From positions 124,001 through 188,000 of the IMG/VR virus record IMGVR_UViG_3300032236_001859: 64,000 bases of DNA; one strand, 5' to 3'. Below, piece after piece: positions 1 to 64,000 of the stretch; the first letter of the stretch is position 1; the number at the start of each line of letters is the position of its first letter. The notes below the pieces were generated by a model. That model was not told where the DNA came from. It was given only the letters and a program-made list of their open reading frames with translations, and searched no databases. The translations under genes and the position numbers were made by a program.

Positions 1-1
1 C

Positions 2-604
2 AAAGATCGGGGAGACCCCATCGACTTCATAGAGTTCAACAGTGGCGTGATGCAAGAACTTGTCGGTGATCGCGGCGCCGTTGACTTGAAGCGAGGGGTA
101 AAAGCCGATGAGATCGTTGGCGGGCACCCCAGTATCCGTGTACTCGAAACCAAGGAGACACATGGACACCGTACTGGAGCCCAGGCGATTGTAGATCTGG
201 GTGAGGTCGCGGTGGTCATCCCCGGTGATCGCATCGATTTGGTCTTCGCCACCACCGAAGACAAGTTTGTTGAGATCCCTGTTCTCCGCATTGGCGTCGT
301 CGTAGATCTCGACGAGCATGGCGTGTTCTTCATAGGGAGGGAACTTGACGGCAAAGGTACCCGCACCATTGGCACTCTCGTAGGCCGAGGCGACATCGAT
401 GCTGTAACAACGCAGGAGGACTTCAGGGGTGCAGACATCGTAACCCGTGATATCCAGGGCCTCACCGGTGAGCCCCCCAGGAATCAGTTTAAGGAGACGT
501 GCACGCACGGTGCCCACGGGGGCACTGGGGAGGACGCCAACACAGGGGTGCCCAGCATTCAGGGTACCCGCGGTGACATTGTTCACAAAGGATGGATATT
601 TCAC
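2..604 (-). CDS. Hypothetical protein, partial (runs off the left edge); probably virion structural
   Basis: Not in the ORF track. My manual translation from GTG at 604 (GGAG 7 nt upstream) gives an open frame MKYPSFVNNVTAGTLNAGHPC...ELYEVDGVSPIF to the window edge. The + strand ORF 47..610 is its shadow. Confidence 0.75.
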   Translation of the reverse strand, partial: MKYPSFVNNVTAGTLNAGHPCVGVLPSAPVGTVRARLLKLIPGGLTGEALDITGYDVCTPEVLLRCYSIDVASAYESANGAGTFAVKFPPYEEHAMLVEIYDDANAENRDLNKLVFGGGEDQIDAITGDDHRDLTQIYNRLGSSTVSMCLLGFEYTDTGVPANDLIGFYPSLQVNGAAITDKFLHHATVELYEVDGVSPIF

Positions 605-655
605 GTGTAATCTCCGATGCTGGAAATCTTGGGATTAGATGGGGGCTGACAATGC

Positions 656-1582
656 CTACCAGGCCCAGAGCGTGGTCAGCGGGTTGAGATGAATGATGAC
701 TTCACCGGCGTCACGCAGTGCGCTCGGGTTGGCTTCTCGCGTGATCTCAATGGTGAATCCCCTGGATTCCTTGTCACCGTCTTCGTCGTCAACAATGGGC
801 ATCCAGTTCGGGATCGAGTTCACTGGGGTGGCCCCAGGAAAATAGGTCCATCTCGATTTTTCATAGGCGCTGCCACGTGGGCCGCCTACTGTATCCACAC
901 GTGTCACCGTGTAGGGGTGATAGGGGTTGCAGTAGGCATCATAGATCACGGAGGCCCCCGCGGGGTGATAGCCCGCAGTGGTCCCGAATCGAGATCTCAC
1001 GACCTGGATCTGATGCCCGGATACCGCGATAACCTTCACGGCTTCATAGCCCACAACGGCGTAGTTTCCAATGATAAACAGCCCGTTCACTGGTGCCGTA
1101 AAGTTGAACACGGTATCTGAGGGTAGAATAGTTCCGGAGAGAATACGATTTCCCAACGGGGCGGCGTGGAGGACCCCAATGGAACGATGGTTGGTTTCAT
1201 CCCCGGGGCGCCGGTAGTGAATGTTAAGTTGACGGACAACATCAGAGATTCGAGTCGGCATCCGTGGCCAGACATCAACGGGATATGCGGGGTCACTCCC
1301 AGTATTGATGTCCGAGTATCCCCAGGATCTGGAATCGTCATCCCACTTCATCATGGCCAGTGAAATCGTCTCCGCACCCAGGGGTTGCGGGAAGCATGCC
1401 GCAGGGATCGAGATGTCGTGTGAAATGTTGACATCGGCGCCAATGGCGTCACGGAAGCCCTCGGGGAGCACGATATCAAGGGTTCCGCAATACTGCACTT
1501 CAGGGGGCTCCGTGAGGGGAAGGCCAGCAAATGTGGCGTTATCGGTAAGCGGGAGGGCTCCGGGTATAATGTTCATGGCCAT
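656..1582 (-). CDS. Hypothetical structural protein (tail/baseplate-like)
   Basis: 308-aa beta-rich ORF coupled to its neighbour; contains VVRSRFGTTAGYHPAG, similar to the RG..GT.A..H..G motif of phage baseplate/tail proteins. Confidence 0.6.
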   Translation of the reverse strand: MAMNIIPGALPLTDNATFAGLPLTEPPEVQYCGTLDIVLPEGFRDAIGADVNISHDISIPAACFPQPLGAETISLAMMKWDDDSRSWGYSDINTGSDPAYPVDVWPRMPTRISDVVRQLNIHYRRPGDETNHRSIGVLHAAPLGNRILSGTILPSDTVFNFTAPVNGLFIIGNYAVVGYEAVKVIAVSGHQIQVVRSRFGTTAGYHPAGASVIYDAYCNPYHPYTVTRVDTVGGPRGSAYEKSRWTYFPGATPVNSIPNWMPIVDDEDGDKESRGFTIEITREANPSALRDAGEVIIHLNPLTTLWAW

Positions 1583-1583
1583 G

Positions 1584-2345
1584 TCAGGGCCCCATGTTCA
1601 GCACGCGGGTCACCGACACCAGGGTTTCAGAAAGAGGCGTGGAATCCACGGGTGCCCAGGCATAGGTCAGGGTGAGCACGGCACCATCACGAATCCTCGT
1701 GATCTGCTTGGTGTGGACCATCCCACTTGGCAGCCAGGTATAGGAAATAACGAATAGTGTTGCCGTCTTAGTGGAATCCGAGTAATGCGTCTTCGTGAGG
1801 AGATCACCGGTGACGGCATCCCAGGTGTACTCAGTATAATAGGCCTGGTTGTCAACCTCGAACTCGATCTCTAACCCGATTTGATCGCAGCAATCACCGC
1901 TTGGTGTGGGCCCCGGACCCCCAGAGGTCGCCCCCGGAGAGTAAGTCAGGACGCCCTTAATAGCCGTGATCTCACGAGGAGTCTGGGAATCGAAAACCCC
2001 AATGAGTCTCCATTCGAGATCAATGGGGTTCAGGGTGTCCAGGATATCAAATGCAGGGCTACCGCCATGGACCTGATAGGGGATGCGACCAGCGTTGGGG
2101 TTCTCAAGCGCCCATGTCGCCGCACCGGGGACATAGTTGACACTCAGGATCAAGGCACCCTTTTCAGTGAAAATGCCGAGGCGAGGGTAGGGTGCCCGGA
2201 GAACCAGGGGTTCGGAGTCATACTCGAGGACCAAGCGTACACTGAGGTCGTCTGCGGAGTCCAGTATCAATGGGGGCTGGGGCCGCAGGGGCACCAGCGT
2301 GGTCAACGCGGACTTCAAGTCGAGGCGGAGCTCAGAGATTAACAT
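1584..2345 (-). CDS. Hypothetical structural protein
   Basis: 253-aa ORF with GGAG SD; C-terminal beta-strand block (YYTEYTWDAVTGDLLTKTHY...LTLTYAW) typical of virion proteins. Confidence 0.6.
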   Translation of the reverse strand: MLISELRLDLKSALTTLVPLRPQPPLILDSADDLSVRLVLEYDSEPLVLRAPYPRLGIFTEKGALILSVNYVPGAATWALENPNAGRIPYQVHGGSPAFDILDTLNPIDLEWRLIGVFDSQTPREITAIKGVLTYSPGATSGGPGPTPSGDCCDQIGLEIEFEVDNQAYYTEYTWDAVTGDLLTKTHYSDSTKTATLFVISYTWLPSGMVHTKQITRIRDGAVLTLTYAWAPVDSTPLSETLVSVTRVLNMGP

Positions 2346-2372
2346 GAATAGTCTCCAGCGCCGAGACAGAGA

Positions 2373-2846
2373 TCAGGGCACCTGAACGAGGTCTTCCCGG
2401 GGTTCCCTGACATCTTCAGTGATTTCGAGATCTGCGCCAGAGGTGGGCTCCGCCGCGGCGATGTCACCCTGTGGGGTCAACGCGAGCTCGATACCCTGGA
2501 TGCGTGCCAGGTTGGCGTAGAAGTTAAGGTTGACCTGGAGGGGGTGAATAACCCCGGGTTCCGGGATCCTGCCATTCTTCTCGGCACGAATCACGGAATC
2601 CCGGATGTCGGCCTGACAGCGCCTGAGGTGACGGAGGAGGAACTCCTTGGTGTCCCCGGCTTCAAAGAAGAGATCAAGGGCACCACGCTGGATGTCCTGG
2701 CGCTGCGACATCGTCCGTATATTGCAGCGGTGGTCACCAACGAAGTGGTAGACCCCGGGTCCCAGGGTGCGATTGGGTTTAATCCACGTAAGTATAACAC
2801 GCGGATATTTAACTACAACAATGGTGTGGGCGATGGACGTGTTCAT
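2373..2846 (-). CDS. Hypothetical protein
   Basis: 157-aa ORF whose start overlaps the upstream stop (ATGA). Confidence 0.65.
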   Translation of the reverse strand: MNTSIAHTIVVVKYPRVILTWIKPNRTLGPGVYHFVGDHRCNIRTMSQRQDIQRGALDLFFEAGDTKEFLLRHLRRCQADIRDSVIRAEKNGRIPEPGVIHPLQVNLNFYANLARIQGIELALTPQGDIAAAEPTSGADLEITEDVREPREDLVQVP

Positions 2847-3172
2847 TTGGCGGACTTCTTCGCAGTCTTGTGACGACTCGCCAACTTGGTCAGCGCGATG
2901 TCACCATCGAGACGGCCTGGGCGGGGTGCCGCTGCCTTGAACTGTGCTGCTGTTTTTTCCAGGAATTTATTTACGATTCCCGCTTTCTTCTCATTTTTGA
3001 CAGCTTTGGGATTGCCCAGCGCAGGGGTGATCTTGCCCTTAGCGTTGGTATCGGGCTGGGTAGGCTGCTCGGGCGGCGGGGGCGCATTGGTGCCACTCCG
3101 GGGTTTAACAGGGGTGTCGGTGTGGGCTGCGATTTTCTGTGCAGCCTTGAATAAGAGTTCACGGGGTTTCAT
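2843..3172 (-). CDS. Small basic K-x-A-motif protein (putative head internal protein)
   Basis: Start moved to MKPRELL (ATG 3172, GGAG SD, ATGA overlap). Contains FKAAQKIAAH, EKTAAQFKAAA and TKLASRHKTAKKSAK. Confidence 0.7.
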   Translation of the reverse strand: MKPRELLFKAAQKIAAHTDTPVKPRSGTNAPPPPEQPTQPDTNAKGKITPALGNPKAVKNEKKAGIVNKFLEKTAAQFKAAAPRPGRLDGDIALTKLASRHKTAKKSAK

Positions 3173-4182
3173 GGGTGCTCCGATGCGATAGGATAGTCCC
3201 GCGATGGTGGCGGACAAGTCTGGGGGGCCGGGGTGTCCTGGAGGGTCCACGTTATCTTCCCGAGATCATAGCACCTCTTGTAGCCCAGGGATGCTGCCAT
3301 CTCGAACTCAGTGGATCCAGGGTCCTGACCCCCGAGTTCCGAGATTAGGTCTCGGCGTTGTTTGGACGACTTCGCAAACCATTCACCACCCCGCCAGTAC
3401 CGATAGTCAGGTTTCGGGGTCTCGGTATCCCTGGTAAACCCGAGAGTGGCATAAACGGCACCCCCGGGCGCATAGCGTTCATCAGAGTAACTGATGACAA
3501 ACCCAGGGTGTTCCTTGCGAAACGCGGAGAGAAGTCGCGAGGCCCCTCCGGGGACAACCACCGAGGATGCGAATCTCTGGAGGAGCCATCCACCGCTGGC
3601 TCCTCTGCATGCCTCAGAATGGGTGAACGCCATTATGGCGACGACCCCATGCTCGGGGTGTGTGAGCGCATAGTTGTACTTGGCGTTCGCCTTGCCTTGA
3701 AGGTGGTAGGTTTCATAGAAGGCGTCGGCCTCAGCCTTGGGGACCTCGATGACCTCGCATTGTCGTGCACCCACCTTGACGAGGGATTCCCCGAGGCGGT
3801 AGCGGAGGATGTGCTTTAGTGCTGTCCCCCTGACCTCATCCTTCCAGAGCATGAGGGTGCGGTATCCCATGTACCTGAGATGCGTACTCTGGCGCAGTAG
3901 CCACTTCGTCGCCGTGGCATGTTTGCAGTCGTAAGTCTTCTGGATGGCATCAACATTCCAGACCTCGGGGTCAACACTGACCACTGCGAGGTCCTTTGCC
4001 AGTGCGATGACTTCGGGGTAGTAAGGCAACTGGATGGGAGACGGTGGCTCCTCGACGTGCATGGCCTTCCATGTCGAGGGTCCCGAGATCCCATACCGTT
4101 TACCAATCTTGACCACGGGTTCTCCGAGGAGTGCGTAGGCCTGCATCTCAAGAAATCGATTGGTGGGGGTTGTACGGCTCAT
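3169..4182 (-). CDS. Hef-like homing-endonuclease-family protein with N-terminal HTH-like segments and a C-terminal Mom/GNAT-like domain
   Basis: VGARQCEVIEV...FYETYHLQG...VAIMAF...LLQRFAS..VPGGASRLL...ISYSDERY...VYATLGF...PDYRY...CYDLGKITW matches the conserved C-terminal region of phage Hef-like proteins. Confidence 0.65.
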   Translation of the reverse strand: MSRTTPTNRFLEMQAYALLGEPVVKIGKRYGISGPSTWKAMHVEEPPSPIQLPYYPEVIALAKDLAVVSVDPEVWNVDAIQKTYDCKHATATKWLLRQSTHLRYMGYRTLMLWKDEVRGTALKHILRYRLGESLVKVGARQCEVIEVPKAEADAFYETYHLQGKANAKYNYALTHPEHGVVAIMAFTHSEACRGASGGWLLQRFASSVVVPGGASRLLSAFRKEHPGFVISYSDERYAPGGAVYATLGFTRDTETPKPDYRYWRGGEWFAKSSKQRRDLISELGGQDPGSTEFEMAASLGYKRCYDLGKITWTLQDTPAPQTCPPPSRDYPIASEHP

Positions 4183-5018
4183 GGGGTGGCTCCGAGGTAG
4201 ATAATCGCGGCGTCAATGATATCTGGGCTGTTACGGAACTTTCCAACTGCGATGTTACATGCAAAGCAGAGAAGCCCGCGCACGTTTCCTGTGGTGTGAC
4301 AGTGGTCAATGTTGGGTGCCTTCCGTCGGTGCTCCCCAAAGGGGGCACCGCAGCAATGACATGCGTTAGAACACAGCCCCAATAACCACGTGTACTGATC
4401 TGGGTAGATGTTGTAGACCCTGACTCTTCGCTGCTTTAAGTCATCCCCAACTATCCCCACATGAGTGGTCACTGGTATCGACACCTCACGTAGAAGATAG
4501 CTCTTGATCTGCTGTAGACGTGTCGCGGAGTCATCAGAAAACCCGAGACCACTATTGCAGAACTCACAGATCACCCCACGCACATGCCCAGTGATATGGC
4601 AGTGATCTATGAACCTCTTGGAAGTCTCAAATGACGTCTTGCAAATCGCGCAGCTAGGCACGACATGCAGCTCCCGATATCTTTCAGGTGAGATATCGTA
4701 TTCTTTGCAAGTTTTACGTTCACATGCACATTTCTTACATACGGTAGATCTTGGTCGTCTGCATCGTGGGTTTGTGTTCGCATTGAACTCCTCAATAGGT
4801 AGTTTCTGTTTACACCTAGAGCAGCAAAGATGTGTCTCTGCCCCTGTGTACTTGGGGGGTGCACCAGTGCGGCCACGCCTTGCTACCCCGTGTTTTCGGC
4901 AGTGATAACAGATGGCAGCTTCATCTACTCCCATGCGGTTTGCTATACTCATCATTTTTTCGCCATCTCGGTAGCTCTTCAAGATATCTACTACTTGCGC
5001 ATCGCTTAGCTTGCTCAT
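4179..5018 (-). CDS. Free-standing endonuclease with HTH, Zn finger and two tandem endonuclease VII (His-Me finger) domains
   Basis: Two copies of CxxC...IDHCHxTGxVRGxxCxxCN...YL (IDHCHITGHVRGVICEFCN; IDHCHTTGNVRGLLCFACN); N-terminal HTH; visibly lower GC than the flanks. Confidence 0.85.
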   Translation of the reverse strand: MSKLSDAQVVDILKSYRDGEKMMSIANRMGVDEAAICYHCRKHGVARRGRTGAPPKYTGAETHLCCSRCKQKLPIEEFNANTNPRCRRPRSTVCKKCACERKTCKEYDISPERYRELHVVPSCAICKTSFETSKRFIDHCHITGHVRGVICEFCNSGLGFSDDSATRLQQIKSYLLREVSIPVTTHVGIVGDDLKQRRVRVYNIYPDQYTWLLGLCSNACHCCGAPFGEHRRKAPNIDHCHTTGNVRGLLCFACNIAVGKFRNSPDIIDAAIIYLGATP

Positions 5019-5025
5019 GTAAGTA

Positions 5026-5078
5026 CCATATTAGCTTTTAGGAATATGCAATAGATTCACTATCCCCAAAGCTAATGG
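5026..5078 (-). promoter_or_regulatory. Stem-loop ending 7 nt upstream of the endonuclease start codon
   Basis: Minus strand CCATTAGCTTT (5078-5068) pairs with AAAGCTAA-TA-TGG (5038-5026), an 11-bp stem with a 2-nt bulge. Confidence 0.45.
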
Positions 5079-5090
5079 CCGCGTTGCATA

Positions 5091-5128
5091 CCAAAGAGAA
5101 CCCCATGGTCTGAACAGACCATGGGGTT
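5091..5128 (-). terminator. Intrinsic terminator after the major capsid gene (possibly bidirectional)
   Basis: Perfect 13-bp stem AACCCCATGGTCT/AGACCATGGGGTT with a 4-nt loop; pyrimidine tail CTCTTT on minus, T-run on plus. Confidence 0.8.
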
Positions 5129-5153
5129 TTGTAATACATTGAAACGCTACAGG

Positions 5154-6092
5154 TTACGCAGTAGCGATAGTTACCAATGCAACCGCTGCTGGATTGGCAA
5201 TCGTTGCCCCTCGCTCGGCATATGCGAAAAATTCGAGGTTGTATGCCCTTTTATCGACATACATTGTGGTGTCTTCAAGAACGTACGATTTTCCAAGGAA
5301 CTCTGGGGAAGCAAAGACCCAGAAGGAGCTCTCAGCCACAAGCTCGGTTTTGTTTGTCACTACCCAATTACAACCAATCAGCTTCTTCTGTTGGAAGCCA
5401 TCGACCAACATGTCTTGCGACAGGTCGCCACCGGCTTCGTCACGGGTGAACTTACTGACGTCATGGATGGTGATGTTGTTGACCAGGATGGTCACGCCGT
5501 CCAAGTGAGCGAAAGTACGTGGCAGGATCTTTTTGATCTCGAACAACGAGTTACGGGTGATGCCCGCGGGATCAACGATCTTGACGTTTTGGACGATGCC
5601 GGTTTCAGGAACGATACCGCCCTGAGGTCCGACGATGGCTTGACAAGCCGACAGCATCTTGCGGTCGAACTCGAAATCCATGTCGAGGATGGCGTTGTCC
5701 GAGATGACCTGGCGGATGTCCATACCGTAGGTACGGAGTTCCGAGGTATCCTTCGTGAACTTATGGGTCACGATACGATCGAAGTAGACCGGGTAACGGT
5801 CACCACGGAAGTAGTATTGGATGGGCTGCTGACCCAGGGGGATCGTGATGGCAGCGGGTGAGTTGGGTTCGCGTTCGACCAGCTTGACGTTCTTGTCATT
5901 GCTGAGTTGTGGGGTGAGTTCGTCATCCCCAATCTTGATCGCTGGCAGAATCTTCTCGAAGAACGAGGATTCACGGATGCGAACGCGGGTGAAGTCGGTC
6001 ACCATATCCGCTGCGGCTTTGATATGGCCCTTTTCGAGCATACCGAAGAATGCAGCATTGGACTGGGCCGCGGACAGCTTTTTCTGACTCAT
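5154..6092 (-). CDS. Major capsid protein (HK97 fold)
   Basis: 312 aa; strong SD (AAGGA) with an A/C-rich leader; followed by a terminator; sits directly downstream of protease, scaffold and decoration genes. Segments such as RIRESSFFEKILP and FDRIVTHKFTKDTSEL..Y.MDIRQVISDN resemble jumbo-phage MCPs. Confidence 0.8.
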   Translation of the reverse strand: MSQKKLSAAQSNAAFFGMLEKGHIKAAADMVTDFTRVRIRESSFFEKILPAIKIGDDELTPQLSNDKNVKLVEREPNSPAAITIPLGQQPIQYYFRGDRYPVYFDRIVTHKFTKDTSELRTYGMDIRQVISDNAILDMDFEFDRKMLSACQAIVGPQGGIVPETGIVQNVKIVDPAGITRNSLFEIKKILPRTFAHLDGVTILVNNITIHDVSKFTRDEAGGDLSQDMLVDGFQQKKLIGCNWVVTNKTELVAESSFWVFASPEFLGKSYVLEDTTMYVDKRAYNLEFFAYAERGATIANPAAVALVTIATA

Positions 6093-6134
6093 GGTCTCAA
6101 TTCCTTGTTGGTTTGTGGTTGGAGGCTACCGAGC

Positions 6135-6746
6135 TCACAGGCTGGCAGGCAGGGTGTTTCCGGCGCGGAGGAGTTCCAGGACGGGGTAGAACGCCAGGGT
6201 GGCGTAACCATCGGGTCCAGTGAACTTGCCGGCGGGGGCGACGCGACCGATGATGATATCGGTGGCAGGAGTCGCGAGGTCACGGATAACACCGGCGTTG
6301 GCGTTACCAGCGGCAACCACAGTCAAGGGTTGGCCAGGAGCATAGGTCTTCGAGGAGTCGAAAGCAGTGGTACTGAGTTCGACGGCCGATTTCCATGCGA
6401 TGGTGCCGAAGCGGGCTTCACCAGCATAGGGCATGGCGTAGCCATTGCCGCCGCTGATGTTCGAGCGGGTTTGGGCATTCAGGGCGCCGCTGAGCAGACC
6501 GTCGCGGACGACGTCTGGAGCATTGTTGGCATCGGTGCCGGAGACCGCGAACAGCGGGAGCTGGTTCAGGGCATCAGCGGCGTCGAGGCCAGCGCGGAGC
6601 TTGCCGGTGAGGGGAGAGATGGAGCAGACAGAACCTGCGTCGATGAGGACGCCGGCGCCGATTTGACCAGAGAAGTCGACCAAGGTGTTGCGGTCGCCTT
6701 TACGGACTTCGAGCTTCTTGCCACCCATACTGGTTGGGATACTCAT
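6135..6746 (-). CDS. Capsid decoration / cement protein
   Basis: 203-aa Gly/Ala-rich beta protein immediately upstream of the MCP; YAPGQPLTV...IIGRV pattern typical of decoration proteins. Confidence 0.55.
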   Translation of the reverse strand: MSIPTSMGGKKLEVRKGDRNTLVDFSGQIGAGVLIDAGSVCSISPLTGKLRAGLDAADALNQLPLFAVSGTDANNAPDVVRDGLLSGALNAQTRSNISGGNGYAMPYAGEARFGTIAWKSAVELSTTAFDSSKTYAPGQPLTVVAAGNANAGVIRDLATPATDIIIGRVAPAGKFTGPDGYATLAFYPVLELLRAGNTLPASL

Positions 6747-6808
6747 GGTTAATCTTCCTTTGGTGAAGACGTGTGAAGGGGACTGTTGTCCCGGTTATTC
6801 AGACAGGT

Positions 6809-7246
6809 TCAGTTGCCTGAGGGGATGTGCTGACGGGCATGACGATCCCAGACCGCGTCCGAAGACTCGACTTGGGCTTCAGGATCCGCGACGACGCTGG
6901 CCATCTTCGGGGCACGGCTGGCGACTTCAGCAAACTTTTGCAATGCCGTGACAGCCTTGGAGTGATCCATGACTTCATTGGCAAAGGCTTCTGCGCGTTC
7001 GGGACTCGAGATCATGCCGGTTTGCAACAGGGTTGCAGCGGCGCGCTTGGCGAGTCCACGCAGATTTGCCTGCTTGGCCTGGTCGGCTTCGCTGGCAGTC
7101 TTTTGGGTTTTCTGCGCCGAGGAGACCTGGGCTTTCAGGGCTTCGATTTCACCGGCTTGTTTTTGGATGACACCCTGGGCTTGTTCCAGGGAGGATGCGA
7201 GACCATCGAGAGTGCTCGCAACTTTCTTGAGCTCATTGCCAGTCAT
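6809..7246 (-). CDS. Coiled-coil head assembly/scaffold-associated protein
   Basis: Start moved to MTGNELKKVAS (ATG 7246, 5 nt after the upstream stop). Heptad helix; motifs KKVAS, QKTAS, AKRAA. Confidence 0.6.
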   Translation of the reverse strand: MTGNELKKVASTLDGLASSLEQAQGVIQKQAGEIEALKAQVSSAQKTQKTASEADQAKQANLRGLAKRAAATLLQTGMISSPERAEAFANEVMDHSKAVTALQKFAEVASRAPKMASVVADPEAQVESSDAVWDRHARQHIPSGN

Positions 7247-7250
7247 GGGA

Positions 7251-8777
7251 TCAGGCTTTCTTGTTGGTGGAGGTTTGCGCGATTTGGATAGCAGCGGCTT
7301 TCTTGAAGATTGCAGCGCTGACACGAGCCTTGTAACTCGCGACTTTGTCCATCGCGGGCACCGGAGCGGCTTGGAGCTGCTGCAGGGCCTGGGGGTCGAG
7401 TCCCATTTCCTGGAGGACTTGCAGCAGGGCTGCTTGTTCTTCAGGGGTCTTGGCTTCGAGGCCAGCCAGGGGATCACCACTCATGGGTTCACCAGTGGGG
7501 GCGGCACCGGGGATCACAGGGGCCGCAGGAGCGACTCCAGCAGCACCGGCTTCTTCACCACCAGGGAGATGTTCGGCGTGTTCTTGGGCAGGGGTCTCGC
7601 CTTGCTCATGCTTGGACGACTCGCCTTCTTTCTCGGCGTCTTCCTGCTTCTTGCCTTCAGAGCCCTCGTGAGCTTTGCCTTCACCGGCCTCATGCTTCGC
7701 GGCTTCTTCGAGTTCCTGAGCAGTCTTGATGGCCAGATTGAATCCAAAGGCGTGCGCGGCCTTGTGCAGGGTGCGCAGCTTCTGGGGGTAATCGGGATGA
7801 CCAGGACCAACATCCAGGGCAGCAACTTTCATGGCCTGGAGGTCTTCGGGGGCGGGTTCACCACCGGCGTCGCCGCCAGGGGGAAGTGCACCAGCGGGAC
7901 CGGCACCACCAGCGGCGTCGGCAGGGGGAGCGCCAGCACCGGCGGCATCAGCGGGGGGAGCCCCTGCGTCAGCACCGGGTTGGGCGCCGTCTTGGCCACC
8001 CATCTGTTCACTCAAGGCTTGGAGTTCTTGGAGGTCTTCAGGGGACAATGCACCGCTACGGGCGGCTTCCTGAAGGATCTGTTCGGCTTGGGCGTCATCG
8101 ATCTCACCATTTTGGAGAGCAGCCATGAGCTCTTGGGCTCCGGCTTGTGCAGCACCTTGTTCGCCACCAGGGATGGCGGCAGCACCTGCGGCTGCATCTC
8201 CGCCGCCTGCGGCTTCCATCGCCTTTTTAGCGATGTATGCGCTCATGCCGGTCAGGGGCTTGGCGGCTTCAGGCTGACCGTTTGATTTTCCCAGGATACT
8301 GGCGACCTTCTGTTGGGCGGCTTCCGCATTGGCATCAACCGGCAGCTTTTCGGCGGCCGACTTCAACCACGCAGACATCTTGCGTCCAGTCGAGATGAGT
8401 TCACCAGCGGACTTCGAGAGTTCGCTCTGGGGTACGGGACCATTGTCGGCTTCACCTTTGACTTCGAGGTCGGCACCTTTGCCGCCTTCTTGGCCATCAG
8501 TGGACACCGCGGTGGCACCCTCTGTGGAGGCTTCAACACTTGCACCGGGCTTATTGGCCACGGCGCCGCCGTCAACTTTGGCCTCGGTATGCTTACCGGC
8601 CTCTTCGACGTTCTTGTTGTAGTGTTCACCTTTTTTCACGGCTTCAGTGCCGTTATCGCTGTCCAGGGGATCAGCGGGGCTCGCGGATTTGGCGAGGCCT
8701 TCGGTGGGGACTTCGGAGGCGCGTTTGATCATGAGGTCTAAATCCTCCATGATCGTGCGCTGTGTCTTTTGAGTCAT
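7251..8777 (-). CDS. Scaffold-like head protein (acidic, low-complexity, many K-x-A sites)
   Basis: 508 aa between protease and MCP; AAGGAAG SD; Ala/Gly/Pro/Glu-rich; IKRAS, AKSAS, SKSAG, LKSAA, QKVAS, MKVAA, IKTAQ, DKVAS, KKAAA. Confidence 0.6.
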   Translation of the reverse strand: MTQKTQRTIMEDLDLMIKRASEVPTEGLAKSASPADPLDSDNGTEAVKKGEHYNKNVEEAGKHTEAKVDGGAVANKPGASVEASTEGATAVSTDGQEGGKGADLEVKGEADNGPVPQSELSKSAGELISTGRKMSAWLKSAAEKLPVDANAEAAQQKVASILGKSNGQPEAAKPLTGMSAYIAKKAMEAAGGGDAAAGAAAIPGGEQGAAQAGAQELMAALQNGEIDDAQAEQILQEAARSGALSPEDLQELQALSEQMGGQDGAQPGADAGAPPADAAGAGAPPADAAGGAGPAGALPPGGDAGGEPAPEDLQAMKVAALDVGPGHPDYPQKLRTLHKAAHAFGFNLAIKTAQELEEAAKHEAGEGKAHEGSEGKKQEDAEKEGESSKHEQGETPAQEHAEHLPGGEEAGAAGVAPAAPVIPGAAPTGEPMSGDPLAGLEAKTPEEQAALLQVLQEMGLDPQALQQLQAAPVPAMDKVASYKARVSAAIFKKAAAIQIAQTSTNKKA

Positions 8778-8779
8778 AG

Positions 8780-10180
8780 CTACTTCCTTGGTGACAAGGG
8801 TGATGGTAACGGGGTTGCGCGCCTCGACAAGACCATGCCCTGAACGAGGGCTCCGAGCGTGGCTTCATCTGCGTTGTTATTGGGATGCACGGCGAAAGCT
8901 ACTTTGTAGTGGAGATAGAGGTCAGCAAGACCCCTACTCGCCGTGACATCAGGAGCACGACCAGCACCGGCCAACTTCACATTCGGCTGACCGGAGATTG
9001 TGGCATGGAGAACCCGTCTGGCCGGGTGGGCTCCGCGCATCGATGTCGCGTAATCCAGGGATCCCACGACATCGTCCTCAAGACGAATCGGGGTCGTGGA
9101 TTCGACGCCATCTAAAGAGTTGATTTCAACCGCTGATTTCAGGAGACCATGAAAACCTTGTTTAACAGCGAGATCATGGGCGAGTCGGACATCTGGGGAG
9201 ATCGATGCCATGGGGATGTCGACCACGAAGTCAGCGAAGTCCCGGATACCGAGGACGCATCCACGCTTGTGGAGCCAGTTCAGCATCGCGGGGGCCCCAT
9301 GGGCCTCGAATGCCTTCTTGATCTCCTTGCGAGTCTCGAGATCGAGATCACAGGGTTCTGGCCCAATATCGGCGAGCTGGGCGAGACCACCAATGCGCTT
9401 CTCAATGGTGGCCAGGCGCATCATCATCGCATACTTCGAGGAGTTCAGCTTCCGCATCGAGGTCTGTAGGGCGATCTCGAAGCCAGGGACTCCTGGGCGC
9501 TCCAGGGCAACCTTCCGCAAAGTATAACCAATGCGGTCAGCGGGTTTCCATACCGTGGATTGATCCATGTAGTACGGATTCGGATTCTTCATGTAAACTT
9601 TTTGACCATCCTTGGTGACCTCACCAAGCATGTGCTTGATGTGCTCACAGTGGTCCTTGGCCTCGGGTGCCTTGTGGTCACACACCGAGCAGACGTCATA
9701 GGCCTGCATGGATCCCATGGACACCGGGACATCCTTGCCCTCTTCGAGAGCCTGGACTTCATCTGCGTTCTTCTCGTTGTCGAGTGCTGATATCAACTCG
9801 ATGCGAGACATGGGTCCATTGTGACCCGTGAACAAGATGTCGCCCGTTTTCTTATCGGGGTCATCGTTGTCATGGTTCTTGAAGACATGCCCATGCGTCT
9901 TAAATCTGGTATGACAAGTCTTGTTGTCTTTTTCGCTGAAGCCATCGTTATTGCGGTTGTCGCCATAGCGTTCTTCATCACCAACCGCGATGGTATGTAT
10001 GATGGTCTTGCCAGGGATAGGCTTCATCTCGGCGAGTTCCTTCTGGAACAGGAGACCGCCGGCCTCCTTCGCCGTCTTCATGAACAGCTCTTTATCGAAC
10101 CCACGACTCGAGAATCTCACCAGGGTCACCTCAGGTGCCTGGAAATCATAGGTGTGTGGGGAAAGGATCTTGGCGATCAT
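8780..10180 (-). CDS. Prohead maturation protease (assemblin/HK97-like Ser protease) with Cys/His Zn-finger insertion
   Basis: Start moved to MIAKILS (10180). GHVFKNH, RIELI, VSMGS...YDVCSVCDH...CEHIK, MDQSTVWKPADRIG pattern of phage prohead proteases; located directly upstream of scaffold and MCP. Confidence 0.75.
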   Translation of the reverse strand: MIAKILSPHTYDFQAPEVTLVRFSSRGFDKELFMKTAKEAGGLLFQKELAEMKPIPGKTIIHTIAVGDEERYGDNRNNDGFSEKDNKTCHTRFKTHGHVFKNHDNDDPDKKTGDILFTGHNGPMSRIELISALDNEKNADEVQALEEGKDVPVSMGSMQAYDVCSVCDHKAPEAKDHCEHIKHMLGEVTKDGQKVYMKNPNPYYMDQSTVWKPADRIGYTLRKVALERPGVPGFEIALQTSMRKLNSSKYAMMMRLATIEKRIGGLAQLADIGPEPCDLDLETRKEIKKAFEAHGAPAMLNWLHKRGCVLGIRDFADFVVDIPMASISPDVRLAHDLAVKQGFHGLLKSAVEINSLDGVESTTPIRLEDDVVGSLDYATSMRGAHPARRVLHATISGQPNVKLAGAGRAPDVTASRGLADLYLHYKVAFAVHPNNNADEATLGALVQGMVLSRRATPLPSPLSPRK

Positions 10181-10182
10181 GA

Positions 10183-11184
10183 TCAGTGCCCTGTAGCCAT
10201 GTTGACGACGCCGTTGGCCGCAGTACCCGCACCCCACCCAATTCCTGCGTGGATGAGCGCATTGCCAATCCCCTTACTAGGAAGTGTGCTGCGCGCCTTG
10301 CCCAGGTTCTCTGCGTAATTGCGGAGGTTAATCGCCTTGGCGTGCTCCAGTGGCAGATTCGTCACGGGGTCCAGCCCATAACCTTTACCGAGCTGCTGTT
10401 GCAGACGCCCCGAGATCTCCAGTGCCCTGGTGTGTTCCGGGGTCAAGATCTTCTGGTTATGCCCACTGTTAAACATCAGAGTTCTGGCTTCATCTGCTTT
10501 ATCTTGAACAACCCCTGCATTACGCTCGAAGTTGGATTGCTCACCCTTTGCCTTGAACTGAAGTGGATCTTTTAGCCATGACCACGCCGTTGGACTGGTT
10601 ATTGGCTTAGCATTACCGCCACCCTTGAGGACGTCGCCCTCAGAGCTCAACTCGGCGAGAACATTCTTGGGATTCACGGCGGCATCACGTACATGGAGCT
10701 GGACGGCCTTGGAGGCCTCCTCGGGGGTCATCCCGGGAACCCCAGTGTTTCCAAGATTCCTGGCAAGGGTGTCGGCGTGAGCGCCACCCTTGGTGATCTC
10801 GTCGACAACCCCACTCGTGGACTGTTGCCGGTAGGCGTCGCCAAACGGTAGATTCTTGCGGGTTACCGGGGCCAACGCGGCGGCACCGGCACCGAGACCA
10901 GTTAGAGTCCCAGGAGCCATCCCGGTGTACTTGTCAGTGAACTTGTCGACGGGCCCCCTGTTATCACCACCAATGCGTGATCCCAGGTAATCCCCGATTT
11001 CCTTGCGGTACAGATATGCGGCGCCGAGACCAGCGGCAAGGGTGCCACTGGCAAGGGCCAGTGACAACCATTCCTTGGCACCCCAGCCCTTGTCGTCTTC
11101 CTCGTCCTCGGCGTCATCGGAGACCGGGTACACGGCTTCAGCGGCCTGCTTAGCAAAGGCGTCGTGGTCGGCATGGGTTACCAT
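10183..11184 (-). CDS. K-x-A-motif protein with predicted membrane helices (putative internal/ejection protein)
   Basis: FAKQAAEA near the N-terminus, then WLSLALASGTLAAGLGAAYLY; C-terminal glycine-zipper ALIHAGIGWGAGTAA. Confidence 0.6.
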   Translation of the reverse strand: MVTHADHDAFAKQAAEAVYPVSDDAEDEEDDKGWGAKEWLSLALASGTLAAGLGAAYLYRKEIGDYLGSRIGGDNRGPVDKFTDKYTGMAPGTLTGLGAGAAALAPVTRKNLPFGDAYRQQSTSGVVDEITKGGAHADTLARNLGNTGVPGMTPEEASKAVQLHVRDAAVNPKNVLAELSSEGDVLKGGGNAKPITSPTAWSWLKDPLQFKAKGEQSNFERNAGVVQDKADEARTLMFNSGHNQKILTPEHTRALEISGRLQQQLGKGYGLDPVTNLPLEHAKAINLRNYAENLGKARSTLPSKGIGNALIHAGIGWGAGTAANGVVNMATGH

Positions 11185-11187
11185 GTT

Positions 11188-12687
11188 TCAGCCCTTCGCG
11201 TGGTGTTTCTGGAGTCGCATCATAACATCGGTGTCGAGGTCGCCACCACTGGCGAGCTGATCCTTGACCAGACGTCGAATCATCGAGGAGTCCGCATCAG
11301 GGTTCGTTGCCATAACAGCGTTAAAGGCTTTTACAGTTTCAGGAATCGGGCGCTGAGAAATATAGGGGTCATCCATCAGGGATGCCAGGGAGACCGCTGC
11401 ACCCGTGTTCTTGACGCGTTGCTGCCCACCGGAGCTCAAAGGCGATTTTGCGGAGACCCCGTAGTCATGTGAGGAGCCGCCATCACGGTTGCCCAGGGCA
11501 CCCCCGACGACGTCTTCAATCTTCTCACCACCCATGGCATCCTCGGGAAGCGAGGTCGCGGTGTCCGACAAATTCTTGACGTAGCCACCTGCATCCTCAG
11601 CGATCTTTGCGATCCGGGGGCCGGCTTCGGCGAGTCTGCGGTCGACTTCATTCTTGGCGGCGAGACAATGCGAGGCGTGCTTCCACAAAGTCTCCAGCGT
11701 CGAGACTGAGTCCACAAGCTCTTTCTCACGTGGGCTGCATGTCGCGATGACATCACTGGCGATCTTCATCGCGGGGGTCGCCCTGTGGTGCCCACGCTTC
11801 TCGAGGCTTCCGGTTACCCAGATGACATCGAGAGTGGCGGGGTCGACTCCAGCGCGCTTCGCCAGGGTCTCCACACGGGAGAACGCCGGGGAATCCACGC
11901 GGGAGAAGGATTCCACGATTCGAGCAAGTTTGACAAAGGCGGCATCACGGTGTTCGGAGAACTTGGTTCTCGCGGTCTCCGCGGCCACCTTCAAGTTCTG
12001 GAGTTTGATAAAAGGGTTGTCGGCGAGGCGTGAGCAATCGATGCCGTGGAGCCTGGAGTCCAGGGCTTCACGGATCCGCGAGGCTTCCATGCCGAAATCA
12101 GCGTTGACCCGGAATCCATCGATATCACAGGCCACCTTGAGGCGACCACGTTGCATGGCCATGGGGTCCACACCAAAGGCTTCACGAGCCGTCTTGATGA
12201 GTTCGGCATCCTCGGCTTCGGCGTCGGCATCACTGACTGCATCTTTGAAGTCGTCTTCTTCCTCATAGGAGGCATCGACGTCTTCGGGATCCGCTTTGCC
12301 TTCGGATTCCGCAGCAGTTTTCTTGGCACCCGGCAACTTGTTCGGGGATTCGACATCAGGGTAATCCCCTGGCTTCGTCCCATTCGCCGGCTTCTTGTTC
12401 TCGGCGTCGGGTTCCGGGAAGAGTTCCTGGGTGACCTCATCAGCGTTGGTCAGCGGAAAGGGATCCGCTTTGGCCTCGGCTTCCGAGTTCGCGAGATGGC
12501 TCAGGGTTCTTGAGTTGTTGACGGCATGGCTGACCAAGGCGACCTCTTTTGCATTGAGGTCGAACTCTTGAGCAACTTTGCGGAGCGCTGCGTTGGGAGC
12601 TGCACCATCATTCATGCCGTCGACACAGGCCTCAGCGGCCTTGATTAAGGTGGCGTGACGCCGGGGTCCCATGAGTTCAAGGCTCAT
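11188..12687 (-). CDS. K-x-A-rich helical virion protein
   Basis: 499 aa; IKAAE, RKVAQ, KKTAA, IKTAR, LKVAC, LKVAA, MKIAS, AKIAE. Confidence 0.6.
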   Translation of the reverse strand: MSLELMGPRRHATLIKAAEACVDGMNDGAAPNAALRKVAQEFDLNAKEVALVSHAVNNSRTLSHLANSEAEAKADPFPLTNADEVTQELFPEPDAENKKPANGTKPGDYPDVESPNKLPGAKKTAAESEGKADPEDVDASYEEEDDFKDAVSDADAEAEDAELIKTAREAFGVDPMAMQRGRLKVACDIDGFRVNADFGMEASRIREALDSRLHGIDCSRLADNPFIKLQNLKVAAETARTKFSEHRDAAFVKLARIVESFSRVDSPAFSRVETLAKRAGVDPATLDVIWVTGSLEKRGHHRATPAMKIASDVIATCSPREKELVDSVSTLETLWKHASHCLAAKNEVDRRLAEAGPRIAKIAEDAGGYVKNLSDTATSLPEDAMGGEKIEDVVGGALGNRDGGSSHDYGVSAKSPLSSGGQQRVKNTGAAVSLASLMDDPYISQRPIPETVKAFNAVMATNPDADSSMIRRLVKDQLASGGDLDTDVMMRLQKHHAKG

Positions 12688-13616
12688 ACAGTTTGCTCCT
12701 CGAGCACCGTGGCATCCACGGTGCGAATCATTTCGTGAACACGGGCCTCCCGAGCCGGGAGTTTTTTGTTGGCTTCCAATGAAGGATTCGCCACTGAGAA
12801 CGGAATTTCTTGCAGGAACGTCATGACGGCATCAGCATTGGAATCCCCGGTACCCGCGCCACCCAAGGCGTGGACAGCGCGATCCTTGATCATCATGAGC
12901 ACGGAACGCATGGTTTCCAGGCTGCGTTCATCCCCACGAGTCTTGCAGAACGAGGCGATCAGGGTCTGACGATACGCGATCTCTTCGATCTGGGATGCCA
13001 GGGCCTCTCTGAGCTCGCCACCCTTCAGGGTAGACTTGAGGGCTCCCTTGGGATCCGCATAGGTCTCCAGGATCTTGGATCCCAGGAGCCAACCAGCACG
13101 ATGGTGTTCACCGAGTCGGCTGGTGTTATTGATGTCGCGGATGAGACCAAGGATGTCCCCGAACAACAGGGTGCAGATCCATTCGGGTTTGTGCAGGATG
13201 TCACGGACATCGAAGAAGGTCTCCGCATAGGCATAGATGTCGCCTAGCTTGAGCCCCTTCTTGGCACCCTGACTCCACTTGGTCAGGATGTCTTCGACTT
13301 CGATGTCAGAACACAACAGGTAGGCCTCAAGGGAGGATCTCAACCCAGGGTGTTCCGTGAAAAGCGTGTAGGCGTTTTTAAGACATGAGTAGTCTTCGCC
13401 GACATCGATCTCACGATCTCTGAAAATCTTGAACTCGTAGGCCGAGGTCACCCCGTGGTCATTGATCTCTTCGAGGCGGGCACGCGCCGCGGTCTCCCGC
13501 ATCGCGGTGAGCTCGCAGACCTTGCCCCAGCGCCAGTCCGCGCGGAACAGGGCACTTCCATGGATATCATTGGAAGGCCCGTATTTCTTAGCGTAGATGT
13601 CGCCGATGAGCTTCAT
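12684..13616 (-). CDS. Hypothetical protein
   Basis: 310-aa ORF, ATGA-coupled to the downstream gene. Confidence 0.7.
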   Translation of the reverse strand: MKLIGDIYAKKYGPSNDIHGSALFRADWRWGKVCELTAMRETAARARLEEINDHGVTSAYEFKIFRDREIDVGEDYSCLKNAYTLFTEHPGLRSSLEAYLLCSDIEVEDILTKWSQGAKKGLKLGDIYAYAETFFDVRDILHKPEWICTLLFGDILGLIRDINNTSRLGEHHRAGWLLGSKILETYADPKGALKSTLKGGELREALASQIEEIAYRQTLIASFCKTRGDERSLETMRSVLMMIKDRAVHALGGAGTGDSNADAVMTFLQEIPFSVANPSLEANKKLPAREARVHEMIRTVDATVLEEQTV

Positions 13617-13619
13617 GGA

Positions 13620-13820
13620 TTACTTCTGAGCAGCCTGTGCAGCAGCGAAGGCGTCGAGGCGTTCATGTGCAGCCTTGGCGAGACCCTTGACTTGGTCATC
13701 ACTGAGTCCCATGCCACGCGCGGCTTCGTAGAAACCGAGGTCAACGGCGTTGGCGCCATCGACTTCGTCGGCGGCTGCCAGCTTTTTGAGGAGGACGTCT
13801 GAGGCAGACTTGGATAACAT
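13620..13820 (-). CDS. Small K-x-A-motif protein
   Basis: Start moved to MLSKSASDV (AAAGGA SD); 66 aa with SKSAS, KKLAA, AKAAH. Confidence 0.7.
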   Translation of the reverse strand: MLSKSASDVLLKKLAAADEVDGANAVDLGFYEAARGMGLSDDQVKGLAKAAHERLDAFAAAQAAQK

Positions 13821-13854
13821 GGTGGATTCCTTTTCTGGGAAATTGAAGACGGCC

Positions 13855-16107
13855 TTAGCCGTCCATGGTGGAGTTGATGCCGAGACCGTAGAACTCGGGG
13901 TCCCCGGAGAGCGTGCGCTTGCGGAGGAAGATGATGAGATCACCGAGGCCCTCGAACGAGGACTTCAGGTTGTCACCGAGTTCAACGCTGTCTTCCTTGC
14001 CGAACTTTTCCTGGAACTCGTCGTAGTGCCAGTGCATCAAGAACAAGATGCGACCGAGGCGATCCATACCAGCAACAATGGTGGGCAGGAAGCGTTCGAT
14101 CATTTCGACAGGGGCATGAGTCTTGGTCAGGCTACCGAGGACAGCGGAATCGAAGACTTCTTTTTGACCCGTCTTCGCGGCTTGGTCGATGGCCTGGAAG
14201 GGGTCACCGCCACCTTCGTTCTCGGCGTCGCCGTGACCAAAGGGGGAGAAGTATTGGTATTGCTGGCGGTTGTCGGGGGTCTGGGAGGTCCGCGCCTGGG
14301 TTTCCCAGGGCACCTTGGTGGTATGGAAGCTGGACATCACTCCACCTTCGGAGGTGTCATTGATGTCCGGGAACGCCATCATGTTCTCAGACGCCGCTTG
14401 CTTCACCAACCAGTTCTGCGGGGCACGGAGGGCGTGGCGAAGCATGCTGCGGGTGTCGGATTCCGAGCACCCATGTTTCTTCATGAGATAACTGATCGCA
14501 GCTGTCTTCCCGAAGTAGTGGCTACCAAAATCATCCTTGATGTTGATGCCGGTTTCATCAGTCCAGACTTTAACAGCACTGGCCTGCTTCTTGAGGACTT
14601 CGATGATGGTGTTGTGGTCACCGAAGTCAGAGGCCTCGAGATGTTTCTCGAGACGGGTCTTCTCCCGGTTCTCCCAATCCAACTTGGCGTCGTCTTCACG
14701 GTTACCGTAGACCACAGCGGTGTAATACTTCGAGTTCACGTACAGCGTCGAGTTCGTTTTCTTGAGATCACGGTTTCCGGCTTCGGAGACAATGACCTGA
14801 TCGCAGTCGTGTTCACCAATGTAACCCAAGGGGCGGTTGATGGCGAAGACTCCACGATCCTTGTGGGCAAAACGCTCGGGGATCGAGCGGAGATCCCAGG
14901 TGGAACCCCCGTGGGTCTTATAGGTCGTGATGCCGTCATCACTGACCGCGGTGAAGACATCCAGGGGAGCCGAGGTCTTCACACCATCTTTGGCGACGAA
15001 GATGACTTGATCACCGGGGCGCACCTTGTTGGCGGCAACGCTGACCTTCTCGAGTTCCTTGGCAAAATCGGTTTCAGTGTACTGCCGCAGTGTTGAGATC
15101 GCACCAACTGCGGTGATACAAGTTTTCTCATCAGAGCACCGGATCACGAAAACCCTGCCGTTATCCGATGACATCGGGATCACAAGTGTGGGTTCCACGG
15201 AACCATTGGCGTAGAGGACATCGTAGAGTCCACCACCAGTAGGCGACGTCAGCTGCTGCTTGGTCTGGGTCGAGTACACAATGGACTTCGACATCTCAGG
15301 ACGCTTGTCGACAACTGCGACGTCACCTTCGAGGATCTGCTTGCGTTGGGCATCAGTGAGTTCATCGACGCCTTCTTGATCAATGGTCGAAATCACAGTG
15401 ATGGGCTCACCCTTTTGTTCCGCGGCGAGTTTAACAACACCGGGGACCCCGAAGGCGAGATCGGGGTAGAACTTACGAACCGCATTGGCGAGTTTAACAT
15501 GCCCTGCGGTCTTCGGGTTCACAATGGTATCCATGAACATCGAGGCGACATCGTGGCCCAGGGCTTCGATACCACTGGGGAGATCCACGGCACCCGCGAT
15601 CTTGCGGATATGTGTGATCTTGTGGATGGGAACCACAGGGCAGTCACCGGCGGCCTTGCGGGCCGCGGCACGCTTGGACAAACTGCTGCCGCCACCATCG
15701 CCATCATAAATACCAGCGGGCAATGTGCGGAGACGGTTGTAATCTGGGGTGCGTACACCACGTTGGACCCGGTTGCGTTTATCGGCTTCACCGAGAACAG
15801 TGGGGCGGCGATTGATGATGGAATTAACCCAGTCTTCACTCAAGGGCACGAAGAGATCTGAGTTCACGGAATAAATGGAGTCGAGTCCCTTGATCTCCCC
15901 GTTGAGGAAGAACACGGGGCTGTAATGCCAGTCGCCACCGATCTCAAAAGCGAACATGCCAACTGCACGACCGCCATCTTCATCGGCATCAATGAGTTGA
16001 AACCCGACGAGATAGTCGAGGAGAACCGGTGACTTATCACGGAGTCTGGCGTTGGCGAGGTCAGAGAACGTCTGCTCCAGCGCGGACTCAGAGGTATCTT
16101 GCGGCAT
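13855..16107 (-). CDS. Large head-region protein with clustered K-x-A sites
   Basis: 750 aa; AGGAG SD; SKRAAARKAAG, RKIAG, VKLAN, VKLAA, KKQAS, GKTAA, VKQAAS. Confidence 0.7.
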   Translation of the reverse strand: MPQDTSESALEQTFSDLANARLRDKSPVLLDYLVGFQLIDADEDGGRAVGMFAFEIGGDWHYSPVFFLNGEIKGLDSIYSVNSDLFVPLSEDWVNSIINRRPTVLGEADKRNRVQRGVRTPDYNRLRTLPAGIYDGDGGGSSLSKRAAARKAAGDCPVVPIHKITHIRKIAGAVDLPSGIEALGHDVASMFMDTIVNPKTAGHVKLANAVRKFYPDLAFGVPGVVKLAAEQKGEPITVISTIDQEGVDELTDAQRKQILEGDVAVVDKRPEMSKSIVYSTQTKQQLTSPTGGGLYDVLYANGSVEPTLVIPMSSDNGRVFVIRCSDEKTCITAVGAISTLRQYTETDFAKELEKVSVAANKVRPGDQVIFVAKDGVKTSAPLDVFTAVSDDGITTYKTHGGSTWDLRSIPERFAHKDRGVFAINRPLGYIGEHDCDQVIVSEAGNRDLKKTNSTLYVNSKYYTAVVYGNREDDAKLDWENREKTRLEKHLEASDFGDHNTIIEVLKKQASAVKVWTDETGINIKDDFGSHYFGKTAAISYLMKKHGCSESDTRSMLRHALRAPQNWLVKQAASENMMAFPDINDTSEGGVMSSFHTTKVPWETQARTSQTPDNRQQYQYFSPFGHGDAENEGGGDPFQAIDQAAKTGQKEVFDSAVLGSLTKTHAPVEMIERFLPTIVAGMDRLGRILFLMHWHYDEFQEKFGKEDSVELGDNLKSSFEGLGDLIIFLRKRTLSGDPEFYGLGINSTMDG

Positions 16108-16136
16108 CTGGTGGACTCCTAGCGGTGCATCAAAGA

Positions 16137-18041
16137 TTAGCGAGGGGATCGCGGAGGGGAAGTCGGTAGCGGCGGCGTGCCATAAGCCCCAGTGGTCTTC
16201 AGGGTATCACCGAAACCGGTGGCCTTGGCAAGGGCGGGGACATAGCTGGTTGAGTTGGGATCGGATACCCTGGAGCGGTGCACGCTGTCAAGGAACCCTG
16301 ACGAGGTATAGAAACCGGAGAGCCTGGTCTGCCAGTCATTGTCATTGTAGACCCCCATGACCCCACGTTGCATCACGGGCTGGAAGTCGGGGTCATCATC
16401 ATGGGCATCGACATCCTTGATCCCCCACTTCTGGAGATCGGCGGATACCTTCTTGGTCACCCGGGTCCCCGGGGTGTAGTGAAGCACGGGCTCCTCGAGA
16501 TACTTCCCAACCGCCGAGTTCGGGGCTACCCGCTTGGTACCCGCTCTGGCCTTGTAGGCCCCGGCTACCGAGTTGTAGGAGGCAACATCATCGACGACGT
16601 GTTCCCCGATACCATTGGGGTTGGTGACCTTGACCCAGTTGAGTAAGCCGGCGACCACGGTTTCGATGTTCCTGCGATGGGTCTTGATGCCGTGGTTGGT
16701 CAGGGCCTCCTGCAGCATCTCAGCATACCTGCGGCGAGCCTCGCCGATACCGCGAAGCCTGACGAGCTGCTCGGGATGCGGGGCACCATCAGAGATGTCA
16801 TCCCCGGCTTCCAGGGTATCCCCTGGTTTCACCACGGGTTCGATTTCGGGGTGGAGATAGTAATCACGATCCCCCACGGTGACGAACTTGCCGCCCTGGG
16901 GGGCCCCGCGGATCCCCTTGACGACACCATCGACCTCGGCGAGTGGACCCGCCTCTGGGAATGTTTCTGGTGATTCTATAACACGGTTGAGATACTCAAA
17001 ACCCATGCGGAGATTCCGCTTCCCACCAATGACCCCGCTTTTGTGCTTTTCGTTTAAGGTGGCCTGGGATAGAGGGGCTCCAACACTCTGCGCAGCCGAG
17101 ATCCCAATGGGATCCCCGACATTGCTGAGTTCGGTGCGATCCCGACGACCCGCGGCGACACGGGAGACACCGCCGTCCTCAGAGGGCTCCGTCATCGGAC
17201 TGTGGACCAAGATGTCTTCGATGCCATCCTCAGATAACGATTCGAGGATATCCGCGGTGATGCGATCGCCGGCCTTGTGAGCCCCGGCATCCTTGGCGAG
17301 CACAGCACCGATGTTGTCGGCATCGCTGACCTTGGTAGGTAACCCCACGGGTAACCGGGTCATCGGGGGAGTATCTTTGTTGACGACGATGCGATGTGCG
17401 GCATTCGCCAACTTTTTTGACAAAAATCCGGCATCAGCTGTTGACATTTTTACCGCAATCATTCCGCGACGTTGCCCATAGGTCCCCGCCCAGTATTCCA
17501 CGGGATCCAAGCCCTCGCTGAGACTGTGGAGAATGGGAATCGGTACGATTTCATTGCGGTGGTCATTGACCAACCCGGAGGCCCCTCGGATCGCGTTGTA
17601 ATCCGACATCTTGCCGCGAGCACCAGATTTGACCTGGAACCAGTACGGGTTGTTCTCGGCTTCACCGGATTCCTTGAGGGCCTCCTGCATCTTCTCGACC
17701 ATGGGAAACATGACATCAGTGATGGCTTGCTTCTTCGCATCGGGGTCGAGGTCTGAGGTCTCAATGGCCATGACCCTGGAGCGAGCCCGCTGGATCAGCT
17801 TTTTCTCTTTGTCTGTTTTCTTGAGCCCGCTGAGACTGACACTGACGCCCTCGGTGAACGCGGCATCCCTGCCGACATCGTTCATCGTTTTCAGGACTTC
17901 CTTGTAACGCTCGGGGTACTTCTCGGCGACATGCCTAAGAATTGGCATCAGCTCTTTTTTGTCGATGGCTTTACCCCGGATCTGCATATCCGGTGGCAAG
18001 CTGTCATTGAGCAAAAGGGTGCCGACGGTGGTGGGATCCAT
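16137..18041 (-). CDS. rpoC: DNA-directed RNA polymerase beta' subunit, C-terminal half (bridge helix, trigger loop)
   Basis: KSGARG (cf. SGARG), GLDPVEYWAGTYGQRRGMIAVKMSTADAGFLSKKL (bridge helix, cf. GL...[30 protein letters not shown]), GDPIGISAAQSVGAPLSQATLNEKHKSG (trigger loop, cf. [28 protein letters not shown]). Confidence 0.93.
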   Translation of the reverse strand: MDPTTVGTLLLNDSLPPDMQIRGKAIDKKELMPILRHVAEKYPERYKEVLKTMNDVGRDAAFTEGVSVSLSGLKKTDKEKKLIQRARSRVMAIETSDLDPDAKKQAITDVMFPMVEKMQEALKESGEAENNPYWFQVKSGARGKMSDYNAIRGASGLVNDHRNEIVPIPILHSLSEGLDPVEYWAGTYGQRRGMIAVKMSTADAGFLSKKLANAAHRIVVNKDTPPMTRLPVGLPTKVSDADNIGAVLAKDAGAHKAGDRITADILESLSEDGIEDILVHSPMTEPSEDGGVSRVAAGRRDRTELSNVGDPIGISAAQSVGAPLSQATLNEKHKSGVIGGKRNLRMGFEYLNRVIESPETFPEAGPLAEVDGVVKGIRGAPQGGKFVTVGDRDYYLHPEIEPVVKPGDTLEAGDDISDGAPHPEQLVRLRGIGEARRRYAEMLQEALTNHGIKTHRRNIETVVAGLLNWVKVTNPNGIGEHVVDDVASYNSVAGAYKARAGTKRVAPNSAVGKYLEEPVLHYTPGTRVTKKVSADLQKWGIKDVDAHDDDPDFQPVMQRGVMGVYNDNDWQTRLSGFYTSSGFLDSVHRSRVSDPNSTSYVPALAKATGFGDTLKTTGAYGTPPLPTSPPRSPR

Positions 18042-19096
18042 TATGCAACTACCCTGCCATGCGGCATTTTAACCCTATTATTCTCACCGTCCTCACTATC
18101 CCCCTCCTCTGCATCATCTGCAACCGTAAGCGACTTGTACACTAGATATGCAAGAAGACTCGCTGCCCCTACTCCAGCTACACCCACCCCAACGGTGCCG
18201 AGTATATCATTTAGCGTACGCTGAGCTCCTAACGACTTCGGCGCTGGTAATGACCCTGAGCCTAATCCAGAGTCACCTTCAGTCACACTAGATGGGTTTG
18301 TATCTGTCTTAATTAGATTCTGATCTTTATTTTTATCCCCATCTTCTATGTGCCCCAGTATCTGTTGTACTCGTTTGTTGTTCGCTTCCATTCGTTCACG
18401 TATTTGCTCGTTCTGATAGTTATCATACTGCGCACCAACTCCGTTTACTTTTTCGGATTTCAACCAGTCACGGTAGGACTTTGCTAGTGATGTATCCCCT
18501 CGAAGATCACCCATGAATGTCTTAACTGCATCTTCGCGCTGTGCTGGTGTCATATCGGGCTTGAACTGCGGCCCATATTTCGAGATGTGGTCATATATCC
18601 AAGGTGCCCCTGCTGAGCCATTCGGGGGCCTGTCACCATTCGATAATGAGTATGCAGTCTCAGCCACCACCGCTGGAACCTCGGCCTCCATGGTTTCGGT
18701 AGGCATGCGCTCATTGTAGTGCGCCAACTCGTGCATGAGAACGTCATTCTGCGCGCTTTTACCATCTGGTGTGTGCAGCTCAATTTGATGTTCAGACGGA
18801 TACGCATCTGGGCGCAGCCAGTTACGCAAGCTCCATTTCTGGTTTGAATTACCTACGGTGCCTATGGACTGCGTAACATTGGCCTTCCCAGTGTATGGTA
18901 CCTGAACGCTGTCAGGTTTCTTATCAGGCCAATCAGCTGATCGAGTAAATGGTGGAGTAACAACTTTACGGCCCTTTATTATATCATCTCCTGGGATAAC
19001 ATCCCTGCCACCAGTGTAAATCATTTCCGCAGTTCGCTCCAATGTCGCAGCAACCTTAGAGCACAAGAAATGAAGGGCCTGGGCGGGAGTCAACAT
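18041..19096 (-). CDS. Putative zinc metallopeptidase (HExxH) with C-terminal membrane anchor
   Basis: VLMHELAHYNE...EAE at 18719-18733; N-terminal SKVAA; C-terminal hydrophobic ILGTVGVGVAGVGAASLLAYLVY plus acidic tail; lower GC. Confidence 0.55.
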   Translation of the reverse strand: MLTPAQALHFLCSKVAATLERTAEMIYTGGRDVIPGDDIIKGRKVVTPPFTRSADWPDKKPDSVQVPYTGKANVTQSIGTVGNSNQKWSLRNWLRPDAYPSEHQIELHTPDGKSAQNDVLMHELAHYNERMPTETMEAEVPAVVAETAYSLSNGDRPPNGSAGAPWIYDHISKYGPQFKPDMTPAQREDAVKTFMGDLRGDTSLAKSYRDWLKSEKVNGVGAQYDNYQNEQIRERMEANNKRVQQILGHIEDGDKNKDQNLIKTDTNPSSVTEGDSGLGSGSLPAPKSLGAQRTLNDILGTVGVGVAGVGAASLLAYLVYKSLTVADDAEEGDSEDGENNRVKMPHGRVVA

Positions 19097-19314
19097 TATC
19101 GACCCCCGGTGCGGATGACCTCAACGGGGGTTGGCGTCAAACCAAGTTTGCGAACCGTGGATGAGAAATCTGACTTCGTGGCATCGGTATGTGCAACCAA
19201 TCCGTTTTCCTCATAGGACAACGCCAGGGGTTGTCCGAAGTCATCTGTAACAATGACCTCGGCAACGCTGATGTGGATCTGGCGTCCATCGGAGAGGCGG
19301 ATGCGGGCGCGCAT
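19096..19314 (-). CDS. Small hypothetical protein
   Basis: Start moved to MRARIRLSDG (GAGG SD, 1 nt after the upstream stop); 72 aa. Confidence 0.65.
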   Translation of the reverse strand: MRARIRLSDGRQIHISVAEVIVTDDFGQPLALSYEENGLVAHTDATKSDFSSTVRKLGLTPTPVEVIRTGGR

Positions 19315-19315
19315 G

Positions 19316-20233
19316 TTACCTCGATGCCAAAACTGGAGCAGTTGAACTCTGAGGGGCCACTGGGGTATCCGCGAGAACTGGGGCTGTTGCACTCACCGGA
19401 GGCTTTTCGCCATTAACGGTGACAACGCCCTGACCGGCAGCCGGGGTCTTCCCTTTGCCGTAGCCGAGGCCGGCGCGACGATCCATGCCAGGCATCGAGT
19501 ACACGGGTTCCTTCTTCGGAGCACTCGCAGCAGCCTTCGAGAACCCCAGACGAGCCAGGAGTTCCTTGGCCATCTTCACGGTGTTGCCACCGATTGCGCT
19601 GGGGTCGAGTTGGCCACCTAGGGAACCCATGGGGCCCCCACCACCTTGGGGTTGCCCGGAGACCGCACCAACAGTTGCGGCGGCGTCGGCATCTGACTTC
19701 TTGCCCTTGTTCTCTTGTTCCTTCTTCTTGCCTTCTTGTTCGAGATCGAACTCGGCCTGGGCTTGTTCTTTGGTACGCCCTTCGCCGATGGAGGCCATGG
19801 CGCGTTCAACGATGTCCATGACAACGTCGGCTTGGCCACGGGTCACGGCGTCATCAGGGGTTCCCTTGACGTCAGGGGTTCCTGGAGCCGTGGGGTCCGC
19901 ACCTGCGCTGGGGTCGCCACCTGCTGAGGGGTCTTCACCACCGATGGCACCGAGCATGTCGCCACCAGGGGGCATACCACCTGCGGCAGCGGGATCGCCA
20001 CCAGGAGGAGCTCCGGCAGCACTGGGATCACCACCACCAGGTGGCATGCCACCCATGGCAGAGGGATCGCCACCAGGAGGCATCGGAGGGGCCCCTGCAG
20101 CTGCGGGGTCACCCCCAGGAGGTGCACCGCCAGCTGCGGAGGGATCACTGCCCGGAGGTGGTGCTGCTACAAAGGCTCGCTTCTGTGCGAACTCGTTGAG
20201 GCCTCGTTGAAAAAGTCTTGCGGAGATATCCAT
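19316..20233 (-). CDS. Pro/Gly/Ala low-complexity K-x-A protein with PGGDP(S/A)A repeats
   Basis: QKRAF followed by about 6 GGDP(S/A)A units; VKMAK, SKAAAS. Confidence 0.7.
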   Translation of the reverse strand: MDISARLFQRGLNEFAQKRAFVAAPPPGSDPSAAGGAPPGGDPAAAGAPPMPPGGDPSAMGGMPPGGGDPSAAGAPPGGDPAAAGGMPPGGDMLGAIGGEDPSAGGDPSAGADPTAPGTPDVKGTPDDAVTRGQADVVMDIVERAMASIGEGRTKEQAQAEFDLEQEGKKKEQENKGKKSDADAAATVGAVSGQPQGGGGPMGSLGGQLDPSAIGGNTVKMAKELLARLGFSKAAASAPKKEPVYSMPGMDRRAGLGYGKGKTPAAGQGVVTVNGEKPPVSATAPVLADTPVAPQSSTAPVLASR

Positions 20234-20247
20234 GTTTCACCTTGGGG

Positions 20248-20276
20248 AGTCTAGTGTTACTTGACCACACCTTCAA
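20248..20276 (-). promoter_or_regulatory. Sigma70-like promoter
   Basis: Minus strand TTGAAG-17 nt-TAGACT in the 50-bp intergenic gap upstream of ATG 20233. Confidence 0.5.
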
Positions 20277-20283
20277 TCAAAGT

Positions 20284-21021
20284 TCATAGAAAAGCACTGG
20301 CACCTGGGGGAAGATTCTCAACAGGGGGCGGGGTTGTTGGCTTTGGTGCAGGCCTCACAGCATCACTGATTGCACCCATGCCTTCACGGATCTGGGGTAC
20401 TGCTTTGTCGACATGGGGACCGGCGACATAACCAGCGGCACCACCGGCGAGGGCGGCGAGCAGGGCGTTACGCCACTTATTCTTCTTACTCAGCAGAGCT
20501 GCACCCCCACCAGCCAAGGCTGCACCGGTAACAGCACCGATGTTCGCGGGATCCTTGTAGAACGGAGTCGCCGGAGCGGCATCTTGTGCGGTCTTTCGCC
20601 CAGCGCCTTGAATGGGTTGCAGCTTTGGCTTCACCACTGGAGTCGTCGCCGACTTCGGTGGGTTCTGTGCCTTGAAGAGTTGATTCCGGAAGTCTTCGTT
20701 GATGCCTTTGGTGTTGTCTTCGATAACAGCGGCCTTCTTGGCAATCGCGCTGGCACCAGCTCCGGAAAGAGCACCGAGACCTTCACGGATCTGGGGTACT
20801 GCTTTATCAACATGTGGTCCTGCGACATAACCAGCGGCACCGCCGGCGAGAGCTGCGAGAAGTGCATTACGCCACTTGTTCTTCTTACTCAACAGGGCAG
20901 CACCACTACCACCAATGGCAGCACCAGCGGCGGCTCCGATATTTGCGGGGTCTTGGTAAAACGGGACCTCAGCGGCGGCTACTTTGGTGAGGAGTGCGGC
21001 GAGAAGACGTGTGGACTGCAT
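20284..21021 (-). CDS. K-x-A protein with duplicated glycine-zipper membrane module
   Basis: Two near-identical units PFY(Q/K)DPANIGA..GAA..G.GAALLSKKNKWRNALLAALAGGAAGYVAGPHVDKAVPQIREG. Confidence 0.8.
   Translation of the reverse strand: MQSTRLLAALLTKVAAAEVPFYQDPANIGAAAGAAIGGSGAALLSKKNKWRNALLAALAGGAAGYVAGPHVDKAVPQIREGLGALSGAGASAIAKKAAVIEDNTKGINEDFRNQLFKAQNPPKSATTPVVKPKLQPIQGAGRKTAQDAAPATPFYKDPANIGAVTGAALAGGGAALLSKKNKWRNALLAALAGGAAGYVAGPHVDKAVPQIREGMGAISDAVRPAPKPTTPPPVENLPPGASAFL
20381..20565. repeat. 185-bp intragenic direct repeat, copy 1
   Basis: ccttcacggatctggggtactgcttt...aacgg; aligns without gaps to 20780..20964, with mostly synonymous differences. Confidence 0.9.
20780..20964. repeat. 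185-bp intragenic direct repeat, copy 2
   Basis: Second copy of the 20381..20565 unit. Confidence 0.9.
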
Positions 21022-21030
21022 GGAGTATTC

Positions 21031-24000
21031 CTACTTGTGGTTATGGGATGACAGGATAACAACTGGATCGGCGACACCAAGATCCCCCCTGAGGTAGGCC
21101 TTGTAGGCATCCTCCTTGGAGGCAAAGGTTCGCGTGGGCTTATCTTTCTTGACATTGGTGGCCAGGTAAAGCCCGGCGAGGTAGTCTTTATCAGGCTTCA
21201 AGTGAACATCGAAATCAGCGGGATGCCAGAGATTCTTCGAGGGCATCATCTTCTCGATGACATCTTGGACAGCGGAATGATGGGATGGCACATGAAGATT
21301 GATCTTGTCGCCATCGAAGTCGAGGTTCGCCCCGGGTTCGACGACCTGGGGGACCCCAATGTTGTTTCCCTTGGAGAGCACTGGCCAGGCCCCCACGTAA
21401 TTGTACCGCTGGAGTGCCGGGGCGCGATCCCAGTAAACCGGGCGTGCCTTCATCTCGGCCTGGAGTTCACGGAGCGCCGCTGGCTTCTGTTCCCGGACAG
21501 CCATGACGGCTTCACGCGCACTCCACCCTGATCTGACGAGGCGACGGATGACATAGGGGCGATACAGGGTCCACGCCATTTCCTTGGGGATCGAGACCTG
21601 ATCCATGTCGAGTTCGGGATCCGGGGTGGCCACCCCGCGCCCCACGGAATCCACGGCTTGACCGAGAACCTTGCGTTGGAAACGCGCAAACTTGGGGGAG
21701 TCGCCAACACCAATGGCGTTCTGGAGAAGTCCTTTGACGCCTTGTTCGACATGCTTGGGGTTGACAGGGGCACCGAGACCAGCCACGGCTTTGGCAGCCG
21801 CATACATGGCCCCGTATTCCTCACCGGCGTCACCAAAGGCCTTCTGGGCATCTGTGTAATTCTTCCCGGACTCCATGAGGTCGTGGTAGAGATAGTTGGC
21901 ATCGTGGATGATGTCCATCTTCCCCGCACGTATAACAGGTCTGAACTTCGGTGGTATAACGGGGATCTTGGAGATCATGAGATCACCGGGATCCACCCCT
22001 GCAGACTTCAAACCACTGAGATAGTTGAGGGCACGGACGTGGACATCACGGGATGACTTCGATCCCGTCTTGACCCCCTGGACGTGCATGGCGATTTCAC
22101 GGTCAACATTGATCCCCTTGAGAGCAGTCTCAATGGCTTCTGGTCCCGTTTTGTCACCAATCTTTTCCTGCCCGCTGAGAACATCGAGGAACTTCTGCTT
22201 GGTGAGCCCAAGGATCCTGATGATGGGTTCTTCCATAACTGGATTCGGGATCTTCTGGGGGAGCTCAATCCTGGTGAAGTGGCGTCCATCGGCACCACCA
22301 GTTTTGGCGAGATCGAAGAGGCCGCCATCCTTGGGCTGCATGGTCTCGAAGTCAAAAGTCTCCGAGCTGGAGACTGAATGCGGGGCCAGGGCGTCGGTGT
22401 CGGCATCCGTCATCGGGGCCAACTTCAGCCGGCCCTGGTTCTCGCGAACATTGACCCCAGCCCCCTTGAGGAGATCGAGGAAGTGACCATGGGCTCCAGA
22501 GGCCTCAGGCATCGCGGGATCCATCCCAAGTTTCACTGAACGCCAGTAGTCGTCATTACGCTGCCCCCTGATGAGCTTGGCGTCCTTGAGAACATTGGTG
22601 GCCCCAGCGCTGAGCAGGCATTGGACACCGAGAAGCGCGATCTTCTTGCTGCCCTCGGGGCCACCCTTGGCAGGGGAATCATCAGAGGTGTAACCCCCGG
22701 TATCACGTGCGGCGAGCCCGGACTCCGCGGTGTGGTGCAACCGCATGAGATGCTGGACCCCAGTGAAGATGCCCTTGATCTTATGACCAGTCTTGGGATC
22801 CGTGACATCGTCGAGTTCAGTGATCCCATTGACCTTGGCCTCATTCAGGGCGAAGTCACCGAGATCATCGTGATCAAAAGATTTGAGAACATACGGCTTC
22901 CCGGTTTTCCTGGCAACCTTACCCAGCAGGGTTTCAGCGAGCACCGAGGGGTTCGCACGAGAGATCACGCCCAAGGAGTTCACGATGATGTCCAGGGGCT
23001 TGCCATCCGGACCAATAGGCATCTCACCATCGGGTACGATCTGGGAGACCACACCCTTGTTGCCGTAACGTGCGGTGAGCTTGGATCCCTCAGTCATGGG
23101 CTCCACGCTGGAGATCATGACCTTGATCCCCTTGCGGGTTCTCACGACATCAGTGACCTGGCCGGGAGTCGAGTGATCCCAGGTCTGCGAGGCATCGGCG
23201 AATGCAGACCTCGCCGAGGGGGTAACAACCCCACCAGGTCTCGGGGTCTTCTTGCGCACCGCGAGGAGCACGGGATCCCCGGGCTGCACAATGGCACCCT
23301 CTTTGATCACTCCGTCATCATCAATACTCGAGATCTGCTCTGGTTTATACTTGCCTTGGAAGATCGAGGAGTAATCCGCTTTCTTCGTGGAATGAATGTG
23401 CTTGTCGAGTTCGAGCTCATGTTTGTAGGCATGCTGGGATGACAGTCGTCGAGCCGTGGACTCCGAGATCTTGAAGCCGTCTTCATAGGTGTGCCCGGAG
23501 CCCACCATGTAGCCCACGTTGAAGTTGGCCCCCATGGTGGCCTGACCCTTGTCATCAGTAAAGTTCGACTTCGCTAGGACATCACCTGGCTTGAAGGCGT
23601 CGCCTTCTCGGACCAATGGAGTGTTATGCAAACTTGTTTTACGCGCCAAGGGGTAGTTGTTATACAATTCGTGGCGCTCTTTTTTGCCACCGGCGTAGAC
23701 GACATCGATGTGGTCTGGTGTTACCGCAACAACACGGCCAGGGGCCTTGGCCTTCACGGCACCCATCCAGACCCCCATGGAATCATGTATTGAGTTACCA
23801 TCGGGGTTCGAGGCCTGGACTAAGGGGGCCTCAGGTGATTGTAATGGGAGGGCCTGTGACGTGTTATGAACTACTACACACGCACCACACATAAACACAT
23901 TATCTTCCATGTCCAAGTCATACACGTACGTATATTGTTTCACATCTAATTCTTCTATGGACTCTACACGATCCCACCACACATCCGAGTCTAACCACGC

Positions 24001-26886
24001 AATGCTGGCTGCGTCCTCCCCCAAAAGTGTGCGTACGCTTTCCCTTGTTAGCTGGTTACTGTAAATACGCTTGTACTCCCGGCTTCCTCTACGCGTGTGC
24101 GCCCGCAGACTAGCGTCGAGATTTGGCCACCTTGGGAACCAGTCCGCTGATTTTTTGCCAGACCATCTTGCAGCTCTTATCCTTAAATCCTTTCGTTCGC
24201 AGTGCAGTGTAGGGAGTCTACTTACATGTTCAGTGCGTACCTCAAAATAATGCTGAATAGCATGAGATCCACCTGGTCCAGTCATAACATGTGTAGCGCT
24301 TCTGTTGCACATTATACCCATCGTTGCGCATAGGTTTACAAAACCATCTATCAATTTACCGCTTCTGCTGCTACCGTTCACACGCACAGCATCTCGGCGA
24401 GGTTGCACCCCACCATCTCCAGCAAGGTACCCAGCTAGAAGTCCACGCCGAAACTCTAAAGGAGCAAAAAAGACCCAGCCAGGTAGCACCTTGTTGTAAG
24501 CCCCAGCACCGTAATCACTGCTAATAGCAGATGCGAATTGCGCCCAGCAAACATTGACTTTATCCATCTTGCCATCTACGCGACCACTAAGCACAGAAGC
24601 ATTTACTCCTATGTTTCGGAAGTATTCAAATAATTTATTCAGAACATCAGAATCACAGTTTGCGAAACTGACTGCTGATGCAAAAAACTTGTGTCCATCT
24701 CTGTGCGCATGCACTAAACTACCCTCTGCGATGTACATACCATGCACCCACCCAGTTTCGTAATTTAGTGGTAATGCCGCAGTTGGATACGCATTATGCT
24801 TTCTGCCTGCGGCTACTACCCAATCGGTGCGATCGCATCTGCTATCGGGAATCTTACCCACAATCGGTACTGGCACCCCTCTGGTGAGATCCTGTGTGTG
24901 TACCTTAGTAAGACCCCCATCTTCTCCAATAGTGACAAAGCTGTGATCATCAGTCGCATTTACATGACGCCCACTCTTCAATGTGACTTTTTTGATTCGC
25001 TTTACATTCAAATGCTTGTCTAAGGCCCGTACACGCCTCCATATCACTTTGGATGTGGTCTTATCGACCGACACAGCACAGTCCCCTTCAGCGTGCACGT
25101 AATCTTCAATTAGTCCGTAATAATGCTCGCCATTATCACGCCTAATCAAAACAGGAGTGTCTCCAGTTACTGACATCCTTGCACCCATCAGGGTTCGCTG
25201 CGACTTCGCACCTTGAGTCATCGGCACCATGTTGGTGAGCCGGGAGAACATCGAGGAACCATGGGGGAGTTCGTAGTCGACCTCTGTGGCAGGCTTCCAC
25301 TTGATGTCCTCACCATCGAGAACACGCACCATCGGGGGCAATGGCTTCCCGAGACCGTGCATACCCACTGACGCCGAGATCTCGGGATCATTGGCGATGT
25401 CATTCATGTCGACGACGTGATCCTCGTATTTACCGTTGGCCCCCATCAAGGGTACCTTGTAGAGTTCCCTCTTCGCCGCCTTCGCGAACTCACCTGGGAA
25501 TGCAATCGGCTTCTTGGAGGCCTGGAGTGCTGAAAGCGTGATATCCTCACCCTTACGGGAGCGGACCTTGAAATAGAGCCGACCATCGGATCCCTTGAGA
25601 GCACCATCGGTGACCCGCATGTCGACGCCGATGTTCTGACCTTCAGGTGCCCGGATGGGATCTATGATACCAAAGTAACTGGGTTGGACGCCACGTGCGG
25701 ATCGCGGTACGGCCTGATTGGAGGAGATTCCACCTTCACCAAGCCGTGTTATAGTCTGCCGGGCATCCATGATTTCCATGGGGTTGGTGTCTTCAACTGA
25801 AGCCATGAGCCCACTTTGGAAAACGCTGTCCACTGCTGGGTTCAGGAGTCCTGGGGATACGTTGCCGAGGTTGCCTTCACGTGTGGCCCGCCATAGCAGT
25901 TTTCTCATGGCGTCGCCGCCACGGCTCAGGCGCTCCTCGAAGAAGTCCTCGGGGCCATGAAAGCTCTGGAAGGCCTGGGAGTCCCGGACGTCATCGGGGA
26001 CCTCATCGCGACTCCGCTTCAACATCTTGGATGTCGCGTTCAACATGGTATCAATGTTGAAGTTCTTATATTTGGTGCCTAAAGTGGTCTCCGTGGTTTC
26101 CTCGTCGAGCTCGGCTCTTCCCAGGATCTCATGGAGTTTGTCTTTGAGGGCTTCGCTGGCGACTTCTTGGTCACCTCGGCGTCCCATCTTGGCTACAATC
26201 TTTCTGGCCTCCTGGGCGTCATGCCCACCCGGAGGTCTCCAGTTCAGCTTGAAGAGTTCGTCGCCCCATGCCGCCTTGATGGCGTCATCGGGGACCCCCA
26301 TCGATCGCAGCAAGGGGTACAGCCGGGTTCCACTCTGACCCACGTTTAATTTGAACACACCTGTTGAGGGCTCGAGCTGGAGATCGAAACCACGGCCACT
26401 ACCTGGCTTCGGATTCACCTGTGCCTTGACGTCCCCGTTCTGTTGCCGGAGCACGAAGACCCCGGGGCGCAGACGCTGCTGGTTCTTAGCCGCCCAGATG
26501 GTGCCACCGCGAACAAAGATGCCACGCGGGGTCAAATGGGGGACATGTGCAAGAGTTGTCTCGGTTTCATCGACGACTTGGCCGGATGCTTTATCGATGA
26601 GGCGGACGTTGCCCTTGATGGCGCGCTGCATGCTCTGCCGAGCCATCAACGCTTTCTTTTCATCACTGAGGCTAGGGTTGTAGTCCTGGGCATAATCAGG
26701 GTTCGAGATCTCGACCCGGTACTTCTCGTTCTCCACTGGCTTCAGGGCACGGACCCCACGCAGGGCATTGGAGTAGATGGCGTCGCGTTGTCCGCTGACG
26801 TCATCAAAGCTCCTATAGGTCACCGGAGGAACGGGACCAGGGCTCCCCGAGGGGGCATCAAATGCACCTTTGAGAGCACCCAGCAT
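21031..26886 (-). CDS. rpoB: DNA-directed RNA polymerase, beta subunit fused to N-terminal half of beta' (contains catalytic DFDGD), intein-containing
   Basis: Start moved to MLGALKG (26886, 1 nt after the upstream stop). Beta motifs: RTLMGARM/TSQALPL, HTYEDG, GSKLTARYGNKGVVS, LDIIVNSLGVISRAN, LMRLHH, ARDTGGY, GGPEGSKKIALL. Beta' motifs: ETFDFETMQPKDGGLFD, IPVIPPKFRP, VLGQAVDSVGRGVATP, DRAPALQR, NLDFDGD (21307-21327), GLYLAT. Confidence 0.95.
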   Translation of the reverse strand: MLGALKGAFDAPSGSPGPVPPVTYRSFDDVSGQRDAIYSNALRGVRALKPVENEKYRVEISNPDYAQDYNPSLSDEKKALMARQSMQRAIKGNVRLIDKASGQVVDETETTLAHVPHLTPRGIFVRGGTIWAAKNQQRLRPGVFVLRQQNGDVKAQVNPKPGSGRGFDLQLEPSTGVFKLNVGQSGTRLYPLLRSMGVPDDAIKAAWGDELFKLNWRPPGGHDAQEARKIVAKMGRRGDQEVASEALKDKLHEILGRAELDEETTETTLGTKYKNFNIDTMLNATSKMLKRSRDEVPDDVRDSQAFQSFHGPEDFFEERLSRGGDAMRKLLWRATREGNLGNVSPGLLNPAVDSVFQSGLMASVEDTNPMEIMDARQTITRLGEGGISSNQAVPRSARGVQPSYFGIIDPIRAPEGQNIGVDMRVTDGALKGSDGRLYFKVRSRKGEDITLSALQASKKPIAFPGEFAKAAKRELYKVPLMGANGKYEDHVVDMNDIANDPEISASVGMHGLGKPLPPMVRVLDGEDIKWKPATEVDYELPHGSSMFSRLTNMVPMTQGAKSQRTLMGARMSVTGDTPVLIRRDNGEHYYGLIEDYVHAEGDCAVSVDKTTSKVIWRRVRALDKHLNVKRIKKVTLKSGRHVNATDDHSFVTIGEDGGLTKVHTQDLTRGVPVPIVGKIPDSRCDRTDWVVAAGRKHNAYPTAALPLNYETGWVHGMYIAEGSLVHAHRDGHKFFASAVSFANCDSDVLNKLFEYFRNIGVNASVLSGRVDGKMDKVNVCWAQFASAISSDYGAGAYNKVLPGWVFFAPLEFRRGLLAGYLAGDGGVQPRRDAVRVNGSSRSGKLIDGFVNLCATMGIMCNRSATHVMTGPGGSHAIQHYFEVRTEHVSRLPTLHCERKDLRIRAARWSGKKSADWFPRWPNLDASLRAHTRRGSREYKRIYSNQLTRESVRTLLGEDAASIAWLDSDVWWDRVESIEELDVKQYTYVYDLDMEDNVFMCGACVVVHNTSQALPLQSPEAPLVQASNPDGNSIHDSMGVWMGAVKAKAPGRVVAVTPDHIDVVYAGGKKERHELYNNYPLARKTSLHNTPLVREGDAFKPGDVLAKSNFTDDKGQATMGANFNVGYMVGSGHTYEDGFKISESTARRLSSQHAYKHELELDKHIHSTKKADYSSIFQGKYKPEQISSIDDDGVIKEGAIVQPGDPVLLAVRKKTPRPGGVVTPSARSAFADASQTWDHSTPGQVTDVVRTRKGIKVMISSVEPMTEGSKLTARYGNKGVVSQIVPDGEMPIGPDGKPLDIIVNSLGVISRANPSVLAETLLGKVARKTGKPYVLKSFDHDDLGDFALNEAKVNGITELDDVTDPKTGHKIKGIFTGVQHLMRLHHTAESGLAARDTGGYTSDDSPAKGGPEGSKKIALLGVQCLLSAGATNVLKDAKLIRGQRNDDYWRSVKLGMDPAMPEASGAHGHFLDLLKGAGVNVRENQGRLKLAPMTDADTDALAPHSVSSSETFDFETMQPKDGGLFDLAKTGGADGRHFTRIELPQKIPNPVMEEPIIRILGLTKQKFLDVLSGQEKIGDKTGPEAIETALKGINVDREIAMHVQGVKTGSKSSRDVHVRALNYLSGLKSAGVDPGDLMISKIPVIPPKFRPVIRAGKMDIIHDANYLYHDLMESGKNYTDAQKAFGDAGEEYGAMYAAAKAVAGLGAPVNPKHVEQGVKGLLQNAIGVGDSPKFARFQRKVLGQAVDSVGRGVATPDPELDMDQVSIPKEMAWTLYRPYVIRRLVRSGWSAREAVMAVREQKPAALRELQAEMKARPVYWDRAPALQRYNYVGAWPVLSKGNNIGVPQVVEPGANLDFDGDKINLHVPSHHSAVQDVIEKMMPSKNLWHPADFDVHLKPDKDYLAGLYLATNVKKDKPTRTFASKEDAYKAYLRGDLGVADPVVILSSHNHK
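23863..25173 (-). mobile_element. Intein (437 aa) with LAGLIDADG homing endonuclease in RNAP beta
   Basis: Begins SVTGDTPVLI, has block B TDDH, LAGLIDADG blocks GWVHGMYIAEGS and GLLAGYLAGDGG, and ends YVYDLDMEDNVFMCGACVVVHN followed by Thr. Removal restores GARM-TSQALPL (cf. GANMQRQAVPL). Lower GC than the exteins. Confidence 0.93.
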
Positions 26887-26887
26887 A

Positions 26888-27658
26888 TCAGCCCACCGCC
26901 GCTGCTGGCTGCTTCCTGACCACGGGAACCATGACTGCGGTTGGCGTCTCGGCCCCAATGTTATTGAGATAGTCTCGCATCGCCTTGGCCTTGGCGCGAT
27001 ACTTGTTTTCGTCGCGATTCGCGTTGTAGGCCTTCATGGCCACCAGGGTGCCCGCGATGCCCAATGGGATACCAAGCGGCTTCAGGATTTCACCAATGGT
27101 GGAGGCGCCACGACTCACGATGGAGGGGACGACATCATCCAGCGCAGCCGCTGCTTTCGGAAACTGGACATGATCCCCGAACTCGGAGAGACCCACGTTT
27201 TCAATGTAGACATCAGCGGCGACTTTGAGCGCACGGGAGATCCCTTGATCCGCGGGATCCGATTCTCCATTGATCAAGGCCTGGACACGCCGACGACTCC
27301 GCTCCAACGATTTCTGGGCTTTCGCCTTACGCTTGGAGTCCAGAATCTTATCAGCCAGAGACCAGCCCCCAACAGTGGACAGGGTGCCAATTGTGCCCTG
27401 GATCGCGGTGTCGAGAACATTGTCCGCGGCTTGTTTAACTTTAACGCCCTTCTTACGCAGTTCCTCGGCTTCTTCTTCGCTGACATCCACGGGGACCTCA
27501 ACTGCTGAGCTCTCCACTGGGGGCAACTTGGCCGGAGCACGTGTACCGGACTTATTCGCGATGTCGTAGCCCCAACGGGCCAGACGAGCACCGACACCAA
27601 GACCGAGACCTGTAATCGCTGGAAACGCGACGTCACTATAGGTAAGATTTATGGCCAT
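26888..27658 (-). CDS. K-x-A protein with glycine-zipper/membrane helices
   Basis: ITGLGLGVGARLA, VKQAAD, PKAAAA, LGIPLGIAGTLVA. Confidence 0.65.
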   Translation of the reverse strand: MAINLTYSDVAFPAITGLGLGVGARLARWGYDIANKSGTRAPAKLPPVESSAVEVPVDVSEEEAEELRKKGVKVKQAADNVLDTAIQGTIGTLSTVGGWSLADKILDSKRKAKAQKSLERSRRRVQALINGESDPADQGISRALKVAADVYIENVGLSEFGDHVQFPKAAAALDDVVPSIVSRGASTIGEILKPLGIPLGIAGTLVAMKAYNANRDENKYRAKAKAMRDYLNNIGAETPTAVMVPVVRKQPAAAVG

Positions 27659-27667
27659 GACGGGATC

Positions 27668-28090
27668 CTATTGTTCCGGGGATACCTGGGGAGGGGCAAA
27701 CCTGCGTGGGGGCCTCGGGGCCCCGGGTAGCGCGTAGTCAAGCGTGGACCATCTCATGTAGGCCATGTACCGACCATGCTTCTCAGAGAAATCGACGCGG
27801 TGCTCGGAAAGCACTGAACTCCCCTCCGCGATCTCCTGCCAGACCTTGCGGTAGGTGTCGAGCTGATCTGGGTTGGCGAGATCGAATATGGCGACTTCAG
27901 CGGTATAGAACTCTTTGACTTGCTTGGAATCTGGATCCTTTGGGTGAATCAGGGGGACTTCGCCGGTGATGGGGACCTCGCGTTGGGCGGCGTGACGAAC
28001 CACTCGCATGCCCTGAGGCAGCGGTACCCGAGTACCCTGGAGCACGGAGCCCCCACGGATGACACCTGGTGATCCTGGGTTGGAATCCAT
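27668..28090 (-). CDS. Hypothetical protein
   Basis: 140-aa ORF, 1 nt from the upstream stop. Confidence 0.7.
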   Translation of the reverse strand: MDSNPGSPGVIRGGSVLQGTRVPLPQGMRVVRHAAQREVPITGEVPLIHPKDPDSKQVKEFYTAEVAIFDLANPDQLDTYRKVWQEIAEGSSVLSEHRVDFSEKHGRYMAYMRWSTLDYALPGAPRPPRRFAPPQVSPEQ

Positions 28091-28091
28091 T

Positions 28092-28820
28092 TCAGTACCT
28101 CATCGAGGGTTTGGAGGCATGACGCTTGGCAAGCACGGATGACAGAATCTTGTTGGTGTTCTGGGATCTCAGTTGATCCGCACGACGCTCCAGCAACCGC
28201 TTCTCCACCATGATGCGTTCAATGTCCTCATCGGTTTCGTCTTCACCGAAGATATGACCCATGGTGGTCCCCGCGGTGCCGTAGACCCCAGAGGATACCC
28301 CGGCGACCCCCTTGATGGGTGCCGTGATTAAACCTGGATCAACAAGAAACGACGCGGCTTCTTTGACATGCCCGGTCTTACAGAACCCGGGGTGATCGAT
28401 GAGCCCAGAGGCCCGGGCACCCTCGAGGTAGCCCAGCTGAACCGCATTGCGGACATCCCGCTCAATTGCGAGTTTGATGAGTTCTGCCGGCGTCATTTTA
28501 GCGGCCTCCGTTCCAGTCTTCATGTTGAGGAGAGTACCCAATCCGGCACCAAGAGTCTTCATCGTCGAAGCCGTGGAATCGCTGACCCCGAGCCACTTCG
28601 CTGCGATGGCGCCGATGCCGAGACCAACCCCGGCACCAATTGCACCCTGCATGACCTGAGTTGGAGTCACCCATGGTTTCGATGCCGGCTGCTGGGCAGC
28701 GGCGCGATCAATGATCTCAATGCTCTTGACCTTATCCCAAAGATTCAACGAGGGATCTGTGAACACCCTGTCCTTGGCGTCGCTCACCGCGATCATCGCT
28801 GCTGCGGATTCCATGGTCAT
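28092..28820 (-). CDS. K-x-A protein with glycine zipper
   Basis: GAIGAGVGLGIGAIAA, IKLAI, VKEAAS; C-terminal coiled coil. Confidence 0.65.
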   Translation of the reverse strand: MTMESAAAMIAVSDAKDRVFTDPSLNLWDKVKSIEIIDRAAAQQPASKPWVTPTQVMQGAIGAGVGLGIGAIAAKWLGVSDSTASTMKTLGAGLGTLLNMKTGTEAAKMTPAELIKLAIERDVRNAVQLGYLEGARASGLIDHPGFCKTGHVKEAASFLVDPGLITAPIKGVAGVSSGVYGTAGTTMGHIFGEDETDEDIERIMVEKRLLERRADQLRSQNTNKILSSVLAKRHASKPSMRY

Positions 28821-28822
28821 GG

Positions 28823-31800
28823 CTACATCCCCATCTTTGAGCTGGCCAGGTTTTTGGCGAGACCAATACTATCACCCCAGTTCGGCTCCGGTTTCCCGAT
28901 GCGACCCCCCGTCATGCCTGAGATCATCATCTCGAATTGGTTGTCGTTGAGATCCTTGAAAGCGGGATCCGCGGCTTGAACACGGGACTTCACGAAACTG
29001 GGGAGATAGTCATGTGCCATCTTGAGGTTGCCGAAGAACTTTGCGTTATCTGGGGCTTGCATCCACTGCTGCCATTTGCCTTCATTACTTGACGCGGCAC
29101 GCATGGCTCCGAGTCTCTGGCTGACCACCTTGGCGCGGTAGTCATCCATCTTCTTGGGATCCTTCTGGATCTCGGCGAGGAGGTTGGGGTCCTTCGGCGG
29201 CGGGATCTCGCCACCAGCGTTGTTCAGGGACTGATAGCGCTGGTAGGCGCCATAGGCACCACCACCGAGGACCAGGGCTCCCATGATGGCGCCGGCTTTG
29301 CCGCCCATGAGCATGAGCCCAAGCCCCACAGGGATCGCGGCGAGATCGAGGTTGTACTTCTGCGCCCAGTCCATGCCCTCTTGAGCCTTGGCCTTGGCTT
29401 GATCCCACACCGAGGGTTCTTCCTTCTTCACGGCATCAGGATTGTTTGGAGTCGTCTTCGCTGGTTCCGTGGTCTGTGCTGTCTGTGTGCGTTGCTTCGC
29501 CGCATTCGACTTCGCAACGGCGTCTGCCTTTTCCTGTTGAGTCAACGCAGGAGTCCCCGTGTTGCTCTCAGGGCCTGGAGGAGGGGTCTGTGGGGGTGTT
29601 TGTGGGGGTGTCTTAATGGAGTTCGTGTACGTCTTCGCCATGTCGCCTATGCCGGGGGTCTTCTGTGCCGGTGCTGGTGCTGGTGGCTGATCTGGATTCC
29701 CAATCAGATTATTAGCCCAATTCATGACACCTGTAACCGCAGGCTTGGCACCCTCTGTCAGGGCCTCGCCCATGGCAGCTGCGGCGAGTTTGCAGCCACG
29801 TGACCAAATGGCATCGGCACCGATCTTGTTCTGACCGGAAGCAGGGGGCATCGTCTTGGCAAGAGGTTTCACGGGCTGAATCTCCGTCGGCTTGACATTA
29901 GCGGGTTCTTTGGGAAGGGGAACCTCTGGAGTCTTCGCCGGGGTTGCACCTTTGGTCAGGTTTTTCTGATGGGCTTCATAGGCCTGCATGGCCTTGGCAC
30001 GATCCCCGCCGGCCTGTGCCAGCCAATACTCGGGGTGGTAACTTTGTTGTGAGGGATCCCCTGGGGCCACCATGGGAGCCACGTTGCCTCGGAAAGTCTC
30101 AGGGAACAGGCCACGATACTTCGCGGGGTTACCCTGGATATGCGAGACGACATCCTCACGTGTCACCGGGCGTGCGGCATCGCCTTCCCCAATGAATCGA
30201 GTCGGGAGTCCGTTGTCGCCAATGATGTAATCCGGGGTGGGTTCAAATGGATTCGCTGGAGCCCCTGCCTTGGCTTGATGCTGACGCCAGTAAGCCTCCA
30301 TGTTTTTATATGTGTCGGGGGACTTCGCTGCCCAGTGCTCGGGGTGCGCGGTTTGGTACCTCGAGATCCCGGAGAGATAGAGCCCTGGGTTGGTAAGTGG
30401 AGATTCGACTTGATACCCGCGACGTATGGCCTCTGGGCTCACCTGGGTGACCCGACCAGTGGTCTTATTGAAAGTCCACGCCGGGGTGTTGTCAGCACGA
30501 GGATCCCACTTCGAGGAATCAAACCCGTACTCCTGTGCCTTGAAGCCCTGAGGGGGCTCCTGGTCGCCGGCGAGATCATGGGCGTTACCCTTGGTGTCGA
30601 CGTAATACCTTCCCTGTGCAGTCGGGGGTTCAACTTTGTCGAACCCATACTTTTCACCCAGTTCCTGCAAGAGTTTCTGGGTCTGCGCGGGGTTCACGAA
30701 AGTGTTGTCTTTGAATCTCTCGATCATCCCGGGGCCACCACCGAGGTGATGACCACCCTGAGAACGCACGTCTTGGTTCAGCGTGTACAAGGAGGCATTG
30801 GCTCGTGTCAGCGGTGCCAGGATCTCTTTTGCAGCGTTCTCGGGGAGTCTTGATACCTTGGTGTTAAAGATGAGTTCAGCGTTGGGATCCTTGGGATCCA
30901 CGTTGAGACGCTGATACGCCGCTGCCTTCGCGGCTTCTCGGCGATCCTCGAGAACGATACGCTGATTCTTCAGGGAGTCGTTTCCAGTGGAATCGAAACC
31001 GTACCGAGAGTTCGTGGGATCCCCTGGACCCCCATAGGTCTTGCCGCCCCATGAATACTTTTCACTGGCGCGATCGCTTCCCCTGTACTCGATGAGGAGA
31101 TCCCCGAGCCCATTCTTCTTGAGATCATCGATGATCTCCTGCTTCCGGATCTCGCCACGCTGAAGCATCTTTGGCTTCATGACATCCGTGTAATCCGTGG
31201 TCTTCACCCGAGCTTTCGCCATGATCTGTTCGGGGCTCAGCCCAGTGGTCTCCGTGACCATCTTCGTGATCTCCGGGGATCCCAGCTCCTGGGTGTCCTG
31301 GGGGCGCAACAGGGTGCCCAGGATGCCCTGGACCCCTTTGTGAATCGCATGCGGGGAGTTCTGGGAGATATCGAAGCGCGGCTTCTCCCCGAACCCCATC
31401 CCAGTTGAGAACTCATTGATCTGTTGAGTCGCCGGGGCGAGAGTTGTTGATACCTGGGATAACGCTGATTTGAGTTCCTCGTGGGACTTCGCGGATTCCA
31501 TCGAATTGACAATGGAGTCAGTTTGGGATTTCCAGTAATCCTGGGCTCTCTGAGAAAGCTGGTCCTTGTACTCCGAGGGGAGATGTTGGTACAGCGGGCT
31601 AGTATCCAGGGCATCACGAACCGTGGTCCCCACGCGTTCATGGGTCGCCGCCACAGAGGTCCTCGCGATATCCCTGAGATCGCGATCCCCGAGGACATTA
31701 AAGAGCCCCTTGAGCTGGCCTGCAGATTTGTTCTGGCGATCCCATGTGGCGACATCGACTCCCGGAGGTGCATTGCCCTTTGGTTTCGATGTGCCGATTA

Positions 31801-34498
31801 CCGTGGAGATCAGGGAATCAAATGGATTCCCCTCCCCCTTTTCCAAACTGTCGACATCGATGACACCTGCTTTGAAAGGTTCGGCTTTCTCCTTCATGAT
31901 GTTAAACGCGCGATCACCAATTGTACTCGCCAACATCAATCTGAGGTCCGGTGGTAATCCGGCGAATATCGGGTTGTCTTTAACGGTACCATTCGCGAAC
32001 TCGATTGCGCCCTGCATGAGCTTGGCGTCGACCAGCATCTCGGCACCTTTTTTGTAACCGGCACCAACTGCGTTCAGCTTGCTTTCATCGCCACCTTGGT
32101 TGATGTATGCCGCCTTGCCCTGCCGAACCGCGAAGGCCTGGAGGGGGCTCAGGGTGGTCCCCCAGAACCCCATACCTTTGCCACCATTAGCGAACGTGTT
32201 CTGGGCGACCTCGGCGATCTTGGAGTCATCGTATGACGAGGACCCCGAAAGCATGCCGTAGCCCCATCTCCCGATATCCATCGTAGACGAGACGCCCTCC
32301 ATGATGATCGCACCGGCTGCGGTGTTCACGCTCAGAGCACGAACCCCCTTGAGGACTGAACCCAGTTTAACAGCTGCGGAGGCCCCTGTGGCCGCAGGCG
32401 CCCCGCCTGGGGTTGACGTGAGCACCCTGGCAGTGGACTTCATGCGATCGAGAACACTACCATATGCCTTGGATGCCGCTGCACCGGGATCTGCTACTGT
32501 TTTGGCAACACTGCTGCCGGCACGGGCTAGGGCACCACCAGCGGCCTTTGTGGCCTCAACGGGGTGGGCTACCGAGCTATAGATTTTACTGACTACCTTC
32601 AGTGGACTCGCCCCAGGTGGGGTCTGGGCCTGGACAGCGTTCTGTGTCGCCTTGTCGAGCCCCCGCCACCAGAGTTGCTGGGCACCAAAGTGCGCGGAGG
32701 TATCAATGGTCTGCTCCCCGATCTGGAGAGCCGAGCTCTTTATCCAATCAGCAACCGGGATGTCTTTGTTTGTGGGGTTGTTCCACCTGTTATAGCAGGC
32801 ACCGCCGACGCCGGCCAAAGTGGCCATGATGGGGAGCCCGGCGATGCTGCCATGCCGGGACATCAGCGCTGATGCCATGAGTCCCGTGTTCTGCGCCGTG
32901 TTTCCGAAGTTGTTGTGGTCCCTGAGTTCCCGGTAGAGGTCCGACCCCGGTTGGATCTTCTGATCCAGAATGGAGTTCACCCTGGCCTGGGCGGCATCCA
33001 CGGGTAACCCACGGACTTCTTGGAGTGCGTCTTGGATCTCTCGAAAATGGTTGTGATAGTTGATTACATTGGGATCACTCCCCACGATCTTCGCACCCTT
33101 TTTGTCGATGCGATTCGTGTTGAGATCCTGCGGCATAAAAGGAGCCGCCGCAGGAGTGCATGACCCAAGTTTCGGTAAGAACAATTCAACGGGGACGTCA
33201 AGCCAGTTCGATAGCGACGACGCGGTTTCCGCAGCAGGACGCGTCCCCGTGCTCACCATGTCGTAGTGGTCACGGACCCTTCGCAGGATATGATCGGCTT
33301 CGAGTCCCGCACGGATCCCGGATTCATTCTTAACACGGGTGAAAACGGATCTCGCGGCATCAACTGCTCGCTCCAGGAACTCTGGGCTCTTCTCGCTCCA
33401 TTGCTTGATCTCAGCGGGGTTCTCAGGGATCCCCATCTTCAGGAACTCTGTGGCCATGGCATGCGCGGGATTCAAGGGATCCCCAGCAGCAGCCTTCATA
33501 CCCGTGACGACATCCGCGATGAATCCAGCGCGAAGACTGGAACCGAGCTCACGGGATTCCGGGGAGTCCGGGTTCTCGACAAACGCGGCTAAGGCGGCCT
33601 CAGGGTTGATACCCTTCTTCGCGGTATCGACTCGATACGCCTTCAGGGCCTCGGCGAGATTGGAGGGCTTCCCGGTCCTCTCGGATTCCAGGATCGCAGC
33701 ATTCGCTGAGGTCAGGAGATCGGGTTTGCCATCCTCTGAGTTCAAGAGAACAGGGAGTCCAGTTTTCTTGTGGGCGTGGTAGCCCACGGCGAGATCGATG
33801 ATGTCATGGGAAGCCTTATCCGCGGAGGCCTTGTTCCAGAGATCCCCGGTGGCCCCGGTTTCGGCCTGCCATGATCTAATGATTTTATCCGTGGGGGCCC
33901 CTGCTGCCCTCCCATTTGCCCAGGCCTGTGCGGCGAAATAACGCTTGGCCATCCAGTCCTTGGCAGCGGCATCCGGGTTGGGTCCATCCAGTTTTGGGGG
34001 TGGTGCCCATCGGGAATCAAACTTGAAGTCGCCATCTTTGGCTTCGGCATCAGACGACAGCATGTCCACGTATTGATCTCGGACCCCTGGAGACAACGTC
34101 TTCGGGATCGAGGTGAGCTCAGGGGCCATCGTGGCGGCGCCAGCGTTGACCTGTTTGGTGAGCTCCTTCGAGGGAGTCTTTCCACCCGCAATGGTATCAA
34201 CGAGATCGCTGACCCCAGGGATTCGCATGGCACCAATTGAGGTCAGGGCTTCGCGGGCCTTATCGGGGTAGTTCTTGATCCAGAGATACCCCGCGGCACC
34301 GAGACCACCGATGGCTGCCAACCAGATCCAGGAGTCAGACTTCTCGTCATCCTCGTCGTCATCAGGGGCCCGTGAATGCGCGGCGAGTTTGCGTGTCTTC
34401 CCATGCCCAAAGAAATTGGGGGTGTTGTTGCGGAGTTCCTCAATGGGAAAATGAGCACGTCTGGCTTTGACGTGCTTGATTTCCTTCTTGGGCTTCAT
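28823..34498 (-). CDS. Very large (1891 aa) putative internal virion/ejection protein
   Basis: Coupled to the portal stop (ATGA). RKLAAH followed by a membrane helix WIWLAAIGGLGAAGYLW; CKLAAA precedes a Pro-rich linker and two C-terminal hydrophobic helices. Confidence 0.6.
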   Translation of the reverse strand: MKPKKEIKHVKARRAHFPIEELRNNTPNFFGHGKTRKLAAHSRAPDDDEDDEKSDSWIWLAAIGGLGAAGYLWIKNYPDKAREALTSIGAMRIPGVSDLVDTIAGGKTPSKELTKQVNAGAATMAPELTSIPKTLSPGVRDQYVDMLSSDAEAKDGDFKFDSRWAPPPKLDGPNPDAAAKDWMAKRYFAAQAWANGRAAGAPTDKIIRSWQAETGATGDLWNKASADKASHDIIDLAVGYHAHKKTGLPVLLNSEDGKPDLLTSANAAILESERTGKPSNLAEALKAYRVDTAKKGINPEAALAAFVENPDSPESRELGSSLRAGFIADVVTGMKAAAGDPLNPAHAMATEFLKMGIPENPAEIKQWSEKSPEFLERAVDAARSVFTRVKNESGIRAGLEADHILRRVRDHYDMVSTGTRPAAETASSLSNWLDVPVELFLPKLGSCTPAAAPFMPQDLNTNRIDKKGAKIVGSDPNVINYHNHFREIQDALQEVRGLPVDAAQARVNSILDQKIQPGSDLYRELRDHNNFGNTAQNTGLMASALMSRHGSIAGLPIMATLAGVGGACYNRWNNPTNKDIPVADWIKSSALQIGEQTIDTSAHFGAQQLWWRGLDKATQNAVQAQTPPGASPLKVVSKIYSSVAHPVEATKAAGGALARAGSSVAKTVADPGAAASKAYGSVLDRMKSTARVLTSTPGGAPAATGASAAVKLGSVLKGVRALSVNTAAGAIIMEGVSSTMDIGRWGYGMLSGSSSYDDSKIAEVAQNTFANGGKGMGFWGTTLSPLQAFAVRQGKAAYINQGGDESKLNAVGAGYKKGAEMLVDAKLMQGAIEFANGTVKDNPIFAGLPPDLRLMLASTIGDRAFNIMKEKAEPFKAGVIDVDSLEKGEGNPFDSLISTVIGTSKPKGNAPPGVDVATWDRQNKSAGQLKGLFNVLGDRDLRDIARTSVAATHERVGTTVRDALDTSPLYQHLPSEYKDQLSQRAQDYWKSQTDSIVNSMESAKSHEELKSALSQVSTTLAPATQQINEFSTGMGFGEKPRFDISQNSPHAIHKGVQGILGTLLRPQDTQELGSPEITKMVTETTGLSPEQIMAKARVKTTDYTDVMKPKMLQRGEIRKQEIIDDLKKNGLGDLLIEYRGSDRASEKYSWGGKTYGGPGDPTNSRYGFDSTGNDSLKNQRIVLEDRREAAKAAAYQRLNVDPKDPNAELIFNTKVSRLPENAAKEILAPLTRANASLYTLNQDVRSQGGHHLGGGPGMIERFKDNTFVNPAQTQKLLQELGEKYGFDKVEPPTAQGRYYVDTKGNAHDLAGDQEPPQGFKAQEYGFDSSKWDPRADNTPAWTFNKTTGRVTQVSPEAIRRGYQVESPLTNPGLYLSGISRYQTAHPEHWAAKSPDTYKNMEAYWRQHQAKAGAPANPFEPTPDYIIGDNGLPTRFIGEGDAARPVTREDVVSHIQGNPAKYRGLFPETFRGNVAPMVAPGDPSQQSYHPEYWLAQAGGDRAKAMQAYEAHQKNLTKGATPAKTPEVPLPKEPANVKPTEIQPVKPLAKTMPPASGQNKIGADAIWSRGCKLAAAAMGEALTEGAKPAVTGVMNWANNLIGNPDQPPAPAPAQKTPGIGDMAKTYTNSIKTPPQTPPQTPPPGPESNTGTPALTQQEKADAVAKSNAAKQRTQTAQTTEPAKTTPNNPDAVKKEEPSVWDQAKAKAQEGMDWAQKYNLDLAAIPVGLGLMLMGGKAGAIMGALVLGGGAYGAYQRYQSLNNAGGEIPPPKDPNLLAEIQKDPKKMDDYRAKVVSQRLGAMRAASSNEGKWQQWMQAPDNAKFFGNLKMAHDYLPSFVKSRVQAADPAFKDLNDNQFEMMISGMTGGRIGKPEPNWGDSIGLAKNLASSKMGM

Positions 34499-36375
34499 TG
34501 TGGGGCTCCGCCGCCACCGGGTGGCTGGCCTCCCTGACCACCTTGGAGAATCATCTGCTGGCCCTGTGATGACGCCTGCTGACGGACTTCATCCAGTTTG
34601 GCCTTGACGAGGCCGTGGAGATCTTTGTTGCCCTCGCGAAGAGCCTTGAGTTGTTGTTTGCGGTCGTACTCGGGCATCCCGGCGAGTTGCCCCGCGATCT
34701 GCTCGGCTTGGGCAGCCATGCCTCCAAGCGTGCTGGCATTGGCACCGCCGCCTGCGGGGATCCCACCCATTGGAGCACCGCCCATTGGGGTTCCCGGTGG
34801 AGGTGGTGCACCGGCACCGCCGCCTTGCTGCTGGGCGGCCTGCTGTTGTTGCAGCATCCCCGACGGGCTCTGGGCTCCGGCGAGGGCGCTGACAGCACCC
34901 ATCTCCTGATCCTTGGCTGCCTTGTCGTCCTGCTCTTTCTGGAGTTCCTGGATGAACTCTTGGTGCTTGAAGACCTTTCGGGCTTCATCACCGGCGAGGA
35001 CCCCAAGGGGTTCCAGGGCAGTCTGGGGACTGATCTGATTAGCAGCCATGAGCTGCATGAGGATATTCTTGCGTTCCTGGTCATCCGCGATGGTACTGCG
35101 TTGGATGCGGACATCGGTTTCCTCGAGACCAAAGTTACGTGCCGCAACTTTAACGATCCATTGTAGGATCGAGGTGTACATCGCGGGTACCGCTGACCAC
35201 GCGGATTCAAATAGCCGCAGGGCCATCGGAGCCGCCTGGGCAGTCAGAGTCATCTGGTGGTACTCAAGCGGAACATTGCACTGATTCAGGGATTCCTGTT
35301 GACGAAACTTTAACTTATCCGCGGGGAGGAGATCCTTGCCTTCACCACCCAGGAACTGGTAGTTCACGGGGTATGGGGCGGTGTGATACGACATGGGTTC
35401 GGCACGATGGGCATTGATGATGCGATTCATGCCGCCAACAAAGTTATCCATGCCATGTTGGATCATGGGGTCGTTCTGGTTCGCCATCGCCGGCGAAATC
35501 AAACGGAGACCCAAGGTGTAATCGGAAGCAATGGCTTGGTCGGCACGGTTCAGGATCTGCTGCAACCAGAATGTCCGGAAGTTGGAGATCGAGGCGGGTA
35601 CACCCCAGCCGCGAGTCCGCATCCCTGAGATCACGGGTTCGTCGACGTGATAGATCATGTCTTCGTCGAAGAGGAGACGCCCATTGACGGCAACGGCTTC
35701 GAGGACCTCGATGGGGGTGTCATCAATGAAGATGCGCGCCTTCGACATGATGTCTTGACGGAAATCGTTGGGGATCCGCCACCAGATATTCTTACGTTGC
35801 GACCAAAAGTTCTGGGCGATCTCGATCTCAAAGGGGGAGTAGCGGAGGACACGGATCCGAGAGATATCGGGGTCCTTGCGATCCCGGAGCACGAAGTCCT
35901 GAGTGTTCCCACACTGGGGGCATGGCTTCTTGCGAAGCCAGCGGACCCCTCGCTGAGAAGTCAAATCAATGGTGTAGTCGACATGCTTGATGGGCTGCTC
36001 GAAGTAACAATGCGGGCAGGACAGATTCCGTTTGAATGGTAAGTAGATCGATAGGAATACGTTGCCGTAGCACAGGAAGTCGGACCCCGCGGCTTTGAGT
36101 TCTCTCTGATAATTGAGGTGCTTCTGGAAGAGATCCTTGAACTCGGACTCCTCGTTCTCGGATAGCGCCGGGAATTGAACACTGGTGATGAAGTGGGCGA
36201 TCACACGTCCAAAAGCGGAACGATAGTTGCCATCGGTGAGCCAGAGGTACTGGGCCCACCACATGATGAGCTCATGGTTGGTGGGCATCACCGTGGAGGC
36301 ATAGTCGAGCCAGGGGACATGGAGCTGACGAACGGCTTGGCCGCGATCCCCACCATTGACATTGAGATTTGCCAT
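34495..36375 (-). CDS. Probable portal protein with Zn-ribbon insertion and Q/G/P-rich tail
   Basis: 626 aa at the upstream end of the head cluster. Alpha/beta pattern (WWAQYLWLTDGNYRSAFGRVIAHF...RWGVP-like RGWGVP...LRLISP) resembles portals; contains CPHC...CPQC. Confidence 0.6.
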   Translation of the reverse strand: MANLNVNGGDRGQAVRQLHVPWLDYASTVMPTNHELIMWWAQYLWLTDGNYRSAFGRVIAHFITSVQFPALSENEESEFKDLFQKHLNYQRELKAAGSDFLCYGNVFLSIYLPFKRNLSCPHCYFEQPIKHVDYTIDLTSQRGVRWLRKKPCPQCGNTQDFVLRDRKDPDISRIRVLRYSPFEIEIAQNFWSQRKNIWWRIPNDFRQDIMSKARIFIDDTPIEVLEAVAVNGRLLFDEDMIYHVDEPVISGMRTRGWGVPASISNFRTFWLQQILNRADQAIASDYTLGLRLISPAMANQNDPMIQHGMDNFVGGMNRIINAHRAEPMSYHTAPYPVNYQFLGGEGKDLLPADKLKFRQQESLNQCNVPLEYHQMTLTAQAAPMALRLFESAWSAVPAMYTSILQWIVKVAARNFGLEETDVRIQRSTIADDQERKNILMQLMAANQISPQTALEPLGVLAGDEARKVFKHQEFIQELQKEQDDKAAKDQEMGAVSALAGAQSPSGMLQQQQAAQQQGGGAGAPPPPGTPMGGAPMGGIPAGGGANASTLGGMAAQAEQIAGQLAGMPEYDRKQQLKALREGNKDLHGLVKAKLDEVRQQASSQGQQMILQGGQGGQPPGGGGAPQ

Positions 36376-36387
36376 GGAGTCAGAACC

Positions 36388-36585
36388 TTATCGTGGGCTC
36401 GGGTGATAATCGTGTAACAGTGTGGCCTGAGCACACAGGCGCTGGATGTTCTCGGCGGCGACCTCATCACTTATCCCGACAACGGCGAAAACACGGGAGT
36501 TCATGCGAATCGCGGTCTCGGCTCCGGCGTCTTCAGCGATCGCGGCGAGCACGGGCTCCGTAAAGGCGTCAGCGCAGTGTGGCAT
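36388..36585 (-). CDS. Small hypothetical protein
   Basis: Start MPHCADAF (GGGA upstream); 65 aa. Confidence 0.55.
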   Translation of the reverse strand: MPHCADAFTEPVLAAIAEDAGAETAIRMNSRVFAVVGISDEVAAENIQRLCAQATLLHDYHPSPR

Positions 36586-36648
36586 AGGAATCCCCAATTC
36601 AGGTAGCAGCGGTGTCCCAGCGTACCCCGAGGGGCAAACCGGACAAGA

Positions 36649-37530
36649 CTACTGGGCGTCAGGAACGATGACGAAAACAAAGTACAGCTTGTTGTCCTTC
36701 TCCGCTGACCACCCCCCGTAAATACACTGATACGAGTTCGCATCGATCTGGAGCTGCAAGGGGGCCTTGGCCCCCGCGGGGTTGGGTTCGTAGATGGTCT
36801 CGGCGTCGGCATCATAGATCAAAATGATGATGCTGGGGCTCAGGATGATGTCGTCGACCTGGGAGCGCACCTTGCTGCCATCCGCGGGCATGAAGACGAC
36901 ACGACGACGTGGGGGCTTCGGTGGGGGGACGTGAACCGCTGGGGCCACGGGGGCCGCACGGGGAACCCGCTCAGCCATCACTGGGGCTTCTTCAGCTGTC
37001 TTAACCGTAGGAGGCTTGGCACGGACTTCAGCAGCACCATCTACAGTCACTGACTTCATCGAGTTAATTCTCTGACCACCCGATGCGGTACCATCTGATG
37101 CGAATACCTTCGGCTTGAAACCTTCGGGATCAGCGGGGATCCCAAACTTATCAACATCAGCATTGGACTGAATCAGAATTGGTCGCTCGGAGAGCCCGAG
37201 GTCACGCGAGGACATCACTGCACCCTTGCCACGTTTCGCGGGGCCGTCCCCACGCTGGACTTCGACGGCACGGGGCTTCATGACCACGGTGGCCCCATCG
37301 GGGAGGCCATCCTGGTTAGCGGCGAGGAGAACCTCCTGTGCGGTGCCCTGGGGATTCGGGGACTGCAGGGTCACGATACCATCGGCATCAGCGCTCTCGG
37401 CCACCGATGGTGTCGAGGCCTGGCGATGATCGATGTGCTGGTCGAGATGGTACTCGACTCGCTCCAGGGGTTCTCGTGTGGTGGGTTGTGGGCTCAGGGA
37501 GTCCACGACACCGTCAAATTCTCCAGGCAT
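36649..37530 (-). CDS. Hypothetical protein
   Basis: 293 aa; AAGGA SD; disordered N-terminus and beta-rich C-terminal domain. Confidence 0.7.
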   Translation of the reverse strand: MPGEFDGVVDSLSPQPTTREPLERVEYHLDQHIDHRQASTPSVAESADADGIVTLQSPNPQGTAQEVLLAANQDGLPDGATVVMKPRAVEVQRGDGPAKRGKGAVMSSRDLGLSERPILIQSNADVDKFGIPADPEGFKPKVFASDGTASGGQRINSMKSVTVDGAAEVRAKPPTVKTAEEAPVMAERVPRAAPVAPAVHVPPPKPPRRRVVFMPADGSKVRSQVDDIILSPSIIILIYDADAETIYEPNPAGAKAPLQLQIDANSYQCIYGGWSAEKDNKLYFVFVIVPDAQ

Positions 37531-37564
37531 GAGTTATTCCTTATGCTGGAAGTCTCGACGGGGT

Positions 37565-38428
37565 TCACTGAGCGTCAAGCCCTGCGACATAGGCGTCCAG
37601 CTCGGGACCTGAGATATCAGTTTGTAACACACGATCCCAGAGCACACGTACTCCATGGAGATTCCGCTGCGCCGCCGGGGTTTCCCCCTCGATGTCGGCA
37701 TGTGGGATAAGGGAGTCGAGGAGCTCTGGGTTTGTCTCCTGCGTCGAGACTATCCAGTTGTGATTTCCTGCAGTGTTGGTATCAAAGGGATGCAGCAAGG
37801 TGTAATCGGCGAAGAACAGACTGCGAGGTGCGACCCCCGCGGTGCCGAGATCCTGAAGCAAAGTCTTCATGGGATCAATGTTGGGGCGCCCAATGATGTT
37901 GATCCAAATGTTCGGGGTAATCGCTGCGCATGCCTTGAAGAAGTCGACTTGATCTCCGGTGATCAGTGATTTACCATCATAGGCATCGTGAAGAATAAAG
38001 TCGTAGTGGTACCTATCACGTGGGCACCTCGCGATAAGGGGAATCAAGGCGAGGGCGTCCGCGGTGAAAACACGGAGCCGGCCGGATTCAATGGCGGCGT
38101 TGACCTCAGGGAACCCTTGCTTGCACAGGTGTACCGCGACAGGATCGATCTCGATGACGTCGAGGCGAACCCCGGGGAAATTGGCGAGTACCGCGATGGC
38201 GCCGGCACCACTACCCAGGCCGACCATGAGCCCCCTGCCATTGTGGTTCATTACCGCTGCGGCCAGCCATCCCGCGGTGTACGGAGACGCCGAGACCACC
38301 CCAGGCCCCCCGTGTTCAGATGGGGGCTCCAGAAATGAGGCGCCCTGGACCTGCCCATTGATTCGGAGCTGCCGGGCACCATGGACGTCGACGACATCGA
38401 CGACTCCGAACATGCCCTGAGCCATCAT
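37565..38428 (-). CDS. Spermidine synthase-like / class I SAM-dependent transferase
   Basis: LRINGQVQG, LMVGLGSGAG (motif I), LDVIEIDPVAV, FTADAL, YDFILHDAYDG. Confidence 0.75.
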   Translation of the reverse strand: MMAQGMFGVVDVVDVHGARQLRINGQVQGASFLEPPSEHGGPGVVSASPYTAGWLAAAVMNHNGRGLMVGLGSGAGAIAVLANFPGVRLDVIEIDPVAVHLCKQGFPEVNAAIESGRLRVFTADALALIPLIARCPRDRYHYDFILHDAYDGKSLITGDQVDFFKACAAITPNIWINIIGRPNIDPMKTLLQDLGTAGVAPRSLFFADYTLLHPFDTNTAGNHNWIVSTQETNPELLDSLIPHADIEGETPAAQRNLHGVRVLWDRVLQTDISGPELDAYVAGLDAQ

Positions 38429-39720
38429 GCCGGCTGGAGTTCGGGATGAGAGTGATCTGCAGGGGCATATCGTATGCGTGGCCCTGCACTGCGTGGTGCG
38501 CGTGGAGCCCGCGTAGGCGCTGGTGCTTCGTCTTCGTCAGACATCGACTTGTACAACAAATAGCCAAGCCCGAGTACGGCGGCACCCCCCGCGCTGTACT
38601 TCAGAATCTTCACGGCCTCTGGGGATGTGACGAAATCAGTTACCTTCTTGAAGGATTTGGAAATATCGTCGACCGACTTCGCAGTGTCTTTTACGCCGGA
38701 ACCCAAGTTGGTTACCGCGTCGGATGCCTTGTCAGCAGAGCTGGTAACTTTAGACACTGAACTATCGATATTCTTCAAAGTGGACCCAGCGTCCTGAGTC
38801 AAACTCTGGACACCTCCGAGGGCACCAGTCAATGCCTTCATCGCCGGAGTGGTTTCATTGGCAGCATTAGCCACAGCACCCGCGCCCTGTTCAACTGACT
38901 TCGCAGCACCAGCAGCGGATTGCCCGACCTCGTCCACATTCTTACGAAGAGACTTGACCCCCTCGGAGACATCCTGGCCGACCTGCTTAACTGTGCCAGT
39001 AGACGTATTGACTACATCCCGAACACCTTGATCAACTGCCGAAAGTAGACCTGGCTTTCCATCTTTGTCTTGTAGTTTCTCTTTTGTTGTCCCTGCGATG
39101 TCGTTCGCCTTGCCTAGTAAACCGGCACCATAACTTGCAGCCTCTACGCCTGCGGCAGCAGCACCTAACCCTAGTTTTTGCTTGACGACATCATTTATCC
39201 ACGTGTCCTGGCGGGCACGTGATGCCAGAGGCGACAAGACTGCGTGGGCAAGCTCTGGGTCTGCAGAGGAAACAGTTTCAACCCTATTAGTGGTGGGGGA
39301 GTGAAAACTGAACTCATGTGCACCTGTCTGTGGGTTTAACTTCCACAGTGGAGATCTTGATAAATCCATTTTGCCCTCAGCGGCATCTCGGAGATGCCGT
39401 TGCGCCAACCCAAAATCCTTACCACTCATCCCATGGCGAGTTGACTTGGTAGCCAGGGATCCCCCAAGGATCCCTGCTATTCCGGCTTCACTCCCGGCCC
39501 CGATTGGATCCTGCCCCGCAGCAGTAGCGCCTGCGTAGGTTGCACCGGCTACAGGTAACCCCACTAACAGCGGCGCCGGGGTCCTCCCCACCAATGCACG
39601 TGCACCGGTAAGTGCAGGTGATACCCCTGATGACAGCGCATCCATTGCTCCGATGAGCCCCCTGCGATCTGCGGCTACCTTTTTAGTCAGATAAAAAAGC
39701 ATGATCTGAGCTGGACTCAT
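38425..39720 (-). CDS. K-x-A protein with membrane helices and amphipathic helical repeats
   Basis: TKKVAAD at the N-terminus; glycine zippers; long SV/GV helical repeat region; C-terminal SAGGAAVLGLGYLLY. Confidence 0.65.
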   Translation of the reverse strand: MSPAQIMLFYLTKKVAADRRGLIGAMDALSSGVSPALTGARALVGRTPAPLLVGLPVAGATYAGATAAGQDPIGAGSEAGIAGILGGSLATKSTRHGMSGKDFGLAQRHLRDAAEGKMDLSRSPLWKLNPQTGAHEFSFHSPTTNRVETVSSADPELAHAVLSPLASRARQDTWINDVVKQKLGLGAAAAGVEAASYGAGLLGKANDIAGTTKEKLQDKDGKPGLLSAVDQGVRDVVNTSTGTVKQVGQDVSEGVKSLRKNVDEVGQSAAGAAKSVEQGAGAVANAANETTPAMKALTGALGGVQSLTQDAGSTLKNIDSSVSKVTSSADKASDAVTNLGSGVKDTAKSVDDISKSFKKVTDFVTSPEAVKILKYSAGGAAVLGLGYLLYKSMSDEDEAPAPTRAPRAPRSAGPRIRYAPADHSHPELQPA

Positions 39721-41804
39721 GACTGGGACTCCTGTGGAGGCATCGGTGCAGTCTGTGCGACTTCTTCTGGGTTCTGGATCTCCGGGGTCTCAGGCTTCGC
39801 CGCCTTCGACTTCCGGATCGCACGATGGATCACACGTGCCCTGGCACGATCAAGATTACGGAATGGCTTATTGATGGCTAGACCCATGGATCCGTAGACC
39901 TGTTTGAGGACTTGGTCATGGGGGAGCCACTCACCGGGGAAATCCGCGGGTGCCTCGCCTTCACCGAGATGAAAGGCGTAGTCGTAGCCGTGGTACCCAG
40001 GCTCCGCGACACCCTCATCAGGAAGAACGCGGACGTTGGATGAGTAAGGTGCAGGGGCCCCCTTACCCTCGGTGGGGAAATGAAACCGACGGTTGCTGTC
40101 ACGTCGGACCAATACTTTACCTTCGGGATCCAAATAGACGTACTCGGTCTTAGGAAGCAGCGCGGCAGCATCTGCCTGCTTCTTCAATGGCATCTCGGTG
40201 TGCGTGGCCAGTACGTCATCTCCGACCCCGCCTGTGAAAAACTCGGTCTCATCAAAGTAGGTGACCCCTGCGGCTTCAGCGGCACCCTCGTCATCGGGGG
40301 AGTTACCAACCATGCAGATCACGGGATCCAGAGAGAACGCTTCTTCGGCGTATTCGATCATCGCTGGAGACGGCTTCCGGCCGGCGTCGTCTTCATCGGT
40401 ACAGAACACGATGTCGTCGATCTCGGGGAGGAGCTCAAGGGTTTCATCATTGAAGTCGAGGACATCGGGGAGCGTGTTCGTCCCCATGACACTGCGGTTG
40501 GTTACCCCAACGATGCGGACCCCTGCAGCCTTAAACTTCTTGAGGAGTTCTTTGACCCCTGGTTTGATCTTCTGGGTGGCCTCGAGGCCGGCGTCGTCAT
40601 CCCATTCGGCGACAACGGTACCATCGAGGTCAACGAGGAGTCCTGGTGCCGACTCAGGCGTCTTGTCCTGGAACTTATGGGTTCTCATGGACCCCGAGAT
40701 CTCCGCGGCATGCTTCTCGGCGAGATTGTTGGTGTGCTTGGCCATCGTGAAGTCCCCGTTGGTTGGGGAATCCCCGCTGCGGAGGACAACCAGAACTCTG
40801 CCATCCGGGAATCTCCGGACTTCATCGAAGTAGTGGCCATGGGCGGCCTCGAGATCCTGGAGCGCCTTCACGAAGACCTTGGGGTCCTTGGGGGCATAGA
40901 TGCGACGAAGACTGTTACGGTACAGTGCCCAGCCGTGATGCTGCCGGGGCACACTGGCGAGTTTCTTACCCTTGAGCTCGGGATCCTTCTTCGCCATGTC
41001 CCTGGCGGCCTCGACGAGTTCGAGGCGGACCTCGTTGGCTCTCTTGGCCCAGTCGTTCTTAGCAATGAGTTCTTTGAGCCTGGTAATCAGCGTAGCAAAG
41101 GGGATCACATCGAAATCCTCCCGATCCGGGTGTGTGGTCCCCAGTTTGCCGTCATGGACCCCAGTGAAGAAATATGTGCGTTCGCCATCGAATGCGGAGT
41201 CATCCCAGAAGTCGTTGACCCCACTTGGCCAAATCGATTCTACGATCTCACGAGTCTCCGGAGAAATGATCTTGAGATCGGCTTCCTCGATGGCTTCCCG
41301 GATCGCGGCGAGTAACGGGGGTTCGCCGTCATCGATGCCGCCACCGGGGAACAGGATGTAGTCGCCCTTGTCGATGCCGACGACGCCATCCTTATCGAAG
41401 GCGATGAGTTCGGATCTCGGTCGCAGGAGTTGCGATGGGGAACCCTCGTGCTTATCGGGAGTGGGTTCGTTCTCAGCGGCTTTCTTGCCGAGACCCCTGG
41501 CGAAGCTGTGATCCCTGCGTTGTTTCGCCAAGGCGGCCTCATCAGGTTCGACATCCTTGGGTTTCGCCGGCAGCATCTTCTTCGCGTTGGTCCACACCTT
41601 CTCCGCAGGAGATGGGAGGTCGTGGTCCTCTGAGGTCCCCCTGCAGTCGCCACCACTGAACAGTTCAAGAAAGGTTTTGCCCTCGACCATGTGGGCATTG
41701 GTTGCCTTGACAGGATTCCCACCCGTTGGCGTCGCCACAGGTGTGTTGGTCACGGGGCGATCACTACCCCGCCCCGGAGATGGAATCTTGGTCTCCGCTC
41801 GCAT
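39717..41804 (-). CDS. Multidomain enzyme: NUDIX hydrolase + pterin-carbinolamine-dehydratase-like + HAD phosphatase + degenerate NUDIX-like domain
   Basis: Nudix box FPGGGIDDGEPPLLAAIREAIEEADL. PCD-like segment GWALYRNSLRRIY...LEAAHGHYFD...VLVVLRSG..PTNGDFTMAKHTNNL. HAD motifs LLVDLDGT, VTNRS, RKPSPAMI, MVGNSPDDEGAAEAAGV. Confidence 0.8.
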   Translation of the reverse strand: MRAETKIPSPGRGSDRPVTNTPVATPTGGNPVKATNAHMVEGKTFLELFSGGDCRGTSEDHDLPSPAEKVWTNAKKMLPAKPKDVEPDEAALAKQRRDHSFARGLGKKAAENEPTPDKHEGSPSQLLRPRSELIAFDKDGVVGIDKGDYILFPGGGIDDGEPPLLAAIREAIEEADLKIISPETREIVESIWPSGVNDFWDDSAFDGERTYFFTGVHDGKLGTTHPDREDFDVIPFATLITRLKELIAKNDWAKRANEVRLELVEAARDMAKKDPELKGKKLASVPRQHHGWALYRNSLRRIYAPKDPKVFVKALQDLEAAHGHYFDEVRRFPDGRVLVVLRSGDSPTNGDFTMAKHTNNLAEKHAAEISGSMRTHKFQDKTPESAPGLLVDLDGTVVAEWDDDAGLEATQKIKPGVKELLKKFKAAGVRIVGVTNRSVMGTNTLPDVLDFNDETLELLPEIDDIVFCTDEDDAGRKPSPAMIEYAEEAFSLDPVICMVGNSPDDEGAAEAAGVTYFDETEFFTGGVGDDVLATHTEMPLKKQADAAALLPKTEYVYLDPEGKVLVRRDSNRRFHFPTEGKGAPAPYSSNVRVLPDEGVAEPGYHGYDYAFHLGEGEAPADFPGEWLPHDQVLKQVYGSMGLAINKPFRNLDRARARVIHRAIRKSKAAKPETPEIQNPEEVAQTAPMPPQESQS

Positions 41805-42526
41805 CAGATACCTCCGAGATACCGGATCGCATAGGCTCCGAGTCTGCGGAGTTCAACTGCTGTCTTGGGAAGATTGGGGCCCATGCCATAGCTGGCACCA
41901 GTGGACTGGGTTGGCGGGCTACCGGGCTGACCACTGGCCGTGGATGTCATGGGCTGCGCCTGGGCGACACCCCCGGTGCCCGTGCCGGGGTTGGATCCCG
42001 GGATGCCACCGACTTGACCACCAGGTGGGATAATGGTCTTTGAGCGATGCTGGGGGTCCACGGCGAGATCACCAGGGCCCTGGTTCTGTTGAACCCCTAT
42101 GGCACCCGGTGCGGGTCGTGCGCTCACATTGGGAGTCGACGAGGCCCGGTTGGGGGGTTGTGGGACACCGCCAGCAACCGCCTTCTTCTCCAACTTCTCA
42201 GATTCCGTGTAATACCTGGGATTCTTGGCGAGATGATCGATCGAGAGTTCTTTCCGGGCCTCAAGATTGGGAGTGTGTTCACCCTCTTCCTTGATCCCCT
42301 TGGCGAGTTCCTTGACACTCAGCTTGCCATGCGGGGGTGTCGTGCCCCCAAGGATGGCAGCTGCATGCTTGCCGATGCCGAGCTCCCAGGACTCCTTCTT
42401 CCAGTTCTTGTGGTCACGCTTCTGCTTCGCGGCGGTTGCGTAAAACACGCGTTCGGCCTTTTCCTTACTGCCGTAGGTGTCTTCCATGGAGTTCAGAACT
42501 TTCTTGGCATCACCGACAATAGGCAT
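41804..42526 (-). CDS. DUF5661-like domain protein with K-x-A sites
   Basis: ELAKGIKEEGEHT....ARKELSIDHLAKNPRYYT matches my recollection of the DUF5661 consensus; flanked by GKHAA and EKKAV. Confidence 0.65.
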   Translation of the reverse strand: MPIVGDAKKVLNSMEDTYGSKEKAERVFYATAAKQKRDHKNWKKESWELGIGKHAAAILGGTTPPHGKLSVKELAKGIKEEGEHTPNLEARKELSIDHLAKNPRYYTESEKLEKKAVAGGVPQPPNRASSTPNVSARPAPGAIGVQQNQGPGDLAVDPQHRSKTIIPPGGQVGGIPGSNPGTGTGGVAQAQPMTSTASGQPGSPPTQSTGASYGMGPNLPKTAVELRRLGAYAIRYLGGI

Positions 42527-42557
42527 CTTGGGCTCCTGCGTGGACCACGCGATGAGA

Positions 42558-42968
42558 TCACATCATAACGGACAAAATGCTGAGGACACTGCCGGGGATC
42601 GCATTGACGTCGAGTTTGAGATCCTCTTCAGTCAACTTGGTGATCGCGACTTCAGTCTCGATGTCCAAGATGGTTTCACGTTCCGCGTTGTACTCAGCCA
42701 CTTTTTCCTGGGGGATCATTTTGTCAGTGGTGCCCTCTTTGGGCACCGCGTACTGACGGATTACAGCATCGATAGACTTCTCGACGACTTCGGCGAGGGG
42801 GCGTAAGACACTCAGGTTCTTGCCAATCTTGAAACGAGTCGAACCCGAGAACTCATAGTTCTTCAGGTAGACTTGAGTTTTACCCTCAACGGTAATAGGG
42901 GTCGGGACTCCATCGAGAGCAGTCAGGGCCTGACGGAGTTCGACGACTGCACGGTTGGTAAGTTTCAT
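42558..42968 (-). CDS. Hypothetical tail-fibre-associated protein
   Basis: 136-aa helical ORF with AAGAGGA SD, downstream of the fibre genes. Confidence 0.65.
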   Translation of the reverse strand: MKLTNRAVVELRQALTALDGVPTPITVEGKTQVYLKNYEFSGSTRFKIGKNLSVLRPLAEVVEKSIDAVIRQYAVPKEGTTDKMIPQEKVAEYNAERETILDIETEVAITKLTEEDLKLDVNAIPGSVLSILSVMM

Positions 42969-43058
42969 ACCGGGATCCTCTTTTCACGCGAGTGAGCTCG
43001 CGATCTGGGTGGGTGTTTAAGGCGCAGCAGGATTATGTCGCCGTGTTGATATGGGCAA

Positions 43059-43643
43059 CTAGCCCGTGGGGGCCATGAGGGCCATAAGAGCGTTGGCGAG
43101 CCTGTTGGCTTCGGTTTCGAGACGCGAGGCCTCTCCCTCGGCGACACGTAGGGCCTCCTCGGCAGCGGCGTGCTCGGGGTCATCGGGTAGACTCTCGAAG
43201 ACGCTGGTGAGTCGAACGACTTCCGCGGCAGCGGCACGGGAAGCCTCCGAAGCCGCCTTGAGGGCCTCCGCGGTATTCGCGAGGTCAGCCTTACGGGTCT
43301 CGCTGATATCACGGAGTTCCTGCATGTGGCGGGCCAGGCTGTAGATGTGGGTATGAATGGCCCCCACAGTTGTCATCCCAATGATTGAGTCATCGATCAG
43401 ACTTCTCAACTTCACGGGCTCATTGGGATCCGTGGGGACATGCACCAGTGGGGGGTAGTGGTTGCCAAGTGACTTCTCGACATACTCCCCTTTGACGAGG
43501 ACCAAGGCGACTTCTTCTTCGTGCATCGTCGCACTAGGCACTCCATCAACTGGGTTGCTATTATTGTTATGCCAGACCCGTCGGCGTGGCACCCCGGGCT
43601 CAGTGTTCGGGGCATAGTTGGGTACCTGATATGATGCTGGCAT
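43059..43643 (-). CDS. Hypothetical protein with C-terminal coiled coil
   Basis: 194 aa; AGGAAG SD; Ala/Glu heptads. Confidence 0.7.
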   Translation of the reverse strand: MPASYQVPNYAPNTEPGVPRRRVWHNNNSNPVDGVPSATMHEEEVALVLVKGEYVEKSLGNHYPPLVHVPTDPNEPVKLRSLIDDSIIGMTTVGAIHTHIYSLARHMQELRDISETRKADLANTAEALKAASEASRAAAAEVVRLTSVFESLPDDPEHAAAEEALRVAEGEASRLETEANRLANALMALMAPTG

Positions 43644-43668
43644 GGTATGCTCACTTCCTGTGTTCGGC

Positions 43669-46600
43669 TCATTGTGCAGTCAGGGTGACGTCGTTGCCGT
43701 CGCCCCCAACATACGAAATCGTGAAGTTCCGTACAGTGCCTGTGCTGGCAACGGTGGCTCCTTCGGGGAGCCCGTTGAATACGCCAGTTACTGGTCCCGC
43801 GGATTGTCTGTCAATGATCGTGAAGACCTTTCCGACCGCAGGGGAGTACCCCAACCGAATCGAAAGTGTGGCATTGTTGAGAACAACGCCATCTCCGGTA
43901 CTCGGGATCACGAGCTGATCATACTGGGTGCCCGCGGCATCCCCGTTGAGATCCAGGATCACCGTGGCGCCTGAGTTATTCAGATTCAAAGACTTCATGC
44001 TGAGTGCTGCAGTGGCCACGGGAGTCCCAGGACTCATGGTCCCAGAGGTCACGGTGACCACGGAGTTGAGGACCCCGGAACCCCCCAGCGTGGTCCCAGC
44101 ACCAACATTGAATGCTGCGAAGTCTGGCCTCACGCCTTCATCGTTGTCATTGTGGTTATACAGTAGAGTGCCCTCGACAAGGCTCCACGTAAATGATCCC
44201 CTTGCGGAAGTCCCATCGGTATGCGTGTAATCGGCCTCCGCGATGACCAGTGTACCCGCACCAACCTTGATCAGAGTCGTGGCTCCAGTTCTCTTGCGAA
44301 CCATGGTCAGACAACTCTGACCACCTGAGTCTCCCCATGTCGGGCAGAAGATGACCTCACGGGTTTCCGTACTCCCCAACACCATGGTATCCCCGGCGTG
44401 GCGAACAAACATCTTGAGGACCTGATTGTCGGTGTCTGCATTGGCGTGGATGTTGATGTCACCACCAAACATTCCTGCCAGGGTTTGTCCCGCTGCGTAT
44501 TTCGGTGACCCCAGGAGCGTGGCCAAGTTGCTGCCTGATCCGGCATCGCTGGATGCCCCGAGGACACCACCGATCTGCTTGTTCAATGTGGGGTCCGCGG
44601 TACCCAGTGATCCAATGAGGAAACTCTTGCCCTCTGGGATCTGATACGTGGTCCCTGCCCCTGAAGTCGCCGTGAGCAGGAACCCAAAATGTGCGGTGTG
44701 GTCAACTGTATCCGTGGCACGATGGACTGCGGAGATATACCCGGGACCCACGGCACCGGGGAGGAAGCTGTTGACTCCTGAGAAACGGATGAACCCAAGG
44801 GCGCCTTGCGTGGCTGTACCCACTGGGAGCACTGTGGGGTAGACGCCGAAAAGACCAAGGGTCAGACCCCCGTATCCATTGACCAGATTTTGCTTTAGAC
44901 TGGAAGTCCCATAGTTCGACGCTGCTGTGCCTCCAAAAGGAGCAGTTGGAATCCCTGACATCGAGTACGTGCCAGATAACACGAGTTCTGTGATCGCGTT
45001 ATCACCTGTGGCGTAGCCTTGAAATATCACACTACTGCTACCGACAAACATGCCTGATAGCGTTGCGCGGGTTCCACCTGATGTACTAAGCCCAGGTCCG
45101 AGACTCCAAACCGTGAGACCAAGTGGCCCAAGCAGTGAGAAATTATTGGGATACACGGAATCGGAAATCGACGCAGTATCCAGTAAGAGATTTCCCCCCT
45201 TACCTCCAGTGACAATGGGGCCGGTCCCCGCGGATGCCCCTTTTGCCAAGCGAAGATTGATAGCCCCAGCCTGTGCCCCAGACTCCTGTAGGGCGAATCC
45301 ACCACTCCACGCAGAGTTATCCCCACTAAGAATCAACAGGCTGTAGTCACCACCTTGACCATAAGAATTGACGTGTCTTATGGAACCTGCTCCACTTATG
45401 GTACCAGATAGTTCCACTCTTCCAGTCATATTAACTGGATTAACTGCTAAGGGGCCGTGGAGCGTTACGCTGCCCTGTATTACTGCACCGGTTCCCGCAG
45501 AGTTGGGTGTTCCGATATACCCCCCTGCAGCACCGACAACGATATTCGTATTGGAATAAATATCCAGTGCATGGCTGAAAAAGAGCACACCTCCCATTAG
45601 ATAGATTGTGCGGGGGGCAGTGAGACCCCCAAGACTACCACTGGCGCCTGCCGTCAAGGTTCCAGCAAGAATGTAAATATCCCCTATGGCGTTATTCGCG
45701 TTACTTAGGGTAACCGTGTTAGCCAAAAACTTAGTAAATGCGTAGCCGCCCGTGATCTGTGACGCGATGATAAAACTGTTCTGATGACTCCCCACTATTA
45801 GATCCAGTCCGTTGCCTGTTGTAAGTGCTCCGCCCGTGATGGCTACAACCCCGTTAATCGTACTAGCGATCATGCCACTGGTCACTGTCAAAGTTTTTCC
45901 AGTAGCGATTGTTATAGTCCCACTGCCCAGTGTGACTCGAAGAGAATTGATGGCGACATCATTAGCGATAGTCCCAGTAAGTGTTCCTGCTTTGATGTTT
46001 TGGCCTGCGGCCCATAGCGAGCAATCGTTTTGAGACGTGTAGGCCGGGGGTCCGAAGGTGCCCGATGCCGCGGCGATATAATCACCACCATCAACTCCAG
46101 GTACGAAGCCTTGGGTGGCCCCTATCAATAGGGCATTACCTCCGGCGCCTGAAACACTGCTGCCACCTGCAGTAGTGGGTGCGTTCGTAAAAGAAGGGAT
46201 AAACCCCGTATTCGTGAATTGGTTGACAACCCCACCAACTGCGCGAGTGTACCCAGCACCCCCTGCGGTTCCTGTAAATGCCAGATTGACTGATGATGCC
46301 TTTATGTTGCTTGAACTAATTGAACTAATCCCGGCCTGGATCGAAAGACTGTATAGGGTCTGGGAATGCGTGTATGCCCCGGCATCTGGGTAGGGGATGT
46401 TGAATGTGCCCCCGCCAGTGGTGCCCCCTAGAATCAGACGCGCCGATGGATTGATACGATTCGTGACGTTCCTATTGCTCGCCTCGTTATTGGGTATTGT
46501 CTCACCACAGTTCAGGGTGCCAGACCCCATGACCGTGATTGGAAGATTAGCGACTGTTATTCGCCCATAGTTAGCAGCTGTCCCAGGTAACCCTACAGTG

Positions 46601-49071
46601 GCCCCCAGGTTTATGAGTAGACTGGAAGTCCCTGTTAGGTCTCCTTGACTGGCGACACCATTGTTGGTTAAGAATAGGGTGGGGCCAGACACCGAACTGC
46701 CCATCAGTGAGTTCGTGGCGACACCTCGAACCACGGTGACCCCTGAGTAGTCCTGCGAGGCTGCGATGGCGAGAGCCCCAACTGCGGCCATAGCTGAAGT
46801 GGGTATCACTGCTCCAGTGGCGACATCTAACGGATTCGCCCCTGTGAGTGCGTTGACTCCTGAAAGCAACATCGCACCGCCGTTCAGGGAGAAAGGGGGT
46901 GCAAACTTGTAACCAACGGTGCTGTTATATGGCGTTATCGACCCCGCAAAGGTGATAGTGGTATTGTTCGCGGTCGCCATGAATCCAAGACGAACATCCT
47001 TATTGAGGCCGGCTGCACTGAGATCAATGTTACCTGTCTTGTTATCCAGTGCTAGGATTGATTCAGTCTGTGTCGTGAATCTTGCCAGAACGGCAGCAGT
47101 GAATAAAGCATTGCTACCAAACCCGAAAACAATTCCAGCTGGAACCGTAATTGGATTTGGGGTAGCCGTGTTCCCACCTGTATTGGAGCCATCTGAGCCC
47201 ATCGCTGCCAGGGAGTCGAATCGAAAGGCACCCCGACTGGATGTATCCAGTATGAATCCAGCATCAAATGCGATGTTGGATCCCGCGAGTGCAAAGCGAT
47301 TAAAATTAGCAGAAACCCCGACACGTAGGACCAGGGGTCCTGCACCTCCGACATCCTTGGAGATCGCACCACTGAATATCGTTTCAGAGTTCTGAGATGT
47401 ATAGCTGCCAAGGGCACCACCTTTGATGCCTATAACAAGTGGATCAGTGATTGTAGCAGCACCACTCCGGCTGGCCTGATCGCGGATTCCACCCCCATTG
47501 ATGAGAACACTGCCGCCTCCAAACATGCGGCCTGAAAGTGCATTAGTTAATCCGGTTACCCCGAAAACACCTGAGCTCAGGGTAATCCCGCCTGTGTACC
47601 CCGTTGCCGTGTACGCTGCATGGACCTCAGCAGAGGGGGACATCGCCACTGTGATGGCCTGTGCGGAGGCCCCTATGGTCCCCAGGTTACCCGCACCCCC
47701 ACTTGGATACAGTCCGTTGAGCCCCCCATTACCGGATCCCGCGATGACAAGATTGGCATTGAGAGTGAGCCCCCCTGTGTACGTGAATGCCCCACCACCG
47801 GTCTGATTAAATGCTAGGGTGCGTGGACTCCCATTGATGGAGCTCAGAGTTGTCGCACTTACGGTGGCGCTTACACCCTGACTACTGCTGCCACCAAACG
47901 CCATGGTGCCAGTTAGGGCTGGATACGGGCGCCCAAGTGCCATCCCATTACCAGGACTAAAAAATAAGGCACCTGCACTTGGCAGTGACAGACTCGCGAC
48001 TCCAATGAAATCACCACTTAGAGTGCTTGTTAGACCAGCTAGACTGTTGAATGCCCAAGATGCCCCAGTCTGTGCACCGCGAATACCAATGGTCCCGCCC
48101 GCATTGATCGTGATACTATTGGTAAGTATTAACGATGGATTGCTGGCGTTCAGTGATCCCCCGTAATTGACAACATAAGCACCGCTACCCATCGCGGTCT
48201 GAGTGTTTGCAGCGAGGTTACCACCAACATTGTTACCCGAGAACGTGATACCGTCACCTACGGTAATCGCGCCTGTGTTCGTTGCGGCGTCAACTGTGGA
48301 GCCCTGAGTAACGGTTCCGGGGCCACGGTATGTGATCACGTTACTACCCCACTGCATCGTGGCATCAAAGGCGACGTTGCTGAGGGCTGTTATGATCACA
48401 GGGGCCACAATGGACTGACCGGCTGCGAATGCTAAGGAGCCCGCCGGGGAGATGTCACCAAGGGTGCATGAGCCTTCAATGCGAATTGTTGCCGTGAATG
48501 TACGACCGTTGTTATCCCCCATGCTGAGGCGGCCATTCTTAATAGTGATAACCCCTGTACCAAATGAATTAGCATTCGTGGAGAACACCCAAGCAGTGTT
48601 CCCATCGATGATGAGTCCTCCGCTACCAACACTGGAGGCACTTGTGATCGACCATGGCCCCGATTTTACGGTGAGAGTGTTTGTAAAGCGTAGTGCGGTA
48701 CCCATGGAAACCGCGCCTGCTGTGCTGTTGTCCCACTGTGCCCCTGGCGCGATTTGTAGATTACCTGATGCAAAGGTGAGTGTGCCATTGCGTACCAATA
48801 GATTACGGACTGTCTGGAGGCCATTCACGGTTACCGTATAGGATCCAGTTGCATTGCTCCCCGCAGCGAACACGGCATCACTTCCCTGGATCCATGCCCG
48901 TGTGGCCAGGAGACCCGCGGGATCCGTGGTCCAATAACTATTGGTCCCCCATGTCCCCGTCGCAGTCGTCGAGTTCGTGGCGCCGACACTGGTACCATTG
49001 GCATCCCAATACAGCGTAATCGGTGCGTACCTGTAGGAGGGGTAACAGATATTACCGGAGCCGATTGACAT
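43669..49071 (-). CDS. 1800-aa beta-helical adhesin / tail-fibre-like protein with autotransporter-associated beta-strand repeats
   Basis: TLYWDANG...GTW...W..GSDAVF N-terminus; repeats such as FTKFLANTVTLSNANN...YILAGTL, IKVGAGTL and LGGSG...SPG; C-terminal YDQL...FTIID...GVFNGLPEG...FTISYVGGDGNDVTLT. Confidence 0.75.
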   Translation of the reverse strand: MSIGSGNICYPSYRYAPITLYWDANGTSVGATNSTTATGTWGTNSYWTTDPAGLLATRAWIQGSDAVFAAGSNATGSYTVTVNGLQTVRNLLVRNGTLTFASGNLQIAPGAQWDNSTAGAVSMGTALRFTNTLTVKSGPWSITSASSVGSGGLIIDGNTAWVFSTNANSFGTGVITIKNGRLSMGDNNGRTFTATIRIEGSCTLGDISPAGSLAFAAGQSIVAPVIITALSNVAFDATMQWGSNVITYRGPGTVTQGSTVDAATNTGAITVGDGITFSGNNVGGNLAANTQTAMGSGAYVVNYGGSLNASNPSLILTNSITINAGGTIGIRGAQTGASWAFNSLAGLTSTLSGDFIGVASLSLPSAGALFFSPGNGMALGRPYPALTGTMAFGGSSSQGVSATVSATTLSSINGSPRTLAFNQTGGGAFTYTGGLTLNANLVIAGSGNGGLNGLYPSGGAGNLGTIGASAQAITVAMSPSAEVHAAYTATGYTGGITLSSGVFGVTGLTNALSGRMFGGGSVLINGGGIRDQASRSGAATITDPLVIGIKGGALGSYTSQNSETIFSGAISKDVGGAGPLVLRVGVSANFNRFALAGSNIAFDAGFILDTSSRGAFRFDSLAAMGSDGSNTGGNTATPNPITVPAGIVFGFGSNALFTAAVLARFTTQTESILALDNKTGNIDLSAAGLNKDVRLGFMATANNTTITFAGSITPYNSTVGYKFAPPFSLNGGAMLLSGVNALTGANPLDVATGAVIPTSAMAAVGALAIAASQDYSGVTVVRGVATNSLMGSSVSGPTLFLTNNGVASQGDLTGTSSLLINLGATVGLPGTAANYGRITVANLPITVMGSGTLNCGETIPNNEASNRNVTNRINPSARLILGGTTGGGTFNIPYPDAGAYTHSQTLYSLSIQAGISSISSSNIKASSVNLAFTGTAGGAGYTRAVGGVVNQFTNTGFIPSFTNAPTTAGGSSVSGAGGNALLIGATQGFVPGVDGGDYIAAASGTFGPPAYTSQNDCSLWAAGQNIKAGTLTGTIANDVAINSLRVTLGSGTITIATGKTLTVTSGMIASTINGVVAITGGALTTGNGLDLIVGSHQNSFIIASQITGGYAFTKFLANTVTLSNANNAIGDIYILAGTLTAGASGSLGGLTAPRTIYLMGGVLFFSHALDIYSNTNIVVGAAGGYIGTPNSAGTGAVIQGSVTLHGPLAVNPVNMTGRVELSGTISGAGSIRHVNSYGQGGDYSLLILSGDNSAWSGGFALQESGAQAGAINLRLAKGASAGTGPIVTGGKGGNLLLDTASISDSVYPNNFSLLGPLGLTVWSLGPGLSTSGGTRATLSGMFVGSSSVIFQGYATGDNAITELVLSGTYSMSGIPTAPFGGTAASNYGTSSLKQNLVNGYGGLTLGLFGVYPTVLPVGTATQGALGFIRFSGVNSFLPGAVGPGYISAVHRATDTVDHTAHFGFLLTATSGAGTTYQIPEGKSFLIGSLGTADPTLNKQIGGVLGASSDAGSGSNLATLLGSPKYAAGQTLAGMFGGDINIHANADTDNQVLKMFVRHAGDTMVLGSTETREVIFCPTWGDSGGQSCLTMVRKRTGATTLIKVGAGTLVIAEADYTHTDGTSARGSFTWSLVEGTLLYNHNDNDEGVRPDFAAFNVGAGTTLGGSGVLNSVVTVTSGTMSPGTPVATAALSMKSLNLNNSGATVILDLNGDAAGTQYDQLVIPSTGDGVVLNNATLSIRLGYSPAVGKVFTIIDRQSAGPVTGVFNGLPEGATVASTGTVRNFTISYVGGDGNDVTLTAQ

Positions 49072-49072
49072 A

Positions 49073-52000
49073 TCAGGGCACCTTGGCGTTCAGCGACATC
49101 GGGATGGCATCCCAGGTGACGCCGCCATCGAGGGTAGTCATCCCAATGATGTCGACCCCGGAAGCCGTGAGCACAGCGGCGATACCGCCGGACCAACGTG
49201 TATTCGCTGGGAAGTTGAAAGTCTGGGAACCCCCGTTGGTGATGTGGAGGACAACCGTCTTGGAAACCCCCGATGCCGGGAGGTTCGAGAACGCCAGGGT
49301 CACCGCTCCGGTAACCGTCATGGTGATCCGCGTCGCGGTGAGACAGTTAATCGTGATTGTCCCAGCACCCGTGTTACCAATTGCATTCACGGGTTCGTTT
49401 ACGTTTTTGATAATGAGTGTGCCGCCAACGGAGACGTCTCCGCCGGCGTATATGGAGCCCAGGAGACCCATGCCACCCGCTGATGTAATGGACCCCGTCA
49501 ATGTGCTCACCGATGCGGCCGCCGACGTGACTATTAAGGCGCCTGCCCCTGGGGACGCCGAAAACGCACCACCGATTTGAAGACCACCATCACCCCAGAT
49601 ACGAACCTTCTCAGTGGTCAAGATGGTGCCGGGGGTTGTTGTCCAGAGGCCGATGCGGGTGCCCTGTGCGGCGTCTGTCCAGTTCTCAGCAGTGAAGATC
49701 GAGACGAACCCACGCGCCGCAGATGAGTAACCCGTGGCCCCGTAACCCCACGCTGAGAGGTTGGTGATTTCATCGCCAGCCTGGAGTGCACTGGGTGCGG
49801 TCAGGGTACCCCGACATGCGCGTCCCGCGAATACCGCGTAACCGCCGCCGATGCCCATGGCGACATCGGCGAGAACACGGGTGACCCCTGCGTTACCATT
49901 ACCATTGATGACCTGTGCGATTGTACCCGCAGGGGCCGCTGGTGCCGTGATCCCTGTAGCCAAGACTTTGAGGCCACCAAGGGTGCCCACACCCCCAGCA
50001 GTGAGTGCGCCACCGACGTTGAGAGCACCGCCGATGCCGACACCACCGGTGACCACAAGGGCGCCATTGGCCGCAGTGGTCGATACCGTGGTATCCCCGA
50101 AGCGGACGAGACCCAGACCAGTCTGAATCGCGTAATTGGTTTGACCGAAAGTGATGTCCTCGAGGAGGAGCCCATAGGCCGTGGTCAGGGTTCCCGCGGA
50201 ACCCCCGAGGGATCCATAGAACAATGCCGCAGTGGTACAGGTACCCCCCGCGGTGTCCATGTAGAACTCGGAGTCGATGCCATAGAACCCACTAAGGGTC
50301 CCCGCCGTCGTCGATACCGTGAGATCCGCACGATACCCGTAAATGACTCCGAAGTTATATCCCCCGTACAGACGCTGGGAAACCGTGTCGCCCATGTATC
50401 GCCCATTACGGGATACCGTGGGGGTAATGTTGACTTCAAGGTAGCGTGCCGTGCGGTCCACGGTGGCATTAGGGGCATATGAGATGACTTGCTTGATGCC
50501 ACCGACCATGTTGAGCGCGGAGACCCCAGTGGCCCCCACGGCAACCGAGGTATCCCCAAGGGTGACCAAACCGGTACCCGTGTAGATCGCATAGTTCGTG
50601 GTGGCCCCAGTGATACTGGGGAGATAGAGCCCGTATCCTGTGGTGATGGTGCCCGCGGTGTACGACCAGTTGCCTCTGAACAACGATGCGGCACCAACTG
50701 TGGACCCCGCACAGTTGAATGATAACGAGGTCCGGTACCCAATAATCGAGTTGACTGTGCCTGCTGTCTTCGTGTCAGTCAGCGTGGTGTTCTCACCCAC
50801 TGCGATACTGAAGTCCTCGGCTCCCGTGAGTGCAATGGAGTGGTACTGACTATAGAACGCCCCAATCGAGGAACTCAAGGGGTTCAGGGTCACACTGTCA
50901 TAGATACCGTAGACGGTCCCCGTGAGATGCCCCAGGGTGCCATACAGGGTACGAATGCTGCCAGTAAGATTCAGGGCACCTGGAGTCGTGCTATCCGTGG
51001 TCGCCGTGCTCGTCGAGTTCAGGGTGCCCGCAGCAAAGATGTCTCCACCGGCGCCGATACCCCCGGCGACCTTCAGCGCACCGGTGACCGCGCTAATTGA
51101 CGCCGTCGTATTCGCAATGGTGAGACCACCAGTGGCCAGTGTGCTATTGTATGAGAAATTGGTGGATCCCGTGAGGATGCCGTCACCACCTCCAAACCCG
51201 ACGAGACCTGTGGCCAGCGCTGCCGTGATCGTGCAACTGAGAACCCCAAGTGCGGAGAGGTTGAGCCCAGTCCCGATCGAGATCTCTTCAATCGCACCGG
51301 GATCCGCGGAGAACCTGCCAAGGACTCGGGCTGTATTCATGGTGAGCCCAGAAGACCCCACGGCCCCATTGAGGGCACCATCAGTGATCCCATAACCACT
51401 CAGGGTGGTGGGGAGATCCGAACCAATGTGATTCCAGCTCAACGAGGGAATATCGGTTTCGACTAGAGCTCGGAACGCAGGGACTGCAGAGGATCCCAGG
51501 GGATCACTGGGCCCCGCGAAGACAAGACCCGGGGACTGAACCGCCCATTCCGCGCTGAGATCCCCTAACGTGGTCACCGGGGAGAACGTGATGCTGAACT
51601 CAGGTGGCAACACGAGTCCAACGGAGGTCACCGTACCGGTACCCAGGATGGGCGCCCATGCCGAACCCGTGTAGTGGACATAGGAATGCGTGGCGCGGTT
51701 GAAGACAAAAACGCCTTCAGCTGCTGGGGTGAACACCCAGGCGCCGTCACGATATGCGGCTAAAGCATTGGGATGCCCGAACCAGGCCCCCGTGGGGAGT
51801 GTGCCCGTGATCCAGCGCTGTTCTGCACTCGGGGACCCTGGGGGTGTATTTGTGATGGCTTGAACGGGGCCACCCCAGAACCCATCAGCGATTCTGCGAT
51901 CGACGACCTGACGTGTGGTCAAATGGGCATCTGCGGTAGCCGCGATACCCGCGATATTGGCTACGAAGGGGTGGAGACCGTCGGTGGTGACAACGTCAGT

Positions 52001-52093
52001 CTCCAGCGTGCTCGTCGCGATAGGATTTGTTGCGGAGACTCGACGCAGCTGCCTGCCGTCAAAGAATACCGGCTTCTGAGGAGTGCTTGGCAT
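49073..52093 (-). CDS. Tail fibre protein with N-terminal DUF2793-like domain
   Basis: TPPGSPSAEQRWI...PTGAWFGHPNALA..RDGAWVFTPAAEG (DUF2793-like); three ST.TGAL.V.GG.GIGG repeats; common phage fibre C-terminal domain (TLAFSN...NFPANTRWSGG...GVDII...DGGVTW). Confidence 0.75.
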   Translation of the reverse strand: MPSTPQKPVFFDGRQLRRVSATNPIATSTLETDVVTTDGLHPFVANIAGIAATADAHLTTRQVVDRRIADGFWGGPVQAITNTPPGSPSAEQRWITGTLPTGAWFGHPNALAAYRDGAWVFTPAAEGVFVFNRATHSYVHYTGSAWAPILGTGTVTSVGLVLPPEFSITFSPVTTLGDLSAEWAVQSPGLVFAGPSDPLGSSAVPAFRALVETDIPSLSWNHIGSDLPTTLSGYGITDGALNGAVGSSGLTMNTARVLGRFSADPGAIEEISIGTGLNLSALGVLSCTITAALATGLVGFGGGDGILTGSTNFSYNSTLATGGLTIANTTASISAVTGALKVAGGIGAGGDIFAAGTLNSTSTATTDSTTPGALNLTGSIRTLYGTLGHLTGTVYGIYDSVTLNPLSSSIGAFYSQYHSIALTGAEDFSIAVGENTTLTDTKTAGTVNSIIGYRTSLSFNCAGSTVGAASLFRGNWSYTAGTITTGYGLYLPSITGATTNYAIYTGTGLVTLGDTSVAVGATGVSALNMVGGIKQVISYAPNATVDRTARYLEVNITPTVSRNGRYMGDTVSQRLYGGYNFGVIYGYRADLTVSTTAGTLSGFYGIDSEFYMDTAGGTCTTAALFYGSLGGSAGTLTTAYGLLLEDITFGQTNYAIQTGLGLVRFGDTTVSTTAANGALVVTGGVGIGGALNVGGALTAGGVGTLGGLKVLATGITAPAAPAGTIAQVINGNGNAGVTRVLADVAMGIGGGYAVFAGRACRGTLTAPSALQAGDEITNLSAWGYGATGYSSAARGFVSIFTAENWTDAAQGTRIGLWTTTPGTILTTEKVRIWGDGGLQIGGAFSASPGAGALIVTSAAASVSTLTGSITSAGGMGLLGSIYAGGDVSVGGTLIIKNVNEPVNAIGNTGAGTITINCLTATRITMTVTGAVTLAFSNLPASGVSKTVVLHITNGGSQTFNFPANTRWSGGIAAVLTASGVDIIGMTTLDGGVTWDAIPMSLNAKVP

Positions 52094-52563
52094 TATTCGT
52101 CCTCACTGCTGTCTCGGCTCAGGAACTTGTTAAGAAGATATGCGGAGCCCAGGCCAAGGCCGGCGCCAGCTGCGGTGCCCCCTGCGGCGATCCCAGTGGT
52201 CTCCATGGGGGTGCCTTCGCCATAACGAGCATGCCGTCTCGCGAGTTCACCACCGAGGCCGGCGCCGAGTTCAGTACCTGCACCACCGAGAACCCCCGTG
52301 ATCGCACCCTTCATGGTATCCCGAAGTCTGTCACCCTTCTTCGCAGTCAGGTACTTGTAGGCACCGAGGCCGAGGCCACCGATGAGAGCACCCTTCCATG
52401 GCATCCCCATGCCCAGGGATTCCGCGAGACCGACACCTGGTGTCGGGTTGGGGGTCGGGAGATCATAAACTGGTACGGGTGGGCGAGGTGGTTGTGCCAG
52501 CAGTGGAGTCGCCTCTGCGGCGACTTTAACAAGACTGGTGGCCAGGAAGACGTCAAGTGTCAT
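52093..52563 (-). CDS. Small K-x-A glycine-zipper membrane protein
   Basis: LVKVAAE; GALIGGLGLGAY; GAITGVLGGAG; GGTAAGAGLGLGSAY. Confidence 0.7.
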   Translation of the reverse strand: MTLDVFLATSLVKVAAEATPLLAQPPRPPVPVYDLPTPNPTPGVGLAESLGMGMPWKGALIGGLGLGAYKYLTAKKGDRLRDTMKGAITGVLGGAGTELGAGLGGELARRHARYGEGTPMETTGIAAGGTAAGAGLGLGSAYLLNKFLSRDSSEDE

Positions 52564-53297
52564 AGTATGACCGCCATGCTGAAGTCGACGAGGGCACTGG
52601 TCTCAGTCAGCGCTCTGCACAGGGGAACCGCGACTTCCGCGGCGACCCCAACAGCATCTGGGTTGAGAACCCAACGCCCCGAGATATTGGAGAGATAGTA
52701 AACACGGTTCGGGATCAATGCGGAGACCCCGGTGAGATAACTGACCTCGCCTGATGTCAACTCGATGACATGCCCAGGAAGGATAACACCGAAGTCATCT
52801 ACTGGGGGATTCGGGGCTCCGGGGACCGTGGAACTCAGGAGCCCCAGGGGTTCATAGAGACCGCCGGCGATGGAACCCGCACCAGCGGTGGCTAACCCAA
52901 CTTTACCTGTGCTTGATGTCCGCATCGCGGAACCCTTGCGCAGCGCGATTGAAGCCGGGATGCCAGTGAACTGGGATCCCGCACTACTTCCACTTCCACC
53001 GGTATAGTTGTAGGTGACACCCCCGGTGTGATACCGCAGGGATACCACACCACCGTTGTCCAGGATCCAGAAGTCGCCTTCTTGAGGAGACGCGGGATCA
53101 CTGAGGAACCGTGGGATAACCATGCGGCCGTCACCACGAACCCCGTGCTTGACTATGCCTTGGTTTTCCCATTGATCCAACATGGAGGCATCGGGAACCA
53201 CGGTCTCCGTGTTCACTGATGCCGCGGGGCCCACGCCGGGGCGCAGAATCCTGCGCTCCCCATTGCCGGGGTTATTGACTGAGCGAATGTTCCCCAT
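52560..53297 (-). CDS. Structural protein (head-fibre/cement-like C-terminal domain)
   Basis: ATG 53297 preferred over TTG 53318. DPASPQEGDFW motif and a C-terminal LRKG...GKVGLA...LIPNRVYYLS..G domain resembling capsid cement/fibre folds. Confidence 0.55.
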   Translation of the reverse strand: MGNIRSVNNPGNGERRILRPGVGPAASVNTETVVPDASMLDQWENQGIVKHGVRGDGRMVIPRFLSDPASPQEGDFWILDNGGVVSLRYHTGGVTYNYTGGSGSSAGSQFTGIPASIALRKGSAMRTSSTGKVGLATAGAGSIAGGLYEPLGLLSSTVPGAPNPPVDDFGVILPGHVIELTSGEVSYLTGVSALIPNRVYYLSNISGRWVLNPDAVGVAAEVAVPLCRALTETSALVDFSMAVIL

Positions 53298-53368
53298 GTG
53301 CGCAGCGTAAGGCTTCAAGTCGACGAGGAAAGCCTATGCCCGCGCCCTGAACAGTCTCGACGTCGAGA

Positions 53369-53614
53369 CTATCCGGGGTCTTCAACTGAAATCGCTGACA
53401 GGGGATCCGGAGACAGGGCCTCCATCGACCATCCCGTGAGCCCCGACATCTTACGCAGTAAATCGATCGTGGGGGTCCGACGACTCGACTCGATGAGGCT
53501 GAGGTAGGAATCACTGACCCCAAGAGCGGCGGCCATGCGGTCCTGGGCCAGACCACATTCGAGGCGGGCCTGCTTCCAGGCCTCTCCGAGATTACGGGGC
53601 TGTGGCTTGTTCAT
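53369..53614 (-). CDS. XRE-family (Cro/CI) helix-turn-helix regulator
   Basis: LGEAWKQARLECGLAQDRMAAALGVSDSYLSLIESSRRTPTIDLLRKMS is a classic HTH_3 pattern. Confidence 0.92.
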   Translation of the reverse strand: MNKPQPRNLGEAWKQARLECGLAQDRMAAALGVSDSYLSLIESSRRTPTIDLLRKMSGLTGWSMEALSPDPLSAISVEDPG

Positions 53615-54390
53615 TGGAGCTTTCCTGACGCGAAGTCACGAATGACCTGCTTCGCCATGGGTAAGAAGTTCTGTACTGGGGTGCCCTCGGCGATGTCCAC
53701 TATGGCCGCGGCGAGTTGAATCAGGCTGGGGGACTTCAGCACCTGTGGTTCCCATGGTGTCATCACCTGTGGGGCCGTGAACTCAGTGGGTGCCGGGGGG
53801 AGATGATCGCCGACCTGGGGGAACGCAGGGGTCTGTACCAGGGGTACCGCGCTCAGGGGTTGGTTGGTGTTGGCCTGCCCTGGGGTGAACGCAGCACTGG
53901 CCCTGCAGGGATCAGTCACGCTGGGGCCAGGTGAAGTCATACCGTGGGCCACGCCTTGACCACCATCGACACTGTGGGCTTGTTCCGGGGGATTCATGAA
54001 GCCATGCTTATTGGTCCCCGCGGCTTCAGCGGCTGCCAGGGTCTCCGCAACCGTGGGGGCCGCCATGGGCGGTTTCGCCACGTTCTGGTGTGCTGGGCTC
54101 ACCTGGACCACGGACTCCCCTGCAGCGGCGTGTACCGCGGCCTGGATCTCGGCAACACGGTTGGGGTTGGCTTCCAGTGTGGTCTCAGGTGTGAAGTCAG
54201 GACCGTAGGCATTGGTGAGCATGCAGTCCCTGCGCTCCCCCACGATGCCAGGGATCCAGCGCCTGGCCTGCCCAAACATTGGGATACCCTTGGTGCACTT
54301 CATGACCACCAGCATCCCAAAGGGATCAATGGCGGCATGTGTGCACCCCGGAAAGTATCGTTCGAGTTGTTCCCAGTTATAGGATGACAT
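53611..54390 (-). CDS. Hypothetical protein (largely disordered, Pro/Ala-rich)
   Basis: 259 aa, ATGA-coupled to the XRE gene. Confidence 0.7.
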   Translation of the reverse strand: MSSYNWEQLERYFPGCTHAAIDPFGMLVVMKCTKGIPMFGQARRWIPGIVGERRDCMLTNAYGPDFTPETTLEANPNRVAEIQAAVHAAAGESVVQVSPAHQNVAKPPMAAPTVAETLAAAEAAGTNKHGFMNPPEQAHSVDGGQGVAHGMTSPGPSVTDPCRASAAFTPGQANTNQPLSAVPLVQTPAFPQVGDHLPPAPTEFTAPQVMTPWEPQVLKSPSLIQLAAAIVDIAEGTPVQNFLPMAKQVIRDFASGKLQ

Positions 54391-54396
54391 TGCATG

Positions 54397-54422
54397 CCCT
54401 CATGGCGTACAGCCTATGAGGG
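54397..54422 (-). promoter_or_regulatory. Hairpin that pairs the Shine-Dalgarno of ORF 53611..54390
   Basis: CCCTCAT-a-GGC-tgtac-GCC-ATGAGGG; the 3' arm holds GAGG and ends 6 nt before ATG. Confidence 0.45.
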
Positions 54423-54451
54423 TTGACTCTCTGTAAAGAGACGAAACGCAT

Positions 54452-54483
54452 CGAGGTCACGTCCCCTAGGAGACGTGACCTCG
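54452..54483 (-). terminator. Strong hairpin downstream of ORF 54504..54983 (terminator-like, weak U-tract)
   Basis: Perfect 12-bp inverted repeat CGAGGTCACGTC/GACGTGACCTCG with an 8-nt loop. Confidence 0.5.
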
Positions 54484-54503
54484 GTTCATGCACTCACCTG
54501 AGT

Positions 54504-54983
54504 TCAGGGAATGAAGGCGATGGCTTCGACGGCGACATCCCAACCCACGGTTTCCGCGGCGGCGCCGGTAACCTTGAGCTTGAGGACGTTGGTGTCGTTG
54601 AGCAAGGCAACCACGTAGGCGGCTTCACCGATGTGGTCAACCGCAGTGGGGGAGCCGGATTCCAGCAGGGTAACAGTGGCGCCGACGACCTTGACGAGGT
54701 AACGACGGATCTCAGCGGCGACTTTGGCGCCGTCGGATTTACGGGCCACAGCTTTGACTTCGATCAAGCTGACGCTGCCATCGGCGAAGATGCCAACGGG
54801 GAGGCGTTGGTCACCGTTCTGGAAGAGCTCGGTGGCCGTGGCATTGGTGGTGGTGCCGAGGAAGTTGAATTTCTCAACATTGCGGTTTTCCAGGGAGCGC
54901 TTGGTCTTGGCGCGGCCTGTACTGCGTTCGCGGGAATCCACGGGAAGGCGGAGAGCGCCGGCTTCATTGATACCTTTGGTCAT
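54504..54983 (-). CDS. Hypothetical beta-sandwich protein (probably structural)
   Basis: 159 aa; AGGAG SD. Confidence 0.7.
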   Translation of the reverse strand: MTKGINEAGALRLPVDSRERSTGRAKTKRSLENRNVEKFNFLGTTTNATATELFQNGDQRLPVGIFADGSVSLIEVKAVARKSDGAKVAAEIRRYLVKVVGATVTLLESGSPTAVDHIGEAAYVVALLNDTNVLKLKVTGAAAETVGWDVAVEAIAFIP

Positions 54984-55073
54984 GGGAAATCTCCTAGAAG
55001 AGTTGACGGGGACGTCGGTGAAGCCCCCAGCGTAAGCGAGATATCAAGTTGTGGAAGAGGTCATGGTGTCGCC

Positions 55074-55106
55074 AATAAAAAGGGCTCCCAGGTTTCCCTG
55101 GGAGCC
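55074..55106 (-). terminator. Intrinsic terminator downstream of the RNR gene
   Basis: 10-bp stem GGCTCCCAGG/CCTGGGAGCC, GAAA tetraloop, followed by CTTTTTATT. Confidence 0.88.
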
Positions 55107-55226
55107 ACCTCGGCACTGTTAAGCGCCACACCAATCATCTTCGTCGTCTGTTGAATCACCCACCCCTGAGGATTTCAGACGACTCTGAGAATCTACCAGG
55201 GGTTGGGAATCCGCCAAGGCCTCCGA

Positions 55227-58200
55227 TCAGGCGTGCTGTAAGGTGCAGGCTCCACCGGCACATGCCATCTCGGGTTGCGCCCCCTTGGTACCATCGGTTT
55301 CCTCAACCATCAGGGAGTAATCGACATCGCGCCAGTTCCGGGATAGACGTTCCCAGAGATGGAGATTGTTGACTTCCTTGAGGCAATACGTCATCCGCTT
55401 CAGAGCAGCGACACGATCTGCATCGGGGGTAGATGTGGTCAGCAACGCTGGGTACTGGAAGTAATTTGTGGCGAACTGTACGGCCCTGCGGACCCAATCC
55501 TTCTTGAGTTCGTGGACATGCTCGTAGGCCTCACGGATGGCATCGGGTAGCGCGTTGGGATCCGCGGGATACGGAACTCCGTTGGCAAGAATCGAGGCTT
55601 CACCGAGCCCCATCACGGTATCGCATGCCAACCAGAGGTTGTTACCGAAGGCGTGGAGCCCATCGACGATGAGACCAGATGCAAAGAAGGCACCGCGGCC
55701 ATAGCGCTCCAGGATTTCACTCTCGGTACGGACCTCACAGAACGGGGCCTGGGGATAATCGAGATCCCCTGAGGTCCCCAGGATACTGACTCCCGTGAAG
55801 GACTCCCGGTGCTCGTAGATGTAACGTGCGGCGTCTTCCTCTTGGTTCTGACGAATCGTGATCGTGTTGGAGACATTGTGGTGCAGCCAGGGCTTCACAG
55901 CACGCTCGGGCACACTGCCAGCTGCAACCCAGTTGTCCTGGGTGAGCTTGACGTACTCGAGCTGCTTGAGCCCATTGACCTCACGCCGCGTCAGGGCTTC
56001 ATCGGAGGCCTCGATGCAGAACGTGATCACCGCGGTGTTCCCGTTGGGTTCCCACACCGAGCGTTCAACGGCATCGGGGTTGTGAACCTTGAAGTATTGG
56101 AAGGGGGCCTCGTTGACGTTGGCCTGGGCTCTGCGGAAGTACCGCTTGGCGTGTTGAGCATGGATCCCACTCGATGTCCCGAGAAGGCATGACGTTGATC
56201 CCGCGGGTTTAACACAGGTCGCCCGTGCCGTGGGCCGGATACCCAGCCGGGGTGCCAGATCAGCGTTGACATCGAGGATGAGCTTGGCGAGGTCACGCTG
56301 CCGCTGGGGATCAAAGGACTGCGAGGGGTTGTCCATCATCCCAGTCATGGAGACCCCGAGGAGGGCCTCACGTTTCGCGATACACTCGCTGACATTACCG
56401 AGGTAGTCGAACTTGGTATAGCCGGCCTGGAGAGTGCCCAGGATCGCCGCTGCGGTGCACGCACGTCCCCAGTCCTTATCGGTACGGCAGGCCTTGGCGT
56501 TGACTTCACAGAGATTACAAAAGCTCCACCCTGAGATCTCTACGTTTGCATATTCAACGACTTCTACGGAATGTTCCCCGTTGATCTCATCGAGATCTTT
56601 GTAGGAAATCGCTGGGTACATCCCGGTCTCCACGCAGTTCGAGACACTATGACCTCCTGTCCAGTAAGTGTGACTCTCATTGTCAACTGTGATATCATAC
56701 ACCTCCATATCACCAAGCGAAGTAACTGATCGAATAGCATAGGTATCCTGCGTGCGCCCTGAAATCCGTATGTCGCATGCAGCTGATAAGCGAGATACCT
56801 TGCTAGAGTGGATAAACCCTATCAGTTTTGCGAACTTACAACGGTCGACGCTGATATTGATGTCGTAGCTTTCTTTGCACTCATACACCCCATTACTAAA
56901 CTCGACGTCGTGCGCCCTGTTAGTAGTGAAATAGCTGCGAATACCGAGAGATGACAACGCAGTCTGTACATCATCTCGCAAACCAGGGCTACACGTCTTC
57001 AGCGTAACTCTATTAGCAACGACACTTCCATTTGCAGAGTACAGCCCACGTAAAACAGAACACAGGATATCCTGCCCAGATTGTAAAAACCGCTGTGGGA
57101 TCCTACGCGATGGGATGGTTGGCATGTCTTCTTGGGTGAGCAACGAGAAGTCTTGAACTTTGAACAGCCTGGTGCTCCCACCGTAACCCTCCCTGGATAC
57201 CCATGGCATACAGTTGAAAATCTCCTGATCGCCCGCACCTATGTTGAGGAGTAGACCTCCCCCAGCCTTGTGCCACGTGCCATCGCCAAGCAACAACCCA
57301 ACCATAATGTTTGCATCGTTATGCACAGGGGCTTCGCCGACATCCGCTGTAAGCACGTCTATAGATTCTGCCAACCCAACCTCGACCTTCTCCCCATGCT
57401 GCTCCACCCGATGATTAGCCGTACCTACAAATACACCTGCAGACGTGCGGTATTCCGATACCGGCTTTATTCCAGTGCTCCATTTCCTCAAAACACGAGT
57501 CCAGCCCTCGCGGCTCCAAATCACGCTACCTACATCGATATCTGCAAAAGTGCGCAAACCATCGGGGGTAAGAACAGTAGCACAGGCGGGTTGACAGGGG
57601 TTCACCATGAGCTCGGAGCTATCCGACCACACGAACCCGGGCTCCCCGTACTGGCGGCGTGCCAGCATGAAGATGTCATGGAAGGCTTCCCAAGTAGTCT
57701 CACCCCGGATCAACATCGCCGAGTTATTAGAACGCGCCCGCTGGGGGTTGTCCTGCATCCAGTTCCCAGTCTTCGCGTTCATCATTTCGGGGTCATCAAC
57801 ACTGAACAAGCAAATCGTGGCGCTACGACGAACCCCACCGGCGAGGACGGCATCCGAGGCGTGCATGATGATGTCGTAGACATCGATGGGGCGGAGGTGG
57901 CAGTCTTCACCATGGCACCGGGTCAACGCGGTATCAAGGACCCCACGAATCTTTTCCAGGGATGCCGAGAGAGGCCCAGGCCCTGGAGCCTTGCCTGCAC
58001 CCGTGCTCAGACTCGAGCCCTGGTTACGGATGCGCGAGTAATCAAAGCTGACATGGCTGCCGACATAATCGGAGAAGAACCCGGGGTGCTGGAAGGACAC
58101 CTTGGCATCATTGCCTGGTGCGGTTTCTTCGGCGAACTCTTGCATCCCGACACCCAGGCATCCATAGGAGGCCAGGAGAACACCGAGGGCATCAGCCCAG

Positions 58201-58637
58201 CCTTCAACACTGTCGGCAACCGTGAACACCTTGATCTGGTGTTTATCCACCGCGATTAACTTGGGCAGCTTGGCGACGTGGTGGCGTTGCACCGAGAACC
58301 CGGTGCCGCAACCACAGAGCAGAAGATATAGGCATTCCTGGAAGAACCGGGGGCGATCCGCATAGGATCCCGAACAATTGAACGCTCTGGCCTCTTTCCT
58401 CAAGATAGGGGAACCACCGAATTGAAGTGCTCTCTGGGAGCCCAGGACCAGGCCATCTTTCATGGCTTCCAGACAGAAACTCAACTCGGCTTCGATATCA
58501 AACCCTTTATATTTCGTGCGGTGCATTTCGATGACGCGTTCAAAACTCTCACTTGGTATTTCGCGTCGATTCAGTTCAGGTAAAAATCGTCCATAAGACG
58601 CCGCGAACTTGTATGCTGCTAGTGATTGCGTGGTCAT
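55227..58637 (-). CDS. nrdJ: Class II (adenosylcobalamin-dependent) ribonucleotide reductase, monomeric RTPR-like, intein-containing
   Basis: Start moved to MTTQSL (GGAG SD). GSQRALQFGG, FNCS, LLLCGCGTGFSV, LAGGVRRSA, NPQRARSNNS, GEPG, NP|CVE, FCNLCEVN, TCVKPAGSTS, HNVSNT; C-terminal redox pair ACAGGAC. Confidence 0.88.
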   Translation of the reverse strand: MTTQSLAAYKFAASYGRFLPELNRREIPSESFERVIEMHRTKYKGFDIEAELSFCLEAMKDGLVLGSQRALQFGGSPILRKEARAFNCSGSYADRPRFFQECLYLLLCGCGTGFSVQRHHVAKLPKLIAVDKHQIKVFTVADSVEGWADALGVLLASYGCLGVGMQEFAEETAPGNDAKVSFQHPGFFSDYVGSHVSFDYSRIRNQGSSLSTGAGKAPGPGPLSASLEKIRGVLDTALTRCHGEDCHLRPIDVYDIIMHASDAVLAGGVRRSATICLFSVDDPEMMNAKTGNWMQDNPQRARSNNSAMLIRGETTWEAFHDIFMLARRQYGEPGFVWSDSSELMVNPCQPACATVLTPDGLRTFADIDVGSVIWSREGWTRVLRKWSTGIKPVSEYRTSAGVFVGTANHRVEQHGEKVEVGLAESIDVLTADVGEAPVHNDANIMVGLLLGDGTWHKAGGGLLLNIGAGDQEIFNCMPWVSREGYGGSTRLFKVQDFSLLTQEDMPTIPSRRIPQRFLQSGQDILCSVLRGLYSANGSVVANRVTLKTCSPGLRDDVQTALSSLGIRSYFTTNRAHDVEFSNGVYECKESYDINISVDRCKFAKLIGFIHSSKVSRLSAACDIRISGRTQDTYAIRSVTSLGDMEVYDITVDNESHTYWTGGHSVSNCVETGMYPAISYKDLDEINGEHSVEVVEYANVEISGWSFCNLCEVNAKACRTDKDWGRACTAAAILGTLQAGYTKFDYLGNVSECIAKREALLGVSMTGMMDNPSQSFDPQRQRDLAKLILDVNADLAPRLGIRPTARATCVKPAGSTSCLLGTSSGIHAQHAKRYFRRAQANVNEAPFQYFKVHNPDAVERSVWEPNGNTAVITFCIEASDEALTRREVNGLKQLEYVKLTQDNWVAAGSVPERAVKPWLHHNVSNTITIRQNQEEDAARYIYEHRESFTGVSILGTSGDLDYPQAPFCEVRTESEILERYGRGAFFASGLIVDGLHAFGNNLWLACDTVMGLGEASILANGVPYPADPNALPDAIREAYEHVHELKKDWVRRAVQFATNYFQYPALLTTSTPDADRVAALKRMTYCLKEVNNLHLWERLSRNWRDVDYSLMVEETDGTKGAQPEMACAGGACTLQHA
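56637..57596 (-). mobile_element. Intein (320 aa) with LAGLIDADG endonuclease in RNR
   Basis: Begins CQPACATVLTPDG, has block B GTANH, LAGLIDADG blocks VGLLLGDG and LRGLYSANG, and ends VYDITVDNESHTYWTGGHSVSN followed by Cys. Removal restores VNP-CVE. Confidence 0.93.
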
Positions 58638-58724
58638 ATAACACTCCATGTAGTCGTTGGTTTTTGTGTCACAGGGGTTACATCCTGTGGGGGTTTACTC
58701 TCAGTCAAGTCCGTTGGTGTCCGC

Positions 58725-59009
58725 CTAGGTGCGACGCCGGGTGGGTTGAGTTGCCGCGCGTTCTGTTTCCAGAATGGCTACGCGTGTTTTCAAGTCTTCC
58801 ACTGAATTGAGCAGATCAACACAGAGATCAAGGAAGGGTGCAGTCTCCTTGAGTTTCTTTTTAATCGGAGTAGACGTCGACGGTGCACCCGGAGCCCGGG
58901 TTGCCGGAGTCTTCCTGGCACCGACGCCGCTACTGGCGACCATGCGATCGGTGTGTGGTTTGTACTCCGTGGGCTTCCGCCGCGGAGTCTGACTAATCTT
59001 TTTTTTCAT
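58725..59009 (-). CDS. Small basic protein with C-terminal coiled coil
   Basis: 94 aa; K/R/P-rich N-terminus; LLNSVEDLKTRVAILE. Confidence 0.65.
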   Translation of the reverse strand: MKKKISQTPRRKPTEYKPHTDRMVASSGVGARKTPATRAPGAPSTSTPIKKKLKETAPFLDLCVDLLNSVEDLKTRVAILETERAATQPTRRRT

Positions 59010-59012
59010 TGA

Positions 59013-59207
59013 TCACCCGACGGCGGCCAGCGCAGCAGTAAAGGCTACTCGCGGGAATCTCACCGTGGCGGCATCGAGGCCTCGAAAGCGCACATTCACA
59101 AAGTTGGAATCGTCTGCGGGGGCGTACCAAGTGATCTTAGTTAGATCATAGGCGGGGCCGTTGGCCCCATTGGGATACCAGATTTGTGGGGATGTGACAA
59201 GCGCCAT
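59013..59207 (-). CDS. Small protein, copy of a repeated ~55-aa domain
   Basis: 64 aa; AAGG SD; GPAYDL...VNVRFR...VRFPRVAFTAAL. Confidence 0.7.
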   Translation of the reverse strand: MALVTSPQIWYPNGANGPAYDLTKITWYAPADDSNFVNVRFRGLDAATVRFPRVAFTAALAAVG

Positions 59208-59279
59208 ATAATTACCTTGATATTATCGGGGTCAAAGATGGCTGGATTCTGGCAGGGCTTCCCGGGGTGCAAGTCGGGC

Positions 59280-59474
59280 TCAGAACCCTGACCCCGCAGC
59301 GGCATCCCTTGCCGCTGCCCAGGCCACGGCATCAAAGGTGACCAGGACATTTGGTTGTGAGGCAAATCTGACTACGACTTTGTCGGTGCCATACGGCATC
59401 CACATAATGGCTTCTCGCACGTTATACGTGGAACCACCGACAACAGGGGTAAAGAAATTATCTGTGAAAGCCAT
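59280..59474 (-). CDS. Small protein, copy of a repeated ~55-aa domain
   Basis: 64 aa; TAATG overlap with the upstream gene; GGSTYNV...VVVRFA...VTFDAVAWAAAR. Confidence 0.7.
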   Translation of the reverse strand: MAFTDNFFTPVVGGSTYNVREAIMWMPYGTDKVVVRFASQPNVLVTFDAVAWAAARDAAAGSGF

Positions 59475-62400
59475 TATGACCTCGACTTCGACGCCTGCAT
59501 GGCGGTCTCAAAGGCGTTGAGATCAAACCCGACGTTGACATCTGCGGCATCGGCGAAGCGAACCAGCGCAGGGGTACTCCGGTTCCATGTCGCCACCCAA
59601 TCCAAGTTATAGTACACGCTACCACCACCGGGATTCCACCAGGGCATCCCAGATGGCAGCGCGGCCAGGAAAGTTGCACGCGCAATACGAATAGGCGGAT
59701 TCACTGCACACTGGGGGTCTTCCGCCATCGCAGAGGACGCCATCCAGACATCAACATAACCCAGGGCGGGGTAGTCGACATAGCGCTGAACAAAGATAAC
59801 ATTGAGTGTGGTCTGCCCCACGATTAGATCTGGCAACGCCGCAGCGATCGCTGGGCTTCCAAGTAAAGTAGGGCTACTTGATCTCGAGAAATCCCATTGG
59901 GTCAAGAAAGCGCTGCGACTCAGCGTTATAGGCGAATATGGGCTTCCGAAGAAAATCGCAGTAATGGTTTGTGTGTCATCTTTGAACGAGACAACCCAAC
60001 GGAGATCATAGACGGCACCACCACTGGTCTGGAGTTCGTGTGGGCTCCCAAAGATCACGTTGTGGTTGTCGCCTTTGTCCTTGATGCCACTACGCGCATA
60101 CACCGGGCTACCCGTGCTTGCATCACACCAGGCCACACCGAGTGAAGAATTACCCTTGATATAACTACTCGAGCTCGCACCAGACCTACTTACCAGATTC
60201 CACACACTCGCAGGCTGGAGATCTACACCTTCAATCTTGATCTGCCCGCCCCGCAAGGTGGCCCCTGCGAGATGCAGCAGTGCCGCCGATGTCAGGGTGA
60301 GCGCACCGTAGGCGTCGAGAACCCCGGCATTGAGGTCCACACTGGATCCCGCAAGCGCCGTGAAGGCCCCCGTGGTCAAGACGACATCATTGTATAGATC
60401 GAGAATCGTGCCGGCGCCAGAAACCAGAATGGAAGGGAATGCAGCGGGGAGCCCGCCGCTGACTTGAAACTGCTGGCGGACCCCACCAGTGAAATCAACT
60501 CTGGGGACCCCATTGGAGACCACGGTGACGTTAGCCCCAATTACGAGCTTCCCAGTGAACTTTGCTAGGGATACGCCTACACCAGTGTTGGGTGCAGCCG
60601 CGATGCCCCAGCGAGTTGTGCCCCCGGTACGCCCCAGGGTGACATCGCCATAAGTGATATCGACGACATCCGCGTTTCCGACTGGGTAATCAAATAAGTA
60701 ATCGCTACCAGCTCCGGCGACATACGTGTACGTGAAACTGGAGATATTGGCGACGACTCCTCCACGTGCCTGGATCTGAATGACTTTGTTGCCTGATGTC
60801 CGCTTGGCAATGAGACCTGCGATATTCACGGTGCCGGGACCAACGAACTGACAGTCAAGGTTCGCTGCGGAACCCGTGGATTCAACGGTGAGTCCACCTG
60901 CTAAGTTGACGCTCCCATTAAACGTGAGTCTGCATAGATTTGTCCATATACCCTTGAGAGTCATGGGCGCCGTGAAGACGTGGCCAGAAGGCACGGAATA
61001 AAGCGTGTTTCCGCTGGGCCCCTCTCGGAACTCAATTGGGCACGTGAACACAACTGCAGTGGGTGCCGGCAACGGAGTCGACTTCAGGGTGTCAAGGATC
61101 AATGTGGATGCCCCGGCTATCGTACTCGAATCACCCGATATTAACGTGGGATAGCTCGAGCCTCCACCGAGTAATCGTAGATTACCTGAGGCCAGCGTGA
61201 GTGTGACATTGGTACCCAAGGTAATACTAAGAAGATTCGTACCGGGGCCTGCCACTGTGATGGTCATCAGCTTCTCGGTACCGCCCATATTTAACACTGT
61301 GGAGTAGTTACATACCAACCGAGATGGGATCTTTTGAGAATCCGTAGCACTGAAGACTACTGTGGCCCCCACACAATCCACAGTCAGGATACCACCCCAG
61401 CTATTACTGACATCGGTCGCAGTAAACTTGGAAAGATCAAACGTGTAGTTGTCTCTGCGTAGTGTGACGTTCTGACTGGCGAGATTCAGGGTCAACCCAG
61501 TTTCAACAACCGTAAGTGTGAATGCCCAGACGAGCGCAGAATCAACGCGGAGACCGAGAACCTTGGAGCCCAGGGTGAGGTCTCCGGTACCGGTAGGGGA
61601 ATCGCCGCCGATGGCGAAGTAGTGGTTTGTGTTCAGACCGCTGGCCGTGAGCCCACCAGCAAACGTGTTGGCCCCGGTGACATGGAATCCATTGGCGGTA
61701 GCCAATGTGTTCGCAGTGGGCTGGGATACGCAAGACAGCCCTGCGGAGTACCCGATCTCGCTGCCAATGATGCCCGACAAGTTGACCCGGCATCCCGCAC
61801 TGATCGACATGATTCTGAACGTGCGAGTCCCCGCACCATTGAGCAGAGTTGTCGCACCGGTGAAATTCACCGTGCTCTGACCATTGACGTAGAGGTCAAC
61901 TGTACCCCCGACTTCAATGGCACCACTGAACGTGAAATTCGTATTGACCCCAGCCGGCATCGAGAGCGTGGAGGTCGTGTTCCCGATACCCAGGGCCATA
62001 TTGGTGGCAAAGGTTCGAGTGGTCCCCGCAGTGATATACCAGTTGAAATAGGAGCCCTCGTAGAGGGACATCTTTCCGGTTCCAAATGAATGTGTGGTCG
62101 TCGCCCCGGAATAACTCAGAGAGAGCTGGACCCCTGCTGCGACTATCGTGTTCCGGTGAGCCGGGAACGTCGTCGAGCTCGAATGGGTGTAGGTACCACC
62201 GTTGACATAGATGTCGTAGTTTCCAGTGACACTGCCTGTCGTGGTCAAGAACCCCGAACTCGTATTATCGATCGTAAAGTTTGTCTTGAGACGTAGCGGC
62301 GCCGAGATCGTAACAGTGTTTGAACCCGAGACCTGGTAGTAGCGTGAGATCGAGAGGTTACCCCCATTCGATGTCGCCAGGGTCTTCCCACCACTGGAGT

Positions 62401-62842
62401 CACTGGTGATAGTCAGGATCGTGGTATCCGCGTAAAACGTGAATACCTTGGTACCCGAGTTGGTGATATGAAGAGTGGTAATGACTTGTTCTGCGAAATT
62501 ATAGGTCGCCGTGGATTCGATGACCCAGCGCCCCGTGGCACCATTTAAGGTCATCTCGTTGGAGAGCGCCAGCGCGGTGACCCCTGAAGCCATGACAGCG
62601 AAATCAAATGTGGCCAGACTGAGGGTGCCCGTGTAGCCCGTGAACACAGCGGTATTCACGGTGAGGTTCGCACTCAACGTGCACGCCGCGTTGTGACCAG
62701 TACCACTGCCATCAAAACGGATGTCGTCGGCGGCTAGAGACCCCGCGGCAGCCGCAGTGGTCCCCCCGATGTCCGTGGTGTAGTTCTGACGCTTATTCGC
62801 GTCGGAGTCACCGACTTTGTTGTGCCAGTAAAGAGTGGCCAT
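59474..62842 (-). CDS. 1122-aa beta-helical fibre/adhesin-like protein with two C-terminal copies of the ~55-aa domain
   Basis: Begins MATLYW; T/S/G-rich beta-strand repeats including VTGANTFAGGLT; C-terminal GGAVYDL... and GGSVYYNL...VRFA...VGFDLNAF. Confidence 0.7.
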   Translation of the reverse strand: MATLYWHNKVGDSDANKRQNYTTDIGGTTAAAAGSLAADDIRFDGSGTGHNAACTLSANLTVNTAVFTGYTGTLSLATFDFAVMASGVTALALSNEMTLNGATGRWVIESTATYNFAEQVITTLHITNSGTKVFTFYADTTILTITSDSSGGKTLATSNGGNLSISRYYQVSGSNTVTISAPLRLKTNFTIDNTSSGFLTTTGSVTGNYDIYVNGGTYTHSSSTTFPAHRNTIVAAGVQLSLSYSGATTTHSFGTGKMSLYEGSYFNWYITAGTTRTFATNMALGIGNTTSTLSMPAGVNTNFTFSGAIEVGGTVDLYVNGQSTVNFTGATTLLNGAGTRTFRIMSISAGCRVNLSGIIGSEIGYSAGLSCVSQPTANTLATANGFHVTGANTFAGGLTASGLNTNHYFAIGGDSPTGTGDLTLGSKVLGLRVDSALVWAFTLTVVETGLTLNLASQNVTLRRDNYTFDLSKFTATDVSNSWGGILTVDCVGATVVFSATDSQKIPSRLVCNYSTVLNMGGTEKLMTITVAGPGTNLLSITLGTNVTLTLASGNLRLLGGGSSYPTLISGDSSTIAGASTLILDTLKSTPLPAPTAVVFTCPIEFREGPSGNTLYSVPSGHVFTAPMTLKGIWTNLCRLTFNGSVNLAGGLTVESTGSAANLDCQFVGPGTVNIAGLIAKRTSGNKVIQIQARGGVVANISSFTYTYVAGAGSDYLFDYPVGNADVVDITYGDVTLGRTGGTTRWGIAAAPNTGVGVSLAKFTGKLVIGANVTVVSNGVPRVDFTGGVRQQFQVSGGLPAAFPSILVSGAGTILDLYNDVVLTTGAFTALAGSSVDLNAGVLDAYGALTLTSAALLHLAGATLRGGQIKIEGVDLQPASVWNLVSRSGASSSSYIKGNSSLGVAWCDASTGSPVYARSGIKDKGDNHNVIFGSPHELQTSGGAVYDLRWVVSFKDDTQTITAIFFGSPYSPITLSRSAFLTQWDFSRSSSPTLLGSPAIAAALPDLIVGQTTLNVIFVQRYVDYPALGYVDVWMASSAMAEDPQCAVNPPIRIARATFLAALPSGMPWWNPGGGSVYYNLDWVATWNRSTPALVRFADAADVNVGFDLNAFETAMQASKSRS

Positions 62843-62852
62843 TGTGCTGGCC

Positions 62853-63479
62853 TCAGAACTTGATCAGACCGGTATGGTACCCGTAGGACTTCGAGGTGTA
62901 GTCTCCAAAGCAGCAGAGATGGAAGGCGGTGAGACTATCGAGGGCATCGGTCCAATCCGACTTCAGCCGCCCGGTTACATCCTCGGTGCCCCCAGATGGA
63001 ATGCTTTGGATCCAGGACAACAACTTGATGTTGATCTCGGAGCTCAGGTAATAGGCGTCCTGGCTCAAGGTGACCACTGCGCGTGCAATGGAAAGGGCTT
63101 GGGAATTGATCTCATTGGCTGGTGTTGAATTACCGGCATCCATCCAAACCGCGCATGTCGTGGCTACTGCTGACTTCGAGGTCTTGGGATCCACTGCTGC
63201 AATGGTGGGTGCGGAATCATTGTTGACGGAATAGAGACGCCAGAGATCGGTGCCCAACTTGTACCATTGATCCACGGTGCGGCCGTCGCCACGCCAGTTC
63301 TCATAACGCGCCGGGCGCACCCCAGGGGCGACACCAAGCGCGGGAGTCATGTCGGCAAGCCAGACATCACGGAATACTCGCCCGATCTGGGCAAGCTCTT
63401 TCTGCAAGCGTAGGATATTGCGCGTGGTGTCCTGAATGCGGGATTCGGTTTCGCGTACCCGTGTTTCGATGATTGACAT
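62853..63479 (-). CDS. Hypothetical protein with N-terminal coiled coil
   Basis: 208 aa; AGGAG SD. Confidence 0.7.
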   Translation of the reverse strand: MSIIETRVRETESRIQDTTRNILRLQKELAQIGRVFRDVWLADMTPALGVAPGVRPARYENWRGDGRTVDQWYKLGTDLWRLYSVNNDSAPTIAAVDPKTSKSAVATTCAVWMDAGNSTPANEINSQALSIARAVVTLSQDAYYLSSEINIKLLSWIQSIPSGGTEDVTGRLKSDWTDALDSLTAFHLCCFGDYTSKSYGYHTGLIKF

Positions 63480-63535
63480 AATTGCGCTCCTATCGAGTCG
63501 AGAGCTTATGACCCCCTGGGCTTCAGCAAGGCCGC

Positions 63536-63988
63536 CTACTTGGTCAGCGCGGTGTCCACGAGGGCATCCATCAGGGAATCCCAGTCGGGGTACTTGATCA
63601 GGCTGGGTTCAATGCTGGGGCCTCCAGCGGTCAATGAGGACGCGGGATCCAGGGAGGCCATGAGATCGAGGCGGACACCCCTGACGTACTCGGCGAGGAA
63701 ATCGTATTTGTCGACGAGCTCGGCTTCGGCCTGGGCGAGTTCCCCGACGGCATACCAGGCGTGTCTGGCGTAACCCAGCCTGGCCTCGACGAGGAGGGCG
63801 CGTGCACTGCCGACGTGCTTGCGCGCACAGTCCAGGCATGTCGGCCTATTGGCGAGCTCAGACTTGATCTGCTCGATTCCAGCATCGAAGTCGACGGGGG
63901 CTGGCTTGACGCCGAACTCGACCTCCATGGTACGCGTGCGAAGCAGTGGGGTCGAGTCCTTGGTGGTGTCTGGATCGGTTTGCGACAT
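63536..63988 (-). CDS. Hypothetical protein with CxxC..KH motif
   Basis: 150 aa; AGGAG SD; CLDCARKH...GYARH suggests metal binding. Confidence 0.7.
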   Translation of the reverse strand: MSQTDPDTTKDSTPLLRTRTMEVEFGVKPAPVDFDAGIEQIKSELANRPTCLDCARKHVGSARALLVEARLGYARHAWYAVGELAQAEAELVDKYDFLAEYVRGVRLDLMASLDPASSLTAGGPSIEPSLIKYPDWDSLMDALVDTALTK

Positions 63989-64000
63989 GGGTGGGCTCCT

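Follow-up and report, generated by a model that had tools for sequence, protein, structure and literature searches.

A candidate virion-borne beta-helix adhesin in an exchangeable tail-fibre cassette of a freshwater jumbo phage

We report a gene, next to the tail-fibre gene of a freshwater jumbo phage, whose product is probably an adhesin or side-fibre subunit of the virion; it would be part of a host-range cassette open to swapping, come from a gene pool in common with the surface adhesins of PVC bacteria and serve a phage with a PVC host. The source record, 216 kb long, is a complete and terminally repeated genome in which no tRNAs were found, and we analysed a 64,000-nucleotide stretch of it (the window).

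Gene and tail-fibre neighbourhood

The features discussed are collected in Table 1. The ATG of the target gene is the first start past the upstream stop and the whole open frame is 1806 aa, so no in-frame N-terminal extension of the protein, P0001, is possible. A preliminary description of this DNA had noted the frame, an N-terminal motif (reading ITLYWDANG...GTWGTNSYW...GSDAVF in P0001), the C-terminal motif FTIID...GVFNGLPEG...FTISYVGGDGNDVTLTAQ and the lack of a signal peptide, PEP-CTERM and barrel, all of which were confirmed by sequence and Pfam checks. P0001 terminates two residues beyond GGDGNDVTLT. The gene contains no tandem repeats and shows no excess of promoters or terminators. Among the sequencing runs, it was present only in the probable source run and in no RNA run.

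Table 1. Features of the target gene and its neighbours (window coordinates)
Feature	Coordinates	Strand	Basis or remark
Tail-fibre gene, 1006 aa, mosaic	49073..52093	-	Pfam DUF2793, PHROGs, tblastn
Target gene (P0001)	43669..49071	-	single open frame, 1800 aa
aa 1-100 of target	48772..49071	-	phage-specific leader, then LYWDxNG...GTW...W N-cap
aa 301-1400, central beta-helix (predicted), exchanged part	44872..48171	-	identity windows, segment relatives, low GC3
aa 1390-1640, family-wide conserved motif block	44152..44904	-	invariant alignment columns
aa 1651-1800, C-terminal cap module with GGDGNDVTLT end	43672..44121	-	alignment and structural match to 3ml3
194-aa helical/coiled-coil protein, co-transcribed	43059..43643	-	AGGAAG 8 nt before ATG
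136-aa protein, distal edge of variable cassette	42558..42968	-	55-60% identity in sister phages

In the fibre protein, an N-terminal part with DUF2793 (Pfam E 8.6e-13, 48.4 bits; cut-off 27) is followed by a middle that varies and, at aa 708-1006, by a C-terminal domain that is conserved. The fibre gene matches tail-fibre PHROGs 7049 and 9017 and, by tblastn, tail-fibre genes annotated in phages of Cylindrospermopsis, Roseobacter and Synechococcus. DUF2793 tail fibres are those of the RcGTA Rcc00171 type, and DUF2793 proteins are handled as tail-fibre proteins in PMC5026251. A single nucleotide separates the fibre stop from the target ATG (junction TGA-T-ATG), and in each of the six contigs that carry a phage copy of the target, that copy directly follows a DUF2793-type tail-fibre gene. 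For the C-terminal part of the fibre, identity to the gene immediately preceding the homolog is 72% on contig L002, 79% on L005 and 60% on L006. The portal gene is 7 kb from the target, and both flanks of the target are phage genes on the same strand. A complex prediction for fibre aa 708-1006 with P0001 aa 1-250 gave a score of 0.00, which is evidence neither way.

On the other side, the 194-aa protein is only 42-49% identical in other phage contigs, and hence varies together with the cassette; an Atlas search with it returned only helical viral hypotheticals. No Pfam or PHROGs family matches were found for the genes downstream of the target. The setting between a fibre gene and fibre-associated genes that had been claimed is thus borne out upstream by the DUF2793 gene, while the downstream genes have no family that would mark them as fibre-associated, although they co-vary with the cassette.

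Relatives and predicted fold

A word search recovered 32 homologs of two kinds, phage-borne and bacterial. Full-length homologs had E-values of about 1e-143 or lower, reaching 0, which places the proposed resemblance to secreted PVC proteins far above chance. The phage-borne copies occur on six contigs (the window, L002, L005, L006, L018 and L019) and are 50-54% identical over their full length; L019 is the one additional sister phage found by an IMG/VR scan with alignment A1, a scan with a single protein having given no match. Among the bacterial homologs, P0006 has 45-49% identity across residues 242-1797. JGI labels homologs 'fibronectin-binding autotransporter adhesin'. No homolog of the target was found by tblastn against 50,697 cultured phage records, and a PDB sequence search with P0001 and profiles A2 and A3 gave no match. 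Literature searches on PATR or PEP-CTERM in combination with phage fibres, and on Verrucomicrobia jumbo phages, turned up no such protein.

The two kinds of homolog differ in their export and anchoring signals. The bacterial homologs have signal peptides and, for the most part, a PEP-CTERM anchor, whereas the phage copies all lack both. Within the first 45 aa of P0001, the most hydrophobic 10-residue window reaches 0.62 and is not preceded by K/R, compared to 2.0-3.2, with K/R, in the bacterial homologs; we found neither the hydrophobic h-region nor the basic n-region of a Sec signal peptide. PEP-CTERM (PF07589; [VIL]PEP...RRR tail) is absent from P0001 and all phage copies and is present in 13 bacterial homologs, and Pfam gave no match to the autotransporter barrel PF03797 in P0001. 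In place of the bacterial signal peptide, the phage copies have a leader of about 17 aa of the type M-[SP]-[IV]-G-G-G-N-I-x-Y-P. Residues 1-100 are 65-80% identical between phage copies, compared to 22-41% between phage and bacterial copies, and a search with the aa 1-300 region matched two phage copies only.

P0001 matched no family in Pfam, NCBIfam or PHROGs, even at E<=1. With the Pfam gathering value of 27 bits as the threshold for membership in the PATR repeat family (PF12951), P0001 has no repeat above threshold, nor any at E<=1, and P0005 (23.9 bits) and P0034 (16.8 bits), both from phages, fall below it. The bacterial homologs P0006, P0012, P0018 and P0020 pass; the match in P0006, at residues 405-434, lies within the stretch that aligns to P0001 (from residue 242). 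Among 15 aligned members, 8 have PATR matches and 6 have PEP-CTERM.

AlphaFold models (pLDDT 81.1 and 84.7) are all-beta and form one continuous beta-helix, with low confidence over the first ~60 aa of P0001. The top Foldseek matches were Ag43, EspC, EspP and Hbp. With VIA-align, autotransporter passengers reached Z 13-15.5 and phage tailspikes only 7-10, and the IcsA autochaperone (3ml3) aligned to model residues 751-900 with Z 11.4 and rmsd 2.9 over 132 aa. Weaker, partial structural matches were to tailspikes, PL6 lyase, GH55 and pectate lyase. The nearest ESM Atlas clusters are PATR (0.95 by sequence features, shape TM 0.45-0.67). We conclude that P0001 is predicted to be a single-chain right-handed beta-helix of ~1700 residues and of the autotransporter-passenger (PATR) type.

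The closest known proteins are the PATR/PEP-CTERM proteins of Verrucomicrobiota, Kiritimatiellota and Planctomycetota, which are colinear with the target over ~1500 residues at 35-49% identity and have the N-cap motif, the conserved motif block and the C-terminal GGDGNDV module in common with it. The target differs from them by having no signal peptide, PEP-CTERM, additional N- or C-terminal extensions or PATR match, and by its place within the tail-fibre cassette of a phage. Type Va passengers (Ag43, pertactin, IcsA, Ssp and the SPATE stalks) are like the predicted target in being single-chain right-handed beta-helices, and the IcsA autochaperone region superposes on the modelled C-terminal 150 aa; the target, however, has no barrel translocator, signal peptide or sequence-level similarity to them, with identities of ~10-17% in structural alignments. 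A phage protein annotated 'Autotransporter-associated beta strand repeat [uncultured Caudovirales phage]' (A0A6J5M3L0, UniProt/BFVD) indicates that PATR-annotated phage proteins have already been recorded, but it is 510 aa long and matches the target only weakly in structure (rank 13, E 0.2, TM 0.19-0.29).

Exchange of the central region

Sister phages are closely related in their backbone proteins (RNR 84-97%, NUDIX/HAD 95-96% and portal 94-97% identity). Inside the cassette, identity drops to 42-46% for the target, 49% for the 194-aa protein and the value given in Table 1 for the 136-aa protein, and blastn against the sister phages loses identity over ~42,700-51,400 (~8.7 kb), the gene ends excepted. 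Windows of 50 aa show 80% identity at either end of the target but 17-40% in its center, the latter being the identity to sister phage L005 from about aa 450 on. The C-terminal cap is 78-90% identical across four phage copies and reappears as an internal module of PATR proteins. Window identities and blastn thus support the suggestion of a swappable central region, with the center exchanged and the ends retained.

The middle had also been described as AT-richer than the ends, and this is real. In 100-codon bins, GC3 is 0.42-0.54 over most of residues 301-1400 and 0.62-0.65 over residues 1401-1800, against a background mean of 0.637 (sd 0.083; 154 bins from the other genes of the window), and 6 of the 18 target bins lie under the background 5th percentile. 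The nearest relatives of the central helix shift by segment, among P0003, P0004 and bacterial P0006. Trees built from extracted segments, rather than from the full-length alignment, are incongruent, with phage and bacterial copies intermixed, and over residues 1390-1660 the AU test rejects a single phage clade (p 0.00012). We conclude that the middle of P0001 is a conserved family core rather than a foreign insert and that the target belongs to a resident phage gene family with repeated segment exchange, both between phage and bacterium and between phages. The earlier idea of a captured host protein holds as far as homology to PVC surface proteins is concerned, but there was no single recent capture, the family being carried by phages that span 38-59% GC. 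The best reading is that the phage fibre cassette and PVC surface adhesins draw on one recombining gene pool, and the locus would then be a clear case of such sharing between a fibre cassette and host surface adhesins.

Between the exchanged part and the C-terminal cap lies the conserved motif block, with QNFVNGQGG, GALGFVRF, SFIPGAVGPGY, LPEGKSFxIGSLG, GGDINIHAN, FTPT[WY]GDSG and KRTGxTTL. Several of these motifs fall in low-confidence loops by pLDDT. The block also contains the invariant D1581-S1582-G1583, as well as D1538 and H1542, which are nearly so; some of these positions lie in flexible loops. We flag the block for functional study.

Function and host

In the mechanism that we favor, P0001 would be assembled onto the tail in the cytoplasm and, because of this, would need no export. 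Conservation of the first ~100 aa and of the autochaperone-like cap would serve attachment, folding or both, and the conserved gene ends may also act as homologous flanks for recombination; folding constraint alone could likewise account for the conserved ends. The exchangeable central helix would touch the host surface and thereby set host range. Phage receptor-binding proteins resemble the target in their fibre-adjacent position, their hypervariability between close relatives and their cassette-like swapping. The adhesin gp38 of T2-type phages is encoded just downstream of the fibre gene, and the target likewise sits beside its tail-fibre gene. Tailspikes (P22/Sf6, cyanophage Pam1) have a beta-helix architecture as well, with weaker structural similarity to the target (Z 7-10). 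The classical beta-helix receptor-binding proteins of phages form trimers and carry an anchor domain at the N-terminus; no such domain was recognised in the target, which at 1800 aa is much longer than tailspikes and has bacterial adhesins rather than phage proteins as its relatives. If the favored mechanism is correct, the locus is a concrete candidate for a host-range determinant of a freshwater jumbo phage lineage, and it would mean that secretion machinery is dispensable for the use of a giant autotransporter-type beta-helix.

We considered it unlikely that P0001 is instead a non-virion protein with a role in the cytoplasm or, once the cell has lysed, outside it, such as an adhesin or decoy coating host cells or debris or a mimic of a host surface protein. 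Host-like genes of jumbo phages are often auxiliary, and the mimicry suggested in the preliminary description is compatible with the homology to host surface proteins. However, an 1800-aa beta-helix of extracellular type that has no signal peptide cannot reach the surface before lysis, and the coupling to the fibre gene in six contigs, with joint swapping, is the signature of an adsorption module and not of an auxiliary gene.

Quite unlikely, in our estimate, is a tailspike-like depolymerase, in which an active site on the beta-helix, perhaps within aa 1390-1640, would degrade host capsule or exopolysaccharide instead of the protein simply binding. Beta-helix proteins encoded beside phage fibre genes are often such enzymes, the conserved aspartate, serine and histidine positions in partly flexible loops of the motif block might suit a catalytic site, and the weak structural matches include tailspikes, PL6 lyase, GH55 and pectate lyase. 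Nevertheless, the same block is kept in cell-surface proteins of bacteria, the PEP-CTERM homologs, the matches to enzymes and tailspikes are partial and fall below those to autotransporter adhesins (Z 11-15.5), and Pfam, PHROG and PDB searches gave no sequence match to a hydrolase or lyase.

We regard as very unlikely a special form of adhesion in which the phage protein binds its own bacterial PEP-CTERM-anchored PATR homolog homotypically, as in Ag43, with host segments copied into the cassette so that the phage keeps up with variants of the host adhesin; if true, it would explain the segment-by-segment interleaving of phage and bacterial copies in the trees. That bacterial DNA was mis-binned or mis-assembled into a viral contig, as the JGI adhesin labels and the compositional dip might suggest, can be dismissed as highly improbable, since the record is complete and terminally repeated, the gene order recurs in five more independent contigs from different samples, the phage copies have their own common leader and no export signals, and same-strand phage genes lie on both sides.

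Returning to the virion-borne adhesin, we propose that the host would be a PVC bacterium, likeliest a lake member of the Verrucomicrobiota, Kiritimatiellota or Planctomycetota, as the bacterial homologs are limited to PVC. A motif scan of 185,579 GTDB species genomes returned 8 loci, of which all that have a name are PVC (Chthoniobacterales, Kiritimatiellia, Verrucomicrobiota or labelled Planctomycetota). The PVC bias put forward earlier therefore stands, in that all named genomes with the subfamily are PVC. Because an Atlas shape search finds the PATR fold in many phyla, the PVC signal depends on one subfamily and eight loci, and we consider the gene a useful but unproven pointer to the host. 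It offers a sequence-based host clue for which CRISPR spacers are not needed. To our knowledge, adsorption of phages of Verrucomicrobiota, Kiritimatiellota and Planctomycetota is almost undescribed and very few such phages have been cultured. The BACON-domain protein of crAssphage is a precedent, since it has a surface domain typical of the host, occurs in a phage and was used for host prediction; like the target, it places a lineage-typical type of surface protein in a phage gene, but the target shares the whole 1800-aa protein rather than a small domain, and with repeated segment exchange.

The closest bacterial MAG (G001) is labelled Kuenenia. Its loci have 63-67% GC, against about 41% for Kuenenia, which makes the genus label doubtful. 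HZS_alpha is uninformative about the label, as a Bacteroides control also matches this family. Among 30 relatives of G001, 29 had no match and one had only a weak match to the C-terminal module. The ProRS of G001 is 52% identical to that of a Kiritimatiellia MAG and differs in type from the Chthoniobacterales enzymes.

The beta-helix gene and its genomic setting

The beta-helix protein P0001 is encoded by one uninterrupted frame of 1800 codons that starts at the first ATG past the upstream stop. The upstream gene is a mosaic tail fibre with DUF2793, as had been proposed, a domain of the RcGTA tail-fibre protein Rcc00171 (PMC5026251). A single nucleotide separates the fibre stop codon from the P0001 ATG, and the next gene begins 25 nt after P0001, with an AGGAAG site. 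The N- and C-terminal motifs quoted in the preliminary description are both present, and the absences that it listed hold: the N-terminus has no hydrophobic core and no basic n-region of a signal peptide, and the protein carries neither a PEP-CTERM tail nor a beta-barrel. The AT-richer middle was also borne out, with 6 of 18 100-codon bins below the 5th percentile in GC3 relative to 154 such bins from other window genes, all six within residues 301-1400. This low-GC3 centre may have been imported from lower-GC donors, which fits the 60-70% identity of residues 800-1100 to the copy on a 38%-GC contig.

The virus record is a complete genome of 216,043 bp with direct terminal repeats, 57.2% GC and no tRNA genes. 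The window covers its bases 124,001-188,000, and the minus strand holds nearly all long ORFs there (see table). The portal also matches Vibrio phages D69, D181 and D148, which together with Salmonella phage Arash are the only cultured relatives found. We conclude that the source virus is a jumbo phage only distantly related to anything cultured. A strong terminator-like hairpin just after the ribonucleotide reductase (RNR) gene probably shows where the transcription unit containing the fibre cassette begins.

Features of the window and protein identity to the sister phages L005, L018 and L019
Feature	Position	Strand	Details	Identity in sister phages
Rpb1 domain-5 piece	16137-18041		further RNA polymerase piece	
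RNA polymerase beta/beta'-like ORF	21031-26958	-	1975 aa; fused multisubunit type, broken by intein with LAGLIDADG domain	
Portal	34495-36375	-	27% identity, E 8e-52, to annotated portal of phage Arash	94-97%
431-aa ORF	38425-39720	-	weak tail or tape-measure-like PHROG piece	30-34%
NUDIX + HAD phosphatase fusion	39717-41804	-	695 aa	95-96%
DUF5661-like protein	41804-42526	-	240 aa; adjoins NUDIX + HAD gene	51-81%, varies
P0001	43669-49071	-	1800 aa	42-46%
Motif block of P0001	44152-44904	-	residues 1390-1640	
DUF2793 fibre	49073-52093		middle replaced in sister phages	59-72% (N-part)
Terminator-like hairpin	55083-55106	-	10 pairs, 8 G-C, then T run	
RNR	55227-58649	-	LAGLIDADG intein ~56637-57595, aa ~353-668	84-97%
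287-aa protein				94-95%
194-aa protein				49%
136-aa protein				55-60%

Fibre cassettes in other phages

Five other contigs carry a P0001 homolog directly after a fibre gene: L005 (200.6 kb, 59% GC), L018 (15.4 kb, 57.5% GC), the IMG/VR contig L019 (72.9 kb, 58% GC), L002 (417.8 kb, 41.5% GC) and the freshwater contig L006 (14.6 kb, 38% GC). The two genes are coupled, and the C-terminal domain of the window fibre is common to the upstream fibre genes of the other contigs at 60-79% identity. Judged by their protein identities to the window, L005, L018 and L019 are close sister phages. The RNR intein is missing from their orthologs, and the alignments join across the intein site.

DNA-level identity of the backbone (79-95%) is lost between about 42,700 and 51,400 but is kept inside this stretch at the junctions of fibre end with P0001 start and of P0001 end with the next gene. 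Comparison of P0001 with its L005 ortholog in 50-aa windows gave about 80% identity at residues 1-100, 17-40% at 450-1400, about 50% at 1400-1700 and 78-90% over the last 100 residues. P0001 is hypervariable in the manner of a cassette, and the proposal of a swappable central region gains support; at the level of sequence, conserved ends around an exchanged centre are the pattern expected of a host-range cassette. The 431-aa ORF, with a low GC3 (0.507 vs 0.637) and both neighbours at 94-96% identity, looks like a second swapped cassette.

For the L005 ortholog, the public gene call (P0016, 1442 aa) misses part of the gene: an open frame runs from 9107, 1 nt past the fibre gene, and yields 1740 aa (P0034; L005:9107-14329, +). 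A reverse 115-aa ORF called at L005 9601-9948 is probably spurious. In L002, an IS605 OrfB/TnpB (Cas12f-like) gene (2183-3478, -) lies immediately upstream of the 2136-aa fibre gene, within which the conserved fibre C-domain is duplicated.

Homologs and mosaic ancestry

No match to P0001 was found in Pfam, NCBIfam, PHROGs, PDB sequences or cultured phage genomes. A word search returned 32 homologs, which BLAST aligned colinearly over a long stretch, residues ~170-1640 or more. The homologs are of two kinds. Phage-borne copies (P0003, P0004, P0005 and P0034) lack a signal peptide and all open with a common short leader followed by ITLYWDxNG; P0004, P0005 and P0034 stop directly past GGDGNDxTLT, where P0003 has a divergent tail. 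In bacterial homologs, by contrast, the LYWDxNG cap comes directly after a classical signal peptide; these proteins bear additional N- or C-terminal extensions, with a PEP-CTERM sorting tail in 13. This homology substantiates the suggested likeness to secreted proteins of the Verrucomicrobia/Planctomycetes type (PVC), and relative to them P0001 has lost its export and anchor parts. Among 15 aligned members, Pfam found autotransporter-associated beta strand (PATR) repeats in eight and PEP-CTERM in six, with neither in P0001; sub-threshold PATR matches lie within the core of two phage copies.

One motif block, parts of which fall in loops modelled with low confidence, is invariant in phage and bacterial members alike; its motifs include SFIPGAVGPGY, GGDINIHAN and FTPT[WY]GDSG. 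It has two subtypes with characteristic indels, each with phage and bacterial members.

Trees built for residues 300-700, 900-1350 and 1390-1660 were mutually incongruent, with phage and bacterial rows intermixed. For 1390-1660, P0001 grouped with P0004, P0003 and bacterial P0006 (support 100), and P0034 with P0005, bacterial P0010 and proteins of Kiritimatiellia and Chthoniobacteraceae MAGs (support 99). For 900-1350, P0005 paired with the PEP-CTERM protein P0008 (support 100), and for 300-700 P0034 paired with P0008 (support 96). An AU test on 1390-1660 rejected a single phage clade (delta lnL 84, p 0.00012), with the phage group defined by genomic context but tested post hoc, after the tree was seen. 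The gene was therefore not acquired in one recent capture. Its ancestry is mosaic, and the trees identify it as a long-resident phage gene that repeatedly swaps segments with other phages and bacterial genes, in a family found in phages of 38-59% GC.

A motif-based scan covering 185,579 species, each represented by one genome, yielded eight loci in seven genomes: Chthoniobacterales or Chthoniobacteraceae (three), Kiritimatiellia (one), Verrucomicrobiota (one), one labelled only 'bacterium', and two paralogs in G001 (MAG GCA_964654285.1), whose label reads uncultured Candidatus Kuenenia (Planctomycetota). In most segments these paralogs are the nearest of the bacterial relatives. Lakes are the source of several of the MAGs. 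The genus label of G001 is doubtful because its loci have 63-67% GC, against about 41% for Kuenenia. The paralogs share a ~240-aa C-terminal extension where PEP-CTERM would stand. Of 30 relatives of G001, a single genome gave a match, and a weak one, so the family is patchy, and the PATR fold as such is present in many phyla. The PVC signal is thus particular to this subfamily and comes from few genomes, a good lead rather than proof of the host.

Predicted fold and proposed role

Two AlphaFold2 models from family alignments (residues 1-900, pLDDT 84.7; 901-1800, pLDDT 81.1) show short strands throughout from about residue 66 onward, as in a beta-helix, after ~60 poorly defined residues. Foldseek and VIA-align ranked autotransporter passengers first; VIA-align placed the metagenomic beta-helix 7jvi (Z 15.5) and Ssp (Z 15.1) at the top, then Pet, IgA1 protease, IcsA, EspC, EspP, Hap, pertactin and Ag43 (Z 11-14), with phage tailspikes and polysaccharide enzymes lower (Z 7-10). 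ESM Atlas neighbours were PATR clusters (sequence features 0.95, shape TM up to 0.67). Viral models in BFVD gave no good match (best E 1.7e-3); a weak hit at rank 13 came from an uncultured phage and is annotated 'autotransporter-associated beta strand repeat'. The IcsA autochaperone region superposes on the last 150 residues (Z 11.4, rmsd 2.9 over 132 residues), and a ~200-aa C-terminal module recurs inside other PATR proteins; the strongly conserved C-terminus may be a folding cap.

Barrel and signal peptide define a classical autotransporter, and P0001 has neither; it also lacks what defines a PEP-CTERM protein and is formally outside Pfam PATR, yet it is a clear homolog of PATR/PEP-CTERM proteins. 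On the models, it is built like an autotransporter/PATR passenger and would work like a phage receptor-binding fibre. We consider it probable that P0001 joins the tail while still in the cytoplasm and would therefore need no secretion, that its conserved ends have roles in attachment, folding and recombination, and that the central helix determines host range by binding to the host surface. The protein would form a rod of several tens of nanometres, a rough estimate from assumed residues per beta-helix turn and not taken from the models.

That P0001 is instead a non-virion or lysis-released protein seems unlikely; the gene lies beside a fibre gene in all six phage contigs. Somewhat less credible is a depolymerase tailspike acting through the invariant motif block, the block being shared with bacterial members. 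It is also improbable, to a slightly greater degree, that the phage helix binds the host's own homologous adhesin homotypically, as in Ag43, which would explain the segment sharing. An assembly artefact can practically be dismissed, the genome being complete with terminal repeats and the gene pair recurring in five other contigs.

Phages are already known to carry host-type domains in structural genes and to have beta-helix receptor-binding proteins, and PATR-annotated proteins are already present in uncultured phage records. We found no literature description of an adhesin helix in a jumbo-phage fibre cassette or of segment exchange with PVC bacteria. What appears new is that such a cassette would use a giant adhesin helix at full length and independently of secretion, in its putative role, and the segment exchange with PVC surface proteins that the alignments and trees document.

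What the first reader, a model, noticed from the sequence alone, without database searches (positions are those of the whole stretch)
59013..60040. Unrecognised ~55-aa domain in four copies: twice in the adhesin C-terminus and twice as free downstream mini-genes
Seen alignment: A GGAVYDLRWVVSF...TAIFFG...ITLSRSAFLTQW (about 59890-60035); B GGSVYYNLDWVATW...ALVRFA...VGFDLNAFETAM (adhesin C-terminus); C GGSTYNVREAIMW...VVVRFA...VTFDAVAWAAAR (59280..59474); D GPAYDLTKITWY...VNVRFR...VRFPRVAFTAAL (59013..59207). Consensus G-x(2-3)-Y-[DN]-[LV]...[VA]-x-VRF...V-x-F-x3-A-[FW]. C is coupled to the adhesin by TAATG. The beta-rich + C-terminal helix pattern resembles PH-like/LytTR-like folds. Inference: a hetero-oligomeric fibre-tip, chaperone or adaptor system built from fused and free paralogues.
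Basis: seen in the sequence. Interest (0 to 1): 0.65.

Follow-up and report, generated by a model that had tools for sequence, protein, structure and literature searches.

The report
Five-paralogue phage fibre connector cassette
An unnamed ~60-residue protein domain occurs five times in a row in this 216-kb phage (three copies at the end of a giant adhesin-like protein, two as separate 64-residue genes), and the same ordered set recurs in distantly related phages fused to different tail or surface proteins, which suggests a new kind of docking hub for phage fibres.

Summary
The four copies (A and B in the 1122-aa protein, free genes C and D) are homologous. All six profile pairs beat every column shuffle (z 4-9.7). 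An HMM built without one subfamily finds that subfamily as the next best hit among 3011 ORFs of the phage. A degenerate fifth copy, M, lies between A and B (hhalign 95%, P 4e-8).

No member matches Pfam, PHROGs or PDB sequences. A profile search of 1.84 billion proteins found about 82 true clusters: 43 minis, 27 proteins with the domain at the N-terminus, and a few A-M-B modules.

In most close relatives the A-M-B module is a free 191-aa gene, so the beta-solenoid "adhesin" is a lineage-specific fusion. The ordered set A-M-B-C-D recurs in four divergent lineages, and copies group by position rather than by lineage. Passengers (beta-solenoid, F5/8C+LamG, Ig, "tail protein") are fused to A, C or D.

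AF2 of C gives a beta-meander plus C-terminal helix (pLDDT 86) with no significant fold match. A module+C complex prediction gave weak support only.

Best reading: a heteromeric connector hub for virion surface proteins. This is inferred, not shown. A chaperone or fibre-tip role is unlikely.

The parts
59474..62842 (-). P0001, 1122-aa 'adhesin': a beta-solenoid-like passenger (aa 1-930) fused to the A-M-B module (aa 931-1122)
   Evidence: ORF and translation. No Pfam or PHROG match. Language-model look-alikes of aa 1-930 are PATR-repeat beta-solenoid clusters, score 0.92, which is a lead only.
60053..62842 (-). Passenger part (aa 1-930). Present only in the window and L002 lineages, together with the upstream 208-aa gene.
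   Evidence: In L003, L005 and L007 the module is a free 191/192-aa gene that starts exactly at copy A.
59873..60052 (-). Copy A (aa 931-990), the most divergent type. It is followed by a conserved linker (SR..P..LG.PAI..LPDL).
   Evidence: HMM 79 bits. Leave-one-out E 3e-3. The A type forms one split in the tree, support 80/83. Linker invariants are shown.
59660..59821 (-). Copy M (aa ~1008-1061), a degenerate fifth copy with an insertion before the last strand
   Evidence: hhalign against a module-free domain profile: probability 95%, P 3.9e-8. M of relatives hits the HMM directly, iE 1e-4 in P0018 and 3e-3 in L022.
59477..59656 (-). Copy B (aa 1063-1122), the C-terminus of P0001
   Evidence: HMM 86 bits. 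Leave-one-out E 1.4e-5. The B type forms a clade, support 96/91.
59280..59474 (-). Gene C (P0002, 64 aa), a single domain. Its start overlaps the P0001 stop (TAATG).
   Evidence: Leave-one-out E 2e-8. dN/dS 0.03-0.16. AF2 model with pLDDT 86.
59208..59279 (-). C-D spacer of 72 nt with an invariant 15-mer CAGAATCC[A/T]GCCATC at 59237..59251
   Evidence: Alignment of five relatives. The motif is unique in the genome apart from one copy with two mismatches.
59013..59207 (-). Gene D (P0003, 64 aa), a single domain. It is the type that forms the N-terminus of most tail and virion-type family members elsewhere.
   Evidence: Leave-one-out E 6e-6. dN/dS 0.04-0.21. Subtype scores. The D type forms a clade, support 94/91.
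58725..59009 (-). 94-aa gene that starts 3 nt after D. It has a basic N-terminus and a near-invariant C-terminal amphipathic helix. It is restricted to this clade, so membership in the system is uncertain.
   Evidence: It is syntenic in all close relatives. No relative was found in the other lineages. Its 3' half is conserved at nucleotide level.

Best explanation
The locus encodes one ordered set of five paralogous ~60-residue domains. Each domain is a beta-meander of three to four strands packed by a C-terminal helix. A, M and B lie on one chain; C and D lie on separate chains.

I infer that the five domains pack against each other into one compact heteromeric unit. That unit would act as a connector or docking hub on the virion. 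The variable parts fused to it would be interchangeable surface-binding passengers. Here the passenger is a 930-residue beta-solenoid on the N-terminal side of A. Elsewhere it is lectin, Ig or 'tail protein' modules on A, C or D.

In this phage C and D carry no passenger, so they would fill their positions in the hub as bare stubs.

Shown: homology of the five copies; their conserved order and positional orthology across lineages; the variable fusion points; purifying selection.

Inferred: physical association of the copies; virion location (tail or head is not resolved); the anchoring role.
For: The family has about 82 true clusters with no Pfam, PHROG or PDB sequence match.

The cassette without the adhesin part is the conserved unit in close relatives.

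The same order A-M-B-C-D is found in four lineages that share about 30-45% identity:
- window clade: [+/- beta-solenoid]-A-M-B | C | D
- L017: A-M-B-C fused, followed by a D-like gene
- L018: A-M-B-C plus a 570-aa extension
- L022: free A-M-B, then a C mini, then D as the N-terminus of a 798-aa He_PIG 'tail protein'
- L028 and the P0023 locus: F5/8C+LamG-A-M-B | C-400-aa 'tail protein' | D mini
.

In the tree the copies group by position, not by lineage. The labels need 3 changes, which is the minimum, against a shuffled mean of 13.5. Support for A is 80/83, for B 96/91 and for D 94/91.

The fusion of C to the module in P0018 and P0019 and the conserved 1-nt stop/start overlap argue for a 1:1 association.

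Passengers match PHROG tail or virion families (phrog_5939, 8763, 438, 10356, 12736) and Pfam F5_F8_type_C, Laminin_G_3 and He_PIG.

Complex prediction of module + C gave ipSAE 0.46 (runs 0.42-0.51) against a best control of 0.00. The tool's verdict was 'weak support'. The mark was reached by 58 of 80 solved complexes and 2 of 110 mismatched pairs. At 0.60 or under it was reached by only 7 of those 80 solved complexes and by both mismatches that passed. The runs agree in at least 76% of contacts and the partner's pLDDT is at least 77.
Against: - There is no experimental evidence and no cultured relative. No INPHARED phage carries the domain by tblastn.
- The complex score is in the range where passes are more often wrong than right unless the guess was likely beforehand.
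- In the window clade the cassette lies next to nucleotide-metabolism and glycosyltransferase genes, not inside the recognisable tail-fibre block at 43-52 kb.
- Tandem domains can be beads on a string without mutual contacts.
- The AF2 model of the module alone was poor, pLDDT 52.
- Not every locus with D-type fibres shows an A-M-B module within the DNA held (L014, L020).
Confidence: 0.5

Rival explanations
1. Independent ligand-binding modules. Each copy would be a small autonomous binding domain, for example for a host surface glycan. The copies would be strung together for avidity, without forming a defined hetero-complex. C and D would be soluble or decoration-type binders.
For: The domain co-occurs with lectin-type domains (F5_F8_type_C, Laminin_G_3) and Ig domains. 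Free tandem forms exist, D-D and D-C (P0021, P0094, P0029). The fold is a generic small beta-meander plus helix.
Against: Five distinct position-specific types are kept in fixed order across lineages. That is unexpected for interchangeable avidity repeats. The domain sits at the N-terminus of 27 tail or virion-type clusters, whereas binding heads are usually distal. Stand-alone 64-aa binders with no effector would have no evident use.
Confidence: 0.2
2. Fibre-assembly chaperones or caps. C and D would be Tfa-like helpers that fold or cap the C-terminus of the adhesin. They would resemble it only because they dock by strand or helix mimicry.
For: C and D are small genes placed directly downstream and translationally coupled to a large fibre-like gene. 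The module + C prediction was weakly positive: 0.46 against a best control of 0.00, with the counts given under the best explanation.
Against: Most close relatives keep C and D but have no adhesin part. The C and D types are themselves the N-terminal domains of large proteins elsewhere (P0049, P0071). No Caudo_TAP or other chaperone family matches.
Confidence: 0.12
3. Non-virion function. The domains would be small intracellular proteins, for example LytTR-like nucleic-acid binders or host-takeover or anti-defence factors. The fusions to large proteins would be incidental.
For: The best shape match in the ESM Atlas is a truncated LytTR cluster, TM 0.67, and 3d6w LytTR is among the Foldseek rows. 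The cassette sits beside RNR and an HTH gene in the window clade. A regulator-like gene often lies upstream.
Against: No LytTR Pfam match was found in 94 members. All structural matches are below significance. The fusion partners are extracellular or virion-type modules.
Confidence: 0.08

Closest known systems
Anchor-branch receptor-binding-protein systems (T4 gp10-like branching domains and N-terminal anchor domains or conserved peptides in G7C, K1-5, CBA120-like and Klebsiella phages; PMC6872550)
   Same: Conserved small structural modules sit at protein termini and join variable, horizontally exchanged binding parts to the virion or to each other. Several fibre genes in one locus share the module. 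Truncated 'stub' RBPs that keep only the attachment part are described there (KpV767, 69 aa).
   Different: There is no sequence match, and T4 gp10 is absent from the listed structural matches. Here all partners are paralogues of one ~60-aa domain in five position-specific types. The hub itself can be free of any fibre. Passengers can sit on the N-terminal side of A as well as the C-terminal side of C or D.
Tail fibre assembly proteins (Tfa / Caudo_TAP)
   Same: They are small genes placed immediately downstream of a fibre gene.
   Different: No family match was found. Tfa proteins are not paralogues of the fibre's own end. The cassette persists without a fibre.
PH-like/PTB (FERM F3) and LytTR folds
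Autotransporter-type PATR beta-solenoid adhesins (N-terminal 930 aa only)
   Same: The composition is rich in Thr, Ser, Gly and Asn and is repetitive. The language-model nearest clusters carry PF12951 PATR, score 0.92.
   Different: No Pfam PATR match was found. There is no signal peptide or beta-barrel. The protein is encoded by a phage and ends in the A-M-B module.

Membership tests
Any Pfam-A or PHROG family (domain itself) | A profile HMM match at or near the curated threshold | tested here: not met
   All 94 domain instances were scanned. Pfam gave only two unrelated single hits at E 0.017 or worse. PHROGs gave two single hits at E 0.001 or worse. The window proteins gave none.
LytTR (PF04397) | A sequence match to the LytTR profile, and a ~100-aa fold of three beta-sheets | tested here: not met
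   No PF04397 hit in 94 members. The only structural resemblance is TM 0.67 to a 60-aa truncated cluster of predicted models and Foldseek E 0.34 to 3d6w.
PH-like / PTB superfold | A seven-stranded beta-sandwich closed by a C-terminal helix | tested here: inconclusive
T4 gp10-like branching domain | Homology to T4 gp10 domains 2/3 | tested here: not met
   No Pfam or PDB sequence match. gp10 is not among the top 50 structural rows.
Tail fibre assembly protein (Caudo_TAP and relatives) | A profile match, and a helper encoded downstream of a fibre gene | tested here: not met
   The position criterion is met in the window. There is no profile match. The cassette is kept where no fibre part exists.
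KTSC domain (PF13619; the resemblance is recalled from memory only) | A profile match to PF13619 | tested here: not met
   No PF13619 hit at E 0.05 or better in any of 94 members.
PATR beta-solenoid (PF12951), N-terminal part of P0001 | A PATR repeat profile match | tested here: inconclusive
   No Pfam hit at E 1 or better. The language-model look-alikes are PATR clusters at 0.92, with 155 shared features, below the 170 typical of true members.

The most novel reading that the evidence does not exclude
A, M, B, C and D, one copy each, would close into a single pseudo-symmetric five-domain assembly. It would take the place of a homo-oligomeric anchor. The phage could then mount one, two or three different passengers at fixed, genetically addressable positions of one attachment site. 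This would be a new architectural principle for mixing receptor-binding modules. The bare minis would act as place-holders.
Probability: 0.15. Interest if true: 0.8.

Novelty: new variant of a known kind. Interest (0 to 1): 0.6.

Why it matters
Receptor-binding and surface proteins decide phage host range, and they are exchanged as modules. The joints that let modules be swapped are known for only a few model systems. This family is an unannotated joint candidate found in about 82 clusters of uncultured phages.

The pattern is unusually informative. Five position-specific paralogues are kept in order while the passengers move between three different attachment points.

If the five domains form one hub, it gives three things:
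- a compact target for structural work, about 320 residues in total
- a rule for annotating dozens of 'hypothetical' 60-75-aa phage genes and the N-termini of tail-like proteins
- a possible scaffold for engineering multi-specific phage fibres in laboratory phages

Tried and rejected
- blastn of the locus against INPHARED phages found no match.
- tblastn of a consensus-like mini (P0024) against INPHARED found no match.
- tblastn of family members P0047, P0049 and P0071 hit only their passenger parts, in cyanophage, Nonlabens, Tenacibaculum and Rhodococcus phages. Tenacibaculum phage pT24 has no copy.
- IMG/VR and metagenome pattern scans returned only the window's own clade and L018. A degenerate DNA pattern for PGxAYDLRKV found nothing in IMG/VR. 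P0047 found nothing. The D-type alignment was too variable for the tool.
- The word-index protein searches found only orthologues at 64-91% identity. The exhaustive profile search was therefore used, because the claim rests on the absence of relatives.
- Seven of its 89 hits are partial matches in long repeat proteins and were discarded (P0036, P0072, P0081, P0086, P0097, P0098, P0103).
- The AF2 model of the 192-aa module from six sequences was too poor to use, pLDDT 52.
- Fold searches in PDB (Foldseek and VIA-align), BFVD and the ESM Atlas gave no significant match.
- Promoter and terminator scans were at chance level. Rfam found nothing.
- The 94-aa gene has no relative next to the cassette in other lineages.
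- Only genetic code 11 was used.
Full report
**Setting.** The window is bases 124001-188000 of a 216,043-bp virus record with direct terminal repeats, so it is a jumbo phage. Almost all long ORFs in the window are on the minus strand. The finding covers four genes:
- the end of a 1122-aa ORF (P0001, 59474..62842)
- two 64-aa ORFs: C (P0002, 59280..59474) and D (P0003, 59013..59207)
- a 94-aa ORF (58725..59009)

An intein-containing ribonucleotide reductase follows at 55227..58649. The P0001 stop and the C start overlap as TAATG. None of these proteins matches Pfam or PHROGs. The DNA has no match in the INPHARED phages.

**Is the repeat real?** Single-sequence blastp between the copies is only suggestive, with E between 0.002 and 0.05 and nothing for A against B. 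I collected orthologues from seven related contigs. They share 62-91% identity, so the clade is very small.

Profile-profile alignment gives co-linear, near full-length matches for all six pairs of A, B, C and D, with P from 5.6e-6 to 1.5e-3. Each pair lies above all 60 column shuffles, z 4.0 to 9.7.

I then built HMMs from three subfamilies and searched all 3011 stop-to-stop ORFs of the phage genome. Each HMM recovered the omitted fourth subfamily as the next best hit: C 2e-8, D 6e-6, B 1.4e-5, A 3e-3. Unrelated ORFs started at E about 0.2.

The joint alignment has an invariant Tyr and Phe.

**A fifth copy.** The 70 residues between A and B share the helix motif with A and D. I added more distant module homologues (P0018, P0019, P0020, P0023). 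I compared this M profile with a 76-row domain profile from which all module rows had been removed. The match has probability 95% and P 3.9e-8 over 45 columns, with a 9-residue insertion before the last strand. In less derived relatives M hits the domain HMM directly, with iE 1e-4 in P0018 and 3e-3 in the L022 module. So P0001 ends in three copies, A-M-B, and the locus holds five.

**The 'adhesin' is a lineage-specific fusion.** In L003/L004, L005/L006 and L007/L008 the last 191-192 residues of P0001 are a free gene that begins exactly at copy A. It is followed by C (the same 1-nt overlap), D, the ~93-aa gene and RNR. Only the window and L002 have the extra 930 N-terminal residues and the 208-aa gene upstream. 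The conserved unit is therefore the cassette, not the large protein. The 930-residue part has no family match. Its language-model look-alikes are PATR-type beta-solenoids, score 0.92, which is a lead only.

**The wider family.** Word-index searches and family scans left the domain open, and the claim rests on novelty. I therefore ran the exhaustive profile search with the four-copy alignment. It found 89 representative clusters at E of 1e-3 or better. After removing 7 partial hits in long repeat proteins, about 82 remain:
- 43 single-domain proteins of 60-95 aa
- 27 proteins with the domain at the N-terminus followed by 50-730 further residues
- several free two- to four-copy proteins
- a few large proteins that end in A-type plus B-type copies (P0023 1285 aa, P0092 1387 aa, P0079 636 aa)

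None of 94 domain instances matches Pfam or PHROGs. Profiles of the domain and of the module find nothing in PDB sequences.

**What the passengers are.**
- P0023 and P0092 carry F5_F8_type_C and Laminin_G_3. P0071 carries He_PIG.
- P0049 and P0071 match PHROG 'tail protein' families (6.7e-21 and 1.6e-19). P0055 matches a baseplate wedge family.
- P0047, its paralogues and P0079 match 'virion structural protein' families.
- The C-terminal part of P0047 resembles LamG or Ig proteins by language-model features. It also resembles cyanophage virion structural proteins by tblastn.

Locus L014 has three adjacent paralogues of 405-428 aa, each with the N-terminal domain. Next come a 69-aa mini and a 400-aa protein that looks like the same kind of protein without the domain.

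**A conserved ordered set.** I scored every instance against HMMs of the window clade's A, B, C and D. A and B types occur only in modules. The D type is the N-terminal domain of most of the 400-800-aa proteins and of many minis. The C type is rarer. Four lineages that share only about 30-45% identity show the same order:
- window clade: [+/- beta-solenoid]-A-M-B | C | D
- L017: A-M-B-C in one 263-aa protein, then a D-like gene. L018: A-M-B-C plus a 570-aa extension
- L022: free A-M-B (203 aa), two genes, a C-type mini, then D as the N-terminus of the 798-aa He_PIG tail protein
- L028 and the P0023 locus: 1286-aa F5/8C protein ending in A-M-B | C-type N-terminus on a 465-aa 'tail protein' | 138-aa gene | (a TnpB insertion) | D-type mini | 1208-aa protein

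A maximum-likelihood tree of 24 copies groups them by position. Support is 80/83 for A, 96/91 for B and 94/91 for D. C as a single clade is not rejected (p-AU 0.37). The labels need 3 changes, which is the minimum, against a mean of 13.5 for shuffled labels. The five types therefore predate the divergence of these phages and have been kept together and in order, while passengers were attached to A, C or D.

**Fold.** With the 94-row alignment AF2 models C at pLDDT 86 and pTM 0.68. The model has an N-terminal arm, a beta-meander with strands around residues 17, 22-27, 32-37 and 44-48, and a C-terminal helix at 49-61. Copy A in the poorer module model shows the same order of elements. No library gives a significant match:
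- Foldseek against PDB: E 0.23 or worse (talin F3, LytTR 3d6w)
- ESM Atlas: TM 0.67 to a truncated LytTR cluster
- BFVD: E 0.099 or worse

**Do the pieces bind?** Three results point to association:
- Fusion of C to the module in P0018 and P0019 is Rosetta-stone evidence.
- The stop/start overlap is kept in all close relatives.
- One complex prediction (module with a 10-row alignment, C with 94 rows) gave ipSAE 0.46 (runs 0.42-0.51) against a best control of 0.00, verdict 'weak support'.

The mark was reached by 58 of 80 solved complexes and 2 of 110 mismatched pairs. At 0.60 or under it was reached by only 7 of those 80 solved complexes and by both mismatches that passed. The runs agree in at least 76% of contacts and the partner's pLDDT is at least 77. 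Given the prior evidence I take this as modest support.

C and D are under strong purifying selection, with dN/dS 0.03-0.21.

**Interpretation.** The best-supported reading is a heteromeric connector hub built from five paralogous domains, onto which variable surface or tail modules are fused. In this phage the beta-solenoid sits on A, while C and D are bare.

A chaperone role for the adhesin is unlikely, because the cassette persists without it. A fibre-tip role is unlikely, because the domain is N-terminal in most fibre-like members.

Several points remain open:
- whether the copies truly contact each other
- whether the hub sits on the tail or the head
- whether the 94-aa gene belongs to the system. 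It is clade-specific.

The closest known analogues in function are the anchor-branch RBP systems, with their anchor domains, T4 gp10-like docking domains and conserved N-terminal peptides. Those include truncated 69-aa RBP stubs (PMC6872550). The present family shares no detectable sequence or fold with them.

**Limits.** No cultured phage carries the family in the collections searched. Only genetic code 11 was used.

Noticed in passing
window 58640-58870 (- strand): The 3' half of the 94-aa gene and the ~75-nt leader of the RNR gene are about 95-100% identical at nucleotide level in five relatives. The neighbouring C and D genes in the same relatives have dS between 0.3 and more than 2. This points to constraint on the DNA or RNA, or to recent gene conversion. 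Rfam finds nothing. The consensus fold has only one compensatory pair.
   Followed up: partly
window 59237-59251 (- strand), in the C-D spacer: An invariant 15-mer, CAGAATCC[A/T]GCCATC, lies about 30 nt upstream of D's start in all five relatives. It is unique in the 216-kb genome apart from a copy with two mismatches at genome position 13851, which also lies about 36 nt before an ATG. It may be a phage promoter or operator.
   Followed up: partly
window 55227-58649 (-): The ribonucleotide reductase gene carries an intein. The 1132-aa orthologues hit LAGLIDADG_3. Relatives L006 and L007 have 805-816-aa versions without the intein.
   Followed up: no
window 62853-63479 (-) and 60053-62842 (-): The 208-aa gene and the first 930 codons of P0001 are present or absent as one block. 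The window and L002 have them; L003, L005 and L007 do not. The junction lies exactly at the start of copy A.
   Followed up: partly
L013 2572-3333, L014 1954-2868, L023 4456-4938, L028 5415-6017, and the P0023 locus: A 160-300-aa gene with faint HTH or sigma70 region-4 hits (weak PHROG 'late transcriptional activator' or regulator hits) lies directly upstream of the domain-bearing genes in five unrelated loci.
   Followed up: partly
L028 12023-13105 and L020 1-825: TnpB-type (Cas12f1-like_TNB) genes lie next to or inside the cassette. In L028 one sits between the C-type fibre gene and the D-type mini.
   Followed up: no
window 49073-52093 (-): A 1006-aa protein with DUF2793 (E 8.6e-13) and PHROG tail-fibre hits marks the recognisable tail-fibre block. 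It lies about 7 kb from the cassette, beyond the RNR gene.
   Followed up: no
INPHARED ON014754.1 (Pseudanabaena phage Pam2) 57610-58311: A LamG-like region similar to the passenger of P0047 is annotated there as 'botulinum neurotoxin type A'. This is probably a name carried over from the LamG-like receptor-binding fold and not a toxin.
   Followed up: no
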